The notes: generated by a model from the letters alone, not told the origin. DNA of 64,000 nt from an uncultured cyanobacterium (GCA_963807635.1 CAWEDJ010000075.1:1-64000); one strand, 5' to 3'; positions 1 through 64,000 are shown, numbered from the stretch's first letter. A program made the numbers and translations.

Positions 1-1641
1 GAGCTTGCTGAAAAAAGCTGAAAGCCTATATAAGAAAAGAGATGAAGGGATGCAGAGAGCAAACAAAGTGCAAAAAAAAAGATCAAAAATGAGTGAAAAG
101 GCTTGCACCCTTCCCCCTTCCAGAGCAATGAACGATGTACCCCAAAAAAAAATCCGAAAAATGGACTGTTGAAACTTCAAAATACCAAGTGAGTGGAAGC
201 CAAAAGAAGAAAATCGTTGGGTAATCATGAAAAAAATAATTCCGTGGGAGGAATTTGAAAAGAACATGCAAAACAATTTTCAGAAAATAAAGAACAATAG
301 CCAAACAATTTAGGATGGCATCAGGGTCATTAATAATAAAAGAAATATTGAGAATAAGTGACCAGAAACAGTAGAACAAATAAAAGAAAACACCTACTAC
401 AATATTTTATAGGATAGAAGTATATGAAAATGAGGAGGCATTTGATGCGTCATGTTAGTACATTTCCATCAAAGAATAGGAATGACTTGGTAATCAAATA
501 AATAAAGCAATGGTAAAAAAAGAAGAAGAAATAGTATCAGAAGTAAAAGAAAAAAGTGAAGGGGAAAATCAGAATAGAGGAAAGCTATTAATAAATGCAA
601 CCTGCTCACCAGCAGACATCAAATATCCAACAGATATAGGAATCTCGAATGAGGCAAGAGAAAAACCGAAAAAATAATAGACAACTTGTATAAAAAAACT
701 AAAAAAAAAGGAAAAAAACCAAGAACCTATAGAATAAGAGCCAGAAAAGATTACTTAAAATTGTCAAAAAAACGCAGTTGTCGAGAAAAGAAAGGAGAAA
801 GGGCATAAAAAAACAAATCCAATATATCAAAAGAAACCTTTCCCATATAGAAAAATTAAGAGAAGATAAAGAGGTCGCAAAATTAAGTAAAAAAACGAAA
901 AGATACTGTCGATAATACAAAAAGCCTATGAGCAACAAGTAGGAATGTATGAAAATAAAGAAAATAAGGTAGAAAATAGAATTGTGAGTTTGACTCAACC
1001 TCATGTTCGTCCCATTGTTAGAGGAAAAGCGGGAACGCCAGTAGAGTTTGGTGCAAAACTATCAGCAAGTTATGTGAATGGATATCTTTATTTATACCGA
1101 TTAAGTTGGGATAATTATAATGAATCAGGCGACTTCAAAGGACAAATAGAAGAGTTTAAACGTGAGACAGGCTACTATCCCCAGTCTGTTCATGCTGATG
1201 CAATCTATCGCACAAGGGGAAATCGCGCTTTTTGTAAGGAGAAGGGAATTCGATTAAGTGGCCCACCCTTGGGAAGACGACCCACAAATATTAGTCCAGA
1301 AAAAAAGAAAGAAGCTCTTCAAGATGAAAGAGACCGTAATGCTATTGAAGGCAAATTTGGTCAAGCAAAGAGACGATTTAGCCTCAATCGAGTTATGACA
1401 AAACTTCCTGATACCTCTGAAACCGCTATTGCTATCACCTTTTTAGTCATCAATCTTTTTGCCCTGCTTCGGCAGGTTTTACGTTTTTTTTGTCTTTTTC
1501 GGAAGAAGAGCTTATTTTTCTGCCCTCTTATTAGCCCAGCTTATGCTTTGTGTTGACAATTCATTTAACCCTTATGTTTTACTCGCCTTAAATTCATAAA
1601 TTAATCCCCTCTTCCTGTTTTTTGACTTTTTCAGCAAGCCC
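1..1641 (+). mobile_element. IS5-family insertion sequence inserted in the outer group II intron ORF
   Basis: Terminal inverted repeats: GAGCTTGCTGAAAAA at 1-15 and the reverse complement of 1627-1641 (GGGCTTGCTGAAAAA). Encloses a DDE transposase. Confidence 0.85.
135..1556 (+). pseudogene. IS5-family transposase; 5' half broken by frameshifts in A-runs, intact C-terminal ORF 945-1556
   Basis: Motifs RIVSLTQPHVRPIVRGKAGTPVEFGAK, AD-x-IYRTR and RNAIEGKFGQAKRRF are typical of cyanobacterial IS5 transposases. Confidence 0.8.
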
Positions 1642-1882
1642 TAAATACCTTCCATGCCCTGTGATTGATGTACCAGAGTGAATTTCTAGCTCCATCCATC
1701 TTGCAGAATTTATGGTATTGTCTCCATCCTCTGACCAATGGGGCTAATTTCTCAGCCTTTACCTTGGAACCATAGTTCGAGTTATTGACGATGTGTTTTA
1801 CCTTCTTGCGAAAAGCTTTGAAGTTATCCACTGAGGGGACACAACGAAACTTACCGTTGTTTTGCACTTTAAAGTGGTTGAA

Positions 1883-3673
1883 CTAAGCAATTCTCTCACG
1901 AAAACCACTCGTCTTCAAAACGGTACATGAAACTTTCACTTCATACCGCTCCTCTTTTACCTGATTCTTATCATGAATACCTTGATTGAGTGAGCCATCT
2001 TGAGCAGTCTTTTGGTCGTGACAGTGAGCATGAAGCAACTGGAGATTGCTATAGGAGTCCTTTCCACCTAATGATTTTGGCACTACATGGTCGGTTTCTA
2101 TAGCGTCACCTTCTTTGAATATCGCTCCACAGTATAAACATTTGCCTTTTTGTTGTTTTAGGAGTTTATTGGTTGACGTACCTAGTTCTTTGCTTCTACC
2201 TAGTCTGGAAGCCCAGTAAATGCTATCACCATCATAAGGAGATTTTCCACTTTTGACTTTGATATGCCTTTCAATTTTAGTGTCTGCGTGTACTAAGAGT
2301 GTCTGTTTACCCTCCTTGAAAACCCAATTTTTAACGCTATCTTTTGTAACACATTGATGATAGTACTTATCCTTAACCCAAGTTTTAGGCTTATTAGGAT
2401 GTCTTCTAATACACCATCTACGAAGTAAACAGTAAACTAGGTGATTCAGTTTTTTAAATATTTTCTTGCTTACTGTCGAGGAGTAGTAGTTACACCATCC
2501 TCTAATAATTGGGTTGAGTATTTTAATGAGATTTTCTTGTTTTACTGCTTTGTTATTTCTAACTATTTTAGCTATTTTCTCATAATGTCTCTTGATAGCT
2601 TTCTTGGAGGGTTTGATGAGAGTTTTATATCCTCTCTTAACTCCTGTCCTTTTATCCGTTTTCCCATTTTGGATAGCGTACTGTCGTACATTAAATCCTA
2701 GAAAATCGAATCCTTTATTTGTGTTCAGTGTGTGAACTATCTGGGTCTTTTCGGGTTTAAGTTGTAATCCAATTGGTTTCAAGAATTCGCTAAGGATTTC
2801 CTTTGCACTTTCTATCACTTCTTTGGATTCATACAGACAAACGAAGTCGTCTGCGTATCTTACAAAGGAAAATGAATCGAGGTTATCCCTCTTGCATCCT
2901 TTCCAAGTTCTTACCCATTCTGTCAAGACCGTTTCCATACCGTGAAGGGCGATATTGGCTAACAAGGGGCTTATAGTGCCTCCCTGCGGTGTTCCTTCTT
3001 CAGTTGGGAATAATTCGTTTCCTTCCAGATATCCTGCTTTGAGCCATGCTTTAATTTGTACTCTGATGCTCTTAGGACATTTTCCTAACTTTTTCAATAG
3101 ATAGCTGTGATTTATGCTATCAAAGCATTTGGAGATATCAGCATCAAGAACCCATTTAGGCTTTTTATTGATGCTAGAAAAGATTTGTTCAATGGCATCT
3201 TGGCTTTGTCTACCTAATCGGAATCCATATGAATTTGGCTCGAAGACTGCCTCCCATTCTGGCTCTAGAGCCATTTTGATGAGCATTTGGACTGCTCTAT
3301 CGTTAATCGTGGGTATACTTAGTGGGCGTTTCTCATCCGTACCTTCTTTTGGGATATATATCCGTCTAAGAGGTTTAGCTTTGTGGGAGATTTGGAGTCT
3401 TTCCACTAATTGAAACCTTTTTGCTGGTGGGATGGACTTTACTCCATCAATACCTGCCGTTCGTTTCCCTCTATTGTCTTGAGTTATTTTTCTCACTGCT
3501 AATGTTTTAGCGGCAAAGCTCTTGACCAAGAGTTTCTGAAGCTGTTTGACCAGCTTGACGTTTTCCTCTTTCTTAGCTCGAAAAATTCGCTTTTGTAGTT
3601 TCCAGAGTTTCTTCTCTAGCTTACGCCAGTTTATTTCACTCCAGTTCGTATACTTAGCTTTCGCTTTGCTCAT
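1883..3673 (-). CDS. Group II intron RT/maturase with HNH endonuclease (RT-X-D-En), intact
   Basis: GTPQGGTISPLLANIAL, RYADD, GFDFLGF, IIRGWCNYY, CLYC...DHVVPKSLGG...NLQLLHAHCH. Confidence 0.95.
   Translation of the reverse strand: MSKAKAKYTNWSEINWRKLEKKLWKLQKRIFRAKKEENVKLVKQLQKLLVKSFAAKTLAVRKITQDNRGKRTAGIDGVKSIPPAKRFQLVERLQISHKAKPLRRIYIPKEGTDEKRPLSIPTINDRAVQMLIKMALEPEWEAVFEPNSYGFRLGRQSQDAIEQIFSSINKKPKWVLDADISKCFDSINHSYLLKKLGKCPKSIRVQIKAWLKAGYLEGNELFPTEEGTPQGGTISPLLANIALHGMETVLTEWVRTWKGCKRDNLDSFSFVRYADDFVCLYESKEVIESAKEILSEFLKPIGLQLKPEKTQIVHTLNTNKGFDFLGFNVRQYAIQNGKTDKRTGVKRGYKTLIKPSKKAIKRHYEKIAKIVRNNKAVKQENLIKILNPIIRGWCNYYSSTVSKKIFKKLNHLVYCLLRRWCIRRHPNKPKTWVKDKYYHQCVTKDSVKNWVFKEGKQTLLVHADTKIERHIKVKSGKSPYDGDSIYWASRLGRSKELGTSTNKLLKQQKGKCLYCGAIFKEGDAIETDHVVPKSLGGKDSYSNLQLLHAHCHDQKTAQDGSLNQGIHDKNQVKEERYEVKVSCTVLKTSGFRERIA
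1918..1951 (-). ncRNA. Group II intron catalytic domain V (inner intron)
   Basis: GAGCGGTATGAAGTGAAAGTTTCATGTACCGTTT: 34-nt hairpin with AGC triad and GAAA loop, followed by a DVI-like stem and terminal AC. Confidence 0.9.
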
Positions 3674-5763
3674 CGTTTTTCATCTACTATTTACGACCTT
3701 TTCTTTCAAATAAAAGTGTTTCCGTCAGCATATCCCTTCCATTATGATTGGGCATTGGCTTCTGAAACAATCCCGCTCCATATAGTACTTGCGCTGGTTA
3801 CTACTCGGTTTTCGACCTTACCGAGAGTCCTATAGGAGTTACTTCGTTCCATCTCATCATTTCGTATCACTTTTAGTGTCCTTGACCTCCCCCGACTCCT
3901 ACTTATTGAATGACCTAATTAGCGGCATGGATTCTAATTAGCTTCAGAGTTTTAATACCTTTCAGCCTTATTTGGTATTTCCTTTCCTAACGAGGGTTTG
4001 ACAAAGTTCGTGTAACCTACACATGAGTGATTTTGCTAGAAGTGTCACTGATTTAGGCTATCAGTTTATCCTCATTTCTCGGAGCTTTAGACATTTGAGA
4101 ACCAGTCGCTTGCCTATCCAAGATGCTTTCAGATGGTCATTACATCGGTAGGAATTTAACCTACATGATTGAGATAGTTCTCTAGAGATTTTCTCTAGGC
4201 TAGCTATTTGGGGCTTTTTTAGCCTTTCCCGAAGCTAGAACGAGTCGCACCCAACCGAGGAAGTCAAATCCATCTGTCGCGGCGGTTATCTTAGTTTTCT
4301 TTTTACTGACGTTCATACCTCTTTTTGCTAGAAATTCACTAATCTTTTCAAGTATTATCTCAGCATTGTCTTGGGGTCGAAGGATTATGACCATATCATC
4401 GGCATATCGGATTGATGCTTCCGTTATTACGTTGTTTATTTCTCCTTTATACCAATGAATACTTTCTATCCCATTGAGGGCAATGTTGGCGAGCAGTGGA
4501 CTAACAACTCCACCTTGCGGTGTTCCTTGGTCTGGAAATCCTATCTTTGTCCCAGCTTTTAGGCATCTGAAGATACCTAGCTTTAGCCCTTTAGGGGCGA
4601 TAAGATTGTCCATGATTGCAGAGTGATTAATCCTATCGAAGCATTGTTCAATATCGAGTTCGATGACTCGCTTATTGATTCCATTACTTGTGCTTCTTAG
4701 ATGGTTGAACAATAGTTTTGAGCATCATGTGCCGAACGTCCTGTTCTAAATCCATAACTTCTAGCATGGAAGGTTGCTTCGTGCGCTGGTTCGAGAGTAT
4801 ATTTTGCTAGGCATTGCCAAGCTCTGTCCGCTATAGTAGGCACTTTTAGTATTCGAGTTGTTCCGTCCTTTTTAGAGATTGGAATTTCTCTTAAACCTGA
4901 GTGCTTCCAATTGGAATAGTTCCGACTTATTAGGTCTGATAAGGCGAAGCGTTCTTCAAATTTGAGAGATGCTTTGCCATCTATTCCAGCCGTTTTCTTG
5001 CCAGCGTTTAACTGTGTAACTTGTCGGATAGCTAGTAATCTAGCAGCTTGAGATTTTAGAATCAGTTTTTGAAGTGACCGCGCTTTCCGCTTGTCTCCTG
5101 CTTTAACTGCTTTGAACACTCTTTTCTGTAGTCGGAATAACGTCTTTTGGAATTTCTTCCAAGGTAGTTTCTTCCATAGTTCACTGGTGTTAATACCGTG
5201 TCTAACCATAATCTGCTCCAATTGTGTTTTCTATATACCTCAAGGCAATTACGCCTTGTCCTACCCGAATCTAAGGAATTGCACCTCTCGTCTGGTTTAC
5301 TGAGGATTCGACCGCCCTCAGACCCTAGATTCGTTTTTATTCGTTCCATCCTTTTGATTGATTGTCTCTTTAGATGTAGCCACTTCAACTGCCAGAACCC
5401 CTTACTCTTACCGATATCATCAATAATTCGGCGGGATACTAATTTCTGGCGAAGTCAGACTCTAAGTAGGGCTTAGTATTGCGTCTGCTTCAATGCTGAG
5501 TTGCTTTTCTAGGCTCTGTTTCATCATAGGGACTCCCTGTTAACGCCAGTGTCATCTGCAATTGATGTCTGATTGCGTCCTGTTCCCAGCTTCACCCTCA
5601 CAAATTCCGAGTTGTGTCAGTGTGGGCAGATAAGGAGTTACCTTTGAGTTTAAGGAGAGGGTCTTTCACCCTCATCAAGAGGATAGTTAAGCTAGTCTTG
5701 GGAGACTTTACTCTAGCGGTTATTTACGAACTTTCACCGTGATTCACGCTAAACGAATCGCAC

Positions 5764-6649
5764 TTTGACAACTTATGCAAATTTCTCGCCGAAAACTTTT
5801 CTGAAGATTATGCCACTTGGTTGCTCGGTCGTCCCGTTACGTTGACCAAACTGAGTCCCACAGAATTATCTTTAGAACCGATTCGCGCTGACTCCCTCAT
5901 TCTCGAACAATCGGAAGATGTGGTATTACACCTAGAATTTCAGACCGAACCCGATGAAAGCATGGGTTTTCGGATGTTGGATTATCGAGTCAGAGTCTAT
6001 CGCCGTTTTCCGAATAAAATCATGCACCAGGTCGTGATTTACCTGAAACCCACTAAATCAAATTTGGTCTATCAAGATAGCTTTCAACTCGGAGAAACGA
6101 CTCATCGTTATCGAGTCATTCGGTTATGGGAACAACCTTCAGAGGTATTTTTAAAGAGTCCAGGGTTATTACCGTTAGCGATATTAACCGAAAGCGAGGA
6201 GCCGACAATACGGTTACGCGAGATTACCAAGGGATTGGATACAATAGAAAACCAAGGGATGAGGGCTAATCTTATGGCTGCAACGGCAGTATTCGCAGGA
6301 TTAGTGATGGAACCTGAAATGATTAAAACGATTTTAAGGAGTGACATTATGAAAGAATCAGCTTTCTATCAGGAAATTTTACAAGAGGGTCTCCAAGAGG
6401 GTCTCCAAATGGGTCGCCAAGAAGGTCGCCAAGAAGGTCGCCAAGAAGGTCGCCAAGAAGGTCGCCAAGAAGGTCGCCAAGAAGGTCGCCAAGAGGGAGA
6501 GGTTGCTCTTCTAATGCGGTTGTTGGTCAAACGTTTTGGGAATGTATCGGAGTCTATTGAATCTCGTTTAACTCATGCTTCGATCGCGGATTTAGAACGA
6601 TGGGGCGATCGCATTTTAAAGCCAAGACTTTAACGGATATATTTGATTG
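5764..6649 (+). pseudogene. Rpn-family (PD-(D/E)XK) / DUF4351 protein, severed from its start codon by the intron
   Basis: Frame from 5764 reads FDNLCKFLAENFSEDYATWLLGR into ORF 5821-6633. Motifs RADSLI, HLEFQT, RMLDYRVR, QEGR repeats. A 1-nt slip near 6620 hides the ending AKTLTDIFD*. Confidence 0.85.
6382..6498 (+). repeat. 12-nt coding tandem repeat CAAGAAGGTCGC (6 perfect copies 6418-6489 plus degenerate flanks)
   Basis: Read directly; encodes QEGR/QEGL units. Confidence 0.95.
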
Positions 6650-6714
6650 ATAACATTGAGGCGATCGCATTTTTCTGAATTTGGGAAGAGGCGATCGCGT
6701 TTCTATGACAAATC

Positions 6715-7488
6715 CTAGTCGCACCACAGGGATAATAATAGGGTTTTATCGTCCGTTGTACGGGCATTTAAGCGATCGGAATTTAAAAACGCATTGAGAT
6801 AATCATCCTCTTCTTCAGGATTCTCTGTTTCTTGCAAATAGGTTTCCAGTGGCTCAAAAAAAGGCGCGAAGGGCATCCACTGGACTAAATTGAGAGAAAC
6901 CCGTTCTACTCCATCGGTGGCGGCACAAATAAAGGTCGGAACTTCGGTTAAAACTTTGACCTGTAGGGAGTCGATCGCATGGTCAGAGGTGACAAAGGTG
7001 GTTTCATTGATATATTCCCCTTTGTCGGGCTGAAAGAGGAGACGATAGGTTTCATTTTTGTCACGAATCACCATAAAACCATCCCCAATTTGCATTCCTG
7101 CTAACCAATGGGGAGTGGCGATAAAGACCAGAAGAGTTGAAGCCAGATCACTCAAATTCCCTTCCATTTCTGTCGTCACAATGCTTAAACGCGATCGCAC
7201 AGATTCGATTAACTGAGTAAAAAGAAGTTGGGCTTGTTCATCACTTAAGGGGTCATTCGTCGGGAGATCTTGCACCGAATCAGCATGAATTGCTTCCAGA
7301 AATCGTAGAGATTCATTCACTGTGGTTTTCGCCCCAATATCTGCGTATTTGGCACTGCCTGCTCCGTCCGCGATCGCGCCAATTAAGATATTTCCGTCTA
7401 GCAAGAGATAACGCCCGTAATCTTGGCAGGGGAGATTTGATTGCTGATGACTGGTACCAATGCTAGAGCGGGTGATAACTTTCCACAT
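6715..7488 (-). CDS. PP2C-like Ser/Thr phosphatase of TerY-P type (YegK/PphC-like)
   Basis: GTSH...PCQD, AIADGAGSA, QIGDG, KGEYINETTF, ATDG, DDKT motifs. Confidence 0.88.
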   Translation of the reverse strand: MWKVITRSSIGTSHQQSNLPCQDYGRYLLLDGNILIGAIADGAGSAKYADIGAKTTVNESLRFLEAIHADSVQDLPTNDPLSDEQAQLLFTQLIESVRSRLSIVTTEMEGNLSDLASTLLVFIATPHWLAGMQIGDGFMVIRDKNETYRLLFQPDKGEYINETTFVTSDHAIDSLQVKVLTEVPTFICAATDGVERVSLNLVQWMPFAPFFEPLETYLQETENPEEEDDYLNAFLNSDRLNARTTDDKTLLLSLWCD

Positions 7489-7516
7489 AACTTTTTGATG
7501 AAGGATTTCTCTTAAT

Positions 7517-7637
7517 TAAGTAAATGGGTCATAAAATTTATAAAATCCCCGCGTCCTACGGACACCCCCCTTATCAAGGGGGGCAGGGGGGATCAATCAC
7601 AAAATCTATTGTCAGCTTAATCGTAATCAGTTAATTA
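7517..7637. repeat. 121-bp MITE-like dispersed repeat, copy 1
   Basis: Core GTCCTACGGACACCCCCCTTAT(C/T)AAGGGGGGCAGGGGGGATC is shared with 53033-53153; same length; TAAG...TTA ends. Confidence 0.75.
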
Positions 7638-7654
7638 ACTCATTAAATTCTGTT

Positions 7655-9343
7655 TTACTCAACCAATACGGTTAAACGACGTTTAAGGGTTTCTAATCCT
7701 AATCGTTGACTGGCAGAAATAAAAACAGCCTGGGGATATTCTTTCTTGGCGGTTTCTAAGGCTTCACTACTGACTTGATCGATTTTATTAAAGGCAATCA
7801 ACATGGGGCCTGTGGTGATGGGCATTTCTTCTAAAATCGTTTCAACGGATTGAAGTTGGCGTTGCCAAGCGGGATGGGATAAGTCCACGATTTGCAAAAG
7901 GGCATCGGCTTCTGTCACTTCTTCCAAGGTTGCACGAAAGGCATCCACTAGAGAAGGCGGTAATTCATGGATAAAGCCTACGGTGTCGGTTAAAAGAAAT
8001 AAATGCGATCGCTGATTGGCAGGATCGACAATAGTTAATTTACGGGTCGTCGGATCAAGGGTCGCAAACAATTGATCGGCAGTATAAACATCGGATTGGG
8101 TCAGGGCATTAATGAGGGTCGATTTACCCGCATTGGTATAACCGACGATCGCGATACTGGGAATTTCCTGTTTTTGTCGATTTTTGCGTAAACGAGAACG
8201 ATGGGACTGGAGTTGATTCACATCCTGTTGCAATTTAGAAATACGGCGTTGAATGGTACGGCGTTCCGTTTCTAGCTTGGTTTCCCCTGGCCCCGTGTCC
8301 CAATTCCTCCTCCCAACCGAGACATGGCCCTTCCTCGTCCTGTCAAACGGGGCATCATGTATTCCAGTTGGGCGAGTTCAACCTGTAATTTTCCTTCCTG
8401 GGATTGGGCGCGTTGGGCAAAAATATCTAAAATCACTTCCGTTCGGTCAATCACCCGTACCCCCAATTGGGTTTCGAGATTACGGATTTGGGAAGCGGAT
8501 AGGTCTCGATCAAAAGGCCACTAGGTTAGCTCCTGTGGTTTGCACTTTGAGGCTAATTTCTTCCACTTTTCCTGAACCAATCACGGTTTGGGGATGGGGT
8601 TGCGATCGCTTTTGACGAATTGTTTCCAAGACTTGTCCCCCTGCGGTATCGATGAGGCGCACTAATTCAGCTAAACCTTCTTCAAAAACCTGATCGGAAT
8701 GGGAATCGGTTTGGAGTCCCACTAATAAAACGCGGTCTTGATCCGCTTCAACTTGGCGGGCAACAAATTCACGGCTAAATTCGGCTTCTAGATTTTCAAC
8801 AAATTCCAGAAAATCTTGGTCACTCAAATTTTCTAGACTGAGGGCGGGGGAAACTTGCCAATAGGAAACGGTTTCGGGAACTGGATCGGGTTGGGGTAAG
8901 AGATTCGCTAAATAGACTTCTTTGATATAGCCCGTTGCACCACCACCCCTTCTTTCAAAGCCTTCGCCCGTTAGAGCCAGCACTACCAACGCATCCAAAC
9001 GCTGTAGAACCATCGCCGTTAAACTGGATTCCCTCGGCGGTTCTGCTTTTAAGCTCGTGGTCAGGCAACGAATCCCCGAAAGCCGTTCTGCCCCGTAGCG
9101 GGGTAACTCTAGGGGAGGAATTTGGGTCTGCCTGGGGGTTCCGACTCCGACTCGTATCACCTGACCCCGACGATTAATATAGACCGAGATCGGTTGATTG
9201 ATTTCTGTACTAATGGCCGCCAGGCGTTGGGCGAATTCGGTGGTGGTAAAGCGATCGCCCTGTAAACGCTGATGGTACAGTCGTTGGAGTTGTTTAGTCT
9301 GGTTGGTTTTTAGTCCTTGTAAATTCCCAAATACGGTTTCGAT
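7655..9343 (-). CDS. hflX: GTPase HflX (cyanobacterial long form); two 1-nt frameshifts (~8515, ~8291), probably sequencing errors
   Basis: [63 protein letters not shown] across three ORFs. Confidence 0.9.
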
Positions 9344-9786
9344 AGGAGTAACTCGCGGTTTAAAATAAAGTGTAATACTCAAATTTTACAGAAAAGTTCG
9401 TCCAAGTCTCGATCTCCCCTAAACCCTTTCAAGTCTGCGATCGCCTTTTAGATTTCAAAAAAGTCAATAATCCCTCAAACAGGGCAAAAAATCCAGAAAG
9501 AAATATTCAGATCGGAATCCTCAAAATTTTGTTAATCCTGAAGTAATGGAACTTCACAGAATATTCACAAAAATACATTAACTTCAATTCAACTCGGTTC
9601 TTTGTTAATAAATGAGATGGGCTAAATCTGCTCTATTAAACAGTTTAGAAAATCCAGCTATCTTTGAATCATCCTCATTTTTCGACAATACTAACTGAGT
9701 ATTACTCACCTAATTATAGGTTCTCTAGCCCGACAAGTTTGATCACTCTCATCGATGAGCCAATCGATTTTAATTCAGGAGACATC

Positions 9787-10209
9787 ATGACCCAATACCT
9801 CAGCGTTCTCAAAGAAAATCCTTATTTTTGTCGTTATCAGGTTTTCTCCAGTGAGACCCTAGAGAAACAAGAAACCCCTTTTTATTTCCAACTCTATCCT
9901 CTCCATCTCAATCAACAAGTGGTTGTTTTCTCCAAAAGACTGTCGGATACTTTCCGCTCTACTCCACAAAATGTCCAAGATATGGCCACCCTAGTTCTGA
10001 AGGAATTATTGTTACACCCAGAAGATGTGATCTGGATAGAAAAATCCTTTTCTGCTTTTGATAAAAGTCAGCCTATTTTTAATCGAATTATTTTTGAATG
10101 GCAAGATGGCCAAGCGAACAATCCCCGATGGGTCAAAATCACAGAAGATTGGAATCTGGTTTGGTTAGAAAACCTAACGGCAAAAACGGTTGTTCTCAAT
10201 AAAAATTAA
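9787..10209 (+). CDS. Hypothetical protein
   Basis: Open frame, with AGGAGA just before the ATG at 9787. Confidence 0.6.
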   Translation: MTQYLSVLKENPYFCRYQVFSSETLEKQETPFYFQLYPLHLNQQVVVFSKRLSDTFRSTPQNVQDMATLVLKELLLHPEDVIWIEKSFSAFDKSQPIFNRIIFEWQDGQANNPRWVKITEDWNLVWLENLTAKTVVLNKN

Positions 10210-10525
10210 ACTTGTTTCGATGTCTACTGATCTCGTTTCAAGCGAGTATGGCTAATCACTCGACCAAAAGAGACAATTTTCTTGGATGAGTCGTCGTTAT
10301 TTTGAAGCGATCAGGCTTGACGAACTCTTAAGGGGTTCTTAACCTGGTAATATGTTTTCAGAATAATGGGGTTTTACTCCTCCGATTGTTTCGTTTAAGG
10401 CTCGTTCGCAGCTTGACTGGTTTTGGTGGGAATCTACCTGAAATTTCTGCTGTAAGCGAGACCGCTCCCAAAAAAGGAGAGTTAGTTCGTCTGTATGATA
10501 ACTTATAAGCAAATGTTATAGTTCC

Positions 10526-13050
10526 GTGAAAATCCTTTGTGTAGAAGATGATCAAGGTCTAGCTGAATTGCTTCAGGTGATACTGGTGCAACAGCATTAT
10601 CAGTTTGAAGTGGCAACCGATGGCATGATGGCTTGGGATTTGGTAGAAACCTATCCCTATGACCTTATTTTGCTCGATCTCAGTCCTGCCTGGACTGGAT
10701 GGGATTCGCTTTTGTCAAAAACTTCGAGGCAATAATTCCACTGTTCCTAACCCCAACCGAGATACTCCCATTCTCCTGATGACGGCCCTGGACGAAGTGA
10801 CCAATAAGGTGATGGGATTGGATGCGGGGCCGATGATTATGTGGTGAAGCCCTTTATTGTTGAGGAACTATTGGCTCGGATTGGGCCTTGCTCAGACGGA
10901 ATAAGGTGATGCGATCGCCGATCTTGACCTATGATGACCTAGCCTTGAATCCCAATAGTTGTCAGGTCACCTACAAAACGAACCCCGTCCCCCTGACCTC
11001 AAAGGAATATCAACTGCTCGAACTTTTTTTACGCAATCCCGATCAAATTTTTAATCCATCGCGACTCCTAGACCGCCTGTGGACAGCAGAGGAATGTCCT
11101 GGGGAAGGGGCGATCCGCTCCCATATCAAATCCCTCCGCAAAAAGCTGAAGCAAATGGGGTCAAAGGATATTGTAGAAACAATTTATAAATTGGGTTATC
11201 GTCTCAAGCGTCGAGAGGATAGGGACGATTCTCAAAAGACGGCTACCGATTCGACCATTTCGACGGCTCCTGCGACGGTGGCCCCAGGATTAGGAGAGGT
11301 TTGGTTAGAGTGTCGCCAGTCCTATTTGGCGCGGTTGGCCATTATTAAGGGCGTTACTCGGTATTTAGAGGAAAATCGTCTCACCTCTTCCCAACAACAG
11401 GAAGCTGAAATCGAGGCTCACACCTTAACGGGTTCATTGGGGAGTTTTGGCTTAGAAGAGGCTTCGGCGATCGCCCGTCAAATTCAGCAAGTCTTGAAAC
11501 AAAAGAAAAAACTGGGACTAGCCGATTTAGAGAAATTAAAACAATTACTGCCCCTGTTGGAACATCATCTAGAATACAGCAAAACCAGTGATCTTCCGCC
11601 CCTACCCATCGTTTTTCCCTACACTTCCTTTGGGACAACTCCTCCTTTTTTACTGATTATTGATGATGATGCGATTTTTGCGAAAGCCTTGGCCGAGGAA
11701 GCCCGAACCTGGGGCTTTGAAGTGGAAATTGCTAACAATTTAGAGCAATCCCAGGCGATTCTTAATAGTCGTTTTCCCCAGGTTATCATTATGGATCTCA
11801 ATTTTTCTGATGATAATGAACAGGGCGTTGAGTTTTTAGCGGCCATTAATCGACAAAATCCGACCCTACCCATCGTCATCTTGACGGTCGAGGATAGCTT
11901 TGCCAAACGCTTAGAAGCGGCCCGTCTGGGGAGTCAATGCTTTTTGCCCAAACCGATTACGCCGCCCGAAGTTTTGGCCATTGTTTCCCAGGTGATGCAG
12001 ACTTCTAATCTTTCGACGGCTCGTTTATTAGTGGTGGATGATGATCCGGATTTATTGCGTCTTTTACATACGCTCCTAGAACCCTTTGGTTATCAGTTGA
12101 CCATGTTACAAAATCCCCAGGAGTTTTGGAAGACCTTAGAGCAGACGACCCCTGATTTGTTGATTTTAGATATTCGCTTGGGAGCCGTCCTGCCTTTATT
12201 GGAAGAAAACAAGGTGATTGTGGCGGATGCGCCCGCTTCATCCTCCAGCACAATTAAGGCGGAGAATTTACCAGAGAGTGTTTCCCAGGTGTTGACGGAG
12301 AAACCTTTGAGCGGGATTGATCTGTGTAAAGTGATCCGTAGTGATCCGCGTTGGAATCGACTGCCCATTATCTTTTTGTCGGGTCATACGGATATTGAAA
12401 CCATTCAGAGCAGTTTTGAAGCGGGAGCCGATGATTTTTTAGGTAAACCAATTGTGGTGACGGAGTTATTGAATCGCATTCGCATTCGCCTGGAGCAACG
12501 AAAACTCTGGAGTATGTCAGAAATTGATGAGTTGACGGGGGTGAGTCTTCGTCGTAAGGCGTTGCAGGATTTGACTCGTCTATTTCATTTGGCAAAACGA
12601 CAACAACAGCCGTTAAGTTTGGCGATCCTGGATCTGGATTTCTTTAAACGTATTAATGATGATTACGGCCATGAAACGGGCGATCGCGTCCTGCGGTATT
12701 TTGGGCAATTGTTGGGTCAAACCTTCCGACAAGAGGATGTGGTGGGTCGTTGGGGCGGAGAAGAGTTTGTCGTAGGATTGTATGGTACCAATAAACAACA
12801 GGGAGTTCAGCGTCTGGAAAATATCGCCTATTATTTTAGTCAGAACCATTTTGTCGGTGGAGATGGGAGCATTTTTCAAATGACGTTTAGTGGTGGGATT
12901 GCCCAATTTCCTGAAGATGGAGACGATTTACAGACCCTTTACCGAGCGGCTGATGCGGCCCTTTACCGAGCCAAGTTTGAAGGACGAAACCAAATTTTTC
13001 CCGTAATTGAGGAGGATCTCAAAAGAGAGAACAGCAATGGACGAGCTTAA
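10526..13050 (+). CDS. Multidomain response regulator REC-wHTH-Hpt-REC-REC-GGDEF (RcaC-like diguanylate cyclase); three 1-nt slips in the first REC
   Basis: KILCVEDD, LTSKEYQLLELF...ETIYKLGYRL (OmpR wHTH), AHTLTGSLGSFG (Hpt), two more REC domains, DLDFFKRINDDYGH...RWGGEEF. Confidence 0.85.
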
Positions 13051-16000
13051 GCTTCCAGCAGAAAATTCTCCAGCCCTGGATGATTGGTCTAAAAGCCAGG
13101 AAGAGCTGATCGCGGAGTTGACGGAATTACGCCATGAAGTCCACTCTCTGAAACGGTCTTCGCCCTTATCACCCAAAATCTTTCCACCTTCGGACAGGAC
13201 TATTGCCGAAATCGGTTTGGCTGAATTTCCCCCATCCTATACCGTTCTTTTGATAGAAGATGATGAGTCTGCTCGGACGAGCTTTCGTCATTACTTGACC
13301 CATAATTCTGATCAAAATTGCCATGTTGTTGAATTTAGCAATGCAGAGGAGGCTCTGGTTTGGTGCAGAGAGCATACGCCCGACATCGCCTTGATCGACT
13401 ATCGTTTACCTGGGATGAATGGTATAAAGTTCGTGACGGTACTAAGTCAACAGGGCTATAAGGAAGAAATTCCCTGCATTATGATGACAAGTTATCAAAA
13501 CGAAGCCTTATTGGTTGAAGCAATAAAAAGTGGCGTTAAGGATTTTTTCGATAAGACACGAATCACCCCCGAAGGTCTCCATCGCGCGATCGCCAATGTC
13601 CTACAGAAAAAAGTTTTGATGCGGCAACAGGCATTGCAACAGGAACAGCAATATCTCATTAAAGCGATCGCCGTCCATTCTGCGGACAAATTCTCTGAAT
13701 TGACGGAAATTTTTCAATATACAGTCGATGAACTCAGAAGATTACTCCAGTGCGATCGCGTCGTCCTCTATCAATTTCAGCCCGATGGTAGTGGGAAAAT
13801 TACCACAGAATCCGTCATAGATCGGACTTTTTCGCTCCTTGGAAAAGAGATTAAAGATAATTGTTTTACAGAAAATTATGACTGGAAAGATTTTTTTCGT
13901 CAGGGAAAAATCAGTAGCACCGAAGATATTTTTGTGACCTCCCATTCGTCAAGCTGTTATCAAGAATTTCTCGAACAGATCCAAGTCCGAGCTAAATTGA
14001 GTGTTCCAATTTTACAAGATGGTCAACTATGGGGGCTGGTGATTGCTCATCAGTGTCAAAATGCTAGATCTTGGTCGAAAGCTGAAACAGAATTATTACA
14101 CCAAATCGCGATTCAACTCGGTCTTGCCATTCAAACCGTCGTATTAAATCAACAAGCAGAAAAGGAACGGGAAGAGGGTCAAAAAATCAAAAATATTATC
14201 AGTGAAATTGCCACTATTTTAATGAATGAAATTGGAGAAAATTTTCTACAAACATTAGCCAAATATTTGGGTCGCATCCTAGAAGTTGACTATGTTTGTT
14301 TAGCTGAAATAAAAAGTCTTGAAAAAGCGAGAACCTTAGTCGTCAGTTATCAGCAACAAATTATTGATAATTTTGAGATTGACATTACTCATCAGCCCTG
14401 TTCTCAAATACTTAAGGCAGAGTATAACGAGGTTATATTTTGTCCAAATAACGCTCAACAATTATTTCCTGAGCACGAACTAATTCAATCGGATAATATT
14501 CAAGCTTTTTTTAGGCATTCCTTTATTCAATGCGTCCCAACAAGCGATCGGATTATTAACCGTTCTTCATCGTTATCCCATTGAAAATTCTCAATATGCG
14601 GAAGAAATCCTCAAAATTGTCGCTAGTCGTGCAGGAGCCGAATTAGAACGTCAACAAATCGAAGCAAAATTACGGGAAAGTGAAGCCGATCTCCTCGAAG
14701 CCCAAGAGATTGCCCATGTTGGCCATTGGAAATGGAATAAATTCACCAATGAAGTCTGGTGGTCGCCAGAAATTCGTCGTATTTTCGGAGTTTCTCCTAC
14801 TCAAAAAATCACCTTTTCTTGTTTTGTCAACCAGATCCATCCAGGGGATAGAGACAGAGTGTTACAAGAAATAGAAGCAACTCTTCAGGGGGAAAAGTAC
14901 AGTAACATACACCGAATTTGCCGACCTGATGGAACGATTCGTTTTACTCAGGTAAATGGACAAGTTATTTTTGATGATCAAGGCAATCTGGCAGGAATGA
15001 AAGGAGCGACCGTAGATATTACCGATCTCCAGAAGACTCAAATTGAACTCGAAGCCTTAAATATCAGGCTAGAAGAACGGGTAAAAGAAAGGACAGCAGA
15101 ATTAACAAGTGTTTATCTACGACTACAAAATGAGCTAGAGGAACGCCAACAAATAGAGCTAGAAAAACAAAATAGCGAAGAATTTTATTCTGAATACTTA
15201 GAAAGGGAACTGGTTGAACGCAAACGCATAGAACAGGCCCTAAGTGATAGTGAAATTCGCTATCGGCGCATTGTGGAGACTTCTTCCGAAGGAATTTGGC
15301 AACTCGATCAGGACAATAAAACCGTTTTTGTGAATCCCAGAATGGCAGAAATGTTGGGTTATTCTGTGGACGAAATGCTTGGCAAATCTTTCTTAGATTT
15401 TCTGATGGAAACCGATAAAAAAGCTGTAGATTACCTGCTTCGGGAATTGCAAGATCTGATGATCCAGCCCTATGATGTACAATTTCGTCGTAAAGACGGA
15501 TCAATTCTCTGGGGAATGGTGTCATCACGATCCATTTTTGATGAGTCTGGTGAATATCTCGGTCGCCTAAAAATGGTTACGGATATCAGCGATCGCAAAC
15601 AAGCCGAAGAAATTCTGAAATTTCAGTCTCAAATTCTCAATGAAATTCATGATGCGGTCGTTACAACCGATGCCCAGGGAATTATTCAAAGTTGGAATCA
15701 TGGAGCAGAAGAATTGTATGAATACACTGCAGAAGAAATGATCGGTCAAAGTGTCAGTATTTTGTATGTTGCTGAAGATCTTCAAAAAATGCAATCTTTG
15801 GTTTTTGAGCCTCTCGTTAAACAAGAGCGTTATCAACTGGAATTAAAGAATCAAGCTAAATCTGGTAAAGAAATTTATATTCGTCTGCGATTATCTGCCC
15901 TACGAGATCAAGACGGCAATATTCTGAGTATTATTGGTTGCTCGAATAATATTAGCGATCGCAAACAATACGAACAAGATCTATTAGAATCTAAGCAATT

Positions 16001-17477
16001 TTTAGAAACGGTTTTAGACAGCTTTCCCCTTTTAGTCTCTTGGAAAGACCTCAATTTAAACTATTTAGGATGCAATCAAAATTTTGCAAAAGCGTATGGT
16101 TTATTTTCCGTCTCCGCTATTCGAGGCAAGAAAGAAGAAAATATGCCCTGGATTCAGTTAGAAATAGATAAAAGTCAACATCAAGATCGTCAAGTCATTC
16201 AATCGGGAAAAGCTGAGTTAGGCATTATTAAAAAACGTTTTCAGCGCGACGGCTCTATTCTTTGGCTAGAAACCAATAAAGTACCTCTGCGGGGATTTGA
16301 TGGTCGGGTGATTGGTGTGTTAGAAACCTCTCAAAATATTACTAGCCGCAAACAAAATGAAGCCATTGTCAAAGAATTTAATCGTCGCTGGCGGTCAGTG
16401 TTAGATAATATCCAAATGATTGTGGTGGAACTGGATAAGGACGGAAATGTGGAATATATTAATCCCTTTTTCGAGAAAGTTGCTGAATTTTCTCCAGACG
16501 AAGTGGTTGGCAAACATTGGTTTAGTCATTTTGTCCCCTCTAATTTAGTCTCAGCTTTAGAAACCGTTTTTCAAGGAATTCTAAATGATAATACCTATGA
16601 ATATTATGTCAATTCTGTTGTGACTAAATCGGGCAAAGAGTTGATCATTGCTTGGCGAAATTGTGTTCTCAGAAATAATATGGGACAATCTATCGGCGTT
16701 ATTTCCATTGGGGAAGATATTACGGAACAATCTCGCTTAGAGCGGATGAAGTCGGAGTTTGTTTCAATTGTTAGTCATGAATTAAAAACGCCTCTCACCA
16801 CCATGCAAGCGTCTTTAAGTTTACTGGATGGAAAATTTATTGATCCTGCCTCTGAGCAAGGAGAGGAAATAATTGCTATTGCCAGCGAAGGCGTTGATCG
16901 TCTGGTGCGTCTGGTGGATGACATTTTGGATCTAGAACGTCTGCGATTAGGAAAATTGAGTATCGAAAAAATCTATTGCCAGACCCAGGATATTATTGAA
17001 AACGCGATCGCCCAAACCCAGGAATTAGCCAAACGAGCAGACACAAAAATCGAAATCCCCAATCAATCATTTTCTTGTTATGCCGATCCCGATCGCCTCA
17101 TTCAAGTCCTGACAAATCTTATCAGTAATGCGATTAAATTTTCTCCCTACCAATCTACCATCGAGTTATCCATTGAGAATAAAAATCCCGAACCGAGCCA
17201 GGAAATTGATGCAAAACCTTACTTATTATTTAGTGTCCGCGATCGAGGACGGGGGATTCCTCCCCAAAATTTGCAAAATATTTTTGAACGCTTCCAACAG
17301 GTCGATGCTTCCGACTCCCGCGACAAGGGCGGAACAGGACTCGGTTTCGCCATTTGTCACGATATTATCGAACAACATGGCGGCAAAATCTGGGCAGAAA
17401 GCGTTCTAGAAGAAGGTAGCACTTTCTTTTTTACAATCCCTATTGAATCAACGGAGGTTAAAAATGGTGACAGCTAA
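13037..17477 (+). CDS. Sensor histidine kinase REC-GAF(DXCF cyanobacteriochrome)-GAF-multiple PAS-HisKA-HATPase; one slip in a T-run near 14510
   Basis: CDRVVLYQF...DNCF...SCYQEFL...VRAKLSVPIL...LWGLVIAHQC; PAS/PAC repeats; SHELKTPLT, NLISNAIKF, GGTGLG. Confidence 0.87.
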
Positions 17478-17844
17478 GCGCGTTTTAATTGTGGATGACG
17501 ACATTGGTATTCGTCGAATTGTTCAGCTTACTCTCAATGCCATTGCCGATTGGGAGGTTTTATTAGCGTCTTCTGGCTCTGAAGGTGTGGCGATCGCGGA
17601 AACCGAATTACCCGATGCGATTTTGCTAGATGTGATGATGCCTGGCATGGACGGCATAGAAACCTTCATCAAAATGCAAGCCAACCCTAACACCAAACCC
17701 ATTCCCATTATTCTGCTCACCGCCAAAAGCAAGGTGAGTGAACAACAACATTTTAATAATATTGCGATCGCGGGCGTAATTACCAAACCCTTTAAAGCTC
17801 CCCAATTAGTCGATCAGATCTGCTCTATTCTCAACTGGAACTGA
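17464..17844 (+). CDS. Single-domain response regulator (RcaF/CheY-like)
   Basis: VLIVDDD, LLDVMMPGMDG, LTAK, KPF. Confidence 0.92.
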   Translation: MVTAKRVLIVDDDIGIRRIVQLTLNAIADWEVLLASSGSEGVAIAETELPDAILLDVMMPGMDGIETFIKMQANPNTKPIPIILLTAKSKVSEQQHFNNIAIAGVITKPFKAPQLVDQICSILNWN

Positions 17845-18047
17845 TTAAACCCCTTAATAAAATCACCCTTTAAAATTTGCTGTTAATTAATGAAATAAAA
17901 ATGAGAGAAATATGATTAAAAGCTTTAAAAAAATACAATTTTTTTGCTGATAAAAAATACAAATCATGCTAATCTAAAGATCAAATTTTAAGGGGAACAC
18001 CAATTGGACCCCTAAAAAAGCCAGTTTTGATCAAAAAATAAAAGAAA

Positions 18048-18695
18048 ATGTTAACGGCTTTTACGGCGGCACTCATCTTAATTACGGTTTCTGAATTAGG
18101 CGATAAAACGTTTTTTATTGCAGTTATTTTATCCATGCGTTATCCGCGACGCTGGGTTTTTATTGGAGTTGTCGCGGCTCTCGCGGCCATGACCATCCTC
18201 TCGGTTTTAATGGGTCAGGTCTTTTCTTTTTTACCCAAAATTTACCTTTTTTATGGAGAAATTGGACTCTTTTTAATCTTTGGAACCAAATTATTCATTG
18301 ATGCCTCAAAAATGCCCGCCCATTCTGAAGAAGCGGTAATGGATGAAGCTAAGGAAGCCATTGAAAATAGTGAAAAAAATCTCAAGCGTCATCCCCAGCA
18401 GTGGGGCATTATCCTCGAAAGTTTTATTTTGACCTTTATTGCCGAATGGGGCGATCGCACCCAAATTGCCACCATTGCCCTGGCCGCTTCTAACTCCGTC
18501 CTAGCCGTCACCGCAGGAGCCATTCTGGGACACACCATTTGCGCCCTCATTGCTGTCATCGGGGGAAAATTAATCGCTGGACGCATCTCTGAACGAACCA
18601 TTACCGTGATTGGTGGTGTCCTGTTCTATATTTTCGCGATCGCGAGCTTTATCGAAGGCCCCTTAATTTTCAACCAAAGAGCCATGAATCGCTAA
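18048..18695 (+). CDS. TMEM165/GDT1 (UPF0016) family Mn/Ca transporter
   Basis: Two signature motifs ELGDKT and EWGDRTQ; hydrophobic. Confidence 0.92.
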   Translation: MLTAFTAALILITVSELGDKTFFIAVILSMRYPRRWVFIGVVAALAAMTILSVLMGQVFSFLPKIYLFYGEIGLFLIFGTKLFIDASKMPAHSEEAVMDEAKEAIENSEKNLKRHPQQWGIILESFILTFIAEWGDRTQIATIALAASNSVLAVTAGAILGHTICALIAVIGGKLIAGRISERTITVIGGVLFYIFAIASFIEGPLIFNQRAMNR

Positions 18696-18989
18696 CCAAA
18701 TACAGGGAGGATCAGCAGACGTTTCCTCTACCCGATGTTTTTCGTGGGCAGCAATCAGCAAATAATCCCCCGCCTTTAATAAAACTTCCCTGCCGTCCTC
18801 ATAGGAAAGGATCGCTTGACCCTGCAATAAAATCACCCACTCATCCTGTTCCTGGTCATACCAGTGGTCGGGAGGAGTGGCTTGCCCTGGGGAAATAATC
18901 CGTTCAATGCGTAACTGCTCAGTTTGAACCAGTATTTCAAAGACTTCTGTAGGAGGCAAGGGAAAAGGTAACTGAAAAATATTATCCAT
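18663..18989 (-). CDS. Cupin-domain protein
   Basis: IERIISPGQATP, WYDQEQDEWV, LKAGDYLLIAAHEKHRV. Confidence 0.85.
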   Translation of the reverse strand: MDNIFQLPFPLPPTEVFEILVQTEQLRIERIISPGQATPPDHWYDQEQDEWVILLQGQAILSYEDGREVLLKAGDYLLIAAHEKHRVEETSADPPCIWLAIHGSLVEN

Positions 18990-19296
18990 AGACCGATCGT
19001 TTGTTTGAGGCTAAATCTTCCCAAATTCCAACCCAGTTCTGACCGCAAAAAGCTTTAAGCATCAGGGATTTTAGTTTTTTATCTCCAATCTCGTTGGAGG
19101 ACAGGATTACAAATCCATCGGGGTAAATCCAAGTATATATACTGAATCCCCCAAAAACTCAGCCAGAAAAATCCGAGAATATAACATCGCTTGACAACTT
19201 TAGTTGAATCTACTATGAATGTAAAGGAATTTTAAAGAGATTTTAAAAGCTTTTTAAAGTAGCCTTCCAAAAGTCAACCCAACCAAAGTGAGCAAC

Positions 19297-19476
19297 ATGA
19301 ACGCATTAAGCTTAAATACCGAAAAATTCATTCTTGCCTCTTTATTGGGAATGACCACCTTGATCATGTGTTCGGCTATGATGCCCCAAGCCTGTGCGGT
19401 CAAATCGCCCCTTTGGAATGAGCAAATCCAATCCTCCGCCAGTTTCATTTCTAACGTTTCTCGCGCTTGCCGCTAA
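19297..19476 (+). CDS. Possible small secreted or membrane peptide
   Basis: 59-codon ORF with a hydrophobic stretch ending in A-C-A, in an otherwise empty intergenic gap; TTGACA at 19191. Confidence 0.35.
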   Translation: MNALSLNTEKFILASLLGMTTLIMCSAMMPQACAVKSPLWNEQIQSSASFISNVSRACR

Positions 19477-19873
19477 GGGTTGTGTGTTGCAGATTCAAGT
19501 GTTTAGAATTTTCACGGCAGATAAGTATTTTACTTTAACGAATTTTTTGAGCTAGTGCTTTGTAAAGATTGAGTCTCTCTTCAGCTTTCATTAAAACAGG
19601 AATCTCTACAACCTTTCCTGAATTCCTCTCTTTTTAAGTATTTTAGCGTTCGATTCCCTTTTTTTCGGGTTTAATAAATCTTTTGCGATGCCTAATAGCT
19701 TTTTTACTTTGAATGACTCTGTTGGTTGTTCGTTTTCTCCTGTCTGACCCAGGCGGAACAGAAACTTAACTGAAAAAAGAAAGCGATCGCCTAGACAGAT
19801 TAAAATGTAAAAGTTTCGCAAAATTAATTAAAATTTCTTAATGTTGTGATTGTTAAATTTTTAGGGAACGCCC

Positions 19874-20167
19874 ATGACCATTACGTTTATCAAAGAAAAC
19901 AAAGAAGTGATCGTCGCCCAGGGAGCCAACCTACGGCAAAAAGCATTAGAAAACAAAATTGACATTTATACTCTCAAGGGAAAACTAACCAATTGTGGGG
20001 GTTATGGTCAATGTGGAACCTGCGTGGTGGAAATTATTGAAGGAATGGAAAATCTTTCGCCAAAGACTGATTTTGAGCTAAAAGTTCTGAAAAAAAAGCC
20101 AGAATCCTTTCGGTTAGCCTGCCAAACCCTAGTCAATGGCTCGGTTAGCGTCAAAACTAAGCCTTGA
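19874..20167 (+). CDS. 2Fe-2S ferredoxin-like protein
   Basis: [11 protein letters not shown] ... RLACQ. Confidence 0.92.
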
Positions 20168-20198
20168 TCGGGATTAATCTCCCCCTATCAAAAACAAC

Positions 20199-20300
20199 TA
20201 AGCTGTCACAAATTTAGATTGCATCATGATTTTGTTGAAAGTCTTGTAACAAGGGGCTTAAGCCCCTTGCCTGTATGTGTTTTAGATGATTAACAGCTTA
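20199..20300. mobile_element. MITE-like element
   Basis: Terminal inverted repeat TAAGCTGT/ACAGCTTA; internal hairpin CAAGGGGC-TTAA-GCCCCTTG. Confidence 0.6.
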
Positions 20301-20337
20301 TGTAAATTTTAGAATTTTTCCAGTAGATGTTAAAGGG

Positions 20338-20504
20338 GCCACTGTGTACTCACGTCTTCCCCTAAACCTTATTTCGCCCCCCCAGCCCCCCAAGTTTGGG
20401 GGAGTCCAGAGCCTTTCTGAGTTCAAAGTCCCCCAGAATTGGGGGATTTAGGGGGCTAGACAAGGTTAAACAGAAAACCAAAAGACTTGCGTGTAAACAG
20501 TAGC
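20338..20504. mobile_element. MITE-like element carrying a G/C double-hairpin dispersed repeat
   Basis: Imperfect inverted ends GCCACTGTGTACTCACGTCTT and AAGACTTGCGTGTAAACAGTAGC; core TCAAAGTCCCCCAGAATTGGGGGATTTAGGGGGC. Confidence 0.65.
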
Positions 20505-20527
20505 TAAAAAGGGGGAAAATACTCAAA

Positions 20528-21010
20528 TTAAACGTCTGAATTCTCTGGCCAGCTTTGATAGGGATAATTCACTAAATTGGAATTGTAATATCTCGGATCA
20601 CCTGTCACCTCTTGCCCAATCCAAGCGGGGAGGGCGATCGCTTGATGTTCGGTCTTTAATTCAACTTCGGCCAGAATTAAGCCCCGATTTTCGCCGCTAA
20701 ATTCATCCACTTCCCAGATTAAATCCCCCTGGGGAATACGATACCTAATTTTTTCAATGAACGGTGGACGACAAAGGGTTGCTAACATCATTTCTGCGTC
20801 GCCCAGGGGAATGGGATATTCAAATTCCGCCCTAACCATGCCCTGATTTTTTCCTTTAAGGGTGAGATAACCGCGATCGCTGACAATGCGAACCCTAACC
20901 GCCGTTTGGTCTTGGGTCGGAATATAACCCTGTTTATAGTATTGTCCCGTCCCCAGCGATCGCCAATGATCATCTTGTACTAAAAATTTTCGTTCAATTT
21001 CGGTTGCCAT
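20528..21010 (-). CDS. CYTH-domain protein
   Basis: EIERKFLV, LTLKG, EFEYPIP, WEVDEF, AEVEL. Confidence 0.92.
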   Translation of the reverse strand: MATEIERKFLVQDDHWRSLGTGQYYKQGYIPTQDQTAVRVRIVSDRGYLTLKGKNQGMVRAEFEYPIPLGDAEMMLATLCRPPFIEKIRYRIPQGDLIWEVDEFSGENRGLILAEVELKTEHQAIALPAWIGQEVTGDPRYYNSNLVNYPYQSWPENSDV

Positions 21011-21202
21011 AATTTAAAGATTCAATTTTCAAAAAAAGTTGAAAACAGCAGGACTCGGATCAACCAGTTTACTCCGTCCCCCCTTCCCCCGTGTCTCCTT
21101 TTTTGGTAATTTACTAAATAAAGTCATTAATATATTCCTGATATAGTCAGTAACCTTTTTCAATCATTGGCTAGAGTCAGATCCCTATAGGAGAACCCCA
21201 AA

Positions 21203-21391
21203 ATGTCCATTGTCTTTCAAATTGCTTTAGCCGCCCTGGTGCTTTTTTCGTTTTTGATGGTGATTGGTGTCCCCGTCGCCTATGCCTCTCCCCAAAATTG
21301 GACTCAATCCAAACCGTTACTCTATCTTGGTTCGGGTATTTGGGCGATTTTAGTGATTTTAGTAGCAGTCTTAAATTTCTTTGTGATCTAG
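21203..21391 (+). CDS. psbZ: Photosystem II protein PsbZ
   Basis: 62 aa, two TM helices, [14 protein letters not shown]; directly upstream of ribH. Confidence 0.95.
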
Positions 21392-21417
21392 AGATGGTTT
21401 GCGCGATTGAGATTTTT

Positions 21418-21501
21418 GCCCCCTAAATCCCCCAATACTGGGGGACTTTGAAAACCACAAATAGAGAACGGTTCCCCCCAAAGTTGGGGGGCTAGGGGGG
21501 C
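21418..21501. repeat. Double-hairpin dispersed repeat, inverted copy of the 20377-20456 core
   Basis: GCCCCCTAAATCCCCCAATACTGGGGGACTTTGA is nearly the exact reverse complement of 20423-20456; the second hairpin also matches. Confidence 0.85.
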
Positions 21502-21587
21502 TAAACTAAGATTATGACCGTGAGGAGTATAGATTTCTCCTTGCCAATCTTTATTTTTTTGATTTTTTAACCTTTTTTGGCAATTAC

Positions 21588-22082
21588 ATGACAGTTTTTG
21601 AGGGAACGTTTACCCAGGATCCGATCGCCTTTAAGTTTGCGATCGTGATTGCGCGATTTAATGATCTGGTGACGGATAAACTAGTTTCGTCTTGTCAGGA
21701 CTGTCTCAAACGGCATGGTGTGGATGCCGATCCCCAGGGGACACAGGTAGATTATGTTTGGGTTCCAGGTAGTTTTGAGGTTCCCCTAGTCGCTCGACAA
21801 TTGGCCTTAACAGAAAAATATGATGCCATTATTTGCCTCGGTGCGGTGATTCGGGGTCAAACTCCCCATTTTGATTATGTCGCCTCCGAAGCCGCCAAGG
21901 GAATTGCCGCGATCGGGTTTCAGACGGGGGTTCCTGTGATTTTTGGGATTTTAACCACTGATACCATGCAACAGGCCTTGGAGCGGGCAGGAATTAAGAG
22001 TAATCACGGTTGGCACTATGCCCTGAATGCCTTGGAAATGGCCAGTTTAATGCGGCAATTGCGCCCCCAAAACCCTCGTTAA
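21588..22082 (+). CDS. ribH: 6,7-dimethyl-8-ribityllumazine synthase
   Basis: [34 protein letters not shown]. Confidence 0.96.
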
Positions 22083-25000
22083 TTCCAGAATAGAAATCGG
22101 TTTACTGAGATAGTCGTCCATGCCTGATGTTAGGCAATTTTCGCGATCGCTGTTCATCGCGTTGGCAGTCATCGCTACGATGCGGATATTTCGGTCGGGA
22201 TACCGTAATCGAATAATCCGAGTCGCTTCCAAGCCATCTAGATTGGGCATCTGAACATCCATCAAAATCAGATCGTAGGATTGGGTTTCGAGTAATTGCA
22301 ACACTTCTTCCCCATTCTGGGCGACATCGGCACGGTATCCCAACACCCGTAGAATTTGCAACGCAACTTTTTGGTTGATCAGATTATCTTCTGCTAACAA
22401 AATGCGAGCGGAATTAGGCTCTTTGTTTTTGCGGGGGATCAGGGAGTTCGTCCTAGCCTTTCTGGAAGCAGCCGCAATTTTCGTTGGGGAATTTTGGAAA
22501 ATTTTCAGTAGGGCATTATATAACTGGGATTGGCGCAGGGGTTTAGTGAGAGTTGCTTCAAAAAGGGTTTCATCGTCGGCATTGAGGGCGAATTGTCCCA
22601 AGGAAGTTAATAAAATTAGGGGTAACGTCTGCCGATGTTCTAATGACGCGATCGCTTTTGCCAACATGACTCCATCCATACCAGGCATCTGCATATCAAC
22701 AATCGCCAAGTCGAACTCCGCGTCCGTTTGTAATAAAGCGATCGCCGCGTCTCCTGAATCCACTTCCTCGGAAATCATTTTCCAAGATTCGCATTGCAAC
22801 CTGAGGATTTTTCGATTGGTGGCATTATCATCCACAATTAAAATGCGCTTTTCTGCCAAACAGGGCAAGAAATCATCTTCACCCAAAAATAATGATTCCG
22901 AGTCGGTAGCCGCCAAAATGGTAAAAGAAAAGGTCGATCCGACTCCCATTTCTGTCTCCACACCGAGGCTTCCGCCCATCAGCTTGACCAGATGTTTACT
23001 AATCACTAATCCCAATCCCGTGCCGCCATAGTTTCGGGTCGTAGAGGAATCCACCTGACTGAAGGCTTTAAATAATCGGTCTAGGCGATCGGAGGGAATG
23101 CCAATGCCTGTATCCTTCACCTTGAATTCGAGTTGGTGGGTTGGTGCGATCGGCTCTGAACCTTTATTAAGGAAATGCCCTTGGAGTTCTAGGTTGCTGA
23201 GTTCTTCCTGGGATAGGGGTTTGGCGGTGACGGATAAAATCACTTCTCCGTCCGAGGTAAATTTAATCGCGTTGCCAATGAGGTTAGAAAGTACCTGGCT
23301 AAGGCGAGTGGAATCTCCCCAAATCACTTCGGGCGTTTCGGGAGCGAAATAGTAGGCTAATTCTAATCCTTTGGCGATCGCCTTAGAAGACAATAATTCA
23401 AGGAGATTTTCAACGGATTCGCGTAAATTAAAGAGATGGGCTTTGAATTCCAGTTTTTCGGCTTCAATTTTAGAAAAATCCAGAATATCGTTAATAATGG
23501 TCAGTAGATTATCCCCACTGGTACGTATGGTTTCGGCATAATCCTGCTGACGGGGCGTTAAATCCGTAGCAAGCAATAAATCCGTCATCCCGATTACCCC
23601 ATTCATGGGAGTCCGAATTTCGTGGCTCATCATGGCTAAAAATTCACTCTTAGCTCGGTTAGCCGCCTCTGCTTCCCATTTTGCCCGTTCTAAGTCCTGA
23701 TTTTTTTGGTTTAATTCTTCTTGACGTTGTTTTTCCTGTTGCAAGAGTTCCGCCTGGGCGAAGGCAATCCCCACTTGGTCGGCGATCGCTTTGAGAAAGT
23801 TGCATTCCTTGGCTGTCCAAACCCGTTGATGATCACACTGATGCAAACCAATTACGCCATTGGGTTTTCCTTGGTAGGAAGTCCGAATCGCGAGCATAGA
23901 TTTAATATCGACTTGTTCTGCAAGGTTAGTTACTCCTTCAAGAAGAGGCTCTATAAAAATATCATCCACAGCGATCGCATCATCGGTCGCCAGAACTGCC
24001 TCGGCATGAAGATTTCCCTGCACAGGAATGGCTAACCCCAACATAGAGCCATAACTTGGTTCTAGATACTCTGCAACCAAGGGAATTTGGGGAATGGGTT
24101 CATCCAGATAGCTATGAATCAAACAACGACTCACTTGAAAAACTCTGCCCACTTGCTCGGCTGTCGTTTCAAAAATTTCCTGGGAATCCAAACTATGGCG
24201 AATTTCCTGGGTAATTTGTTTTAAGAGGAGAATTTGCTCAACTTCCTGTTCTAATGCTCTTTGGGCCGCCTTTTGGTCGGTAATATCGATACAGGAGCCG
24301 ATATATCCTTGAAAAGTGCCATCCTCCAGAAAACGCGGTACACCCACATTTAACAGGGAACGATATTGTCCATCCCAACGACGCAAGCGATATTCCATTT
24401 TAAAGCGATGCCGTTTAAGAAAAGAACTGAGGTGAGTATCCAAGCAAGCTTGGTAATCATCGGGATGAATGCCCTCTGCCCAGCCTTCGCCCATTTCTTC
24501 TGCGATGGTGCGTCCTGTAAAATCTAACCAAGCCTTATTAAAGAAATTACAGTGTGTATCCGTTCCTGCAACCCAGAGCAACACGGGCGCACTATCGGCC
24601 ATTGCCCGAAAACGTTCTTCACTTTCTCGCAAAATTTCTTGACTCTGCTTATTTTTCGTAATGTCAAAACGAATCGACAAATACTGATAGGGTTTACCGT
24701 CTTCATCTAATAAAGGCACAATGGTCGTATCAACCCAGTAATAATCTCCGTATTTCGTTTTATTTTTGATTTCTCCGTGCCAGACTTCTCCCTGGGCGAT
24801 CGCTTTCCATAAATCCTGAAAAAAAGCAGGGGAATGGTGACCTGAATTGATAATGCGATGATTTTGTCCGATCAATTCCTGCTCAGAATAATGGGATATG
24901 TGGCAAAAAAGATCATTGACTTCGATGATGATCCCTTTATTGTCCGTAATGGCAACGATCGCAGATTTATCGAGGGCCGCTTTTTGGGCCGCCAATTTTT

Positions 25001-26396
25001 TCAGGGTGTTTTTGAGTTGGGCTTCGGCGGCGAGTCGTTCACTAATATCGCTGGCAATCCCTAAAAAGCCCGTAATTTTTCCTTCCAGATCCCGTAGAGC
25101 CGTAATAGAAAGTAATACGGGAAAACGAGAACCGTCTTGGCGGATATATGTCCAAATTGCTTCATCGGGTAAATTTTGTTTGGCGCGTGTGGTAAAAACA
25201 TCAAAACCTGTGACGGGAAAACCAAATTCCGCCGAAAGTTCTTTACCCCTCGCCTCTATTTCGGCTGGATCATGAAAAATTGCTGGACTTTGTTGATAAA
25301 TGACTTCTTCGACCTGATAACCCAACATTTCCTCCGCCGCACGGTTAAAGGTCTGAATAATCCCATCAGTCCGAATAGAAATAATGCTGTAGCGACTACC
25401 ATCTAGAATCGCTTGTTGTAATAGTCTATTTTTCTGGAGGGTTTCTTCTATTCTTTGTTGTTGTCTGATCGATTCTTCTAGTTGGATATTCTGTTGTCGA
25501 GTGATTTGAGCCAGGTAAATCGCCAGGGCCAACATCCAGGCGATCGCTAAACCGCCCCCTAAAAGGAAAAAAAGTAAGGATGAGTGGGTTTGATTAATCA
25601 AGTCAGGCGTAGGCAAGACCGTCAATCGCCACCGAATGCCAGGGGGATTGATGATCAGACTGGATTGTTGCCATTGTTGGGTCGGCCACGCAGGATTTAG
25701 ATTTTGATAAATCACTCCCGTGTCATCGGTTAATTTGAACCCGAATAATTTATTTCCACTTTCTTTCCACAGTTGATCCAAAAAATTCGTCGCATCAAAC
25801 TTTCCTCGAATAAAACCATCAAATCGTTTATTGGGAAATAGGGGGACATCGGCTGAAAAAATCCGACGATTCGGCGATCTCTCTAAAAGGGGATTAAAGC
25901 TAGTTCGACGATATTGTTGAGAGGCGATGATCTTGAGTCGCTTTTGGTCTGCGGGGGATAGGACTTGATTTAAAAAAGCTTCATTGCCCTGGAGGGGAAC
26001 AATCCAGTGAATAGAATAAGTGGAATCTACCCATGCGAGGGACTGATAGGCTGAAAAATTTTCTAATAGAGCTTTTGCTTCCCCTTCCCATTCTTTCTTT
26101 TTCGTTTCTTCCCTAATTTCCCACCGTTTAGCCATTCTTTCCAAGGCGGAAAAGTTGTCTTGCAGTTCATTCGTAATCAGATTTTCCAGCAATCTTAATT
26201 CCGCCTGAACCTGCTGTTCAAGCTGACGATCATTTTCCCTGAGTAGCGATCGCCAGGTAAAGATAGTCAACCCCGAAAGGACAGTACCGACCAATAGGGG
26301 TAGAGCATAAGTGTTGAAATGGGAAATTTGTTTTTTTTTCACCCGTTCTAAATATGTTTTCGACTTACCATGTGCTAAAGGGCGATCAACACCCAA
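22047..26396 (-). CDS. Membrane hybrid histidine kinase (CHASE-like sensor, 3 PAS, GAF, HisKA, HATPase, 2 REC)
   Basis: Two TM segments; [43 protein letters not shown]. Start codon uncertain. Confidence 0.92.
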
Positions 26397-26578
26397 AAAC
26401 TTGTAATGTCTATTATTTTTGCAAAAATAAAAATTGATGTTAAGAAGTCTAACAATAATTTAACAGGATTCAAACTAATTTTAAAATGGCATACTGGGCT
26501 TTTAACCGTAATGGCAGGAGTATGTGACAATTGTAACGATATACTAAGTTGGATAAATTTAGGAGGTATAAAAAGACT

Positions 26579-27256
26579 GTGAATCCACTTGAACTTATGG
26601 AAAAAGGCGGCATTGCTATGTGGCCGCTCCTACTTCTTTCTATTTTGTCCGTCAGCACCATTATTGAAAGAATTTGGTTCTGGTCTAGAGTTGTCCTCCG
26701 AAGCTCTCAAATTGTCAATCGAGTCTTGGACACGGCGGCTAGGGATTGGGATTTAGCCGTTAAGGTGGCCAAAGATCATCAGGACTATCCCATTGGGAAG
26801 TTTTTGTTGGCTCCCCTCCGTCTCCAGAATCCCGATCCCGAAGTGTTTCATCTCTCTTTAGAATCGGCTGCGGATGATCAGTTAGCCCTAATGCGTCGCG
26901 GTGATAAGGTTCTAGAGGCGATCGTGGCTCTTTCCCCCCTATTAGGACTATTGGGAACGGTTTTGGGATTAATTCGCTCTCTCAGTTCGATTCAAATTAG
27001 TGATCTGGGAACCTCTTCTACGGCGGGCGTTACCCTGGGTATTGGGGAATCGTTAATTTCTACTGCAACAGGAATGATTGTGGCGATCGTTAGTCTCGCT
27101 TTTTATCGAATTTTTCAGGGACTTTGGTTTAATCAAATGCGAATTTTTCGTAAAGCAGGAGGTGACTTAGAGGTGATTTATCGTCAACGCTGGCTGGATG
27201 AAGAAGAAAATCACTCTGCCTATGACCCCATGTCATCGCGGGGAAATGAGCGTTAA
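26579..27256 (+). CDS. MotA/TolQ/ExbB proton channel protein
   Basis: [37 protein letters not shown] upstream of the GTG at 26579. Confidence 0.92.
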
Positions 27257-27313
27257 TATTTTTTTAATGGGCATCTCGTTTAATTCTTGTTTCTTTCTTT
27301 TCTAATTTAACCT

Positions 27314-28090
27314 ATGACCCCGACTCCTAAATTGCCCCGCAGTCAGCGTAAAGTGCAAGTTTATCATCCCACTCGTCCGCTTAAACTATGGCACGATCAA
27401 GCTCCTCAATCAGAGGATGTTCGTATTGAGCTTGTGCCTTTGATTGATGTGATTTTTTGTATTCTGACGTTTTTTATTTTGGGCGCGGTGGGCCTATCCC
27501 GTCAGCAGGCGATCGGCTTGGATTTACCGAAAGCCAGTACGGGCGTTCCTCAAATGCGCGAAATGTTGGTGGTAACCCTAGATGATTTGTCCCAATTATA
27601 TGTGGAAAAACAACCTGTTACCCGCAATCAATTGCTAGATTCTCTCAAAAATTACCATCAATATAATCCTAATGGCTTAATGGTTCTCAATGCTTCCCGT
27701 AATGTTAGTTATAACGATGTGGTGCAGGTATTAGATTTATTACGTCAGGTGGGAGGCGATCGCGTTGCCTTAGCGACCTTACCTGGATCGACTCAACCAG
27801 TAATTGGGCAAAATTCCTTTGATCCCAACTCACCCAACTTGGGTACCCCCAATAGTCATGGAATTCCCAACGGCGTACCAGGAAATTATGGAACCACCCT
27901 ACCGACAGATCCCAATAATCCTTTTTCTTCCACTACTCCCAATTCTACGATTCCAGGCGCGCCTAACTCCACCATCCCAGGAATGCCCAATTCTACCAAT
28001 GGGAGCTTACCCAACTCTTCTGGTATGCCTAACGATCCTCTTAATCCTGGTTTACCCAATACTAACCCTGATAGGCTTCCCAAACGTTAA
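27314..28090 (+). CDS. ExbD/TolR family protein with a long Pro/Asn/Gly/Ser/Thr-rich tail
   Basis: IELVPLIDVIFCILTFF, LDLPKA; follows the ExbB-like gene. Confidence 0.9.
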   Translation: MTPTPKLPRSQRKVQVYHPTRPLKLWHDQAPQSEDVRIELVPLIDVIFCILTFFILGAVGLSRQQAIGLDLPKASTGVPQMREMLVVTLDDLSQLYVEKQPVTRNQLLDSLKNYHQYNPNGLMVLNASRNVSYNDVVQVLDLLRQVGGDRVALATLPGSTQPVIGQNSFDPNSPNLGTPNSHGIPNGVPGNYGTTLPTDPNNPFSSTTPNSTIPGAPNSTIPGMPNSTNGSLPNSSGMPNDPLNPGLPNTNPDRLPKR

Positions 28091-28120
28091 CAGGAAAACA
28101 AGGGGAGAAACTAGACACTA

Positions 28121-28513
28121 TCATTTCGCCCGTTGAGACATTAATTGTTCTTCTAGGGCCGCAATGCGATGATAGGCCGCCGTAACCTGGGCTGTGAGCC
28201 GATGAATCTGGATCTCTGCCGTGAGGGGTTGCTCATTCTGGAGACCCCAAAAGGAAAGATTGTCATCTTCATCGATCAAGATATCTTTATGAATGATACG
28301 GGCGGCAACTTGGTCAATGGCTTCAGAGGAAGATTCTAGGGGGATATAAGGGCGATCGACGGTGGCGGAGCATGGAAAATCATGATCAGAGAAGAAAATC
28401 GCTTGTTTATCCGTTAAAGTTCTAATTTGTTGGCTAAGATCTAGTACAATTCGATGGAGTTGATCAACTTTAAAATTCAGTGTTTGAATTTGTTCTTCTA
28501 GGGAGCTATTCAT
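28121..28513 (-). CDS. Cyanobacterial hypothetical coiled-coil protein
   Basis: HKDIL.D and EIQIHRLTAQVTAAYHRIAALEEQL C-terminus. Confidence 0.75.
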   Translation of the reverse strand: MNSSLEEQIQTLNFKVDQLHRIVLDLSQQIRTLTDKQAIFFSDHDFPCSATVDRPYIPLESSSEAIDQVAARIIHKDILIDEDDNLSFWGLQNEQPLTAEIQIHRLTAQVTAAYHRIAALEEQLMSQRAK

Positions 28514-28665
28514 CGCTTTTTCATTTTTTCATTAAAATTTAAGATCGACTTCTTCTATGCTAAAAGCTGATTCCTCCTACCCAAGAAACTTTTACAATTA
28601 ATTTAATAATCCCTTCATTAGTCTTAACAAAAATCTTAAAAAATAAGCAAACACTTGTCTAAATT

Positions 28666-29853
28666 ATGTCAGATTCTTTACCTTTATCTCAATTTAATCG
28701 CCGCTCTTTTTTACTCGGCGCAGGGGCGATTGTCTTAGGGCAAGGGTTATTAGGATGTGACAGTTCTTCCTCTGCACTACAGATTTTATTTTTAAAAAAT
28801 TCTATTTCTGCCCAATTAATTAGTCGTTTTACAAAAAAAGCTATCTCAGAAAATAAGCTTACCTTTAAAGCAGAATCTCAATTAAAAACGATTTTTAAAC
28901 TATTACAAGCCTGGCAACAATCCCCTACCGAAAAATCAAATTTTTTACCCCAACTTCCTGTTATTAACCCTGCCCCCCCCGCGATCGCCAATTTAGTGAC
29001 CACAGGAGATGCTTGGTTAGCCGACGCGATCGCCAAACAATTAATAGAACCTTTAAATGTGTCTGGTTTATCTAATTGGCCCCAACTGGCTCCCCGTTGG
29101 CATAAATTAGTTCAACGCAACGACGAGGGATTCCCCGATGACCAGGGTAAAACCTGGGGCGCACCCTATCGCTGGGGAACTACCCTGATTGTCTATCGTA
29201 AAGATAAATTTAAAGAGTTAGGATGGACACCCAAAAATTGGGAAGATCTTTGGCGCAAGGAACTAGAACAACGCATTTCGATTGTGGATCAACCGCGAGA
29301 AGTGATTGGTTTAACGCTAAAAAAATTGGGTGATTCCTACAATCCCACCGCATTAAATAATCTTCCCCAACTCAGACAGGAATTAGTCCACCTCCACCAA
29401 CAAATTAAGTTCTATAGTTCTACCCATTATCTTCAACCTTTGATTCTCGGTGATGTTTGGTGCGCGATCGGTTGGTCAAATGAGATTTTACCCCTACTCA
29501 AAAACAATCCAGATCTGGCCGCAGTGGTTCCTGAATCGGGAACTTCCCTTTGGGCGGATCTTTGGGTTCAACCAAAATCGTCCTCTTCCAACCCATTATT
29601 AGCAGAATGGTTAGATTTTTGTTGGCAACCTGATATTGCTAATCAAATTGCTTTCTTTAGTAATGGGGCTTCTCCTCGATTAGAAACCTTGGAAAAAAAT
29701 GCTATTCTGCCCAAGGTGAGAGAGAATCCTTTATTAATGATTCCGCCCCAATTGTTAGACCGATGTGAATTTCTTTTGCCCCTATTTCCTAAAGTTCAAC
29801 AGCAATTTTTAACTCTTTGGCAAGAACTTCGAGCAGTTACTCGCAAGGTATAG
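28666..29853 (+). CDS. Extracellular solute-binding lipoprotein (PotD/PotF-like)
   Basis: Tat signal NRRSFL plus lipobox LLGC; PYRWGT, WEDLW, PESGTSLWAD. Confidence 0.88.
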   Translation: MSDSLPLSQFNRRSFLLGAGAIVLGQGLLGCDSSSSALQILFLKNSISAQLISRFTKKAISENKLTFKAESQLKTIFKLLQAWQQSPTEKSNFLPQLPVINPAPPAIANLVTTGDAWLADAIAKQLIEPLNVSGLSNWPQLAPRWHKLVQRNDEGFPDDQGKTWGAPYRWGTTLIVYRKDKFKELGWTPKNWEDLWRKELEQRISIVDQPREVIGLTLKKLGDSYNPTALNNLPQLRQELVHLHQQIKFYSSTHYLQPLILGDVWCAIGWSNEILPLLKNNPDLAAVVPESGTSLWADLWVQPKSSSSNPLLAEWLDFCWQPDIANQIAFFSNGASPRLETLEKNAILPKVRENPLLMIPPQLLDRCEFLLPLFPKVQQQFLTLWQELRAVTRKV

Positions 29854-29902
29854 AATAATTGTTTGAATTTAAAATTTAAGTTTATAGAGACAAAGAAATT
29901 AT

Positions 29903-30166
29903 ATGTATCAAATAAGCTTAACCAAGAAAGCACAAAAAATATACGAAAATGCAAATTCTTCTTTGTTGAATAAACTAAATCGCTGTTTTGAACAACTTCA
30001 GAATAACCCGCATAGTCATCCCAATATTAAGCGTTTACAGGGAAAACTTGCAGGAAAATTTCGCTACCGTCTCGGTGATTGGCGCGTAATTTATTCAATT
30101 AATGAAGAAAACCAACTTGTAATCATATCAATCATTGCCGCTAGAGGAGAAGTTTACGAACGGTAG
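29903..30166 (+). CDS. RelE/ParE-family toxin
   Basis: IKRLQG..GKFRYRLGDWRVIY...RGEVY. Confidence 0.88.
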   Translation: MYQISLTKKAQKIYENANSSLLNKLNRCFEQLQNNPHSHPNIKRLQGKLAGKFRYRLGDWRVIYSINEENQLVIISIIAARGEVYER

Positions 30167-30393
30167 ATACTTTCTAGGGAAACTATTTCTCCCCGTTCAA
30201 TTTCTTGTTCAGCTTCTAGTAATCCTTGTTCAAAACCAGGAATATTTAATAATTCTTCAGTCGCTTCGTATTCTTCTTTTTGCTGTAAATATTCCAAAAA
30301 ATCTATCGCAAACTTTAATTTATCGTCAGATAATTGGTTTAGATGTACATTAGCTTGTTCTAGCAATTCTTTATTAGTGTCCAGAGAAAGCAT
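30154..30393 (-). CDS. Putative antitoxin (acidic, about 80 aa)
   Basis: EATEELLNIPGF...AEQEIERGEIVSLE resembles the toxin-binding C-termini of RelB/Phd-type antitoxins; adjacent to relE. Confidence 0.65.
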   Translation of the reverse strand: MLSLDTNKELLEQANVHLNQLSDDKLKFAIDFLEYLQQKEEYEATEELLNIPGFEQGLLEAEQEIERGEIVSLESIYRS

Positions 30394-30509
30394 AAAGCAC
30401 CTCAAATAAAGTATTTAGTCAGTTAGCCTGTCTTAATGATATAAATTAAAAAGCTTTTTAGTGCAAATTATTTAAGTGTCTTTCTGACGAAGATCATTAT
30501 AAACCCTTC

Positions 30510-32021
30510 ATGCTCCTGATGGGTAAAAATTTTATGTTTAGTTACACTCCTCATTACAAACCGAATCAACTTCTCTGCGGTCACGGTCAAACGGCTCTGA
30601 TTACAGGCTGGACGGTTAGACAATCCCTCGCCAAAAAACTCTCAACCGATGAATATGCCGTTATTGGGAATCTCTATAGCGCAACGAGGGGAATTAGTCC
30701 TTTAATTCGTAATTTATTAGCAAACCCCCAGGTACGTTATTTAGTTATTTTAAACGCCACCAGGGAAGATAAAAATTCAGGAAGTTGTCAATGTCTTCTG
30801 GACTTTTTTGAGCAAGGATTTACTTTAGGAAAAAGTGATACGGGTCGGGATTGTTGGGTGATTAATTCGACCGTTACGGGTTATATTGATCAGGAAATTC
30901 CTGCTGATGTATTAGAAGATTTACGGCGATCGCTACAGTACAAATCGGTTAAAAATATTCACGAAGCAGTGAGTTTAGTGAAAGATTGGGCAAACAATGA
31001 ACCCTTAGAACCCTGGGCAGAACCTCGATTATTTCCCCAAGTAGAATTAGTCCCGACCGTATTACCTGGCCCCCGCTATGGTCATTGCATTGAAGGAGAA
31101 ACGATCGCCCAAACCTGGGTAAAAATTCTCCACCGCATTAAAACAACTGGAACCATCCGACCCACTCAATACGGCCAATGGCAAGAGTTAATTGATTTAG
31201 TCGCGATCGTCACCCAGGAACCCACTAATTTCTATTTTCCTGAACCGAATTATTTGCCGATTCAACGGGAATTTATGGATGATTATATTGCTCAAATGTT
31301 AGATGATGCACCCAGCCAAGAAGGCGTTAAATATACCTACGGTCAACGGTTGCGATCCTGGTTTAAAAAAGATCAAATTCAACAGGCGATCGATAAATTA
31401 ATTTTAGAAAAAGATTCCTCTAGGGTCGTTATGTCTTTGTGGGATGTTAAGGATTACGAAAATACCGATAGTCCCCCTTGCCTAAATCATCTTTGGTTAA
31501 GAATTGTTGAAAATGAATTATCTTTAACTGCGACTTTTCGTAGTAATGATATGTTCTCTGCTTGGCCTGCTAATGCAATGGGTCTAAGATCTTTACAGCA
31601 ACATATTTTAGATGAAATTTTAGAAAAAACAGATTATCCATTAAAATTAGGGCCATTAATTACCGTCAGTCAATCAGCCCATATTTATTCCGATTGTTGG
31701 GAACACGCCGAACGAGTCATCCAATCCGAATATAAAAAACTGTGTAATCAACAGGATTATTATGATCCAACGGGTAGCTTTTTAATTTCTATTAAAGATG
31801 GTACAATTTTAGTGGAACATTTAACCCCAGGTTCAGGAGAAGTGGTGAACTGTTATTCGGGAAAATCAGCCCGCAAGCTTTATCTAGAAATTGCGGCAAC
31901 GTCTCCTAGTTTAGAAGTTGAACACGCCATGTATTTAGGAACCGAATTACAAAAAGCTGAAATTGCTCTATTACTTTCTAAGGAAGATTCTTATATACAG
32001 GATCAAATTTTTAAACCTTAA
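30510..32021 (+). CDS. Thymidylate synthase (ThyA fold) fused to an N-terminal MtrA-like and a C-terminal DUF4346-like domain
   Basis: YTYGQRL, SSRVVMSLWD, PPCL, FRSND, SAHIY; N-terminal GISPLIRNLLANPQVRYL; C-terminal DPTGSF...HAMYLGTELQKAE...YIQD. Confidence 0.82.
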   Translation: MLLMGKNFMFSYTPHYKPNQLLCGHGQTALITGWTVRQSLAKKLSTDEYAVIGNLYSATRGISPLIRNLLANPQVRYLVILNATREDKNSGSCQCLLDFFEQGFTLGKSDTGRDCWVINSTVTGYIDQEIPADVLEDLRRSLQYKSVKNIHEAVSLVKDWANNEPLEPWAEPRLFPQVELVPTVLPGPRYGHCIEGETIAQTWVKILHRIKTTGTIRPTQYGQWQELIDLVAIVTQEPTNFYFPEPNYLPIQREFMDDYIAQMLDDAPSQEGVKYTYGQRLRSWFKKDQIQQAIDKLILEKDSSRVVMSLWDVKDYENTDSPPCLNHLWLRIVENELSLTATFRSNDMFSAWPANAMGLRSLQQHILDEILEKTDYPLKLGPLITVSQSAHIYSDCWEHAERVIQSEYKKLCNQQDYYDPTGSFLISIKDGTILVEHLTPGSGEVVNCYSGKSARKLYLEIAATSPSLEVEHAMYLGTELQKAEIALLLSKEDSYIQDQIFKP

Positions 32022-32053
32022 ATTATCCGATTTAAATGTTTTTAATTCACACA

Positions 32054-32494
32054 ATGAAAATAAAAATTAAACGATTAAAAGAACAAGCTATTCTTCCTTT
32101 TTATGAACATTTATATGACTCAGGACTAGACCTAATTTCCATCGAAGAAATAGAAATCCTACCAGGAAATAGTGATTTAATCCCAACAGGAATCGCGATA
32201 GAACTTCCCCCAGGAACCGAAGCCCAGATCCGTCCTCGGAGTGGATTAGCCCTTAAACATCAAATTACTGTGTTGAATACGCCTGGAACCATTGATGAAG
32301 GTTATCGCGGAGAAATTGGCGTTATTTTGATTAATCATGGTAAACAAACTTTTAAAGTGACCAAGGGCATGAAAATTGCTCAGATGGTCATTGCTCCCGT
32401 GATTCGAGTGGAAATTGAAGAAGTTGATCAACTCAGTGATAGCTCTAGGGGATCGGGAGGATTTGGCTCAACGGGAATGCTCGTTCAGGAATAG
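32054..32494 (+). CDS. dut: dUTP diphosphatase
   Basis: [36 protein letters not shown]. Confidence 0.96.
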
Positions 32495-32656
32495 GGCCTA
32501 TTGATTTTTGAATAGAAAGATTAGTCATCGTTTTTTAGAAATAATAAAGAAGGGGCTTTGTTTATTTTGTCAGGTTTAAAAGTGGCGATCGCTGTTAATA
32601 GATTAATTGGGAAAAGAGCGATATTATAATTTTGTTGAAATACCTAATAATAGAAA

Positions 32657-34690
32657 TTATATTGATGATACATTTTGCGATTGAGAAAAATCATTAAATG
32701 GATTTATATCATCGTCAAAAAGATTTCCTTGTTCGTTATTTTGTAATTCCTGAAGTGTTTCATCCAGATAATAATCAGGTTCTTGAACTGACTCAATTTT
32801 TCTAAGCAAATTAAAAGTTCTTGCATGCGCCCGTCGAAGAATAGTATTGTAAGTTCTAGGATGAATAACTGTATTTTTTCCGTCGGTGAGCGTATCTTCA
32901 TCAAGAGAATTTACATAAGTTCCAAGAACATAGCACACTATTTTAGTTGATTGATTGATTTTTCCACTTCTTCTAAGTTCTTTTGCATATTTTTGCGCTT
33001 GAGTCTTTTCTTCATCTGTAATTGTGAATCCTCCTTTTTTCAGTTCTACTATGACAACTGATCTAAAACCAATAACTTCATGGTTTTCATTAAAATCATC
33101 ACAACCATATATCCCGATAGAACTGTCGGGAAGAACAACAAAATCTGGTCTCTTTCTCGGATGTTCCAAACTTGCTTCTCCAAAAAACTTTTTTACGACG
33201 GTTGCTAATGAACGATTCGATGTAAAACTTATAGACTCAAACTCTGGCCCAAATATCCATAAACCTTTGGCAAATAAAGGTTGTAAGTCATGTAGTTCAT
33301 CTGAAGTATGTTTCTCTACTAAATTCTCAAGTTGCTTGATTAAATCAAGACGATAACGGAGTTCATCAAGAACTTTTTTTGCATCAGTTACACTCCATTC
33401 CTGAAGTATAACCTCTAATTGTTCTAAATCATTAAACGCTAATCGAGATAGTTTTTCGAGAAGAGCATACCCAGATCGAACTTTTTCTAGATTAGCAAGA
33501 ACTTGCACTGTATTATCTAAATCTCTTTGTTGCATTGTTGGGCAAAGAACTTGAACCTCATCTACAAATTGAACGATTTGCTTTTGAGACAATAAAGGGA
33601 GCTTCTTAATATTATCTTTATTGACTTTCATTGCTTCGCGTTTACGCTCTTTTCTTATATCACTTAGCAAAAGACGTAAATCATTTTCGACAAAATCTGA
33701 TACTTGTCTGCTAAGAGAGTTAACAATTGGTGACTGATAAAAACCTGACCAGTCAGGCTTAATATCTCCAAGCAACTGATCAGCTTCAATAACATAAGTA
33801 AACTGTTTTCCTACTGAAGTTCGAGCATCTAATAATGGACGTTCGTAAATTTCCCAAGACGGAATACCAACAAGACGACGGTTTACCCACCAAGCGATAC
33901 CGCTCTGCTTGCTTGTCCGACCCTTTTTTTGGCTATCGAATCGACGAATTTTTAACTCACCATGTTCTGTCAGAAGAGAACTCGTTTCACAAAGATGCTC
34001 AATATCTTCTAATGAAACAAGATTATTATTTACATATATATTAAATTCTGGATCTGCGACAAAACGAGAACCGATTAGTTCTGAAACTTGTGAAGCACTA
34101 AAATCAAACAGTTCTTTTCTTGCTTCAGTATAAATTTTAGTCCCATGTCCATCTTTATTTTTTTTCTCTTCAAGAGTTAATCTAAAAGGAGTTTCCATTA
34201 AACTTCTTTCAACTCTGATTCGATGATATTCACCATTCTTTGTTGTTTCTACAAAATACTTAGACGCAAAACAAAACATTGCATGTCTTCCAACACCATT
34301 ACGCCCAAAAGCAGTTCTTTTTCGTTTTGACGATTTAGGAGGGAATTCTACATTTGTACCCTGCTGTTTTAATCGATTGTAATTTAACTGTGTCCATCTT
34401 TGAGTAAACTCTTCATATGTCATTCCAGTACCATTATCTTCAATGGAGATACAATTGCTGCCGTCTTTCAGCCATTCAATTTTTACCTCATCTGCCCCTG
34501 CATCCCAAGAATTAGCAACGAGTTCAACTAGAGCATAATGTGGATCAGCGATAATATTTCCTGCATGATGTTCAAGAAATTTGTCGCCGAATGTCAATGG
34601 CAGATCGAGTTGCTGATTAATCATATTGGCTAACAGGCTTGTTGTATGTTGTTTTTGATCAGAGTGTTCAGAAATAAGTATTGAAGTCAA
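32657..34690 (-). CDS. GHKL (MORC/MutL-like) ATPase fused to a C-terminal PD-(D/E)XK-like nuclease
   Basis: ELVANSWDA, EDNGTGM, GRNGVGR; C-terminal RPDFVV...IVELKK...QAQKY. No HIP1 sites. Confidence 0.78.
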   Translation of the reverse strand: MTSILISEHSDQKQHTTSLLANMINQQLDLPLTFGDKFLEHHAGNIIADPHYALVELVANSWDAGADEVKIEWLKDGSNCISIEDNGTGMTYEEFTQRWTQLNYNRLKQQGTNVEFPPKSSKRKRTAFGRNGVGRHAMFCFASKYFVETTKNGEYHRIRVERSLMETPFRLTLEEKKNKDGHGTKIYTEARKELFDFSASQVSELIGSRFVADPEFNIYVNNNLVSLEDIEHLCETSSLLTEHGELKIRRFDSQKKGRTSKQSGIAWWVNRRLVGIPSWEIYERPLLDARTSVGKQFTYVIEADQLLGDIKPDWSGFYQSPIVNSLSRQVSDFVENDLRLLLSDIRKERKREAMKVNKDNIKKLPLLSQKQIVQFVDEVQVLCPTMQQRDLDNTVQVLANLEKVRSGYALLEKLSRLAFNDLEQLEVILQEWSVTDAKKVLDELRYRLDLIKQLENLVEKHTSDELHDLQPLFAKGLWIFGPEFESISFTSNRSLATVVKKFFGEASLEHPRKRPDFVVLPDSSIGIYGCDDFNENHEVIGFRSVVIVELKKGGFTITDEEKTQAQKYAKELRRSGKINQSTKIVCYVLGTYVNSLDEDTLTDGKNTVIHPRTYNTILRRAHARTFNLLRKIESVQEPDYYLDETLQELQNNEQGNLFDDDINPFNDFSQSQNVSSI

Positions 34691-34698
34691 TTCAATTT

Positions 34699-37290
34699 TT
34701 AACTAGCAACAAAATTAACCAACTTGCCAGGGACAACAATGACTTTTTTAATCTCTTTGCCCTTTAAAAACTTCTGGAAAATCTCAGAATTACGGGCATA
34801 GTTTTCTAGATCTTCCTTAGTTGCTGCTGATGGAACTTGAATGGTTCCTTTAGTTTTTCCCATGACTTGAATCACTAAGGTAATTTCACCAACCACCAAG
34901 GCTTGGGGATCAAAAGTTAACCAAGTTTGTTGATGAACAGAATCATTGTGTCCCAATTGATGCCAAAGTTCCTCACTAATATGGGGCGCAAAGGGAGCTA
35001 ATAAAATTAACAAAGCTTCGATCGCCTCTTGATAAGCGGGAGACTGTAAACAGTTGGCAGAATTAAGAGCATTATTGAGCTTCATTAATTCGGAAATGGC
35101 GGTATTAAATTGATAATCTCCGTCTAAATCTTCAGCAATTTCTTTGATGGCATGGTGAACCGCTCTGTGTAGGTCTTTTTCGGCTTTAGAATTAAGATTT
35201 TGCAGTTTGGCAGAATTAATCGTTGAGGATTTTTGACCCTGTTTTTCAATATATTCTGTCACTAATCGCCAAACCCGATTGAGGAAGCGAAATTGTCCTT
35301 CTACATCGGCATCGTCCCATTCCAAGTCTTTTTCAGGGGGAGCTTTAAAGAGAATAAACATTCGTGCGGTATCGGCTCCGTATTTCCCTAAAACGGTCTG
35401 GGGATCGACACCGTTGTATTTAGATTTAGACATTTTTTCATAGAAAAATTCCAACTTTTCACCCGTTTCAGCATCAAAATAGAGTTTGTCCCCTTTATCA
35501 ACTCTTACCTTATCAGAAGGAACATATTTACCCGTTTTCGGATTTTTATAGGTTAATGCCTGAACCATGCCCTGGGTTAATAACTTCTCAAAGGGTTCAT
35601 CCACATTCACCAAACCGCGATCGCGTAAAACTTTTGTAAAGAAACGAGAATAAAGCAAATGTAAAATCGCGTGTTCAATGCCGCCCACATACTGATCAAC
35701 TCCCATCCAACCGTTAACTTTCGCTAAATTAAAGGCTTCCTGGGGATTTTGGGCATCGGTATAACGTAAGAAATACCAAGAAGAATCAATAAAAGTGTCC
35801 ATCGTGTCCGTTTCCCGTTTGGCAGGTTCACCACAACTCGGACAGGCTACATTCACCCAACTTTCTAACTTAGCTAAGGGCGATCCTCCCCGACTGCTAA
35901 ATTGGACATTTTCGGGCAATTTAACGGGTAAATCCTCATCAGGAACGGGAACAGTCCCACAGCTAGGGCAATGAATCACAGGAATCGGACAACCCCAATA
36001 ACGTTGACGAGAAATCAACCAATCCCTTAAGCGATACTGAATTCGCGCTTTTCCATAGCCCTGATTTTCGGCATACTTCACAATGGCTGACTTGGCTTTG
36101 GGGGAATCCATGCCAATAAAGCGATCGCTGTTGACGAGGGTTCCTGTGTCCGTATAGGCAGATAATAGACAAATATCCTCATTATCCGCGTCATCAGGCA
36201 GAATAACGACCTTTATGGGTAAATTATTTTCCTTCGCAAATTTAAAATCTCGCACATCATGGGCAGGAACTCCCATCACCGCACCCGTTCCGTATTCATA
36301 AAGGACGTAATTTGCAATCAAAATAGGAATTTCTTCCTCATTAAAGGGATTAATCGCTATTCCTCCTGTTAAAACGCCTTTTTTGGGTTTATCTTCGGCA
36401 GTACGTTCAATTTCGCTCTCACTCTTCACTTCTTGGATAAACGCTTCAACGGCAGATCGGCGATCGCTGGTTGTGACTTGCAGGGTTAACGGATGTTCAG
36501 GAGCCAGGACAAGGTAGGTAACACCATAAACCGTATCGGGACGGGTCGTAAAAACGGCAATTTTCTCTGTGCTATCCTTAATCGGAAATTCTAAATAGGC
36601 TCCGACCGACTTCCCGATCCAGTTCGCCTGCATGGTTTTCACCCGTTCTGGCCAACCCGATAATTTATCCAAATCATTTAATAATTGTTCGGCATAGTCC
36701 GTAATTTTCAGAAACCACTGCCGCAATAATTTTCGTTCAACCTTTGCCCCCGATCGCCAGGATTTTCCCTCACTATCCACCTGCTCATTAGCCAGCACCG
36801 TTTGATCAATCGGGTCCCAATTCACCGCCGCTTCTTTTTGGTAAGCCAAACCTGCTTCATAAAATTGCAAAAATAACCACTGCGTCCATCGGTAATAATC
36901 AGGGGAACAGGTCGCCACTTCCCGATCCCAATCAATGGATAACCCTAATTGTTGGAGTTGCTGCTTCATCTGGAGCATATTTTGATTCGTCCATTCAGCA
37001 GGGGGTATTCCCCGATCAATGGCGGCATTTTCTGCGGGCAAACCAAAGGCATCCCAGCCCATTGGATGTAACACCCGATATCCCTGCATCCGTTTGACGC
37101 GAGCGATCACATCCGTAATCGTGTAATTGCGCACATGGCCCATGTGGAGACTGCCCGAAGGATAGGGAAACATCGACAGCGCGTAAAATTTGGGGAGGCT
37201 AGAATCTTCTGGGGTTTGGTCTAATCCCATGTCAGCCCAGTTTTTTTGCCATTTTTGCTCAATGTCCGCAGGGTTATATGGGGATGCCAC
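34699..37290 (-). CDS. leuS: Leucine--tRNA ligase
   Basis: MFPYPSG.LHMGH, KMSKS, editing-domain [12 protein letters not shown]. Confidence 0.98.
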
Positions 37291-37394
37291 GATGACTGGT
37301 GCGCTCCTATGCTCAGGTGATTACAGATTTGTCATTGTAACATTGTTGGTAAGGGCATAGTTGATAAGGGATAATTGTTAATTAGAAAGGTTGA

Positions 37395-37823
37395 TTAATT
37401 ATTGCTCAAATAAATCTCTATATTTCTCGTATTCCAGGTAGCAATACCAACTCCAAAAAAGTCTTGATCTTCAGTCCAAACTGGACTATTCAAGGATAAA
37501 GTGAGAGCGAGTATTGACCAATCATTTAAGTCTTGTTCTCCTATCCTTTTTTTTGCATCGTCTTCATACTCACTATAAATTTCCTGGGCAATCGGTATCA
37601 CTATTTTTGTGAGTTTTTCAATAGCATCTGAGAACGTTTCTAACGGCAGGTTTTGTTTCTGGAGAATCTGTGGTAAGTGATTACTTAATTCTTGATAGCA
37701 CAATGCAGGAGTTACAAATTTACAATGAAAATGATATTTTTCTAGTAAAATAGGAACTCTCTCCCCTAAGATTGCTCGAATCAGAATATTAGTGTCAAGG
37801 ACAATCAATTTGCTCATCGTCAT
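37395..37823 (-). CDS. PIN-domain toxin
   Basis: IVLDTNILI ... DLND...LAL ... WTEDQDF. Confidence 0.88.
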   Translation of the reverse strand: MTMSKLIVLDTNILIRAILGERVPILLEKYHFHCKFVTPALCYQELSNHLPQILQKQNLPLETFSDAIEKLTKIVIPIAQEIYSEYEDDAKKRIGEQDLNDWSILALTLSLNSPVWTEDQDFFGVGIATWNTRNIEIYLSNN

Positions 37824-38080
37824 CGGGCATTTTTCTGAGCATTTTGAAAATCAGCTAATAAGTCATCTTCAGTAATTCCTTTTGTTTCTAATAGTTGTCT
37901 AATTTTTTGGGCAGCTTCTTGCAGGGCGATAAAGTCTTGTTTTTGTGGGGTTTGTTGGGTTGGTATGTAGTAACCGATAGGTACACCATGAGAAGTAATG
38001 GCGATCGGCTCCGAGGTTTGCTTTGTGTATTTTTGTAAGTTAGCCCGAAATTCTTTAATCCCAACAGATTGGATTTCCAT
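37820..38080 (-). CDS. Phd/YefM-like antitoxin
   Basis: VGIKEFRANL...PIAITSHG; ATGA overlap with the PIN gene. Confidence 0.82.
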   Translation of the reverse strand: MEIQSVGIKEFRANLQKYTKQTSEPIAITSHGVPIGYYIPTQQTPQKQDFIALQEAAQKIRQLLETKGITEDDLLADFQNAQKNAR

Positions 38081-38217
38081 AACAGTCACGCTCCAAAATG
38101 TGTACACATGGTTACACTATAGCATGGGATAATATTAAAGGCGATCGCTTTCCAGACAATTTTGCTATGATTTTACTCGTAGAAAGATCATCTGAAAATC
38201 AGTGAGATTAAAAATTA

Positions 38218-38420
38218 ATGACAAAATACACAACTTTATCTGAGGAGTTAAGTCAACTTCCCAGGGAACGACAAGAAGCTATTCAGACAAGAGCTTCTGA
38301 GATTTATAAGGAGGATAAACGAGAAGTATTGATTGATGAAATTCTCCACAAAAAATAACATGATTCAAGTTGTTTTTGATACTCATATTTTAATTTCTGC
38401 TCTATTGCCCATAAATACAA
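38218..38420 (+). pseudogene. Remnants of a second TA pair (antitoxin N-terminus and PIN N-terminus)
   Basis: MTKYTTLSEELSQLPRERQEAIQTRASEI from 38218 and MIQVVFDTHILISALL from 38360; both decay after a few dozen codons. Confidence 0.5.
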
Positions 38421-38577
38421 ATCAAAGATTTAAATCCATTTCTGGCGTAGTGATACTATCTCTATATTCTCGTAAATTTTCAACAAAAATTAAGGCTTTT
38501 TCATATCTAGAATCTTGCTCTAAAATACCTTGTTGAGCTAGTTTTTTCATTTGTTTAATAAAATTAGTTAGAAGATC

Positions 38578-41184
38578 TCAGCATTGGGCCTCTTCATTTT
38601 TCAAAACTTTTCTATGGGAACTAATCCTTTGTCTTGTTTTCCAATCACGAGTTCCCACTAAGATATTTTTAATCTCATTATCATTATATTCTATCGAGTC
38701 ATCAGGTAAAACTTCGATAATTTCTATAAAAGTAGGATAGTTGATCTTTCCTGTTTGAGTAAAATGTGGGTTTATGGATGCAATATCGATCCCTAGTGAT
38801 ATTAATGCAATTGGAATTAATTCCCTAGTTTGTGAGCATATATTTCTATAATTTTCGACAATATTTTTAACACCTAAAGTATTGCTATTGCTCAACAATT
38901 CTTCCATTGATGATAAAAGTAAATATCTAGATAAAGAATTGTCTTGACAAGAAGAATGTAAACAATTTCTCCAATTATCTATATTTTTCGTCGAAGTAGA
39001 ACAAGCTGTCCAAAGCTGATCGTTCATTACATTTCCCACATTATCAGACCATTGAATCAAATCGTCACCTACACATTTTTGCAAAAGATTTTTGAATATT
39101 ACTATAGATTGCTGGAGATTCCGAAGCATAAATGATGTGCATATATCATCATTTGATTCTATGAATATTCGTGATCCAGAATAGGCATAAGAAACGTTAT
39201 CATGCATCTTTATATTTACATCACTTTTGATAATTTTCAGTAAAAATATGCGAAGTGATTCCCTTGAAAATCTATCATATTGATCATGGATAATACCATA
39301 GGCTAAATCCCATTGTTGTATCTCGATACATTGTTCAATGAATGACTCAACATCAACTATTGGTGCAAGTCCAGCCCATAGAAAAATAACAGTATTCCAC
39401 TTATCATCATTACGATGTTCAAATAAACAAAGGCGGTCTATCCTATGTCCAAATTCATCTCTTTGATTTCCTTGAAAAACACATTCAGCAACGAAGTATT
39501 CAGCTAGGCTCTTATGTACAAAGCTGTAAGTACCAGGCCCGATAATTAGCCCTGATCTCTCTCGAAGAGATGAAAGTACATCTTCTTCAGAAAAAGTTTT
39601 TCTCATTTTTGTAAGTAATTGCTTCATAATTTCTAATGCTGTCGATTCCTCTATTTGTTCTTCTTCTCGAAGAAACATTTTTAGAGCTAATCCTTGCATT
39701 AGTTGTCGTTTCTCTTCTAAAGAAAGTTCTATAGAAGTTGCATTGACTGTTCGACGACTATCCCATACACCTAACATGCCGTCAACATAACGTTGATAAA
39801 GTTTGGAACGTCCATTAGGAAGACTACCATCAAGGTGATGAACCGTTAATAATGTTGATAGTAATAATGGATTTCCTGTCAAAAAACCAAGTGTGGGATC
39901 GTTAAGCCAGTTTGAAGCAAGTTCAGAAGCATTAATTTCACGACTTTTATCCTGAAGCAATGGCGTATATTTATACCAACGCTGCATATAATCAATAATT
40001 CGCTCTTGATCAAAAGGTTCTATATTCCATAATCGAAAACTAGACTGTAATCGTTCTAGGTGATCTGTTGTTATGGGACGGGATGTTAATATAATCGGAC
40101 ACTTTTCTAGTACAAGGAGTAAGACATTGACCCAATCGCAAACTAAATCTCTGGCATCATGACGAATTTCATCAAAACCATCTAAAATAAAAATAATCTG
40201 TTTTTCTTCAATCCATTTCTTAATTCGTTCTGAAGTAATGTCTTCCGATAAATGCTGCCCAACCTCGGTTCTGATTATGTCTTGATAAGATGGCAAAAGC
40301 AAAGACTTATTTAATAAATTTCGTAATTCAACCCTTATACAAATTCCATCCCATTTAGGGCTTAAAGCTTCTCTTTGCAACCATTTTGCCCAAGTAGATT
40401 TTCCTGCACCAGATTGACCAGTAATAATTGTTTTGTTGTTATTAATCGCAAATAATCTAAAACTTTCGTCATTTGTTCCAACGACATTGCCCAGCTTTGA
40501 ATCATTTTTCTCTTGAATTTTTTCTTTAATCTCAGGATGTACAAAAAAGTTCTCAAATTTTCCCGAAGTTACGTTTTCTGACCTTAAGCCTGTTAAATCA
40601 AGCTCACGTAATTCAATTTTTTGAGTAAGTTTTTGTCGTACTATTTTTAGAGTTGAGTCCGCCAACTTTGACTATGACGTTGCCAATTCATCAACTTTTT
40701 CAAATATTGTTTTTAATTGAGTTGTAAGTTCATCAAAACGTCTATAACTCTCTGACCAAGCTTCACTTTCCCAATCTTTTACAACCGAAGGTATTTTACA
40801 GAGTAAAGTTGCTATATGAGGAAATAAAATTGCGTAAATTTCCGTTAATCCATCTTCAATCACTACTGTTGGCAGAGAGCGATCAACATAACAATCATCA
40901 AAAATATTTTGCCCGTTAAGAGAACCTTTAAACAACAAGTCAGGTGTTTGTGTAAGGGGTCGTAATTCTTCAACACAAGTCTCAATTAAGCGACGTTGTT
41001 TATCCTCAGATATTTTTTCTTGAGAAAGAAATGGTAAAATCGGTTCCACAACTTCTGCTATCACAGTTTCTACCTGATTTTTGATTTTTCGCTGTTTGAA
41101 AAAATCAAGATTCTTATATTTGGTAGAAATCACCTCCGACACGAGGTTTGTAATAATCCCAAAAATAAATTCTGCTAATCCCAT
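38578..41184 (-). pseudogene. NACHT (STAND) NTPase interrupted by one in-frame TAG at 40674-40672
   Basis: Walker A GQSGAGKS, Walker B FILDGFDE, ILTSR, GNPLLL, FVHKSLAEYF. The 170-aa and 695-aa ORFs share one frame. Confidence 0.82.
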
Positions 41185-41545
41185 CGTTAGTCAATGTTTA
41201 TTTTTCGTAGTTTCGCTATTTTACAATGTAGCAGATCTCATACTAATTTTCAAAAGTCATGTCGTAGATCAGGCTAGTCAGAGCCTTACCCAGAAAAGAT
41301 CACCTTCGTCATCACTAAAGAAAAATGATATTAGTCAAATCAGGGGAGCCTAAAACCTTATAAGTCAATTATTATAAAGCTCGTGAGTTGCCCTCACTAC
41401 AATGAAAACTTCTACAGAATGCGATCGCCCTTTTAAATGAGATTGATACCAAATTCTGTTGTAAGATCCCACTTAAAATCAAGGCAGAATTACGATATAA
41501 AGATTTTGCGACACAAGGAGTTGAGAAGTTTTTTTTCAAAATAGA

Positions 41546-41579
41546 AGAAAAAATCCCACCTGAACTTTTCAGATGGAAC
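41546..41579 (-). terminator. Intrinsic terminator downstream of the DUF3155 gene
   Basis: Minus strand CCATCTGAA-AAG-TTCAGGTGG followed by GATTTTTTCTT. Confidence 0.65.
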
Positions 41580-41617
41580 TACTTGGGTTTTACTATACAA
41601 GTTCTGAGATGTTAGTC

Positions 41618-41947
41618 CTATCGGGCAACGCTCGCCGCCGCAACAGGAGTCTTTGCTGGAGGAGCAGGAGGCTGATATTCTTTTAAGCTGGGGAAAAGAA
41701 AATGATTCTCTTCGACATACTGGGCACCGAATAATCCTTTTTCGGCCCAAAAATATCGGTCGGTAGTATGCTCATTTCGTTTTACAATTAGCAAAGCAGG
41801 AGGTTGAATTCCCACGGACTGAATATATTTGCGAGCGGCAGTAACGGGTTTGTCTTCGCCACTCTCAATGCTATATTGGGGTACTAACTCTAGAATTTTG
41901 CGTCCTTCCTGGCGGCGACGACTTTTGCGTTTACGTTTCCTTGCCAA
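41618..41947 (-). CDS. DUF3155-family conserved cyanobacterial protein
   Basis: ARKRKRKSRRRQEGRKILE...RYFWAEKGLFGAQYVEENHFLFPSL. Confidence 0.85.
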   Translation of the reverse strand: MARKRKRKSRRRQEGRKILELVPQYSIESGEDKPVTAARKYIQSVGIQPPALLIVKRNEHTTDRYFWAEKGLFGAQYVEENHFLFPSLKEYQPPAPPAKTPVAAASVAR

Positions 41948-42178
41948 CCCAATTACCTCCTGTTCCAGCTACATGCTGTAATTATAGTTACAAAATTTGT
42001 TCTGATTGTATCCGTTTTAACTTAGAAAATCAAGGGGATCAGAGGAGTTTTTAGGGAGAAAAAAAAGAAAAAACAACCATCGTTCCTTGGCTTATTGACT
42101 TCTTTGTTGAACAAAGGGACTATTTATGCCTTGCAGGAAAATTAATATTTCTTAACAAAACGCGATTTTAGGGTTTTC

Positions 42179-43527
42179 ATGTCTTCCTCTGAATGTTTGC
42201 CAAACTTGCCCAGTCCCGAATTCGTCACTCTATGTCAGGCGCAGTCTCGGCTTGTTCAGCAGGGTTTTCAAGTGGATTGGTGTGGCGTTTATTTAACCCG
42301 CTCTCACTCTGAGGTAGAAGATTCTGAGTTAATTCCTATTGTGGTTTATCCCTCATCGGAGGCAACTTCCTATGCCAGTTCACCGTTAATCACCCTAACG
42401 AGACAAAAAGAAAATAATCCCCTAACGTTGCCTGGATTATTACTCTCAGTGCAGGATTCCGTTGAAACTTGGGATTCGGAGGAGATTCTGCCCTATTCAT
42501 CGGGGGAGCATCCCCAATTGGTTTTTCCGTTAGTTTACCAAGAAGTGATGTTGGGAGTATTGGTAACGGGACGGGAATCTGCGCCCTGGCAAGCAGAAGA
42601 GGTTGCTCAGTTAGAAAATATTGCCCATACCCTAGCGATCGCCTGTTTTTTAGACCAACAAAAAAGCTGGTATTTAACCCAATTAAGACAACAGCAAAGG
42701 CGACGGGAGTGGGAACGGGATCACTTGGATGATCTATTCCATCAATTACGAAATCCCCTGACGGCGTTGCGGACTTTTAGTAAATTATTGCTCAAACGGT
42801 TTTGGGGAGATGATAAAACCCAAGCGGTGATTGAAGGGATTGGGCGGGAAAGTTATCATCTTCAGGAATTACTTCGGCCTTCGAGGGAGATTTGGCTCGG
42901 AGTGATCAAGAAATTACGGTTCCGATTTGGGACACGGAAACGCTACCAGAAAATGTGTTGGCTCCTGTTTCGACTTTTTTATTACCCAGTTCTAGCCTTC
43001 CTTTGAGTCCCGTTGATTTAACGACGGTGCTTAGGCCGATTTTGTCTTGTGAAGAAGCGATCGCCCAGGAAAAACAGATTGAATTAGATGGGATTCTTCC
43101 TGATCATTTATCTCCGATTTTAGGAAATGCGGCGGCTCTTAGGGAAATTTTTAGTAATTTAATCGATAATGCCTTGAAATATACTCCATCAGGAGGCAAG
43201 GTTCGAGTGACAATGGGACTCATGGCTTCTTTTGAAACCGAACAATGGCAGGGAGTAGAAATTGCTGATACGGGCTACGGTATCCCCAAAAAAGACCAGG
43301 ATCACGTTTTTGAACGACATTATCGGGGAATTCAATCCGAGGGGGATATTCCAGGGACGGGATTAGGTCTGGCGATCGTCAAGGAATTAGTGGAAAAAAT
43401 GCGGGGAAAAATTGAAATTACTAGTCCCAATCATTTGAGTCTTGATGTCCAATATCCAGGGACGAGCGTTACCCTTTGGTTTTTGTTAGAGAATCAAAAA
43501 ATGGGAGTTGCACTAGATCAAGATTAG
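42179..43527 (+). CDS. hik2: GAF histidine kinase Hik2 (chloroplast sensor kinase homologue); one slip near 42877
   Basis: SPEFVTLCQAQ, DDLFHQLRNPLTALRTF, NLIDNALKYT, PGTGLGL. Confidence 0.8.
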
Positions 43528-43595
43528 GACAAGATGGGGTAGGAAAGGCGATCGCCCGCTATCTTCGCTTAAATTTACAGCGTGTTTAATCAAGA

Positions 43596-44382
43596 GAGAG
43601 TTTCAAGCAAGTAATGCTAACTTCCAGTTGCGTAACAAATGAATACTACCATTGACTCTAAATCTGGCGAATAAAGCCATAGTCAGGTCAACCATTTCTA
43701 CTGAGCGAGACACAACTTTCGTTTTTCGATGAAAACGGGCAAACCAATGGCGATTATCCGAATTATTCCTTTCTATCCCTACTGTTTCGCTCTTCGTAAT
43801 TACATGAAACGCATCGGGATGCTCGTCTAGCAATTCTCTATAGGGCTTCCAATCATCTGTGCAGTAGACGGTTACTTTCCATGACAACAACCGTTTCAGC
43901 ATTTTTGCTAAGGTTTGACTATCACGACCTCCTAACTCCCAGTCGATAAGTCTCCCACTATTACGGTCATAAGCTTTCCACACCCACAATTTATTCTTTT
44001 TTTTTCTATGAAATGCCAGAGTTCGTCTAACTCAACAACTACGGCTATCCCAGGTTCTGGCTTTTCTTTGTTCAGCTTAGCGAAATCTCTAATCCAATTT
44101 AAGACGGCTTGAGCGGAAACATTGAGATGATTAGCGATGGCGTTCATCGACATCCCTCCTAAATAGAGTAAGACGGCATCGAGTTTCATCCAGAGGGGCT
44201 TACCTCGTTCTGTTGTTGGTTGAGTAAATTGGTAATTACAGGATTTACACTTATATCGCTGCTTTCCCTTGACAAAGCCACTTTTGATGATGTGCTGATG
44301 TTCGCATTTTGGACATTGGTTCATCATTCTGTTCCTTGAACTTTACTCTTTTACAGACTAGCATTATCTACTTGATACTCTC
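43596..44382 (-). mobile_element. IS1-family element (InsA 44327-43932, InsB 43989-43603, -1 frameshift at A9G)
   Basis: 24-bp imperfect TIRs GAGAGTTTCAAGCAAGTAATGCTA and GAGAGTATCAAGTAGATAATGCTA; CPKC...CKSC zinc ribbon, ELDELW, YCTDDW, IERNN. Confidence 0.93.
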
Positions 44383-44485
44383 GGTAACTCAGGGAGATAA
44401 CAAAAATAATGCTGATAATAGTGAGGATAAACTGATATAGAAACCGATTTTTGCTAATCCAGTGACTAAAACCAAAATTTTTCAT
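44383..44485 (-). pseudogene. N-terminus of a secreted or membrane protein truncated by IS1
   Basis: MKNFGFSHWISKNRFLYQFILTIISIIFVISLSY runs directly into the IS end. Confidence 0.45.
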
Positions 44486-45187
44486 GCCCAACTTGTCTTA
44501 AAGGTCGCGATTATTTTAACATCTCATCGCTAATTCACCGTTATCTTGCTTTTTTTGCGTTTTTCGCTACATCGGAATATACTATGAAAAGTCTAGGTCA
44601 AAACGAGTCTTGATTGAACGCGATCGCCGTTTAAGACTTGTGCAACTCGATGACCAAAACGAAAAATCAGATAGTCAAACGTTCATTTCTGTAAATTAGT
44701 CCTGAAGATAACAACAAAAATTTAATAGTATTCAATTCTTATAAAATGCTTCAAAATTCTGTAGAAACATAATACTGTTATGTCCTTAAGCGATCGCCTG
44801 TTAATCAAATTGTCTTTGGAGAGAAAAAAGGGGTTAAAATGTCGGTAGGGATGTAAGGCTCGCACAAAAAAAGGTTGATCGCCTTTAAATCCCCCTAAAA
44901 ATCAAAATTTGGTAGGGGTTTGGTTGCCAAATTCATTGGTTATATTGCTACAATTTGATGGTTTTCTAAAGCAAAGATTGTAGGACTTGGAGACCAAGCA
45001 CCTACGTTAAATTAGAATTATTCAACCCATTACAAATCAAAAAATTAAGACGGAATTATAACCCTAGAAGCGCGATTGCGGATTGTAATGATTAAATGCG
45101 ATCGCGTTTATTCATTCACCTGTTGCCAAGAAAGTTTATAGTATAATGAGTCTAAAATATTCTCATTATTGAGCATTGGTAGTGATT

Positions 45188-45841
45188 ATGCCGATTGGTT
45201 TACCTGAATTTATTGAAAATCAAGAAAATCGTTGTCCTGTCATTTTTGTGTTAGATACGTCGGGATCTATGCAAGGCGCACCGATCGCGGCTTTGAATGA
45301 AGGCCTTAAAACCTTTAAGCAAGATGTTTTGCGCGATACCCAGGCGATGTTGAGTGTGGAAGCCAGCATTATTACCTTTGGGGATGGAGTTAAGCAAATT
45401 CAGGATTTTGTGACAATTGACCATTTTGAACCTCCTCAATTAAGGGCTGATGGTTTAACGCCAATGGGAGAAGCGATTAATCTTGCGTTGAATGTTTTAG
45501 AACAGCGTAAGGCAGTCTATAAAACTAACGGGATTCCCTATTATCGTCCTTGGGTCTTTTTAATTACAGATGGTGCGCCAACGGATGCTTGGCAAGGGGC
45601 GGCTCAAAATTTACGACAAGCCGAAGCAGAAAATCGTTTGTTGTTCTTTTCAGTAGCGGTTCAAGGGGCCAATATGGAAATTCTCAAACAAATTTCGCTG
45701 AGACCACCTGTTTTATTAAATGGTCTTGATTTTCGGGATTTATTTATCTGGCTCAGTAGTTCGATGAAGCGGGTTTCGAGTGGCAAGATTGGGGAGGCGA
45801 TCGCGTTACCGCCTGTAACTTGGGGTCAAATCACAACTTAA
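45188..45841 (+). CDS. TerY/YegL-like vWA protein
   Basis: ENQENRCP, MIDAS motif DTSGSM, GLTPMG, YYRPWVFLITDGAPTD, FIWLSSS. Confidence 0.9.
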   Translation: MPIGLPEFIENQENRCPVIFVLDTSGSMQGAPIAALNEGLKTFKQDVLRDTQAMLSVEASIITFGDGVKQIQDFVTIDHFEPPQLRADGLTPMGEAINLALNVLEQRKAVYKTNGIPYYRPWVFLITDGAPTDAWQGAAQNLRQAEAENRLLFFSVAVQGANMEILKQISLRPPVLLNGLDFRDLFIWLSSSMKRVSSGKIGEAIALPPVTWGQITT

Positions 45842-45878
45842 ATTTTTAACCAAATATGATATTTTCTAGGAGGAAAGT

Positions 45879-46109
45879 ATGCGTAAACAAAGAATTGAAT
45901 ATTCTTCGCCGTTAGATGCGTTGATTGCAGTTACAAAGCGTCTCAGTGTTTATGAAAATAAATATCAATGGGATTCAGAAGATTTTTTTGATCGCTATAA
46001 CAAGGGATGTTTAACGGATGAGGTTGATTTTATCGAATGGTCTAATGATTACCGCCATTATCTAGCGTTACGTTTAGAATTAGCCAATTTATTAGCCCAT
46101 GCTGCATAA
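45879..46109 (+). CDS. Putative antitoxin (TumA-like)
   Basis: YENKYQWDSEDFF...G...DEVDFIEW; overlaps the downstream DUF6516 gene. Confidence 0.7.
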   Translation: MRKQRIEYSSPLDALIAVTKRLSVYENKYQWDSEDFFDRYNKGCLTDEVDFIEWSNDYRHYLALRLELANLLAHAA

Positions 46110-46479
46110 AATTTTAGAGGATTATTTAAAAGATATTGAACTGGCTTTACTGGCTTTAGAGCAGGTTTATATTGAGCGTTATACTGAAGAAATATTAACA
46201 CCGACTAGAGTCAATTTACGACTTCGTATTCGTTGGAATTTGGGGTATTTACTGGAAATTAATGAAGCGGTTATTGTTGAAAATAATGTTTTGACATTCT
46301 TAGATTATCGTTATCACTGTCAAGATAGGCACAATATCCTAATTTTTCGTTATGATAGCACCCCTCATTTTCCTGATTTATCGAGCTTTCCCCATCATAA
46401 ACATTTGCCAAAAGATGTAATTGCTTGCGAAAAACCTGATCTTATTCAAGTGTTGCAGGAAGTTACAGTTTTAATTTAG
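46099..46479 (+). CDS. DUF6516 (TumE-like) toxin
   Basis: YRYH...FRYDSTPHFPDLSSFPHHKH. Confidence 0.78.
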   Translation: MLHKILEDYLKDIELALLALEQVYIERYTEEILTPTRVNLRLRIRWNLGYLLEINEAVIVENNVLTFLDYRYHCQDRHNILIFRYDSTPHFPDLSSFPHHKHLPKDVIACEKPDLIQVLQEVTVLI

Positions 46480-46541
46480 TTTTAAATCTAATTAAATTTA
46501 TCCCATTTTACAATATTTAGTTTATTTGATGATCAGAAAAA

Positions 46542-48608
46542 ATGACCAAATTGTTCTGTAGTAAAACGAATCAGGCAGTTACGTTAACGGTTTCTATTGC
46601 CCAGAGTGGGGAAGGAGAAGTTTGGCGGACGGATCGCTCTGGTCTGTTGGCGAAAATTTATCATGTTCCCGCAAGCAATGAGAAAGAAAAGTTAGCCCAG
46701 ATGAAAGATCGGGTGGCGAAGTTAGAGGTGATGGTGAAGCGGGTTCCGAAAGATCCGAATGCTCACCAGAATCATATTTCCTTTGCTTCACGCGATCGCT
46801 TCTCAAGAATAGCGGTGGGGAAGTGGTGGGCTTTCTGATGCCAGAGGTGGAGAATAGCCTGGATTTATTGAAGGTTTGTACGCCGAGAATGCGGAAATCT
46901 TTGGGGGTTGATGCGAATTGGTATTTTCTCCATGTGGTCGCCCGAAATATTGCAGGAATTATTCAAGCGATTCATGATGAGGGTTATGTTTTAGGGGATA
47001 TTAAGTTACAAAATATTCTGGTGAATAACCGCGCTTTACCGACGATTATTGATACGGATTCTTTTCAGGTTGTTGATCCTGTTCAAAATAAGGTTTATCG
47101 GTGTTTGGTTGCTTCGGAAGGGTTTACACCATCTGAGTTAATTGGTAAGAATATTGACTCGATTACTCAATCTGCGGTGCATGATCGTTTTCGGTTGGGC
47201 GTGGTTATTTATTATCTTTTGTTTGGTGGGGCCACCGTTTCGGGGAAGTTGGCAGGGTTCGGGTGATCCGCCTGAGCAAGTGGAGTTAATTCGTCGCGGT
47301 TTTTGGCCCTGTGCACCGAATAGTTTAATTCAGCCGAGTAATAATACGATTCCTTTGGATATCATTCATCCTGAGCTTCAACGGTGTTTTTTGCTGTGTT
47401 TTAATGATGGTCATTTCAATCCTTCTAAACGTCCGAGTGCGAGGGTTTGGTTGGAGGCGTTAGAGGTTGCGTTTAATGAGTTACAGTCTTGTGGAAAAGT
47501 TGATAGTCATTTTTATGGTTTGAGTTATGGGCGTTGTTATTGGTGCGATCGCGCTCAGAATTTAGGGGTTGATATTTTGCAAGGGAAGTTGATGGTGAAA
47601 CCCCAACCTATCAAGCCTCTATCTCAAACTAAACCCCAGCCTACTGTTGTTAAACCAATCGTCCCTAATCGGCCAATAACGTATCAACCACCACCACCAC
47701 AACTTTTTTTAACAAGAAGAAAGATTCTAGTCGGGATGGGTTTACTTGGGACTGGAGGAGCAATCACCTGGATAGGATCAAAAAAAACTCAATCCACATC
47801 TCTCCTGACTCCAACACCAAATCCAACACCAACACCAAATCCAACACCAACACCAAGTCCAAAGGCTACACCAATTATTATTAAATCATTAACAAATTAT
47901 ACAGAAGCTCTACCAGGGGGAGTCAAACTGAAAATGATCGCCATTCCTGCGGGTAAATTCCTAATGGGATCGCCCGATACCGATTCTGATGCCTCAGATG
48001 AAGAAAAGCCCCAACACCAAGTTGAATTAACTAGTTTTTGGATGGGGAAATATCCTGTGACTCAGGAGCAATATCAAGCCATAATGGGGATTAATCCGTC
48101 ATATTTTAAAGATAATCCCTATAACCCAGTGGAAAAAGTAACTTGGGATAATGCTCAGGAGTTCTGCCAAAGATTAAGTGAAAAAACAGGAAAAAAATAT
48201 CGTCTTCCCAGTGAAGCAGAGTGGGAATATGCCTGTCGAGCGGGAAGCCAAACCCGTTTTTATTTTGGAGATGATGAAAAGCAATTAGAAAAATATGCTT
48301 GGTATAAAGAAAATTCAGGTTCAAAAAACCACCCAGTCGGGCAGAAAAAGCCAAATAATTGGGGACTATTTGATATGAGTGGAAATGTGTGGGAGTGGTG
48401 TGACGATGTTTGGCATGAAAATCATGAAAATGCGCCAAAGGATGGAAGAAGTTGGAATAATAACTATTCTCAATCCCCTGTGAAACTAATGCGCGGTGGT
48501 TCTTGGGGAAGCGTTTCAAGGGGCTGTCGCTCGGCGGCGAGGGTCGGGATCGGTGCGGACTACTGGAGCAACAGCTACGGTTTTCGGCTTGCTCTTGGCT
48601 CTTTCTAG
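46542..48608 (+). CDS. YegI-type kinase + Cys/His cluster + TM + Pro/Thr linker + FGE-sulfatase (CLec) domain; two slips (~46788, ~47229)
   Basis: SGEGEV, AKIYH, GFLMP, GDIKLQNILV, IDTDSFQ, HDRFRL; C..H...CYWC; TRRKILVGMGLLGTGGAITW; RLPSEAEWEYACRAG, DMSGNVWEW, RGGSW...GFR. Confidence 0.87.
47811..47861 (+). repeat. CCAACA/CCAAAT tandem encoding a (PT/PN)n linker
   Basis: Read directly. Confidence 0.85.
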
Positions 48609-48627
48609 TGCGATCGCCTGTTTCATT

Positions 48628-48750
48628 TATAGAGTCCATTTGGTATCTTTCTCACAACCTTTGCCCAGTATGGATTAGAGAGAATTAGCCAAAATGCCTG
48701 TAATTCTTATCAGCTAAGCGTTACAAGAGAGATACCAAATAGGTTCTATA
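48628..48750. mobile_element. MITE-like element
   Basis: 25-bp imperfect TIR: TATAGAGTCCATTTGGTATCTTTCT versus the reverse complement of the right end, TATAGAACCTATTTGGTATCTCTCT; TA at both ends. Confidence 0.75.
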
Positions 48751-48778
48751 ACGAACACATATAATCAAAGGGAATAAA

Positions 48779-49594
48779 ATGAGCAACTATGTAACTAAAT
48801 CGATCAATGGTGATATATTTCAATATTATATCGATACATACGCAGGACTAAACCAAGCCGACACAAACCTAAAATTATTCTCAAATACACATGAGCGAAT
48901 ACTTTGCCATATATATTTTAATCCCAGCATAATCACCCCAGATATTAACGCAGATATTTTAGAAGGACATAAATCTACATTAGTTCTAACAGATTCATGG
49001 TTTTTATTTGAATCACTCAACTCATTAATAAAATTTTATGAATATATAAAACCAAAACCCTCATCTTCTTCTACACACAAAACCAGCTACGCGACGTATG
49101 ATGATGCTTATTTAGAACCTAAAAACTATAATTATACTAGAATACCGTATGGCCCACCCGAAATTTTTGATTATACATCAATAAAAAATGCTTACTTAGA
49201 ATATCTATTAGATTCATTGCTGGAAGAATACGAAAAAAATATGAGAAGCATATTCGATTTGCGAAAATCTCAAGATGAACTATTAGAATATTTTATGTAT
49301 CTTGAAAAATTTGCCTACCAATCACAGAGAGAATATCTTTTAACTGCATACAACCAAATATTTCAGAATTTCAATATCTTTCCACAATATCCTCTTTCGA
49401 TCTCATACGCGATAAGAAATCAATACGTTCATAATGGTGAGCCTGCTTCTACAGGATTTTCCACTCCCTTTCTGAAAACACAATTTATTAACGCACACCA
49501 CAAATTTGTCTTAAATTATTCTTTAATTGTTGTCACTGAATTAATTGAAAATGAAATTAACTTACGCAATAAAAACAATCTACCTAGTTGTTGA
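48779..49594 (+). CDS. Hypothetical protein with HEPN-type RxxxxH motif
   Basis: YAIRNQYVHNG near a helical C-terminus; AT-rich, no HIP1. Confidence 0.62.
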   Translation: MSNYVTKSINGDIFQYYIDTYAGLNQADTNLKLFSNTHERILCHIYFNPSIITPDINADILEGHKSTLVLTDSWFLFESLNSLIKFYEYIKPKPSSSSTHKTSYATYDDAYLEPKNYNYTRIPYGPPEIFDYTSIKNAYLEYLLDSLLEEYEKNMRSIFDLRKSQDELLEYFMYLEKFAYQSQREYLLTAYNQIFQNFNIFPQYPLSISYAIRNQYVHNGEPASTGFSTPFLKTQFINAHHKFVLNYSLIVVTELIENEINLRNKNNLPSC

Positions 49595-49702
49595 CCACTT
49601 CTAGTGCGATCACCATTACTGTCTTTATTCAAACGCATCTTATTTAATATTCGTTAAATCCGTAATATTTTGTGCGTTACGTTGTGCTAACATACCCTAC
49701 AA

Positions 49703-50227
49703 CTACTTCAAAACTGTCGCCAAAATTAAATTTAAAGCAGATAAAAAAGTCGCAATAACAAAAACGGTTCCTGATAAAATTAATTGCTGACTTTTCCAAG
49801 CACTCAATATACTCAAACTGTTAATACTTTGCTCATACTGATCAATAAACAATAATTTATATCCATCTTCTGTTAATTCTAGACACTTTTCAACCTGTTC
49901 ATTAGGAGAAATAATTGAATCTTGTCCACCCTATTTTTGTAAAATACCAATCAAACTGATGCCCGCCGATGCAAACAACAATAATAAACTGAGTATTTTT
50001 AAAACCGAACAACTATAGCAAGGTAATGAATCTTGAATAAGAATACTTTGATCAGGTAAATCATCTGCAAACTTGATTAAAGCCGCACTAAAACCTGCTA
50101 CTGCACTTAATTGAGTATTAAGAATATTAACCCGACTATCAAGCACTTTAATCGACTCTTGAGCATCGGTAAAAATAAGCTCTATAATTTGAGTATAACT
50201 ATTATTTAGACGAGGCTCATCATTCAT
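49703..50227 (-). pseudogene. Three-TM membrane protein with one in-frame TAG at 49933-49931
   Basis: The frame continues past the stop for 75 codons (GGQDSIISP...ILSGTVFVIATFLSALNLILATVLK*), adding a third TM helix. Confidence 0.65.
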
Positions 50228-50591
50228 GTCTGATATGAGTAATCTAGAAACATCCTCCCAGAATACTGCTCAATCTACACAAAGTAAACCACAACGCCCC
50301 AAAAAACCTGAAATTTATTTTTTAAGAACCTATCCGTTTAGAGATGATAGCTCTCACCATCATCCTCAAGAAGAGAATTATTGGAATGAAACCGTTGAAG
50401 CAGAAACATCCCAAGGTGAAAAACTTAATATAGAAGCTTATTTGTTGCGAGTTTATCCGACTACCTTCAATGAATATGATGCCTATATGGATATTCCCAT
50501 AAGCTACAATTCTGATATTAAATCTGATATTAAAAAAATACGATCATCACGTCTTGGGAAAACCTGGAACGTTGTTGCTGGGCCCCATTGA
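50226..50591 (+). CDS. Hypothetical protein
   Basis: 121-codon open frame in AT-rich DNA; no motif recognised. Confidence 0.5.
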   Translation: MSDMSNLETSSQNTAQSTQSKPQRPKKPEIYFLRTYPFRDDSSHHHPQEENYWNETVEAETSQGEKLNIEAYLLRVYPTTFNEYDAYMDIPISYNSDIKSDIKKIRSSRLGKTWNVVAGPH

Positions 50592-50744
50592 ATCTATCCC
50601 TATGGGCTATTTTCGTGGTGATTACGGTAACAATAATCCACCAGCTTGGATATTTGGACTTTGCTTGAGTCGAGAATAATAAATTTGATTATCATAGTCG
50701 CATTGCATCGGTTAAATTAACAAAACGAATTACCTTTTACTGAC

Positions 50745-52989
50745 TCAATTTAAAACATTTTTCATATAAGTTCCCCAAAGACTAGCGGCCTGTGCGCTAC
50801 TGCCCGCCGTAGGAGAATTATTATCATTGCCCAACCAAACCCCCGTCACTAAATTTCGTTGGGGAATGAGACCAATAAACCACAGATCAACCCCCTTATT
50901 CGTGGTTCCCGTTTTTCCTGCGGCCCCCATCCCAATATTCGCCCCCTTACCCGTTCCCCCTGTGACTGCCCCGCGTAACATTTCCGTCATCGTGTTGGCA
51001 ACGCCTGGAGAAATCGCCTGGTGATGACCATTCTGATCCTGAGCAAAGACATAAATTTCGCGACAGGTTTCTGGTTTTTCGTAATTCTGGCAATCTCCAC
51101 CGTCCAGAATGCGTCGAATAGCGTGGGGACGATTCCACATTCCTTGATTGGCAAAGGTGGCATAGGCTCCTGTCATTTCCAGCACAGTTACCTCACTTTC
51201 ACCTAAAACTAACCCTGGAACGGGATTGAGATTGGAACGAATGCCCATCCGCTCGGCCATATTGACCACCTGATCCAATCCGACCCGTTGAGCGACCCGA
51301 AGCGCGATCGCGTTTTCCGATTGAGCTAAACCGTGAGCCATTGTAATCTCGCCACTACTGCGTTCACAGGGTTTATAGTCCTGCCCTTGCCAACGCAATG
51401 CTCCACAGGAATAGGTGCTATTAGCAGATAAGCCATCCTCTAGGGCCGCCGTGTAAGTAAACGCTTTGAAGGTAGAACCTGGTTGGCGTTTGGCTTGGGT
51501 TACACGATTATATTGACTGGTTTTGTAATCGGAACCACCGACTAAGGCGAGAATTTCCCCCGATCGCGTATCGAGAGTCACTAAGGCTCCCTGGGAAAAG
51601 CGAAAACGGGTTCCTACAGATTGAATCCCTGTTTTGAGAGATTTTTCGGCTTTGAGTTGCATTTTGGGGTCTAGGCTACTTTCCACAATAAAATTCCCTT
51701 CTTTAGCCACATCTTCCCCCAATAACTGTTGTAATTCCTGAAAAACATAACTATAAAAATAGGGAGCCAACATTTTCGAGAGAGCTTGATTTGCCTTGGG
51801 ACTGACCTTAATCCGCGATCGCCTGGCTCTGGCCCCTTCCTGTTCACTAATCATCCCCAAACTGACCATGCGATTAATGACTCGATTTCGTAATTGCACC
51901 GATGTTTGATAATCCTGGACGGGATTGTAGAGATTAGGAGCGGGTAACATGGCCACCAGGGTTGCCGCTTCCGAGATATCAAGATTTTTAGCGGATTTAT
52001 CAAAATAAAATTGAGCCGCATCCTCAAACCCGTAACTCCCGACCCCTAGATAAACCCGATTGAGATAGGTTTTTAAAATCTCATTTTTACTATAAAAAGC
52101 CTCTAATTTGAGGGCGACTAACATTTCTCGAATTTTACGACCCGCCGTATTTTCGCGACCCACGACCGTAAACAAACTGCGAGCCAACTGTTGAGTCAGA
52201 GTACTGGCTCCCTGGCGAATCCCCTTATCGGAGGTATTGATTAAAACTGCCCGCGCCACGCCCAAGGGATCTACGCCAAAGTGCCAATAAAAACGACTAT
52301 CTTCGGAGGCAATGACTGCTTTCGGGAGGTAGGGAGAAAAATCACTGAGTTTTTTTAATTCGTGGTGATTTTCTCGTTTTAGGGGATTCAGTAGGGTTTT
52401 TCCATCTTTTGCATAGATAACCACTGGCCCAACCACCCCAGCAGGTAAGGGATGAACCTCAATTTTTCTCCATTCCCAACCGATCCAAGCAATTAATAAA
52501 CTACTGATGACCGCCGTTCCATAAAGACCATAACGCAAGGTTTTCAGCCAAAGGGGAGGCGGATCTCGGTAAATGAGTTGGGTAATGTCTTCTAGTTCGG
52601 GCAGTCCCAGATTAATGACATCGCCATGTCTGAGGGGAAAGGTTTGCAGGCGTTTTCTCCCAAAAAAGAGTCCATTGGTCGAATCTTCATCCTTGAGATA
52701 GAAATGATTGGGATGATCGGGATCTCGATGTAAAGAGCAGTGGGTCTGACTGACAACGGCATTTTTGATGAGAATATCGCAGGTGCGAGAACTTCTGCCA
52801 ATAATGTAGCGATCGCCGAGCAGAGGATATTTTTCGACTTTTTTAGAATCTTGATTTTCTTTAACCCAGAGTTCGGGAACCCTAGCCCCCTTTTTGATCG
52901 CAGGTTTCGGCCCCGTTCAAACCGACCAATTTCTGGACGGCTTGGGTAACGAGTTGACTCAGGGGTTGGCGGCTGGGGTGTTGGGTCAT
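50745..52989 (-). CDS. Class A penicillin-binding protein with N-terminal FHA domain; one slip near 52911
   Basis: FHA motifs IGRSS..CDI, VSQTH, DEDSTNG upstream in frame; SEDSRF, QGASTLTQQL, QPGSTFK, SEN, GKTGT. Confidence 0.9.
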
Positions 52990-53032
52990 CGGCGATCTTT
53001 GCAAGGGTTCTATTAAAACACACTCAATGTTT

Positions 53033-53153
53033 TAAGGAGATGGATCTTAAACGTTATAAGATCCCCCCGTCCTACGGACACCCCCCTTATTAAGGGGGGC
53101 AGGGGGGATCGAGTGAAAAAACTATTCTCAGTTTAATGGTAACTAGCTACTTA
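53033..53153. repeat. 121-bp MITE-like dispersed repeat, copy 2
   Basis: Matches 7517-7637; ends TAAGGAG...CTACTTA. Confidence 0.75.
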
Positions 53154-53357
53154 GATAAAAAGGGATTGATGATCACGATTCTAATCGATCGCGACATGAC
53201 GTTAAAGTTGTAATAAGTCGTTAAATTTGTCTGACAGCATTAGAAGTATTCTAAATAAATGGGGTGTCGATTACGCGATCGCGCGAAAAATCTAGGATAG
53301 CCCTTATTACATAAAAATAAAGAATATCATTGCAAATTGCCAAGGAAGCTAGTCAAA

Positions 53358-54212
53358 ATGCTCAATAAAATTTTATATGCTGACGCGGGAACCTCCCAAA
53401 CCCAGGAAATGCTGAAAGCCTTGATGGATTTGCCTGCCTTCAAAAAAGCGGCTATCACGGTTCTACACGTCGTTCCTCCCCAAATTACGGCGGATGCTTT
53501 GACTGAAAAATGGGATGAAGGGGGCAAAATCATTGCCGACATTCTCAAAAATATTGACATTGACCCCAGCAAGGTTTCGACCGTATTGCGTCAAGGGGAA
53601 CCTAAAACAACCGTTTGTGAGGTCGCCGATGAAATAGGTGCGGATTTGATTCTGATGGGATCACGGGGCTTGAAGCGGTTAGAGGCAATCCTCGAAAACT
53701 CCGTGAGTCAATACGTTTTTCAATTGACGAATCATGCCATGTTATTGGTCAGGGATGATATCTATGTCAAACGCATCAAACGGATTATGGTCGCCTTAGA
53801 CAAATCTGCCGCCGCCGAATATACCCTCGATCTCGCGCTTTATTTGTTGAAAGATTATCCAGAAGCTGAATTGATTTTGGCACGGGTGAATCCAGATCTC
53901 AAACCTGATTTACTCCCCCTTTCCCGCCAGGAAATCGAAAATAATCCCGTCCTAGCTCCCGCGATCGCCAAGGCAAAACGCTATGGCATTAACTATCGCT
54001 CTATTGTGACAGGTGGCAAGCCAGGGGAAAAAATCTGTGAATTAGCCGATGAATATAGTGTGGATTTATTAATGATCGGTTCCCCCGATCGCCGTCCGTC
54101 GGTTGCCAGGAGCTTACCTGACCTAGACCGTCTGTTGGGAACCTCTTTGTCGGACTATATCCGAGTCAATGCCAATTGTCCCGTTCTTTTAGCCCGTAAC
54201 GAAGGCGTATAA
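53358..54212 (+). CDS. Universal stress protein (tandem USP domains)
   Basis: ADLILMGSRG...NSVS, DLLMIGS...GTSLSDY...CPVLL. Confidence 0.92.
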   Translation: MLNKILYADAGTSQTQEMLKALMDLPAFKKAAITVLHVVPPQITADALTEKWDEGGKIIADILKNIDIDPSKVSTVLRQGEPKTTVCEVADEIGADLILMGSRGLKRLEAILENSVSQYVFQLTNHAMLLVRDDIYVKRIKRIMVALDKSAAAEYTLDLALYLLKDYPEAELILARVNPDLKPDLLPLSRQEIENNPVLAPAIAKAKRYGINYRSIVTGGKPGEKICELADEYSVDLLMIGSPDRRPSVARSLPDLDRLLGTSLSDYIRVNANCPVLLARNEGV

Positions 54213-54253
54213 CGATTGGTTATAACGGGTGGTTTAAGCGTCAAAAAAAAGTA

Positions 54254-55162
54254 ATGGAAAAGCCTCAAGTACTCGGTATTGATTTAGGGGGAACGGCGAT
54301 TAAATTAGGCAGATTTCTGGAAGATGGAACCTGTTTACAATCCCTCTCCCTACCCACCCCCCAACCCGCCTTACCGATCGCTGTTTTTGAAACCTTGATG
54401 CAAGGGATTCATTTACTCAAAACGGAGCATTGCATCGCGATCGGTATTGGTACTCCAGGCCCTTCGGATAAAACGGGACGCATTGCCAAACTTGCCATTA
54501 ATTTACCCGAATGGGTCAATATTCCCCTAGCCGATTGGGTAGAAAAGGAAACCCATTTACCCACAACCCTCAGTAATGATGCCAATTGTGCAGGTTTAGG
54601 GGAAGCTTGGTTAGGGGCTGGTAGGAGGTTTCAAAATTTTATTTTATTAACCCTCGGTACGGGCGTAGGGGGAGCGGTTTTCTTGAATGGTGAACTCTTT
54701 ACAGGGTTACAGGGAGCGGGGGGAGAATTGGGTTTAATCTCCATTAATTTCGATGGCCCCATCTGTAATAGTGGAAATCGTGGCTCCTTGGAACAATATG
54801 TTTCCCTTCAAGGCATTCGACGAGAGACAGGAAAGGAAGGATTGGAGTTAGCGGAATTAGCCGAAAAAGGAGATCCAGAAGCCTTAGCTTTTTGGCAACA
54901 TTACGGCCAATTGTTGGGAGTAGGGGTAGCGAATTTGGTTTATATCCTAACTCCAGAGGCAGTGATTCTCGGTGGTGGTCTCAGTGCTAGTGCGAAGTTT
55001 TTTTTGCCTGCCATGATAACGGAATTAAATCAACGGGTTTTAAGTCCCTCTAGGGAAAATTTGGCGATCGCAGTAGCAGAGTTGGGTAATGATGCGGGGA
55101 TGTTGGGGGCGGCTAAATTGGCTTGGCAGATGGTCAAAAGTTGGGACTTAAAGTTACCGTAA
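54254..55162 (+). CDS. ROK-family sugar kinase
   Basis: GIDLGGT, NDANCA, TLGTGVGG, GELG, CNSGNRGSLE. Confidence 0.92.
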   Translation: MEKPQVLGIDLGGTAIKLGRFLEDGTCLQSLSLPTPQPALPIAVFETLMQGIHLLKTEHCIAIGIGTPGPSDKTGRIAKLAINLPEWVNIPLADWVEKETHLPTTLSNDANCAGLGEAWLGAGRRFQNFILLTLGTGVGGAVFLNGELFTGLQGAGGELGLISINFDGPICNSGNRGSLEQYVSLQGIRRETGKEGLELAELAEKGDPEALAFWQHYGQLLGVGVANLVYILTPEAVILGGGLSASAKFFLPAMITELNQRVLSPSRENLAIAVAELGNDAGMLGAAKLAWQMVKSWDLKLP

Positions 55163-55384
55163 TAAACCCTTGTTTGGGAATAATAAGTGTGTTTTCTGGA
55201 TTGGGAGGGTGATACTCGAAAGGTGCAGAAATTCAGTCATTACGGTAATTTGAACACTTTAATGATTGACGATGATAACCGACATCAGCACCAGTCGGAA
55301 GTGACGAATATTTTGGCGGATCTGGTTTAGTAGGCGATCGCGCTAAATTTGTAGGTTATTGAATTTCACATTGTATTTAAAGTT

Positions 55385-56589
55385 TTAATCAGGAAAATAT
55401 GATAAAAGACTCTCAATAGATCCTGTTGGAGCCAAATGAAAGGCTTGAATAGCTGGTGCTTGATTTCTTACTTCATTAATTAAGGCGGATATATAACTTA
55501 ATTTTTTATCATTATGAGGCTCTGTTTGTAATTTCATAAAAGAGGGTAAAGAAGTCCCATCAAATTCTTCTATGCGGTATGCTCTAAAATATCCTGTCAG
55601 CACAGATGCTCTTACGGAATAGTATACAAAAAATTCATTTATATTATTAAAGTAGCTTGATGATTGTGTTATTGAAATAATCTCCAATATTTTTCGCAAT
55701 GAGTATTGTATTGCTATTTCACTACGTATGACTGGGTGGGGATGTTTACCTTGCGTTAATTCAAGGTCTTCGTTGTAAGTACCATAAAATCTTTGAAACA
55801 TACACTCCATAGAGCATAATAAAAAGTAAAATGGGATATGATTTAATCGGTTTGTCCTCCAAAGTTGAAAAAAGTAAAATCTATGGCTTGTACATCAGCA
55901 AGGATTTCACGTGCCTGCCCTTTCAAATTAGTCTCATGATTGACGTTATAATTTATTTCTGATATTTCCACAGTTTGGGTATCTATATTTTTAATCTGCT
56001 CGTTTAATAAATAATGTTGCTGAACAATATGACCTAACTCATGAAAAAAAGTCCAAATTAGCATTAGTTCAAACATTAAAAATCTACAATTCACATCATT
56101 TTTATCAATTCGGGAATCGTTTGCCTGTTCTACAGTTTCACCAAAAATAATGCAATAATCAATTAAATCAGAAGAGATAAAGCTTTCATGAACTTCGGGT
56201 ATTCCAGTATTAAATGTAAATGAGGCATTGGTAAATGCACTATGAGACATATGCAGGTTTTCAATTGCATTTGTTTCTTTTGCAATGCGTTTGCAAAATA
56301 GTGGGAATGTGAAAGAATCTCTGTAAATTTCGATTAATAATGACAATTCAAGTTCAATTTTGGGATTAAATGGTTTATCTGTATATATGATAGCTCTTGC
56401 GTTGGGCCTTCCACTAAATACTTTGATTTCATATGTTAATTCACCATTTTTGGGATTGAATATTTTCTCGTTTACAATATTTTTGAGATTGTTTAATATT
56501 TTTAATGATATTTCCTCAATAAATTCTACATTCATATAATCGATCTCTTTCTCAAGCCTAAGAATTTTCGTTGCATCTTTTATGTTCAT
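55385..56589 (-). CDS. HExxH metallopeptidase-like protein (Lit/peptidase U49-like), split by a slip in a T-run near 55870
   Basis: FFHELGH, REILAD, then HPHPVIR in the second ORF; the shifted frame bridges the two ORFs. Confidence 0.6.
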
Positions 56590-56782
56590 CGTATATTCAG
56601 AGTAATAAGGGCTGTTGTTTGAAGATAATTGTCCAAAATGAGTGACGGTCACGATATTTGGAAAAAGACGATCAAATACTCAGTTCGTCCGCGACACTAA
56701 CGTATTATAATCGCTAGTTCTTCTATTAGTTTAATATCTTTGGAGTAAGGTTTGAGTAGATCTGATCGACCCAAATCCAAAG

Positions 56783-56881
56783 AATGCCAACCTCGACAAT
56801 GCTAAAAACTTAACCAATAGTCAGATGAAAACGGCCTGTAATTTGGGAAAAGCCATATACACTAAAGCAAAATTTGATTAA
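56783..56881 (+). pseudogene. Fragment of a pentapeptide-repeat protein C-terminus
   Basis: NANLDNAKNLTNSQMKTACNLGKAIY with no start codon. Confidence 0.45.
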
Positions 56882-56986
56882 ACAAGATAAAGCCTCAGAC
56901 CCTAAAAAACCTTCTAGTCTCTCAATATGAAAGTAAAAACACATCCTATCCCGTCAAACCGAGTCATCAACCCAGTCCAAATCATA

Positions 56987-57057
56987 GCTATCTACCCCGT
57001 TGAGATGATCCGAACAAACTAAATGGGGATCGTGGGCATAAAATAAACTGCGATCGC
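56987..57057 (+). repeat. 71-bp direct repeat, copy 1
   Basis: GCTAT.TACCCC.TTG..GATGATCCGAACAAACTAA...TGGGCATA...GCGATCGC, repeated at 57727-57797. Confidence 0.9.
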
Positions 57058-57104
57058 GTTTTTTAAATCATCTGTAAAATGGCAAAAAGTCCCAATTTTG
57101 CGAA

Positions 57105-57383
57105 TTACGATTGATGTTTAACGTAGGTTCGCAATACATCATTAATAAGCGTTTGATAGCCTTTTTCTTGAGCATGACTCCTGAACCACTCTAGAATTTC
57201 CGTCTCTATTCTGATACTAATTTGCTCTGTCTTAGGGCTTCGTTTGACCAGTTTAGCATTCTTGAAAAACTCATCATCTAAGGGGGGAATATCCGAATAA
57301 TCGATATCTTCATCGGACATTGCTAGGAATTTCTTTTGTCGCTCTTCAAGAGATATATCAGATGAAAATTTATTGTCGCTCAT
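57105..57383 (-). CDS. BrnA-family antitoxin
   Basis: DEDIDYSDIPPL, ISIRI...LEWF, GYQTLINDVLR. Confidence 0.9.
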   Translation of the reverse strand: MSDNKFSSDISLEERQKKFLAMSDEDIDYSDIPPLDDEFFKNAKLVKRSPKTEQISIRIETEILEWFRSHAQEKGYQTLINDVLRTYVKHQS

Positions 57384-57657
57384 GGCGTTTCCTCTCTCGT
57401 TCATTAGCTTTTCTGGCTGATATCAGACGAATTGTTTGATTTCTTTGGGTATGAATAACCACGATGATCACCGTCTTTTCTTGGGTAACGAGAATTATTT
57501 GTCCTATTGAAACAAATCTCGTTTCTCCATAGTTGAATCGAGTGTCTTCATAGTTCAGGATATTGGGATCATCAAAGATAGCGATCGCTTCCTCGAAGCT
57601 GATACCGTGTTTGGCAATGTTGCTTTGGTTTTTGTTGTTGTCCCAATCGAAGTTCAT
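57370..57657 (-). CDS. BrnT-family toxin
   Basis: FDWDNNKNQSNIAKHGISFEEA, YGETR, IRLISARKA. Confidence 0.92.
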   Translation of the reverse strand: MNFDWDNNKNQSNIAKHGISFEEAIAIFDDPNILNYEDTRFNYGETRFVSIGQIILVTQEKTVIIVVIHTQRNQTIRLISARKANERERKRHERQ

Positions 57658-57726
57658 ATTATATATATACATTATTGTATATACAAAATCAAGCGTCAGG
57701 GAAACAGCAAATTTTAGGTTGCGATC

Positions 57727-57797
57727 GCTATTTACCCCATTGGGGATGATCCGAACAAACTAATCGGGGTCATGGGCATAGGATAGGCAGCGATCGC
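57727..57797 (+). repeat. 71-bp direct repeat, copy 2
   Basis: See 56987-57057. Confidence 0.9.
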
Positions 57798-57828
57798 ACC
57801 CTTTAAGATCAAAAAAAGATCAAAGGTT

Positions 57829-58863
57829 CTATTGGACTGATCCCAGGCTTTTTTGTGATGTTGAGACAGGAATATTTTTAACTAAGCGAAAACCAATGTG
57901 CGATGTTCCCGTATTTGTTTCTTCCGCTTCCCTTGCGGCGGGACGATAACGACTACAATAATTTTTAGCACAGAGAAAGGAACCCCCTTTGATAACGTGC
58001 TTGGCAACCCCTGGTTCCCTGGGATCAAGACTGTCTGATGGATTTTCCACTAATGGATCGGTTTTTCCTGATTTATTTTCATGGCTTACTTGATACCAAT
58101 CCTTTGTCCATTCCCAAACATTACCTGTCATATCATAAAGCCCATAGCCGTTAGCAGGAAAAGACCCGACTTTAGCAGTTCCTAAAAATTCATCTTCTTC
58201 CGTATTAAAAAAAGGAAATACCCCCTGCCAGGTATTGGCCTTTTTAGCGGAATATTGATTGCCCCAGCTATAGGTCATTTTAGATAAGCCTCCTCGTGCG
58301 GCGTATTCCCATTGGGCTTCGCTGGGTAAGGATTTTCCAGCCCATTTTGCATAACTCTCGGCATCTTCAAAGGCGATTTGTACGACGGGATGATTTTCTT
58401 TACCGACAATAGAACTGTTTCGCCCCTGGGGATGTTGCCAGTCTGCTCCCTGTACCCAATGCCACCAACTAAGCGGTTCAATTTCGGTGACTCCTGCTTC
58501 GGGAGGAATGAAAACGAGGGAACCAGGCTGACGTTCTTCGGGTTTTAGGGTTGGAAATTCTTCGACGGAAAGGGGACGTTCAGCGACAGTTTTGTAACCT
58601 GTTTCTGACACAAATTGAGCGAATTGGGCGTTAGTGACTTCGTGGCGGTCTATACAAAAATCCCTTACTTTGACTTGATTGACACTTTTTTCTTCTGCAT
58701 AAAATTCATCGGAACCCATCCGAAAAGTTCCCTCCTGAATGGCTGCCATATTGTCAGGACAGGTAAGAGTTTCTGCGAATGCCTGGGGATTAACAATCCA
58801 AGAAGTTGTAAAAACAAGAAGGGCGATCGCGGTAATTAGGATTAATTTAAAATTAGCAATCAT
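57829..58863 (-). CDS. Formylglycine-generating enzyme family protein (SUMF1-like) with signal peptide
   Basis: HPVVQ, LPSEAQWEYAARGG, DMTGNVWEW, catalytic-type KGGSFLCAKNYCSRYR. Confidence 0.9.
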   Translation of the reverse strand: MIANFKLILITAIALLVFTTSWIVNPQAFAETLTCPDNMAAIQEGTFRMGSDEFYAEEKSVNQVKVRDFCIDRHEVTNAQFAQFVSETGYKTVAERPLSVEEFPTLKPEERQPGSLVFIPPEAGVTEIEPLSWWHWVQGADWQHPQGRNSSIVGKENHPVVQIAFEDAESYAKWAGKSLPSEAQWEYAARGGLSKMTYSWGNQYSAKKANTWQGVFPFFNTEEDEFLGTAKVGSFPANGYGLYDMTGNVWEWTKDWYQVSHENKSGKTDPLVENPSDSLDPREPGVAKHVIKGGSFLCAKNYCSRYRPAAREAEETNTGTSHIGFRLVKNIPVSTSQKSLGSVQ

Positions 58864-58873
58864 AGATAAACAA

Positions 58874-59461
58874 TTAATTAGGGGATTTATCAAATATCAC
58901 GTTTTCATAGAGTTCGGGAAAAGAAATTTGAAATTCAACTGAATTGAGAGAGAGGATAGAATTAACTCCCATATATTCAGATAACAACCATTTTCCTTTC
59001 TGGGTTTTATTAAACTGCATCACATAATATTGATCCTGACTAATCAAAATATATTCTTGAAATTGAGGAATAGAACGATAGTAGAAAAATTTATCCCCCT
59101 GATCATAATTTTGGGTCGATTTTGATAAAACTTCAACGATTAGGGAAGGATTCAGCACAGTCGTTTTTCCGCTACCGTAATAGATAGATTCCCCTTGAAT
59201 TAACATTACGTCGGGGTATGTTCCTTGACGATAGGTTGGAATCCACAGTTTTACGTCACCGATAAAAATATCATATTGCTTGCGTTTTAAGGTGAATTTC
59301 AAATTCGAGGCAAAATTGAGGGCGATTTTATTATGCTCCGTTGTTTCGCTTGTTATTGATACTATTTCTCCATCTTGATATTCGTGTTTATCGTCTGCCG
59401 TTTCTTCGAGTGCAAGATATTCCTCAAAGCTGTAATGTTTTTTTTCTAGGGCAACTGTCAT
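58874..59461 (-). CDS. Uma2-family endonuclease
   Basis: EYQDGEI, YPDVM, IVEVLSKST..YD.GDKF..YR. Confidence 0.92.
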   Translation of the reverse strand: MTVALEKKHYSFEEYLALEETADDKHEYQDGEIVSITSETTEHNKIALNFASNLKFTLKRKQYDIFIGDVKLWIPTYRQGTYPDVMLIQGESIYYGSGKTTVLNPSLIVEVLSKSTQNYDQGDKFFYYRSIPQFQEYILISQDQYYVMQFNKTQKGKWLLSEYMGVNSILSLNSVEFQISFPELYENVIFDKSPN

Positions 59462-59742
59462 AATTTATGCCTGAGTTATTAAACTAATTTAATGATATAG
59501 AAAAACATAACGCGATCGCCTTTTATCTTTCAATAAGACACGATGTTGCTGTCAGCCAATTCTTTGCTCACAAGCGGGCTGAATCTCTAGAAACCGTTTA
59601 TTTACCGATTCAACCCAGATCGCCTACGACAATCTCGATCAATAACGACCCCTGCACAGAAAATTCTTTTCAGAAGATGGAGGGATGTACCATAGAATCT
59701 TGTCGATGTCCCTATCCTCCGCTATTAAGTTGCTATAAGTTT

Positions 59743-60420
59743 ATGACCCTAATTCTCACCAACGACGATGGCATTGATGCCCCTGGAATTTTGGCCCTCA
59801 GCCAAGCAGTCCAAGGTAAAGGAGTGATTGTCGCACCAAAAGAACACCATTCGGGCTGTGGTCATCAAATTACAGCCTATAATCCCATCCATGTCGAAAA
59901 ACGTTCCGCAACGGTCTTTGCTGTTGGTGGGACTCCCGCCGATTGCACCCGTTTAGGACTCACTCATCTCCATCCCCAGGCCGAATGGGTTTTGTCGGGT
60001 ATTAATGCGGGGGGAAATTTGGGGGTTGATGCCTATATTTCTGGAACCGTTGCCGCCGTTCGAGAAGCGGCTATGTTGGGGTTTAAAGCGATCGCCTTTT
60101 CCCATTGGATTAAGCGTCCTCTAGAAATTGATTGGCAACTGGCAAGCCTCTGGACAGCCGATGTTTTAGAAAAATTATGGACATTACCCCTACCCGCTAA
60201 ACATTTTTGGAATGTAAATTTACCCCACCTCGAAAAGGGTTTACCGACTCCAGAAATCGTTTTTTGTGAACCGAGTACCGATCCTCTGCCCGTTTCCTAC
60301 GAAATAGAGGGAGAATCCTACCGCTATCGGGGAGAATATGCCAAACGCGATCGCACATTAGGAACCGATGTGGATATTTGTTTTTCGGGGAAAATTGCCA
60401 TTACTCAGTTAAGGGTTTAA
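59743..60420 (+). CDS. surE: 5'/3'-nucleotidase SurE
   Basis: LTNDDGIDAPG, GTPADC, SGINAGGN, SGTVAA. Confidence 0.93.
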   Translation: MTLILTNDDGIDAPGILALSQAVQGKGVIVAPKEHHSGCGHQITAYNPIHVEKRSATVFAVGGTPADCTRLGLTHLHPQAEWVLSGINAGGNLGVDAYISGTVAAVREAAMLGFKAIAFSHWIKRPLEIDWQLASLWTADVLEKLWTLPLPAKHFWNVNLPHLEKGLPTPEIVFCEPSTDPLPVSYEIEGESYRYRGEYAKRDRTLGTDVDICFSGKIAITQLRV

Positions 60421-60465
60421 TTCTTTAATCGCGATCGCTGGTGAATGGTTAATCACTTTAAATCA

Positions 60466-60699
60466 TTATTTTGGATTAGAGGGCAACATTTTTTGAATCA
60501 TCGCGGGAAGATTTAAAATTTCTGCCCAAAGTTTTTCGGGACTAATGCCAAAAGCAAACTGCAAAACGAGGACAATTAGGGCAATACTAATCGCTGTTTT
60601 TAGGCTGACTTTAATGACATTTAATAACCAACCAAAAATTAACCAAGCAACGATCACCGCTCCAATTAAAAGGACAATTTGCATAGTGTTTGCTGTCAT
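60466..60699 (-). CDS. Small two-TM hypothetical protein
   Basis: Two hydrophobic helices; fills the gap downstream of dxr. Confidence 0.75.
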   Translation of the reverse strand: MTANTMQIVLLIGAVIVAWLIFGWLLNVIKVSLKTAISIALIVLVLQFAFGISPEKLWAEILNLPAMIQKMLPSNPK

Positions 60700-60718
60700 C
60701 TAATAGGTTATTTCGATT

Positions 60719-61915
60719 CTAGCTAACGGAAATGATGCGATCGCCCTTTTGGAGAGATTGACTCGCATTCAGTAGGGTTTCCCTAGCCCATTCATCAGCA
60801 AAAAGAATATCCTCTAAACTCGGCGTAGCAGTATTTTGAGTCGTAAAGCGATCGCAAGTAGTTTCAATTAACCGAGGAATATCCAAAAAGCTGATTTTTT
60901 CGTCTAAAAAGAGAGCCACCGCCTGTTCATTGGCCGCATTTAAAACCGCAGGCATCGCTCCCCCCGTCCGACCTGCCGCGTAGGCCAACTGCATACAGGG
61001 ATATTTATGATGATCGGGTTCACGGAAAGTTAAATTCCCCGCTTTGACCAGATCTAATGGTTCCCAATCCGTATGAAGGCGATCGGGCCAGGAAAGAGCG
61101 TAAAGTAGGGGTAAACGCATATCAGGCCAGCCTAATTGAGCTAAAACCGAGGTATCCTGCACTTCAATCAGGGAATGAATAATACTTTGGGGATGGATGA
61201 CAATATCGATCGCATCGTAATCTACCCCAAAGAGATAATGAGCTTCAATGACTTCCAAGCCCTTATTCATCAGGGTTGCCGAATCGATGGTGATTTTGCG
61301 ACCCATTGACCAATTTGGATGTTTGAGGGCATCTTGCACCGTCACAAAGGGCAACTGTTCCACCGACCAATCACGGAACGCGCCCCCCGAAGCTGTTAAA
61401 ATAATGCGTCGCAGCCCACCGTCGGGAACGCCCTGCAAACATTGAAAAATAGCGGAATGTTCTGAATCGGCGGGTAATAATTTGACTCCATGTTTTTCTA
61501 CCAATGGCAAAACCACTGGCCCGCCCGCAATCAAGGTTTCCTTATTGGCTAGGGCAATATCTTTTCCTGCTTCAATAGCGGCGATCGTCGGCAACAAGCC
61601 CGCACAACCCACAATGCCTGTGACCACACTTTCTGCATCGCCATAACGAGCGACTTCTACCATGCCATTTTCGCCTGTGACAAATTCGGGTTGGTAGTTT
61701 AAATCCGCGATCGCGACTTTGAGTTCATTGAGGCGAGACTCATGGCTAATGGCAACGATTTCTGGTCGAAAGGTGCGAATTTGTTGAGATAATAGCTGTA
61801 TATTATTCCCTGCGGCTAAACCGACCACCTGAAATTGTTCTGGGTATTGGGTGACAATATCGAGGGTCTGAGTACCGATGGAGCCAGTCGAGCCAAGAAT
61901 AGAAATGCGTTTCAC
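60719..61915 (-). CDS. dxr: 1-deoxy-D-xylulose-5-phosphate reductoisomerase
   Basis: [41 protein letters not shown]. Confidence 0.97.
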
Positions 61916-62011
61916 AATTATTGCTTGAACGGAGATCACCTTTTAATATAGAAGGTTAGGTTACATCTGAGAAGCTTTCTGTACTTTTTCTGGCGACTAA
62001 TTCAAGCGTAG

Positions 62012-62206
62012 TTATAAATTTTCATCATTCATCAGTTGAGATTTACCTTTAGCAATTTCCTGTTTAGCTTGTTTGACGGCTTTAATCAAATTATTTTAGG
62101 TTTTGCTAACAAGGTTATTCCATTCTAGTTCATTTTGAAGACTAGCAATATATTCTCGAAGATGTTCAATAATTTGGGGAATGGTGGCTATATTTTCGGA
62201 AAACAT
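62012..62206 (-). pseudogene. Degenerate antitoxin-like gene (internal TAA)
   Basis: MFSENIAT...EHLREYIASLQNELEWNNLVSKT*NNLIKAVKQAKQEIAKGK. Confidence 0.5.
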
Positions 62207-62257
62207 CGGTTAAATTTAGATTTTCAATTAGTCGCAAAAACAAAATAAAAAACTCAA

Positions 62258-62593
62258 TCAATTAACAGCATATTCTGTAAATTGACGCATAAAGGAGGAA
62301 TGAAAGCCAACCACAATATCCTGTTTTGGAACTCCTGCTTTAACTAATTCTTCGGCAAAATCAATTTCAGTTCCGTTATATTGGAGCCAGATTTTTCCAT
62401 CTTTTATATCAAAGTGTAGAATACAGCCATAAATGCGATGATTGTCTTCCCAACCAACGTTAACAATTTGATAGTGATCTCGTTCTACATCAAAAATTAA
62501 TTCTCTATCTACATTTTGGCGTTGATAATCATCACTAACATAGTCTTTTAAAAGGTTTTGAATAATGTCTCGATAGGTGTTTATTTTATCCAT
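62258..62593 (-). CDS. xisI: XisI-family protein
   Basis: LIFD..RDHYQ...GW, HFDIKDGKIWLQYNGTE, GVPKQDIVVGF. Confidence 0.92.
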   Translation of the reverse strand: MDKINTYRDIIQNLLKDYVSDDYQRQNVDRELIFDVERDHYQIVNVGWEDNHRIYGCILHFDIKDGKIWLQYNGTEIDFAEELVKAGVPKQDIVVGFHSSFMRQFTEYAVN

Positions 62594-62645
62594 TGTTGAA
62601 TAACCTCCTGATCGGGATTATAAACAATTAATTTGATATTAATGT
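62581..62645 (-). pseudogene. 3' remnant of xisH
   Basis: IKLIVYNPDQEVIQQWIK* overlaps the xisI start as xisH normally does; the rest is absent. Confidence 0.65.
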
Positions 62646-62830
62646 TAAAAGTGAGTAGTGAAGTAGATCGCTCTAGCCCTTACGAAAGAGAAGAGTCTTC
62701 ATCAAAGGAATTTTGAGGGATTTCATTCCAAGACCATCGTTCAAAGTAGTCATCAAGCAATCGGTTCATTTCTGGCTGGGCTGTTTGATAGCCGTCTTTT
62801 GTCCTTCGAGGCGATCGCGGGATAAATTTA

Positions 62831-63148
62831 TTACGTTTTTTCAACCAAATCACCTCCCAAATATTTGTGCATCACATCCTGCACTACGGCAGAAACCGAC
62901 ATTCCTAACTGCTCCGCCAAATCATAAAGCTGATTGCTGTCCTGCATAGATAAATTAACCTCAATCTTTTGTCTAGCAATTTGCGCTCTTGCAATCTCTT
63001 GATACCGTTTCATTTCCTCTTCCACATTAGGAACACTAACCCATTCATCATTTTCAATACTCTCCATCAATTCTCTTTCTTCTTCATCTAACTTGAGTGC
63101 AACAGCAATTTCATCAAGGGTCATATTGTCAAAATCTAAATGTTGCAT
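62831..63148 (-). CDS. Putative antitoxin (C-terminal RHH-like)
   Basis: LDEEERELMESIENDEW...; immediately downstream of a toxin-like gene. Confidence 0.7.
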   Translation of the reverse strand: MQHLDFDNMTLDEIAVALKLDEEERELMESIENDEWVSVPNVEEEMKRYQEIARAQIARQKIEVNLSMQDSNQLYDLAEQLGMSVSAVVQDVMHKYLGGDLVEKT

Positions 63149-63153
63149 AGGGT

Positions 63154-63429
63154 TTACTCTCCAAAATAGCGTTTTTTCATTTTTCGATTAGGAAAAATAG
63201 TTTTTAAGAAAATAGTTGATTCACTTTCAACAAAAGGTACACAATAAACATAGCCCCTAAGATTAATAACAAAAGTTGATTGGTTAGGATATCTATCTGA
63301 ATTGGGATTTTTAATCGTATCAATCAGTCGTCCATTGTTAATCGCTTCAAATACTTCCTCAAAAGAAACACCTCGTTGCTGTTTAAGCTGTCGATTTTTG
63401 TCTTCGTTCCAAAGGTAGTCTTTCATCAT
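63154..63429 (-). CDS. BrnT-like toxin
   Basis: WNEDKNRQLKQQRGVSFEE, YPNQ, YCVPFV, FLKTIFPNRK. Confidence 0.8.
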   Translation of the reverse strand: MMKDYLWNEDKNRQLKQQRGVSFEEVFEAINNGRLIDTIKNPNSDRYPNQSTFVINLRGYVYCVPFVESESTIFLKTIFPNRKMKKRYFGE

Positions 63430-63442
63430 TAAATCAGAGTAG

Positions 63443-63468
63443 AGAGGGGTCAGAAAACCAACCCCTTT
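63443..63468 (-). terminator. Hairpin after the gltB stop (possible terminator or stabiliser)
   Basis: AGGGGTTGG-TTTT-CTGACCCCT on the minus strand; weak U-tract. Confidence 0.45.
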
Positions 63469-63480
63469 AGCGATTATAGC

Positions 63481-64000
63481 CTAACTACCGCCAATTCTTG
63501 CTACATCTCGCGCATTCTCCTCAAACGCCGCATTAAGGGCATCATCCCCACTTAAACCAGCCTCCAACGCATTCTTAATCGCCTGGAGAACCCGCTTATA
63601 ATCCTTCGGCATCACCTTCACAAACTTAGGAATCATCGACTCCCAATCCGCCAGAACAGCCTGAGCTTTTTCACTCTGGGTATAGGTGACATGGCTTTGA
63701 ATCAGATCATAAAGATCCTGGATTTCTTCGGGGTCTTCCAAAGATTCCAAACCCACCATCGACTGATTACAACGAGTCGCAAAATCTCCCGACTCATCGA
63801 GGATATAGGCCACACCGCCACTCATCCCCGCCGCAAAATTACGACCCGTCAAGCCAAGGACAACAACCTTACCGCCCGTCATGTATTCGCAACCGTGATC
63901 ACCGACAGCTTCCACCACCGTATTGACCCCCGAATTACGAACCCCAAAACGTTCGCCCGCCATCCCTGCAATATAGGCCTCACCACTGGTTGCACCGTAT
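63481..64000 (-). CDS. gltB: Glutamate synthase large subunit, C-terminal part (gene extends beyond the window)
   Basis: [42 protein letters not shown]. Confidence 0.93.

What the first reader, a model, noticed from the sequence alone, without database searches (positions are those of the whole stretch)
45188..48608. TerY-P variant rebuilt as a receptor kinase with a CLec ectodomain: candidate diversifiable immune sensor
Seen: TerY vWA followed by a kinase with YegI-type motifs (GEG, AKIY, IDTDSFQ, C..H..CxxC). The kinase continues through a Pro-rich stretch, one hydrophobic helix, a PT linker and an FGE/CLec domain. Known: vWA-PP2C-kinase (TerY-P) triads give anti-phage protection, and CLec domains are the ligand-binding folds diversified by cyanobacterial DGRs. 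Inference: a transmembrane receptor coupling a variable binding site to a defence-associated kinase, reset by the distant PP2C. I do not know of this combination being characterised.
Basis: partly seen in the sequence, partly recalled or inferred. Interest (0 to 1): 0.8.

Follow-up and report, generated by a model that had tools for sequence, protein, structure and literature searches.

The report
TerY-P kinase with hypermutable lectin tip
This cyanobacterial gene encodes one signalling kinase joined to a lectin-like binding tip that, in close relatives, is rewritten by a mutation-generating retroelement; it links two known systems, but the copy here looks frozen and a role against viruses is unproven.

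Summary
The architecture is real. The two slips are very likely assembly errors: 8 of 9 single-base frame breaks in this assembly lie at GGCC sites, and relatives are open at both places. That leaves one 688-aa protein: YegI-type kinase, weak helix with a twin-arginine motif, CLec domain. The fusion recurs in one Microcystaceae clade, with TerY upstream in 10 of 10 loci and PP2C in 8 of 10. In Microcystis its tail carries the DGR signature (70 distinct tails in 100 proteins; 6 of 12 tails match a template almost only at adenines; target hairpin present). Here the tail is a drifted former target: no RT, Avd, template or hairpin. Corrections: a TumA-TumE pair sits between TerY and the kinase; 25 of 120 homologues have no helix; a sister genome has TPR in place of CLec; the PADLOC TerY and STK_OB models do not match. 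One orthologue (AKE64189.1) is already tabulated as a non-cytoplasmic kinase-CLec DGR target; I found no paper linking it to TerY-P. Earlier scan notes saw DGR-like CLec tails on other DNA, not this link. New variant; defence inferred only.

The parts
45188..45841 (+). TerY-type vWA protein (DTSGS MIDAS motif), YegL-like
   Evidence: Pfam VWA E 7.7e-10; 54% identity to E. coli YegL, E 6e-67
45879..46109 (+). TumA antitoxin, inserted cassette
   Evidence: NCBIfam NF045776 131 bits, cut-off 100
46099..46479 (+). TumE toxin, inserted cassette; contigs of two metagenome runs join TerY to the kinase without this pair
   Evidence: NF045777 196 bits, cut-off 90; joint 45828 to 46551 in X1 and X3
46542..47576 (+). 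YegI-type Ser/Thr kinase domain, in three frame pieces in this assembly, ending in C..H..CYWC (47490-47546)
   Evidence: 95% DNA identity to the open frame of G004; that copy is 28% identical to YegI, E 4e-36
46786..46793 (+). Slip 1: one base short, where the relative reads a GGCC site, next to a HIP1 octamer; probable assembly error
47224..47232 (+). Slip 2: one extra G in the run before a GGCC site; probable assembly error
47577..47711 (+). Module junction (identity to G004 ends at 47578, where G004 goes on into helix + TPR) and Pro-rich linker
47712..47777 (+). Twin-arginine motif TRRKIL and weak Gly-rich hydrophobic segment; candidate internal Tat signal anchor
47778..47903 (+). Pro/Thr linker
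   Evidence: sequence
47904..48608 (+). FGE-type CLec domain; one Cys in the RGGSW...CRS segment, where the FGE-like gene at 57829-58893 has two
   Evidence: Pfam PF03781 E 4e-53; orthologue matches TvpA 2y3c E 1.3e-27
48495..48586 (+). DGR-type variable region, drifted: 21 of 30 adenines and 10 of 62 other bases differ from the template of G003; no target hairpin behind the stop
6715..7488 (-). PphC-like PP2C phosphatase, the only one of its type found in the assembly, directly behind hflX; partner status untested
   Evidence: Pfam PP2C_2 E 2.6e-49; 34% to PphC; single hit; synteny

Best explanation
One accessory gene module of the YegL-PphC-YegI type of TerY-P triad, in which the kinase carries an exchangeable C-terminal binding module; here a non-catalytic CLec domain of the kind that DGRs rewrite. 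Shown: one ORF in relatives, TerY linkage, module swapping, DGR signature in Microcystis orthologues, a drifted tail without DGR machinery here. Inferred mechanism: a ligand bound by the CLec tip clusters the kinase, which autophosphorylates at the conserved D-T-D-S loop and phosphorylates a cellular target; TerY is a metal-dependent adaptor and the one PP2C reverses the signal. Forms with the twin-arginine helix would show the folded CLec outside the inner membrane by Tat; helix-less forms sense in the cytoplasm. Specificity is set by episodic DGR visits and then frozen, as in this genome. The signal is most likely foreign or stress-related; which one is unknown.
For: Open frame in G004 and in 4 of 4 runs at both slips; 8 of 9 frame breaks at GGCC against 3.4% background. 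113 of the 120 listed homologues carry both Pkinase and FGE-sulfatase. TerY upstream in 10 of 10 and PP2C in 8 of 10 CLec loci with at least 3 kb of flank. 14 CLec kinases in a 17-row clade, SH-aLRT 97. Tails: 70 distinct in 100; 619 of 624 residues at AAY columns reachable by adenine change, unreachable residues being 23% of the domain body. 6 of 12 kinase-borne tails differ from a template of the same genus at 0-3 non-adenine bases. Pyrimidine tract plus GC stem behind 5 of 5 Microcystis-type kinase genes read (perfect stem in 3), absent here. YegI is an active kinase that needs the Ser after D-S-D and shows second-order autophosphorylation (10.1101/819920); that Ser is kept. Twin-arginine motif in 6 of 6 CLec forms with a helix, 1 of 79 others.
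Against: No genome showed a perfect template-target pair for this kinase within itself (G015: 17 of 28 mismatches at adenines plus gaps; G078: tail 18 bases longer than the same-class template compared, and a second template on the same contig, seen, was not compared). 2 of 12 tails fit poorly and 4 had no template of equal length. No read of this strain was seen, so the slips are not proven errors. The structure model failed (pLDDT 44). The twin-arginine forms share one origin, so the count is not independent. No ligand, substrate or phenotype is known.
Confidence: 0.62

Rival explanations
1. Anti-phage immune receptor: the CLec tip recognises a phage part and the kinase arrests or kills the cell, perhaps through the adjacent toxin-antitoxin genes.
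For: Patchy presence (10 of 17 and 7 of 14 genomes in two genera); open frames of 405-1672 aa in the 55-70% identity group; toxin-antitoxin genes or pieces just upstream of the kinase in 9 of 10 CLec loci (read, representatives confirmed) and here; DGR targets proposed as antigen sensors (PMC10907252, passages); another TerY-P protects against T7-like phages (PMC7699616, passage).
Against: PADLOC TerY and STK_OB models do not match; no OB-fold; listings for yegI/yegL/pphC with phage showed no defence paper; related kinases occur in 37 of 37 and 16 of 16 genomes of two families, a housekeeping pattern; toxin-antitoxin genes are common in these genomes and I ran no background count.
Confidence: 0.25
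2. Ordinary cyanobacterial signalling kinase with a shuffled sensor; the CLec is a substrate-docking or autoinhibitory module, and the DGR rewrites it only because it rewrites most CLec paralogues of its class.
For: The kinase family carries TPR, WD40, PQQ, GUN4, pentapeptide, beta-helix, pilin or HhH instead, much the list known for ordinary cyanobacterial kinases (PMC2176072, passages); 25 of 120 homologues have no helix; 7-10 segments of this tail pattern per Microcystis-type genome, templates included; both roles are proposed in PMC7517822 (passages).
Against: In helix-bearing forms the CLec would lie across the membrane from the kinase; up to five tandem CLecs on one kinase fit avid ligand capture better than docking.
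Confidence: 0.3
3. A decaying pseudogene: the slips are real and the module, which lacks a local PP2C and a DGR, is inactive.
For: Two frame breaks as deposited; no local PP2C; a truncated 90% copy on C31; IS1 next door.
Against: The breaks follow the GGCC pattern that also hits other genes and the C40 paralogue at the same motif; all catalytic motifs are kept; a contig of run X1 has the tail region 48356-48609 with 2 differences.
Confidence: 0.08

Closest known systems
E. coli yegL-pphC-yegI (TerY vWA, PP2C, kinase; 10.1101/819920)
   Same: All three proteins are homologous (54%, 34%, 28%); GD..Q catalytic loop, D-[ST]-D-S in place of DFG, C..H..CxWC end; an insert can separate the genes (yegJ in K-12).
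   Different: YegI has two helices and a cytoplasmic HhH end and no outside sensor; here one weak helix and a CLec. PP2C is not in the operon here.
Cyanobacterial kinase-CLec remote DGR variable proteins (PMC7517822; AKE64189.1 = P0006)
   Same: P0006 has this architecture and is listed there as remote variable protein and putative non-cytoplasmic paralogue.
   Different: The passages and supplement searches I saw do not place it in a TerY-P operon or the YegI type; the window copy has lost the target hairpin and has no DGR in its assembly.
Phage-tested TerY-P (vWA, PP2C, STK-OB; Gao et al. 2020, seen only through PMC7699616 and PMC11090510)
   Same: Same three domain classes in the same order in most relatives.
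   Different: PADLOC TerY and STK_OB models do not match; no OB-fold; C-terminal binding module instead.
TvpA of Treponema denticola (PDB 2y3c)
   Same: FGE-type CLec with a C-terminal variable region (E 1.3e-27 to P0006).
   Different: An outer-membrane lipoprotein without a kinase (localisation from PMC10907252 passage).

Membership tests
TerY-P triad (YegL-PphC-YegI type) | TerY-type vWA gene | tested here: met
TerY-P triad (YegL-PphC-YegI type) | YegI-type kinase motifs and homology | tested here: met
   28%, E 4e-36; motifs as in 10.1101/819920. The tree had no ordinary kinases as outgroup and does not test the clade.
TerY-P triad (YegL-PphC-YegI type) | PP2C in the same operon | tested here: not met
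   38 kb away in this genome; met in 8 of 10 orthologous CLec loci. So this locus is a two-gene derivative.
Phage-tested TerY-P (PADLOC) | Match to the TerY and STK_OB models | tested here: not met
   No match at E 0.05; genome search: TerY none, but no control rang; STK_OB only five weak hits to other kinases
Phage-tested TerY-P (PADLOC) | Protection against phage | not testable with these tools
   needs a bench test
Active DGR target (window copy) | DGR RT, Avd and template in the genome | tested here: not met
   Only group II intron RTs, no Avd, no template; assembly 93.7% complete
Active DGR target (window copy) | Differences from a template confined to adenines | tested here: not met
   10 of 62 non-adenine differences to the best template; true targets of G003 have 0 of 62; synonymous null 21.7. 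An unsampled template is possible.
Active DGR target (window copy) | Pyrimidine tract and GC hairpin behind the gene | tested here: not met
Remote DGR target (Microcystis orthologues) | Adenine-specific variation and 3' cis element | tested here: met
   templates came from other genomes of the genus
Remote DGR target (Microcystis orthologues) | Perfect template-target pair in one genome | tested here: inconclusive
   Imperfect in G015 and G078; gene cut by a contig end in G069
Catalytic formylglycine-generating enzyme | Two active-site cysteines in the GGS...C segment (definition recalled) | tested here: not met
   One Cys here, two in the gene at 57829-58893
Single-pass receptor kinase | One membrane helix with the binding domain outside | tested here: inconclusive
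   Hydropathy 1.44; twin-arginine motif; TatC present; topology needs a bench test

The most novel reading that the evidence does not exclude
Microcystaceae use a YegI-type TerY-P triad as an adaptive-immunity-like receptor: a DGR writes new CLec tips, the folded tip is set outside the membrane by an internal Tat anchor or kept inside as tandem arrays, binding of a phage or other invader turns on the kinase, neighbouring toxin-antitoxin genes carry out the arrest, and chosen alleles spread to strains without a DGR.
Probability: 0.17. Interest if true: 0.85.

Novelty: new variant of a known kind. Interest (0 to 1): 0.52.

Why it matters
DGR targets in cyanobacteria have no known ligand or output, and YegI-type triads have no known stimulus. 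This module joins a hypervariable binding site to an assayable enzyme with its own phosphatase, in membrane and cytosolic forms and with 70 natural tail alleles already on file. It makes the open question of what cellular DGR targets sense directly testable, in bloom-forming genera. If the role proves ordinary, it stays a tidy case of sensor swapping.

Tried and rejected
Template search by exact pattern in metagenome contigs: 0 matches. Kinase search in metagenome contigs: 3 distant loci only. AlphaFold model of P0006: pLDDT 44, not used, no fold search run. Promoter and terminator scan: not above shuffles. The RT at 1883-3673 is a group II intron maturase, not a DGR RT. RTs of G002 and G004 fetched as DGR candidates showed no Avd, template or CLec target among their ORFs. 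PDLC02225 was a wrong guess of model (AbiEi). The review defining TerY-P (Anantharaman 2012) is not held under the id I recalled; Gao 2020 was not read. Programmed frameshifting was rejected: relatives have a plain open frame and the two slips cancel. No complex prediction was run. Runs X1, X3, X5, X7 are contigs of other strains; gaps in their cover were not used. The careful tree did not finish; the quick tree is reported, with 10 of 115 loci left out as duplicates, fragments or odd fusions.

Full report
What is there. The window is cyanobacterial (75 HIP1 octamers); a locus identical to that of the closest relative G004 is titled Snowella. TerY runs 45188-45841. It is followed not by the kinase but by TumA and TumE. 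The kinase starts at 46542 and is in three frame pieces; the last runs on through a Pro-rich linker, a TRRKIL motif with a weak hydrophobic segment, a PT linker and an FGE-sulfatase domain to the stop at 48608. Read through, it is 688 aa.

The slips. G004 is 95% identical over 46585-47578 and differs by exactly two gaps, giving an open frame. Contigs of 4 of 4 metagenome runs show a base put in at 46788 or 46792 and one left out at 47228; one contig of X7 joins the kinase end, the helix and the start of the CLec. Against 18 loci of five relatives in the genus (24,564 coding bases) the script listed 14 frame-breaking gaps; after dropping two multi-base gaps, one compensating pair and one duplicate, 8 of 9 lie at GGCC, against 3.4% background, and the paralogous kinase on C40 is broken at the same motif. 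GGCC methylation in cyanobacteria and its effect on long-read calling are recalled. No read of this strain was seen.

Family. The kinase of G004 is 28% identical to E. coli YegI (E 4e-36), the TerY 54% to YegL, the distant PP2C 34% to PphC. YegI has VGD..Q.S and DSD, and needs the next Ser (10.1101/819920: passages and Discussion); the window has LGDIKLQN and DTDS. The kinase type was found in 34 of 89 genomes of the family and 82 of 301 of the phylum. Of 113 distinct loci, those with at least 3 kb upstream have TerY in 10 of 10 and PP2C in 8 of 10 CLec cases, and in 67 and 66 of 85 others. The part behind CxWC is exchangeable: TPR, WD40, PQQ, GUN4, pentapeptide, beta-helix, pilin, HhH or one to five CLecs (59 and 35 proteins scanned). 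G004 has helix plus TPR at the same chromosomal site. The 14 CLec kinases fall in a 17-row clade of the family (quick tree, SH-aLRT 97); the other three rows are G004, a gene cut by a contig end and a broken gene with CLec pieces behind it. A protein search gave 1286 hits; 113 of the best 120 have both domains, and those named are Microcystis but for one Synechocystis.

Defence link. PADLOC holds TerY and STK_OB models, whose names fit the phage-tested system described in PMC11090510 and PMC7699616 (passages). Neither matches these proteins, and YegL itself scores only E 0.032. The anti-phage result thus belongs to another subfamily. Indirect hints remain: patchy presence, and toxin-antitoxin genes or pieces (MNT-HepT, BrnT-BrnA, FitA-PIN, addiction module) between PP2C or TerY and the kinase in 9 of 10 CLec loci, without a background count. 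Against: related kinases are in every genome sampled of two large families.

DGR link. G003 has a full DGR; its two targets differ from its template at 0 of 62 non-adenine bases. The window tail has the same length and register, with 21 of 30 adenines and 10 of 62 other bases changed; random synonymous codons give 21.7, a null that ignores shared descent. The assembly has no DGR RT, Avd or template (93.7% complete), and the gene lacks the pyrimidine tract and GC hairpin that follow both G003 targets. It reads as a former target, now fixed; run X1 has nearly the same tail. In Microcystis-type genomes, 6 of 12 kinase-borne tails differ from a template of the genus at 0-3 non-adenine bases, 2 fit poorly and 4 had no template of equal length; 5 of 5 genes read carry the cis element. 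Among 100 homologues with a readable tail 70 are distinct; in the 48 of the two commonest lengths 619 of 624 residues at AAY columns are reachable by adenine change, though some fixed columns do not fit, which points to further templates. No perfect pair within one genome was found; template-like matches were in 18 of 89 genomes.

Topology. 95 of 120 homologues have a hydrophobic segment and 91 an [ST]RR motif; 25 have no helix, and their CLec must be cytosolic. The motif precedes the helix in 6 of 6 CLec loci with a helix and 1 of 79 others, and these helices are weaker (median 1.70 against 2.12). This resembles a Tat signal (consensus recalled); Tat can read an internal motif (PMC3471235, outline only) and TatC is present. 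It may be only the positive-inside rule.

PP2C. One copy per genome in 6 of 6 of the genus, behind hflX in the 4 looked at. A second TerY and a kinase-helix-TPR are scattered residents. The window module is an extra pair that could borrow this phosphatase; untested.

In print. PMC7517822 (passages; six supplementary files searched by term, not read whole) describes kinase-CLec targets and lists AKE64189.1, which is P0006, as a remote, putative non-cytoplasmic variable protein. PMC10907252 (passages) proposes DGR targets as antigen sensors; TerY does not occur in it. PMC2176072 and PMC4978471 were seen as passages. Searches listed no paper that joins TerY-P to CLec or DGRs; most subscription papers, the 2012 TerY-P review and its supplements are outside the library and may note such fusions. 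Earlier scan notes saw DGR-like CLec tails on other DNA and none this link.

Verdict. A real, recurring new variant: a YegI-type TerY-P kinase with a DGR-class binding tip. Best reading: a ligand-gated receptor kinase whose specificity is rewritten episodically and is frozen here (0.62). Anti-phage role 0.25. Interest 0.52.

Noticed in passing
window 1883-3673 and 4200-5221: Group II intron RT with HNH, with a 99.8% identical copy on contig C46, next to a second, broken intron RT.
   Followed up: partly
window 32657-41184: Defence-like cluster: HATPase similar to type II restriction enzymes, PIN/Phd toxin-antitoxin pair, NACHT with NNH1 split into two ORFs.
   Followed up: no
window 42179-43527, 7655-9382, 50586, 52908: Other frame-broken genes (sensor His kinase, hflX, PBP); those at 50586 and 52908 are at GGCC sites. 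ORF-level oddities in this assembly should be distrusted.
   Followed up: partly
G000 C77 13000-29600 (L046, L047): Cluster of at least five CLec domains with DGR-like tails and no RT.
   Followed up: partly
L175 2283-5912 (G338): One 1210-aa open frame with SPFH/Band 7, vWA and the YegI-type kinase fused.
   Followed up: no
L177 3828-6245 (G354): YegI-type kinase fused through a helix to a type IV pilin-like domain.
   Followed up: no
L108 2797-7812 (G080): Kinase with five tandem CLec domains, each with its own variable tail, and no helix.
   Followed up: partly
window 45816-45845 and 47578: Metagenome contigs show joints that go back into TerY or skip from 47578 to 49605, so the site is a recombination hot spot in the population.
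   Followed up: no
window 48779-49594: 271-aa AT-rich ORF without Pfam, NCBIfam or PADLOC match behind the kinase; G004 has an HNH gene on the other strand there.
   Followed up: no
window 57829-58893: FGE-like gene with both active-site cysteines, a contrast to the CLec copy.
   Followed up: partly
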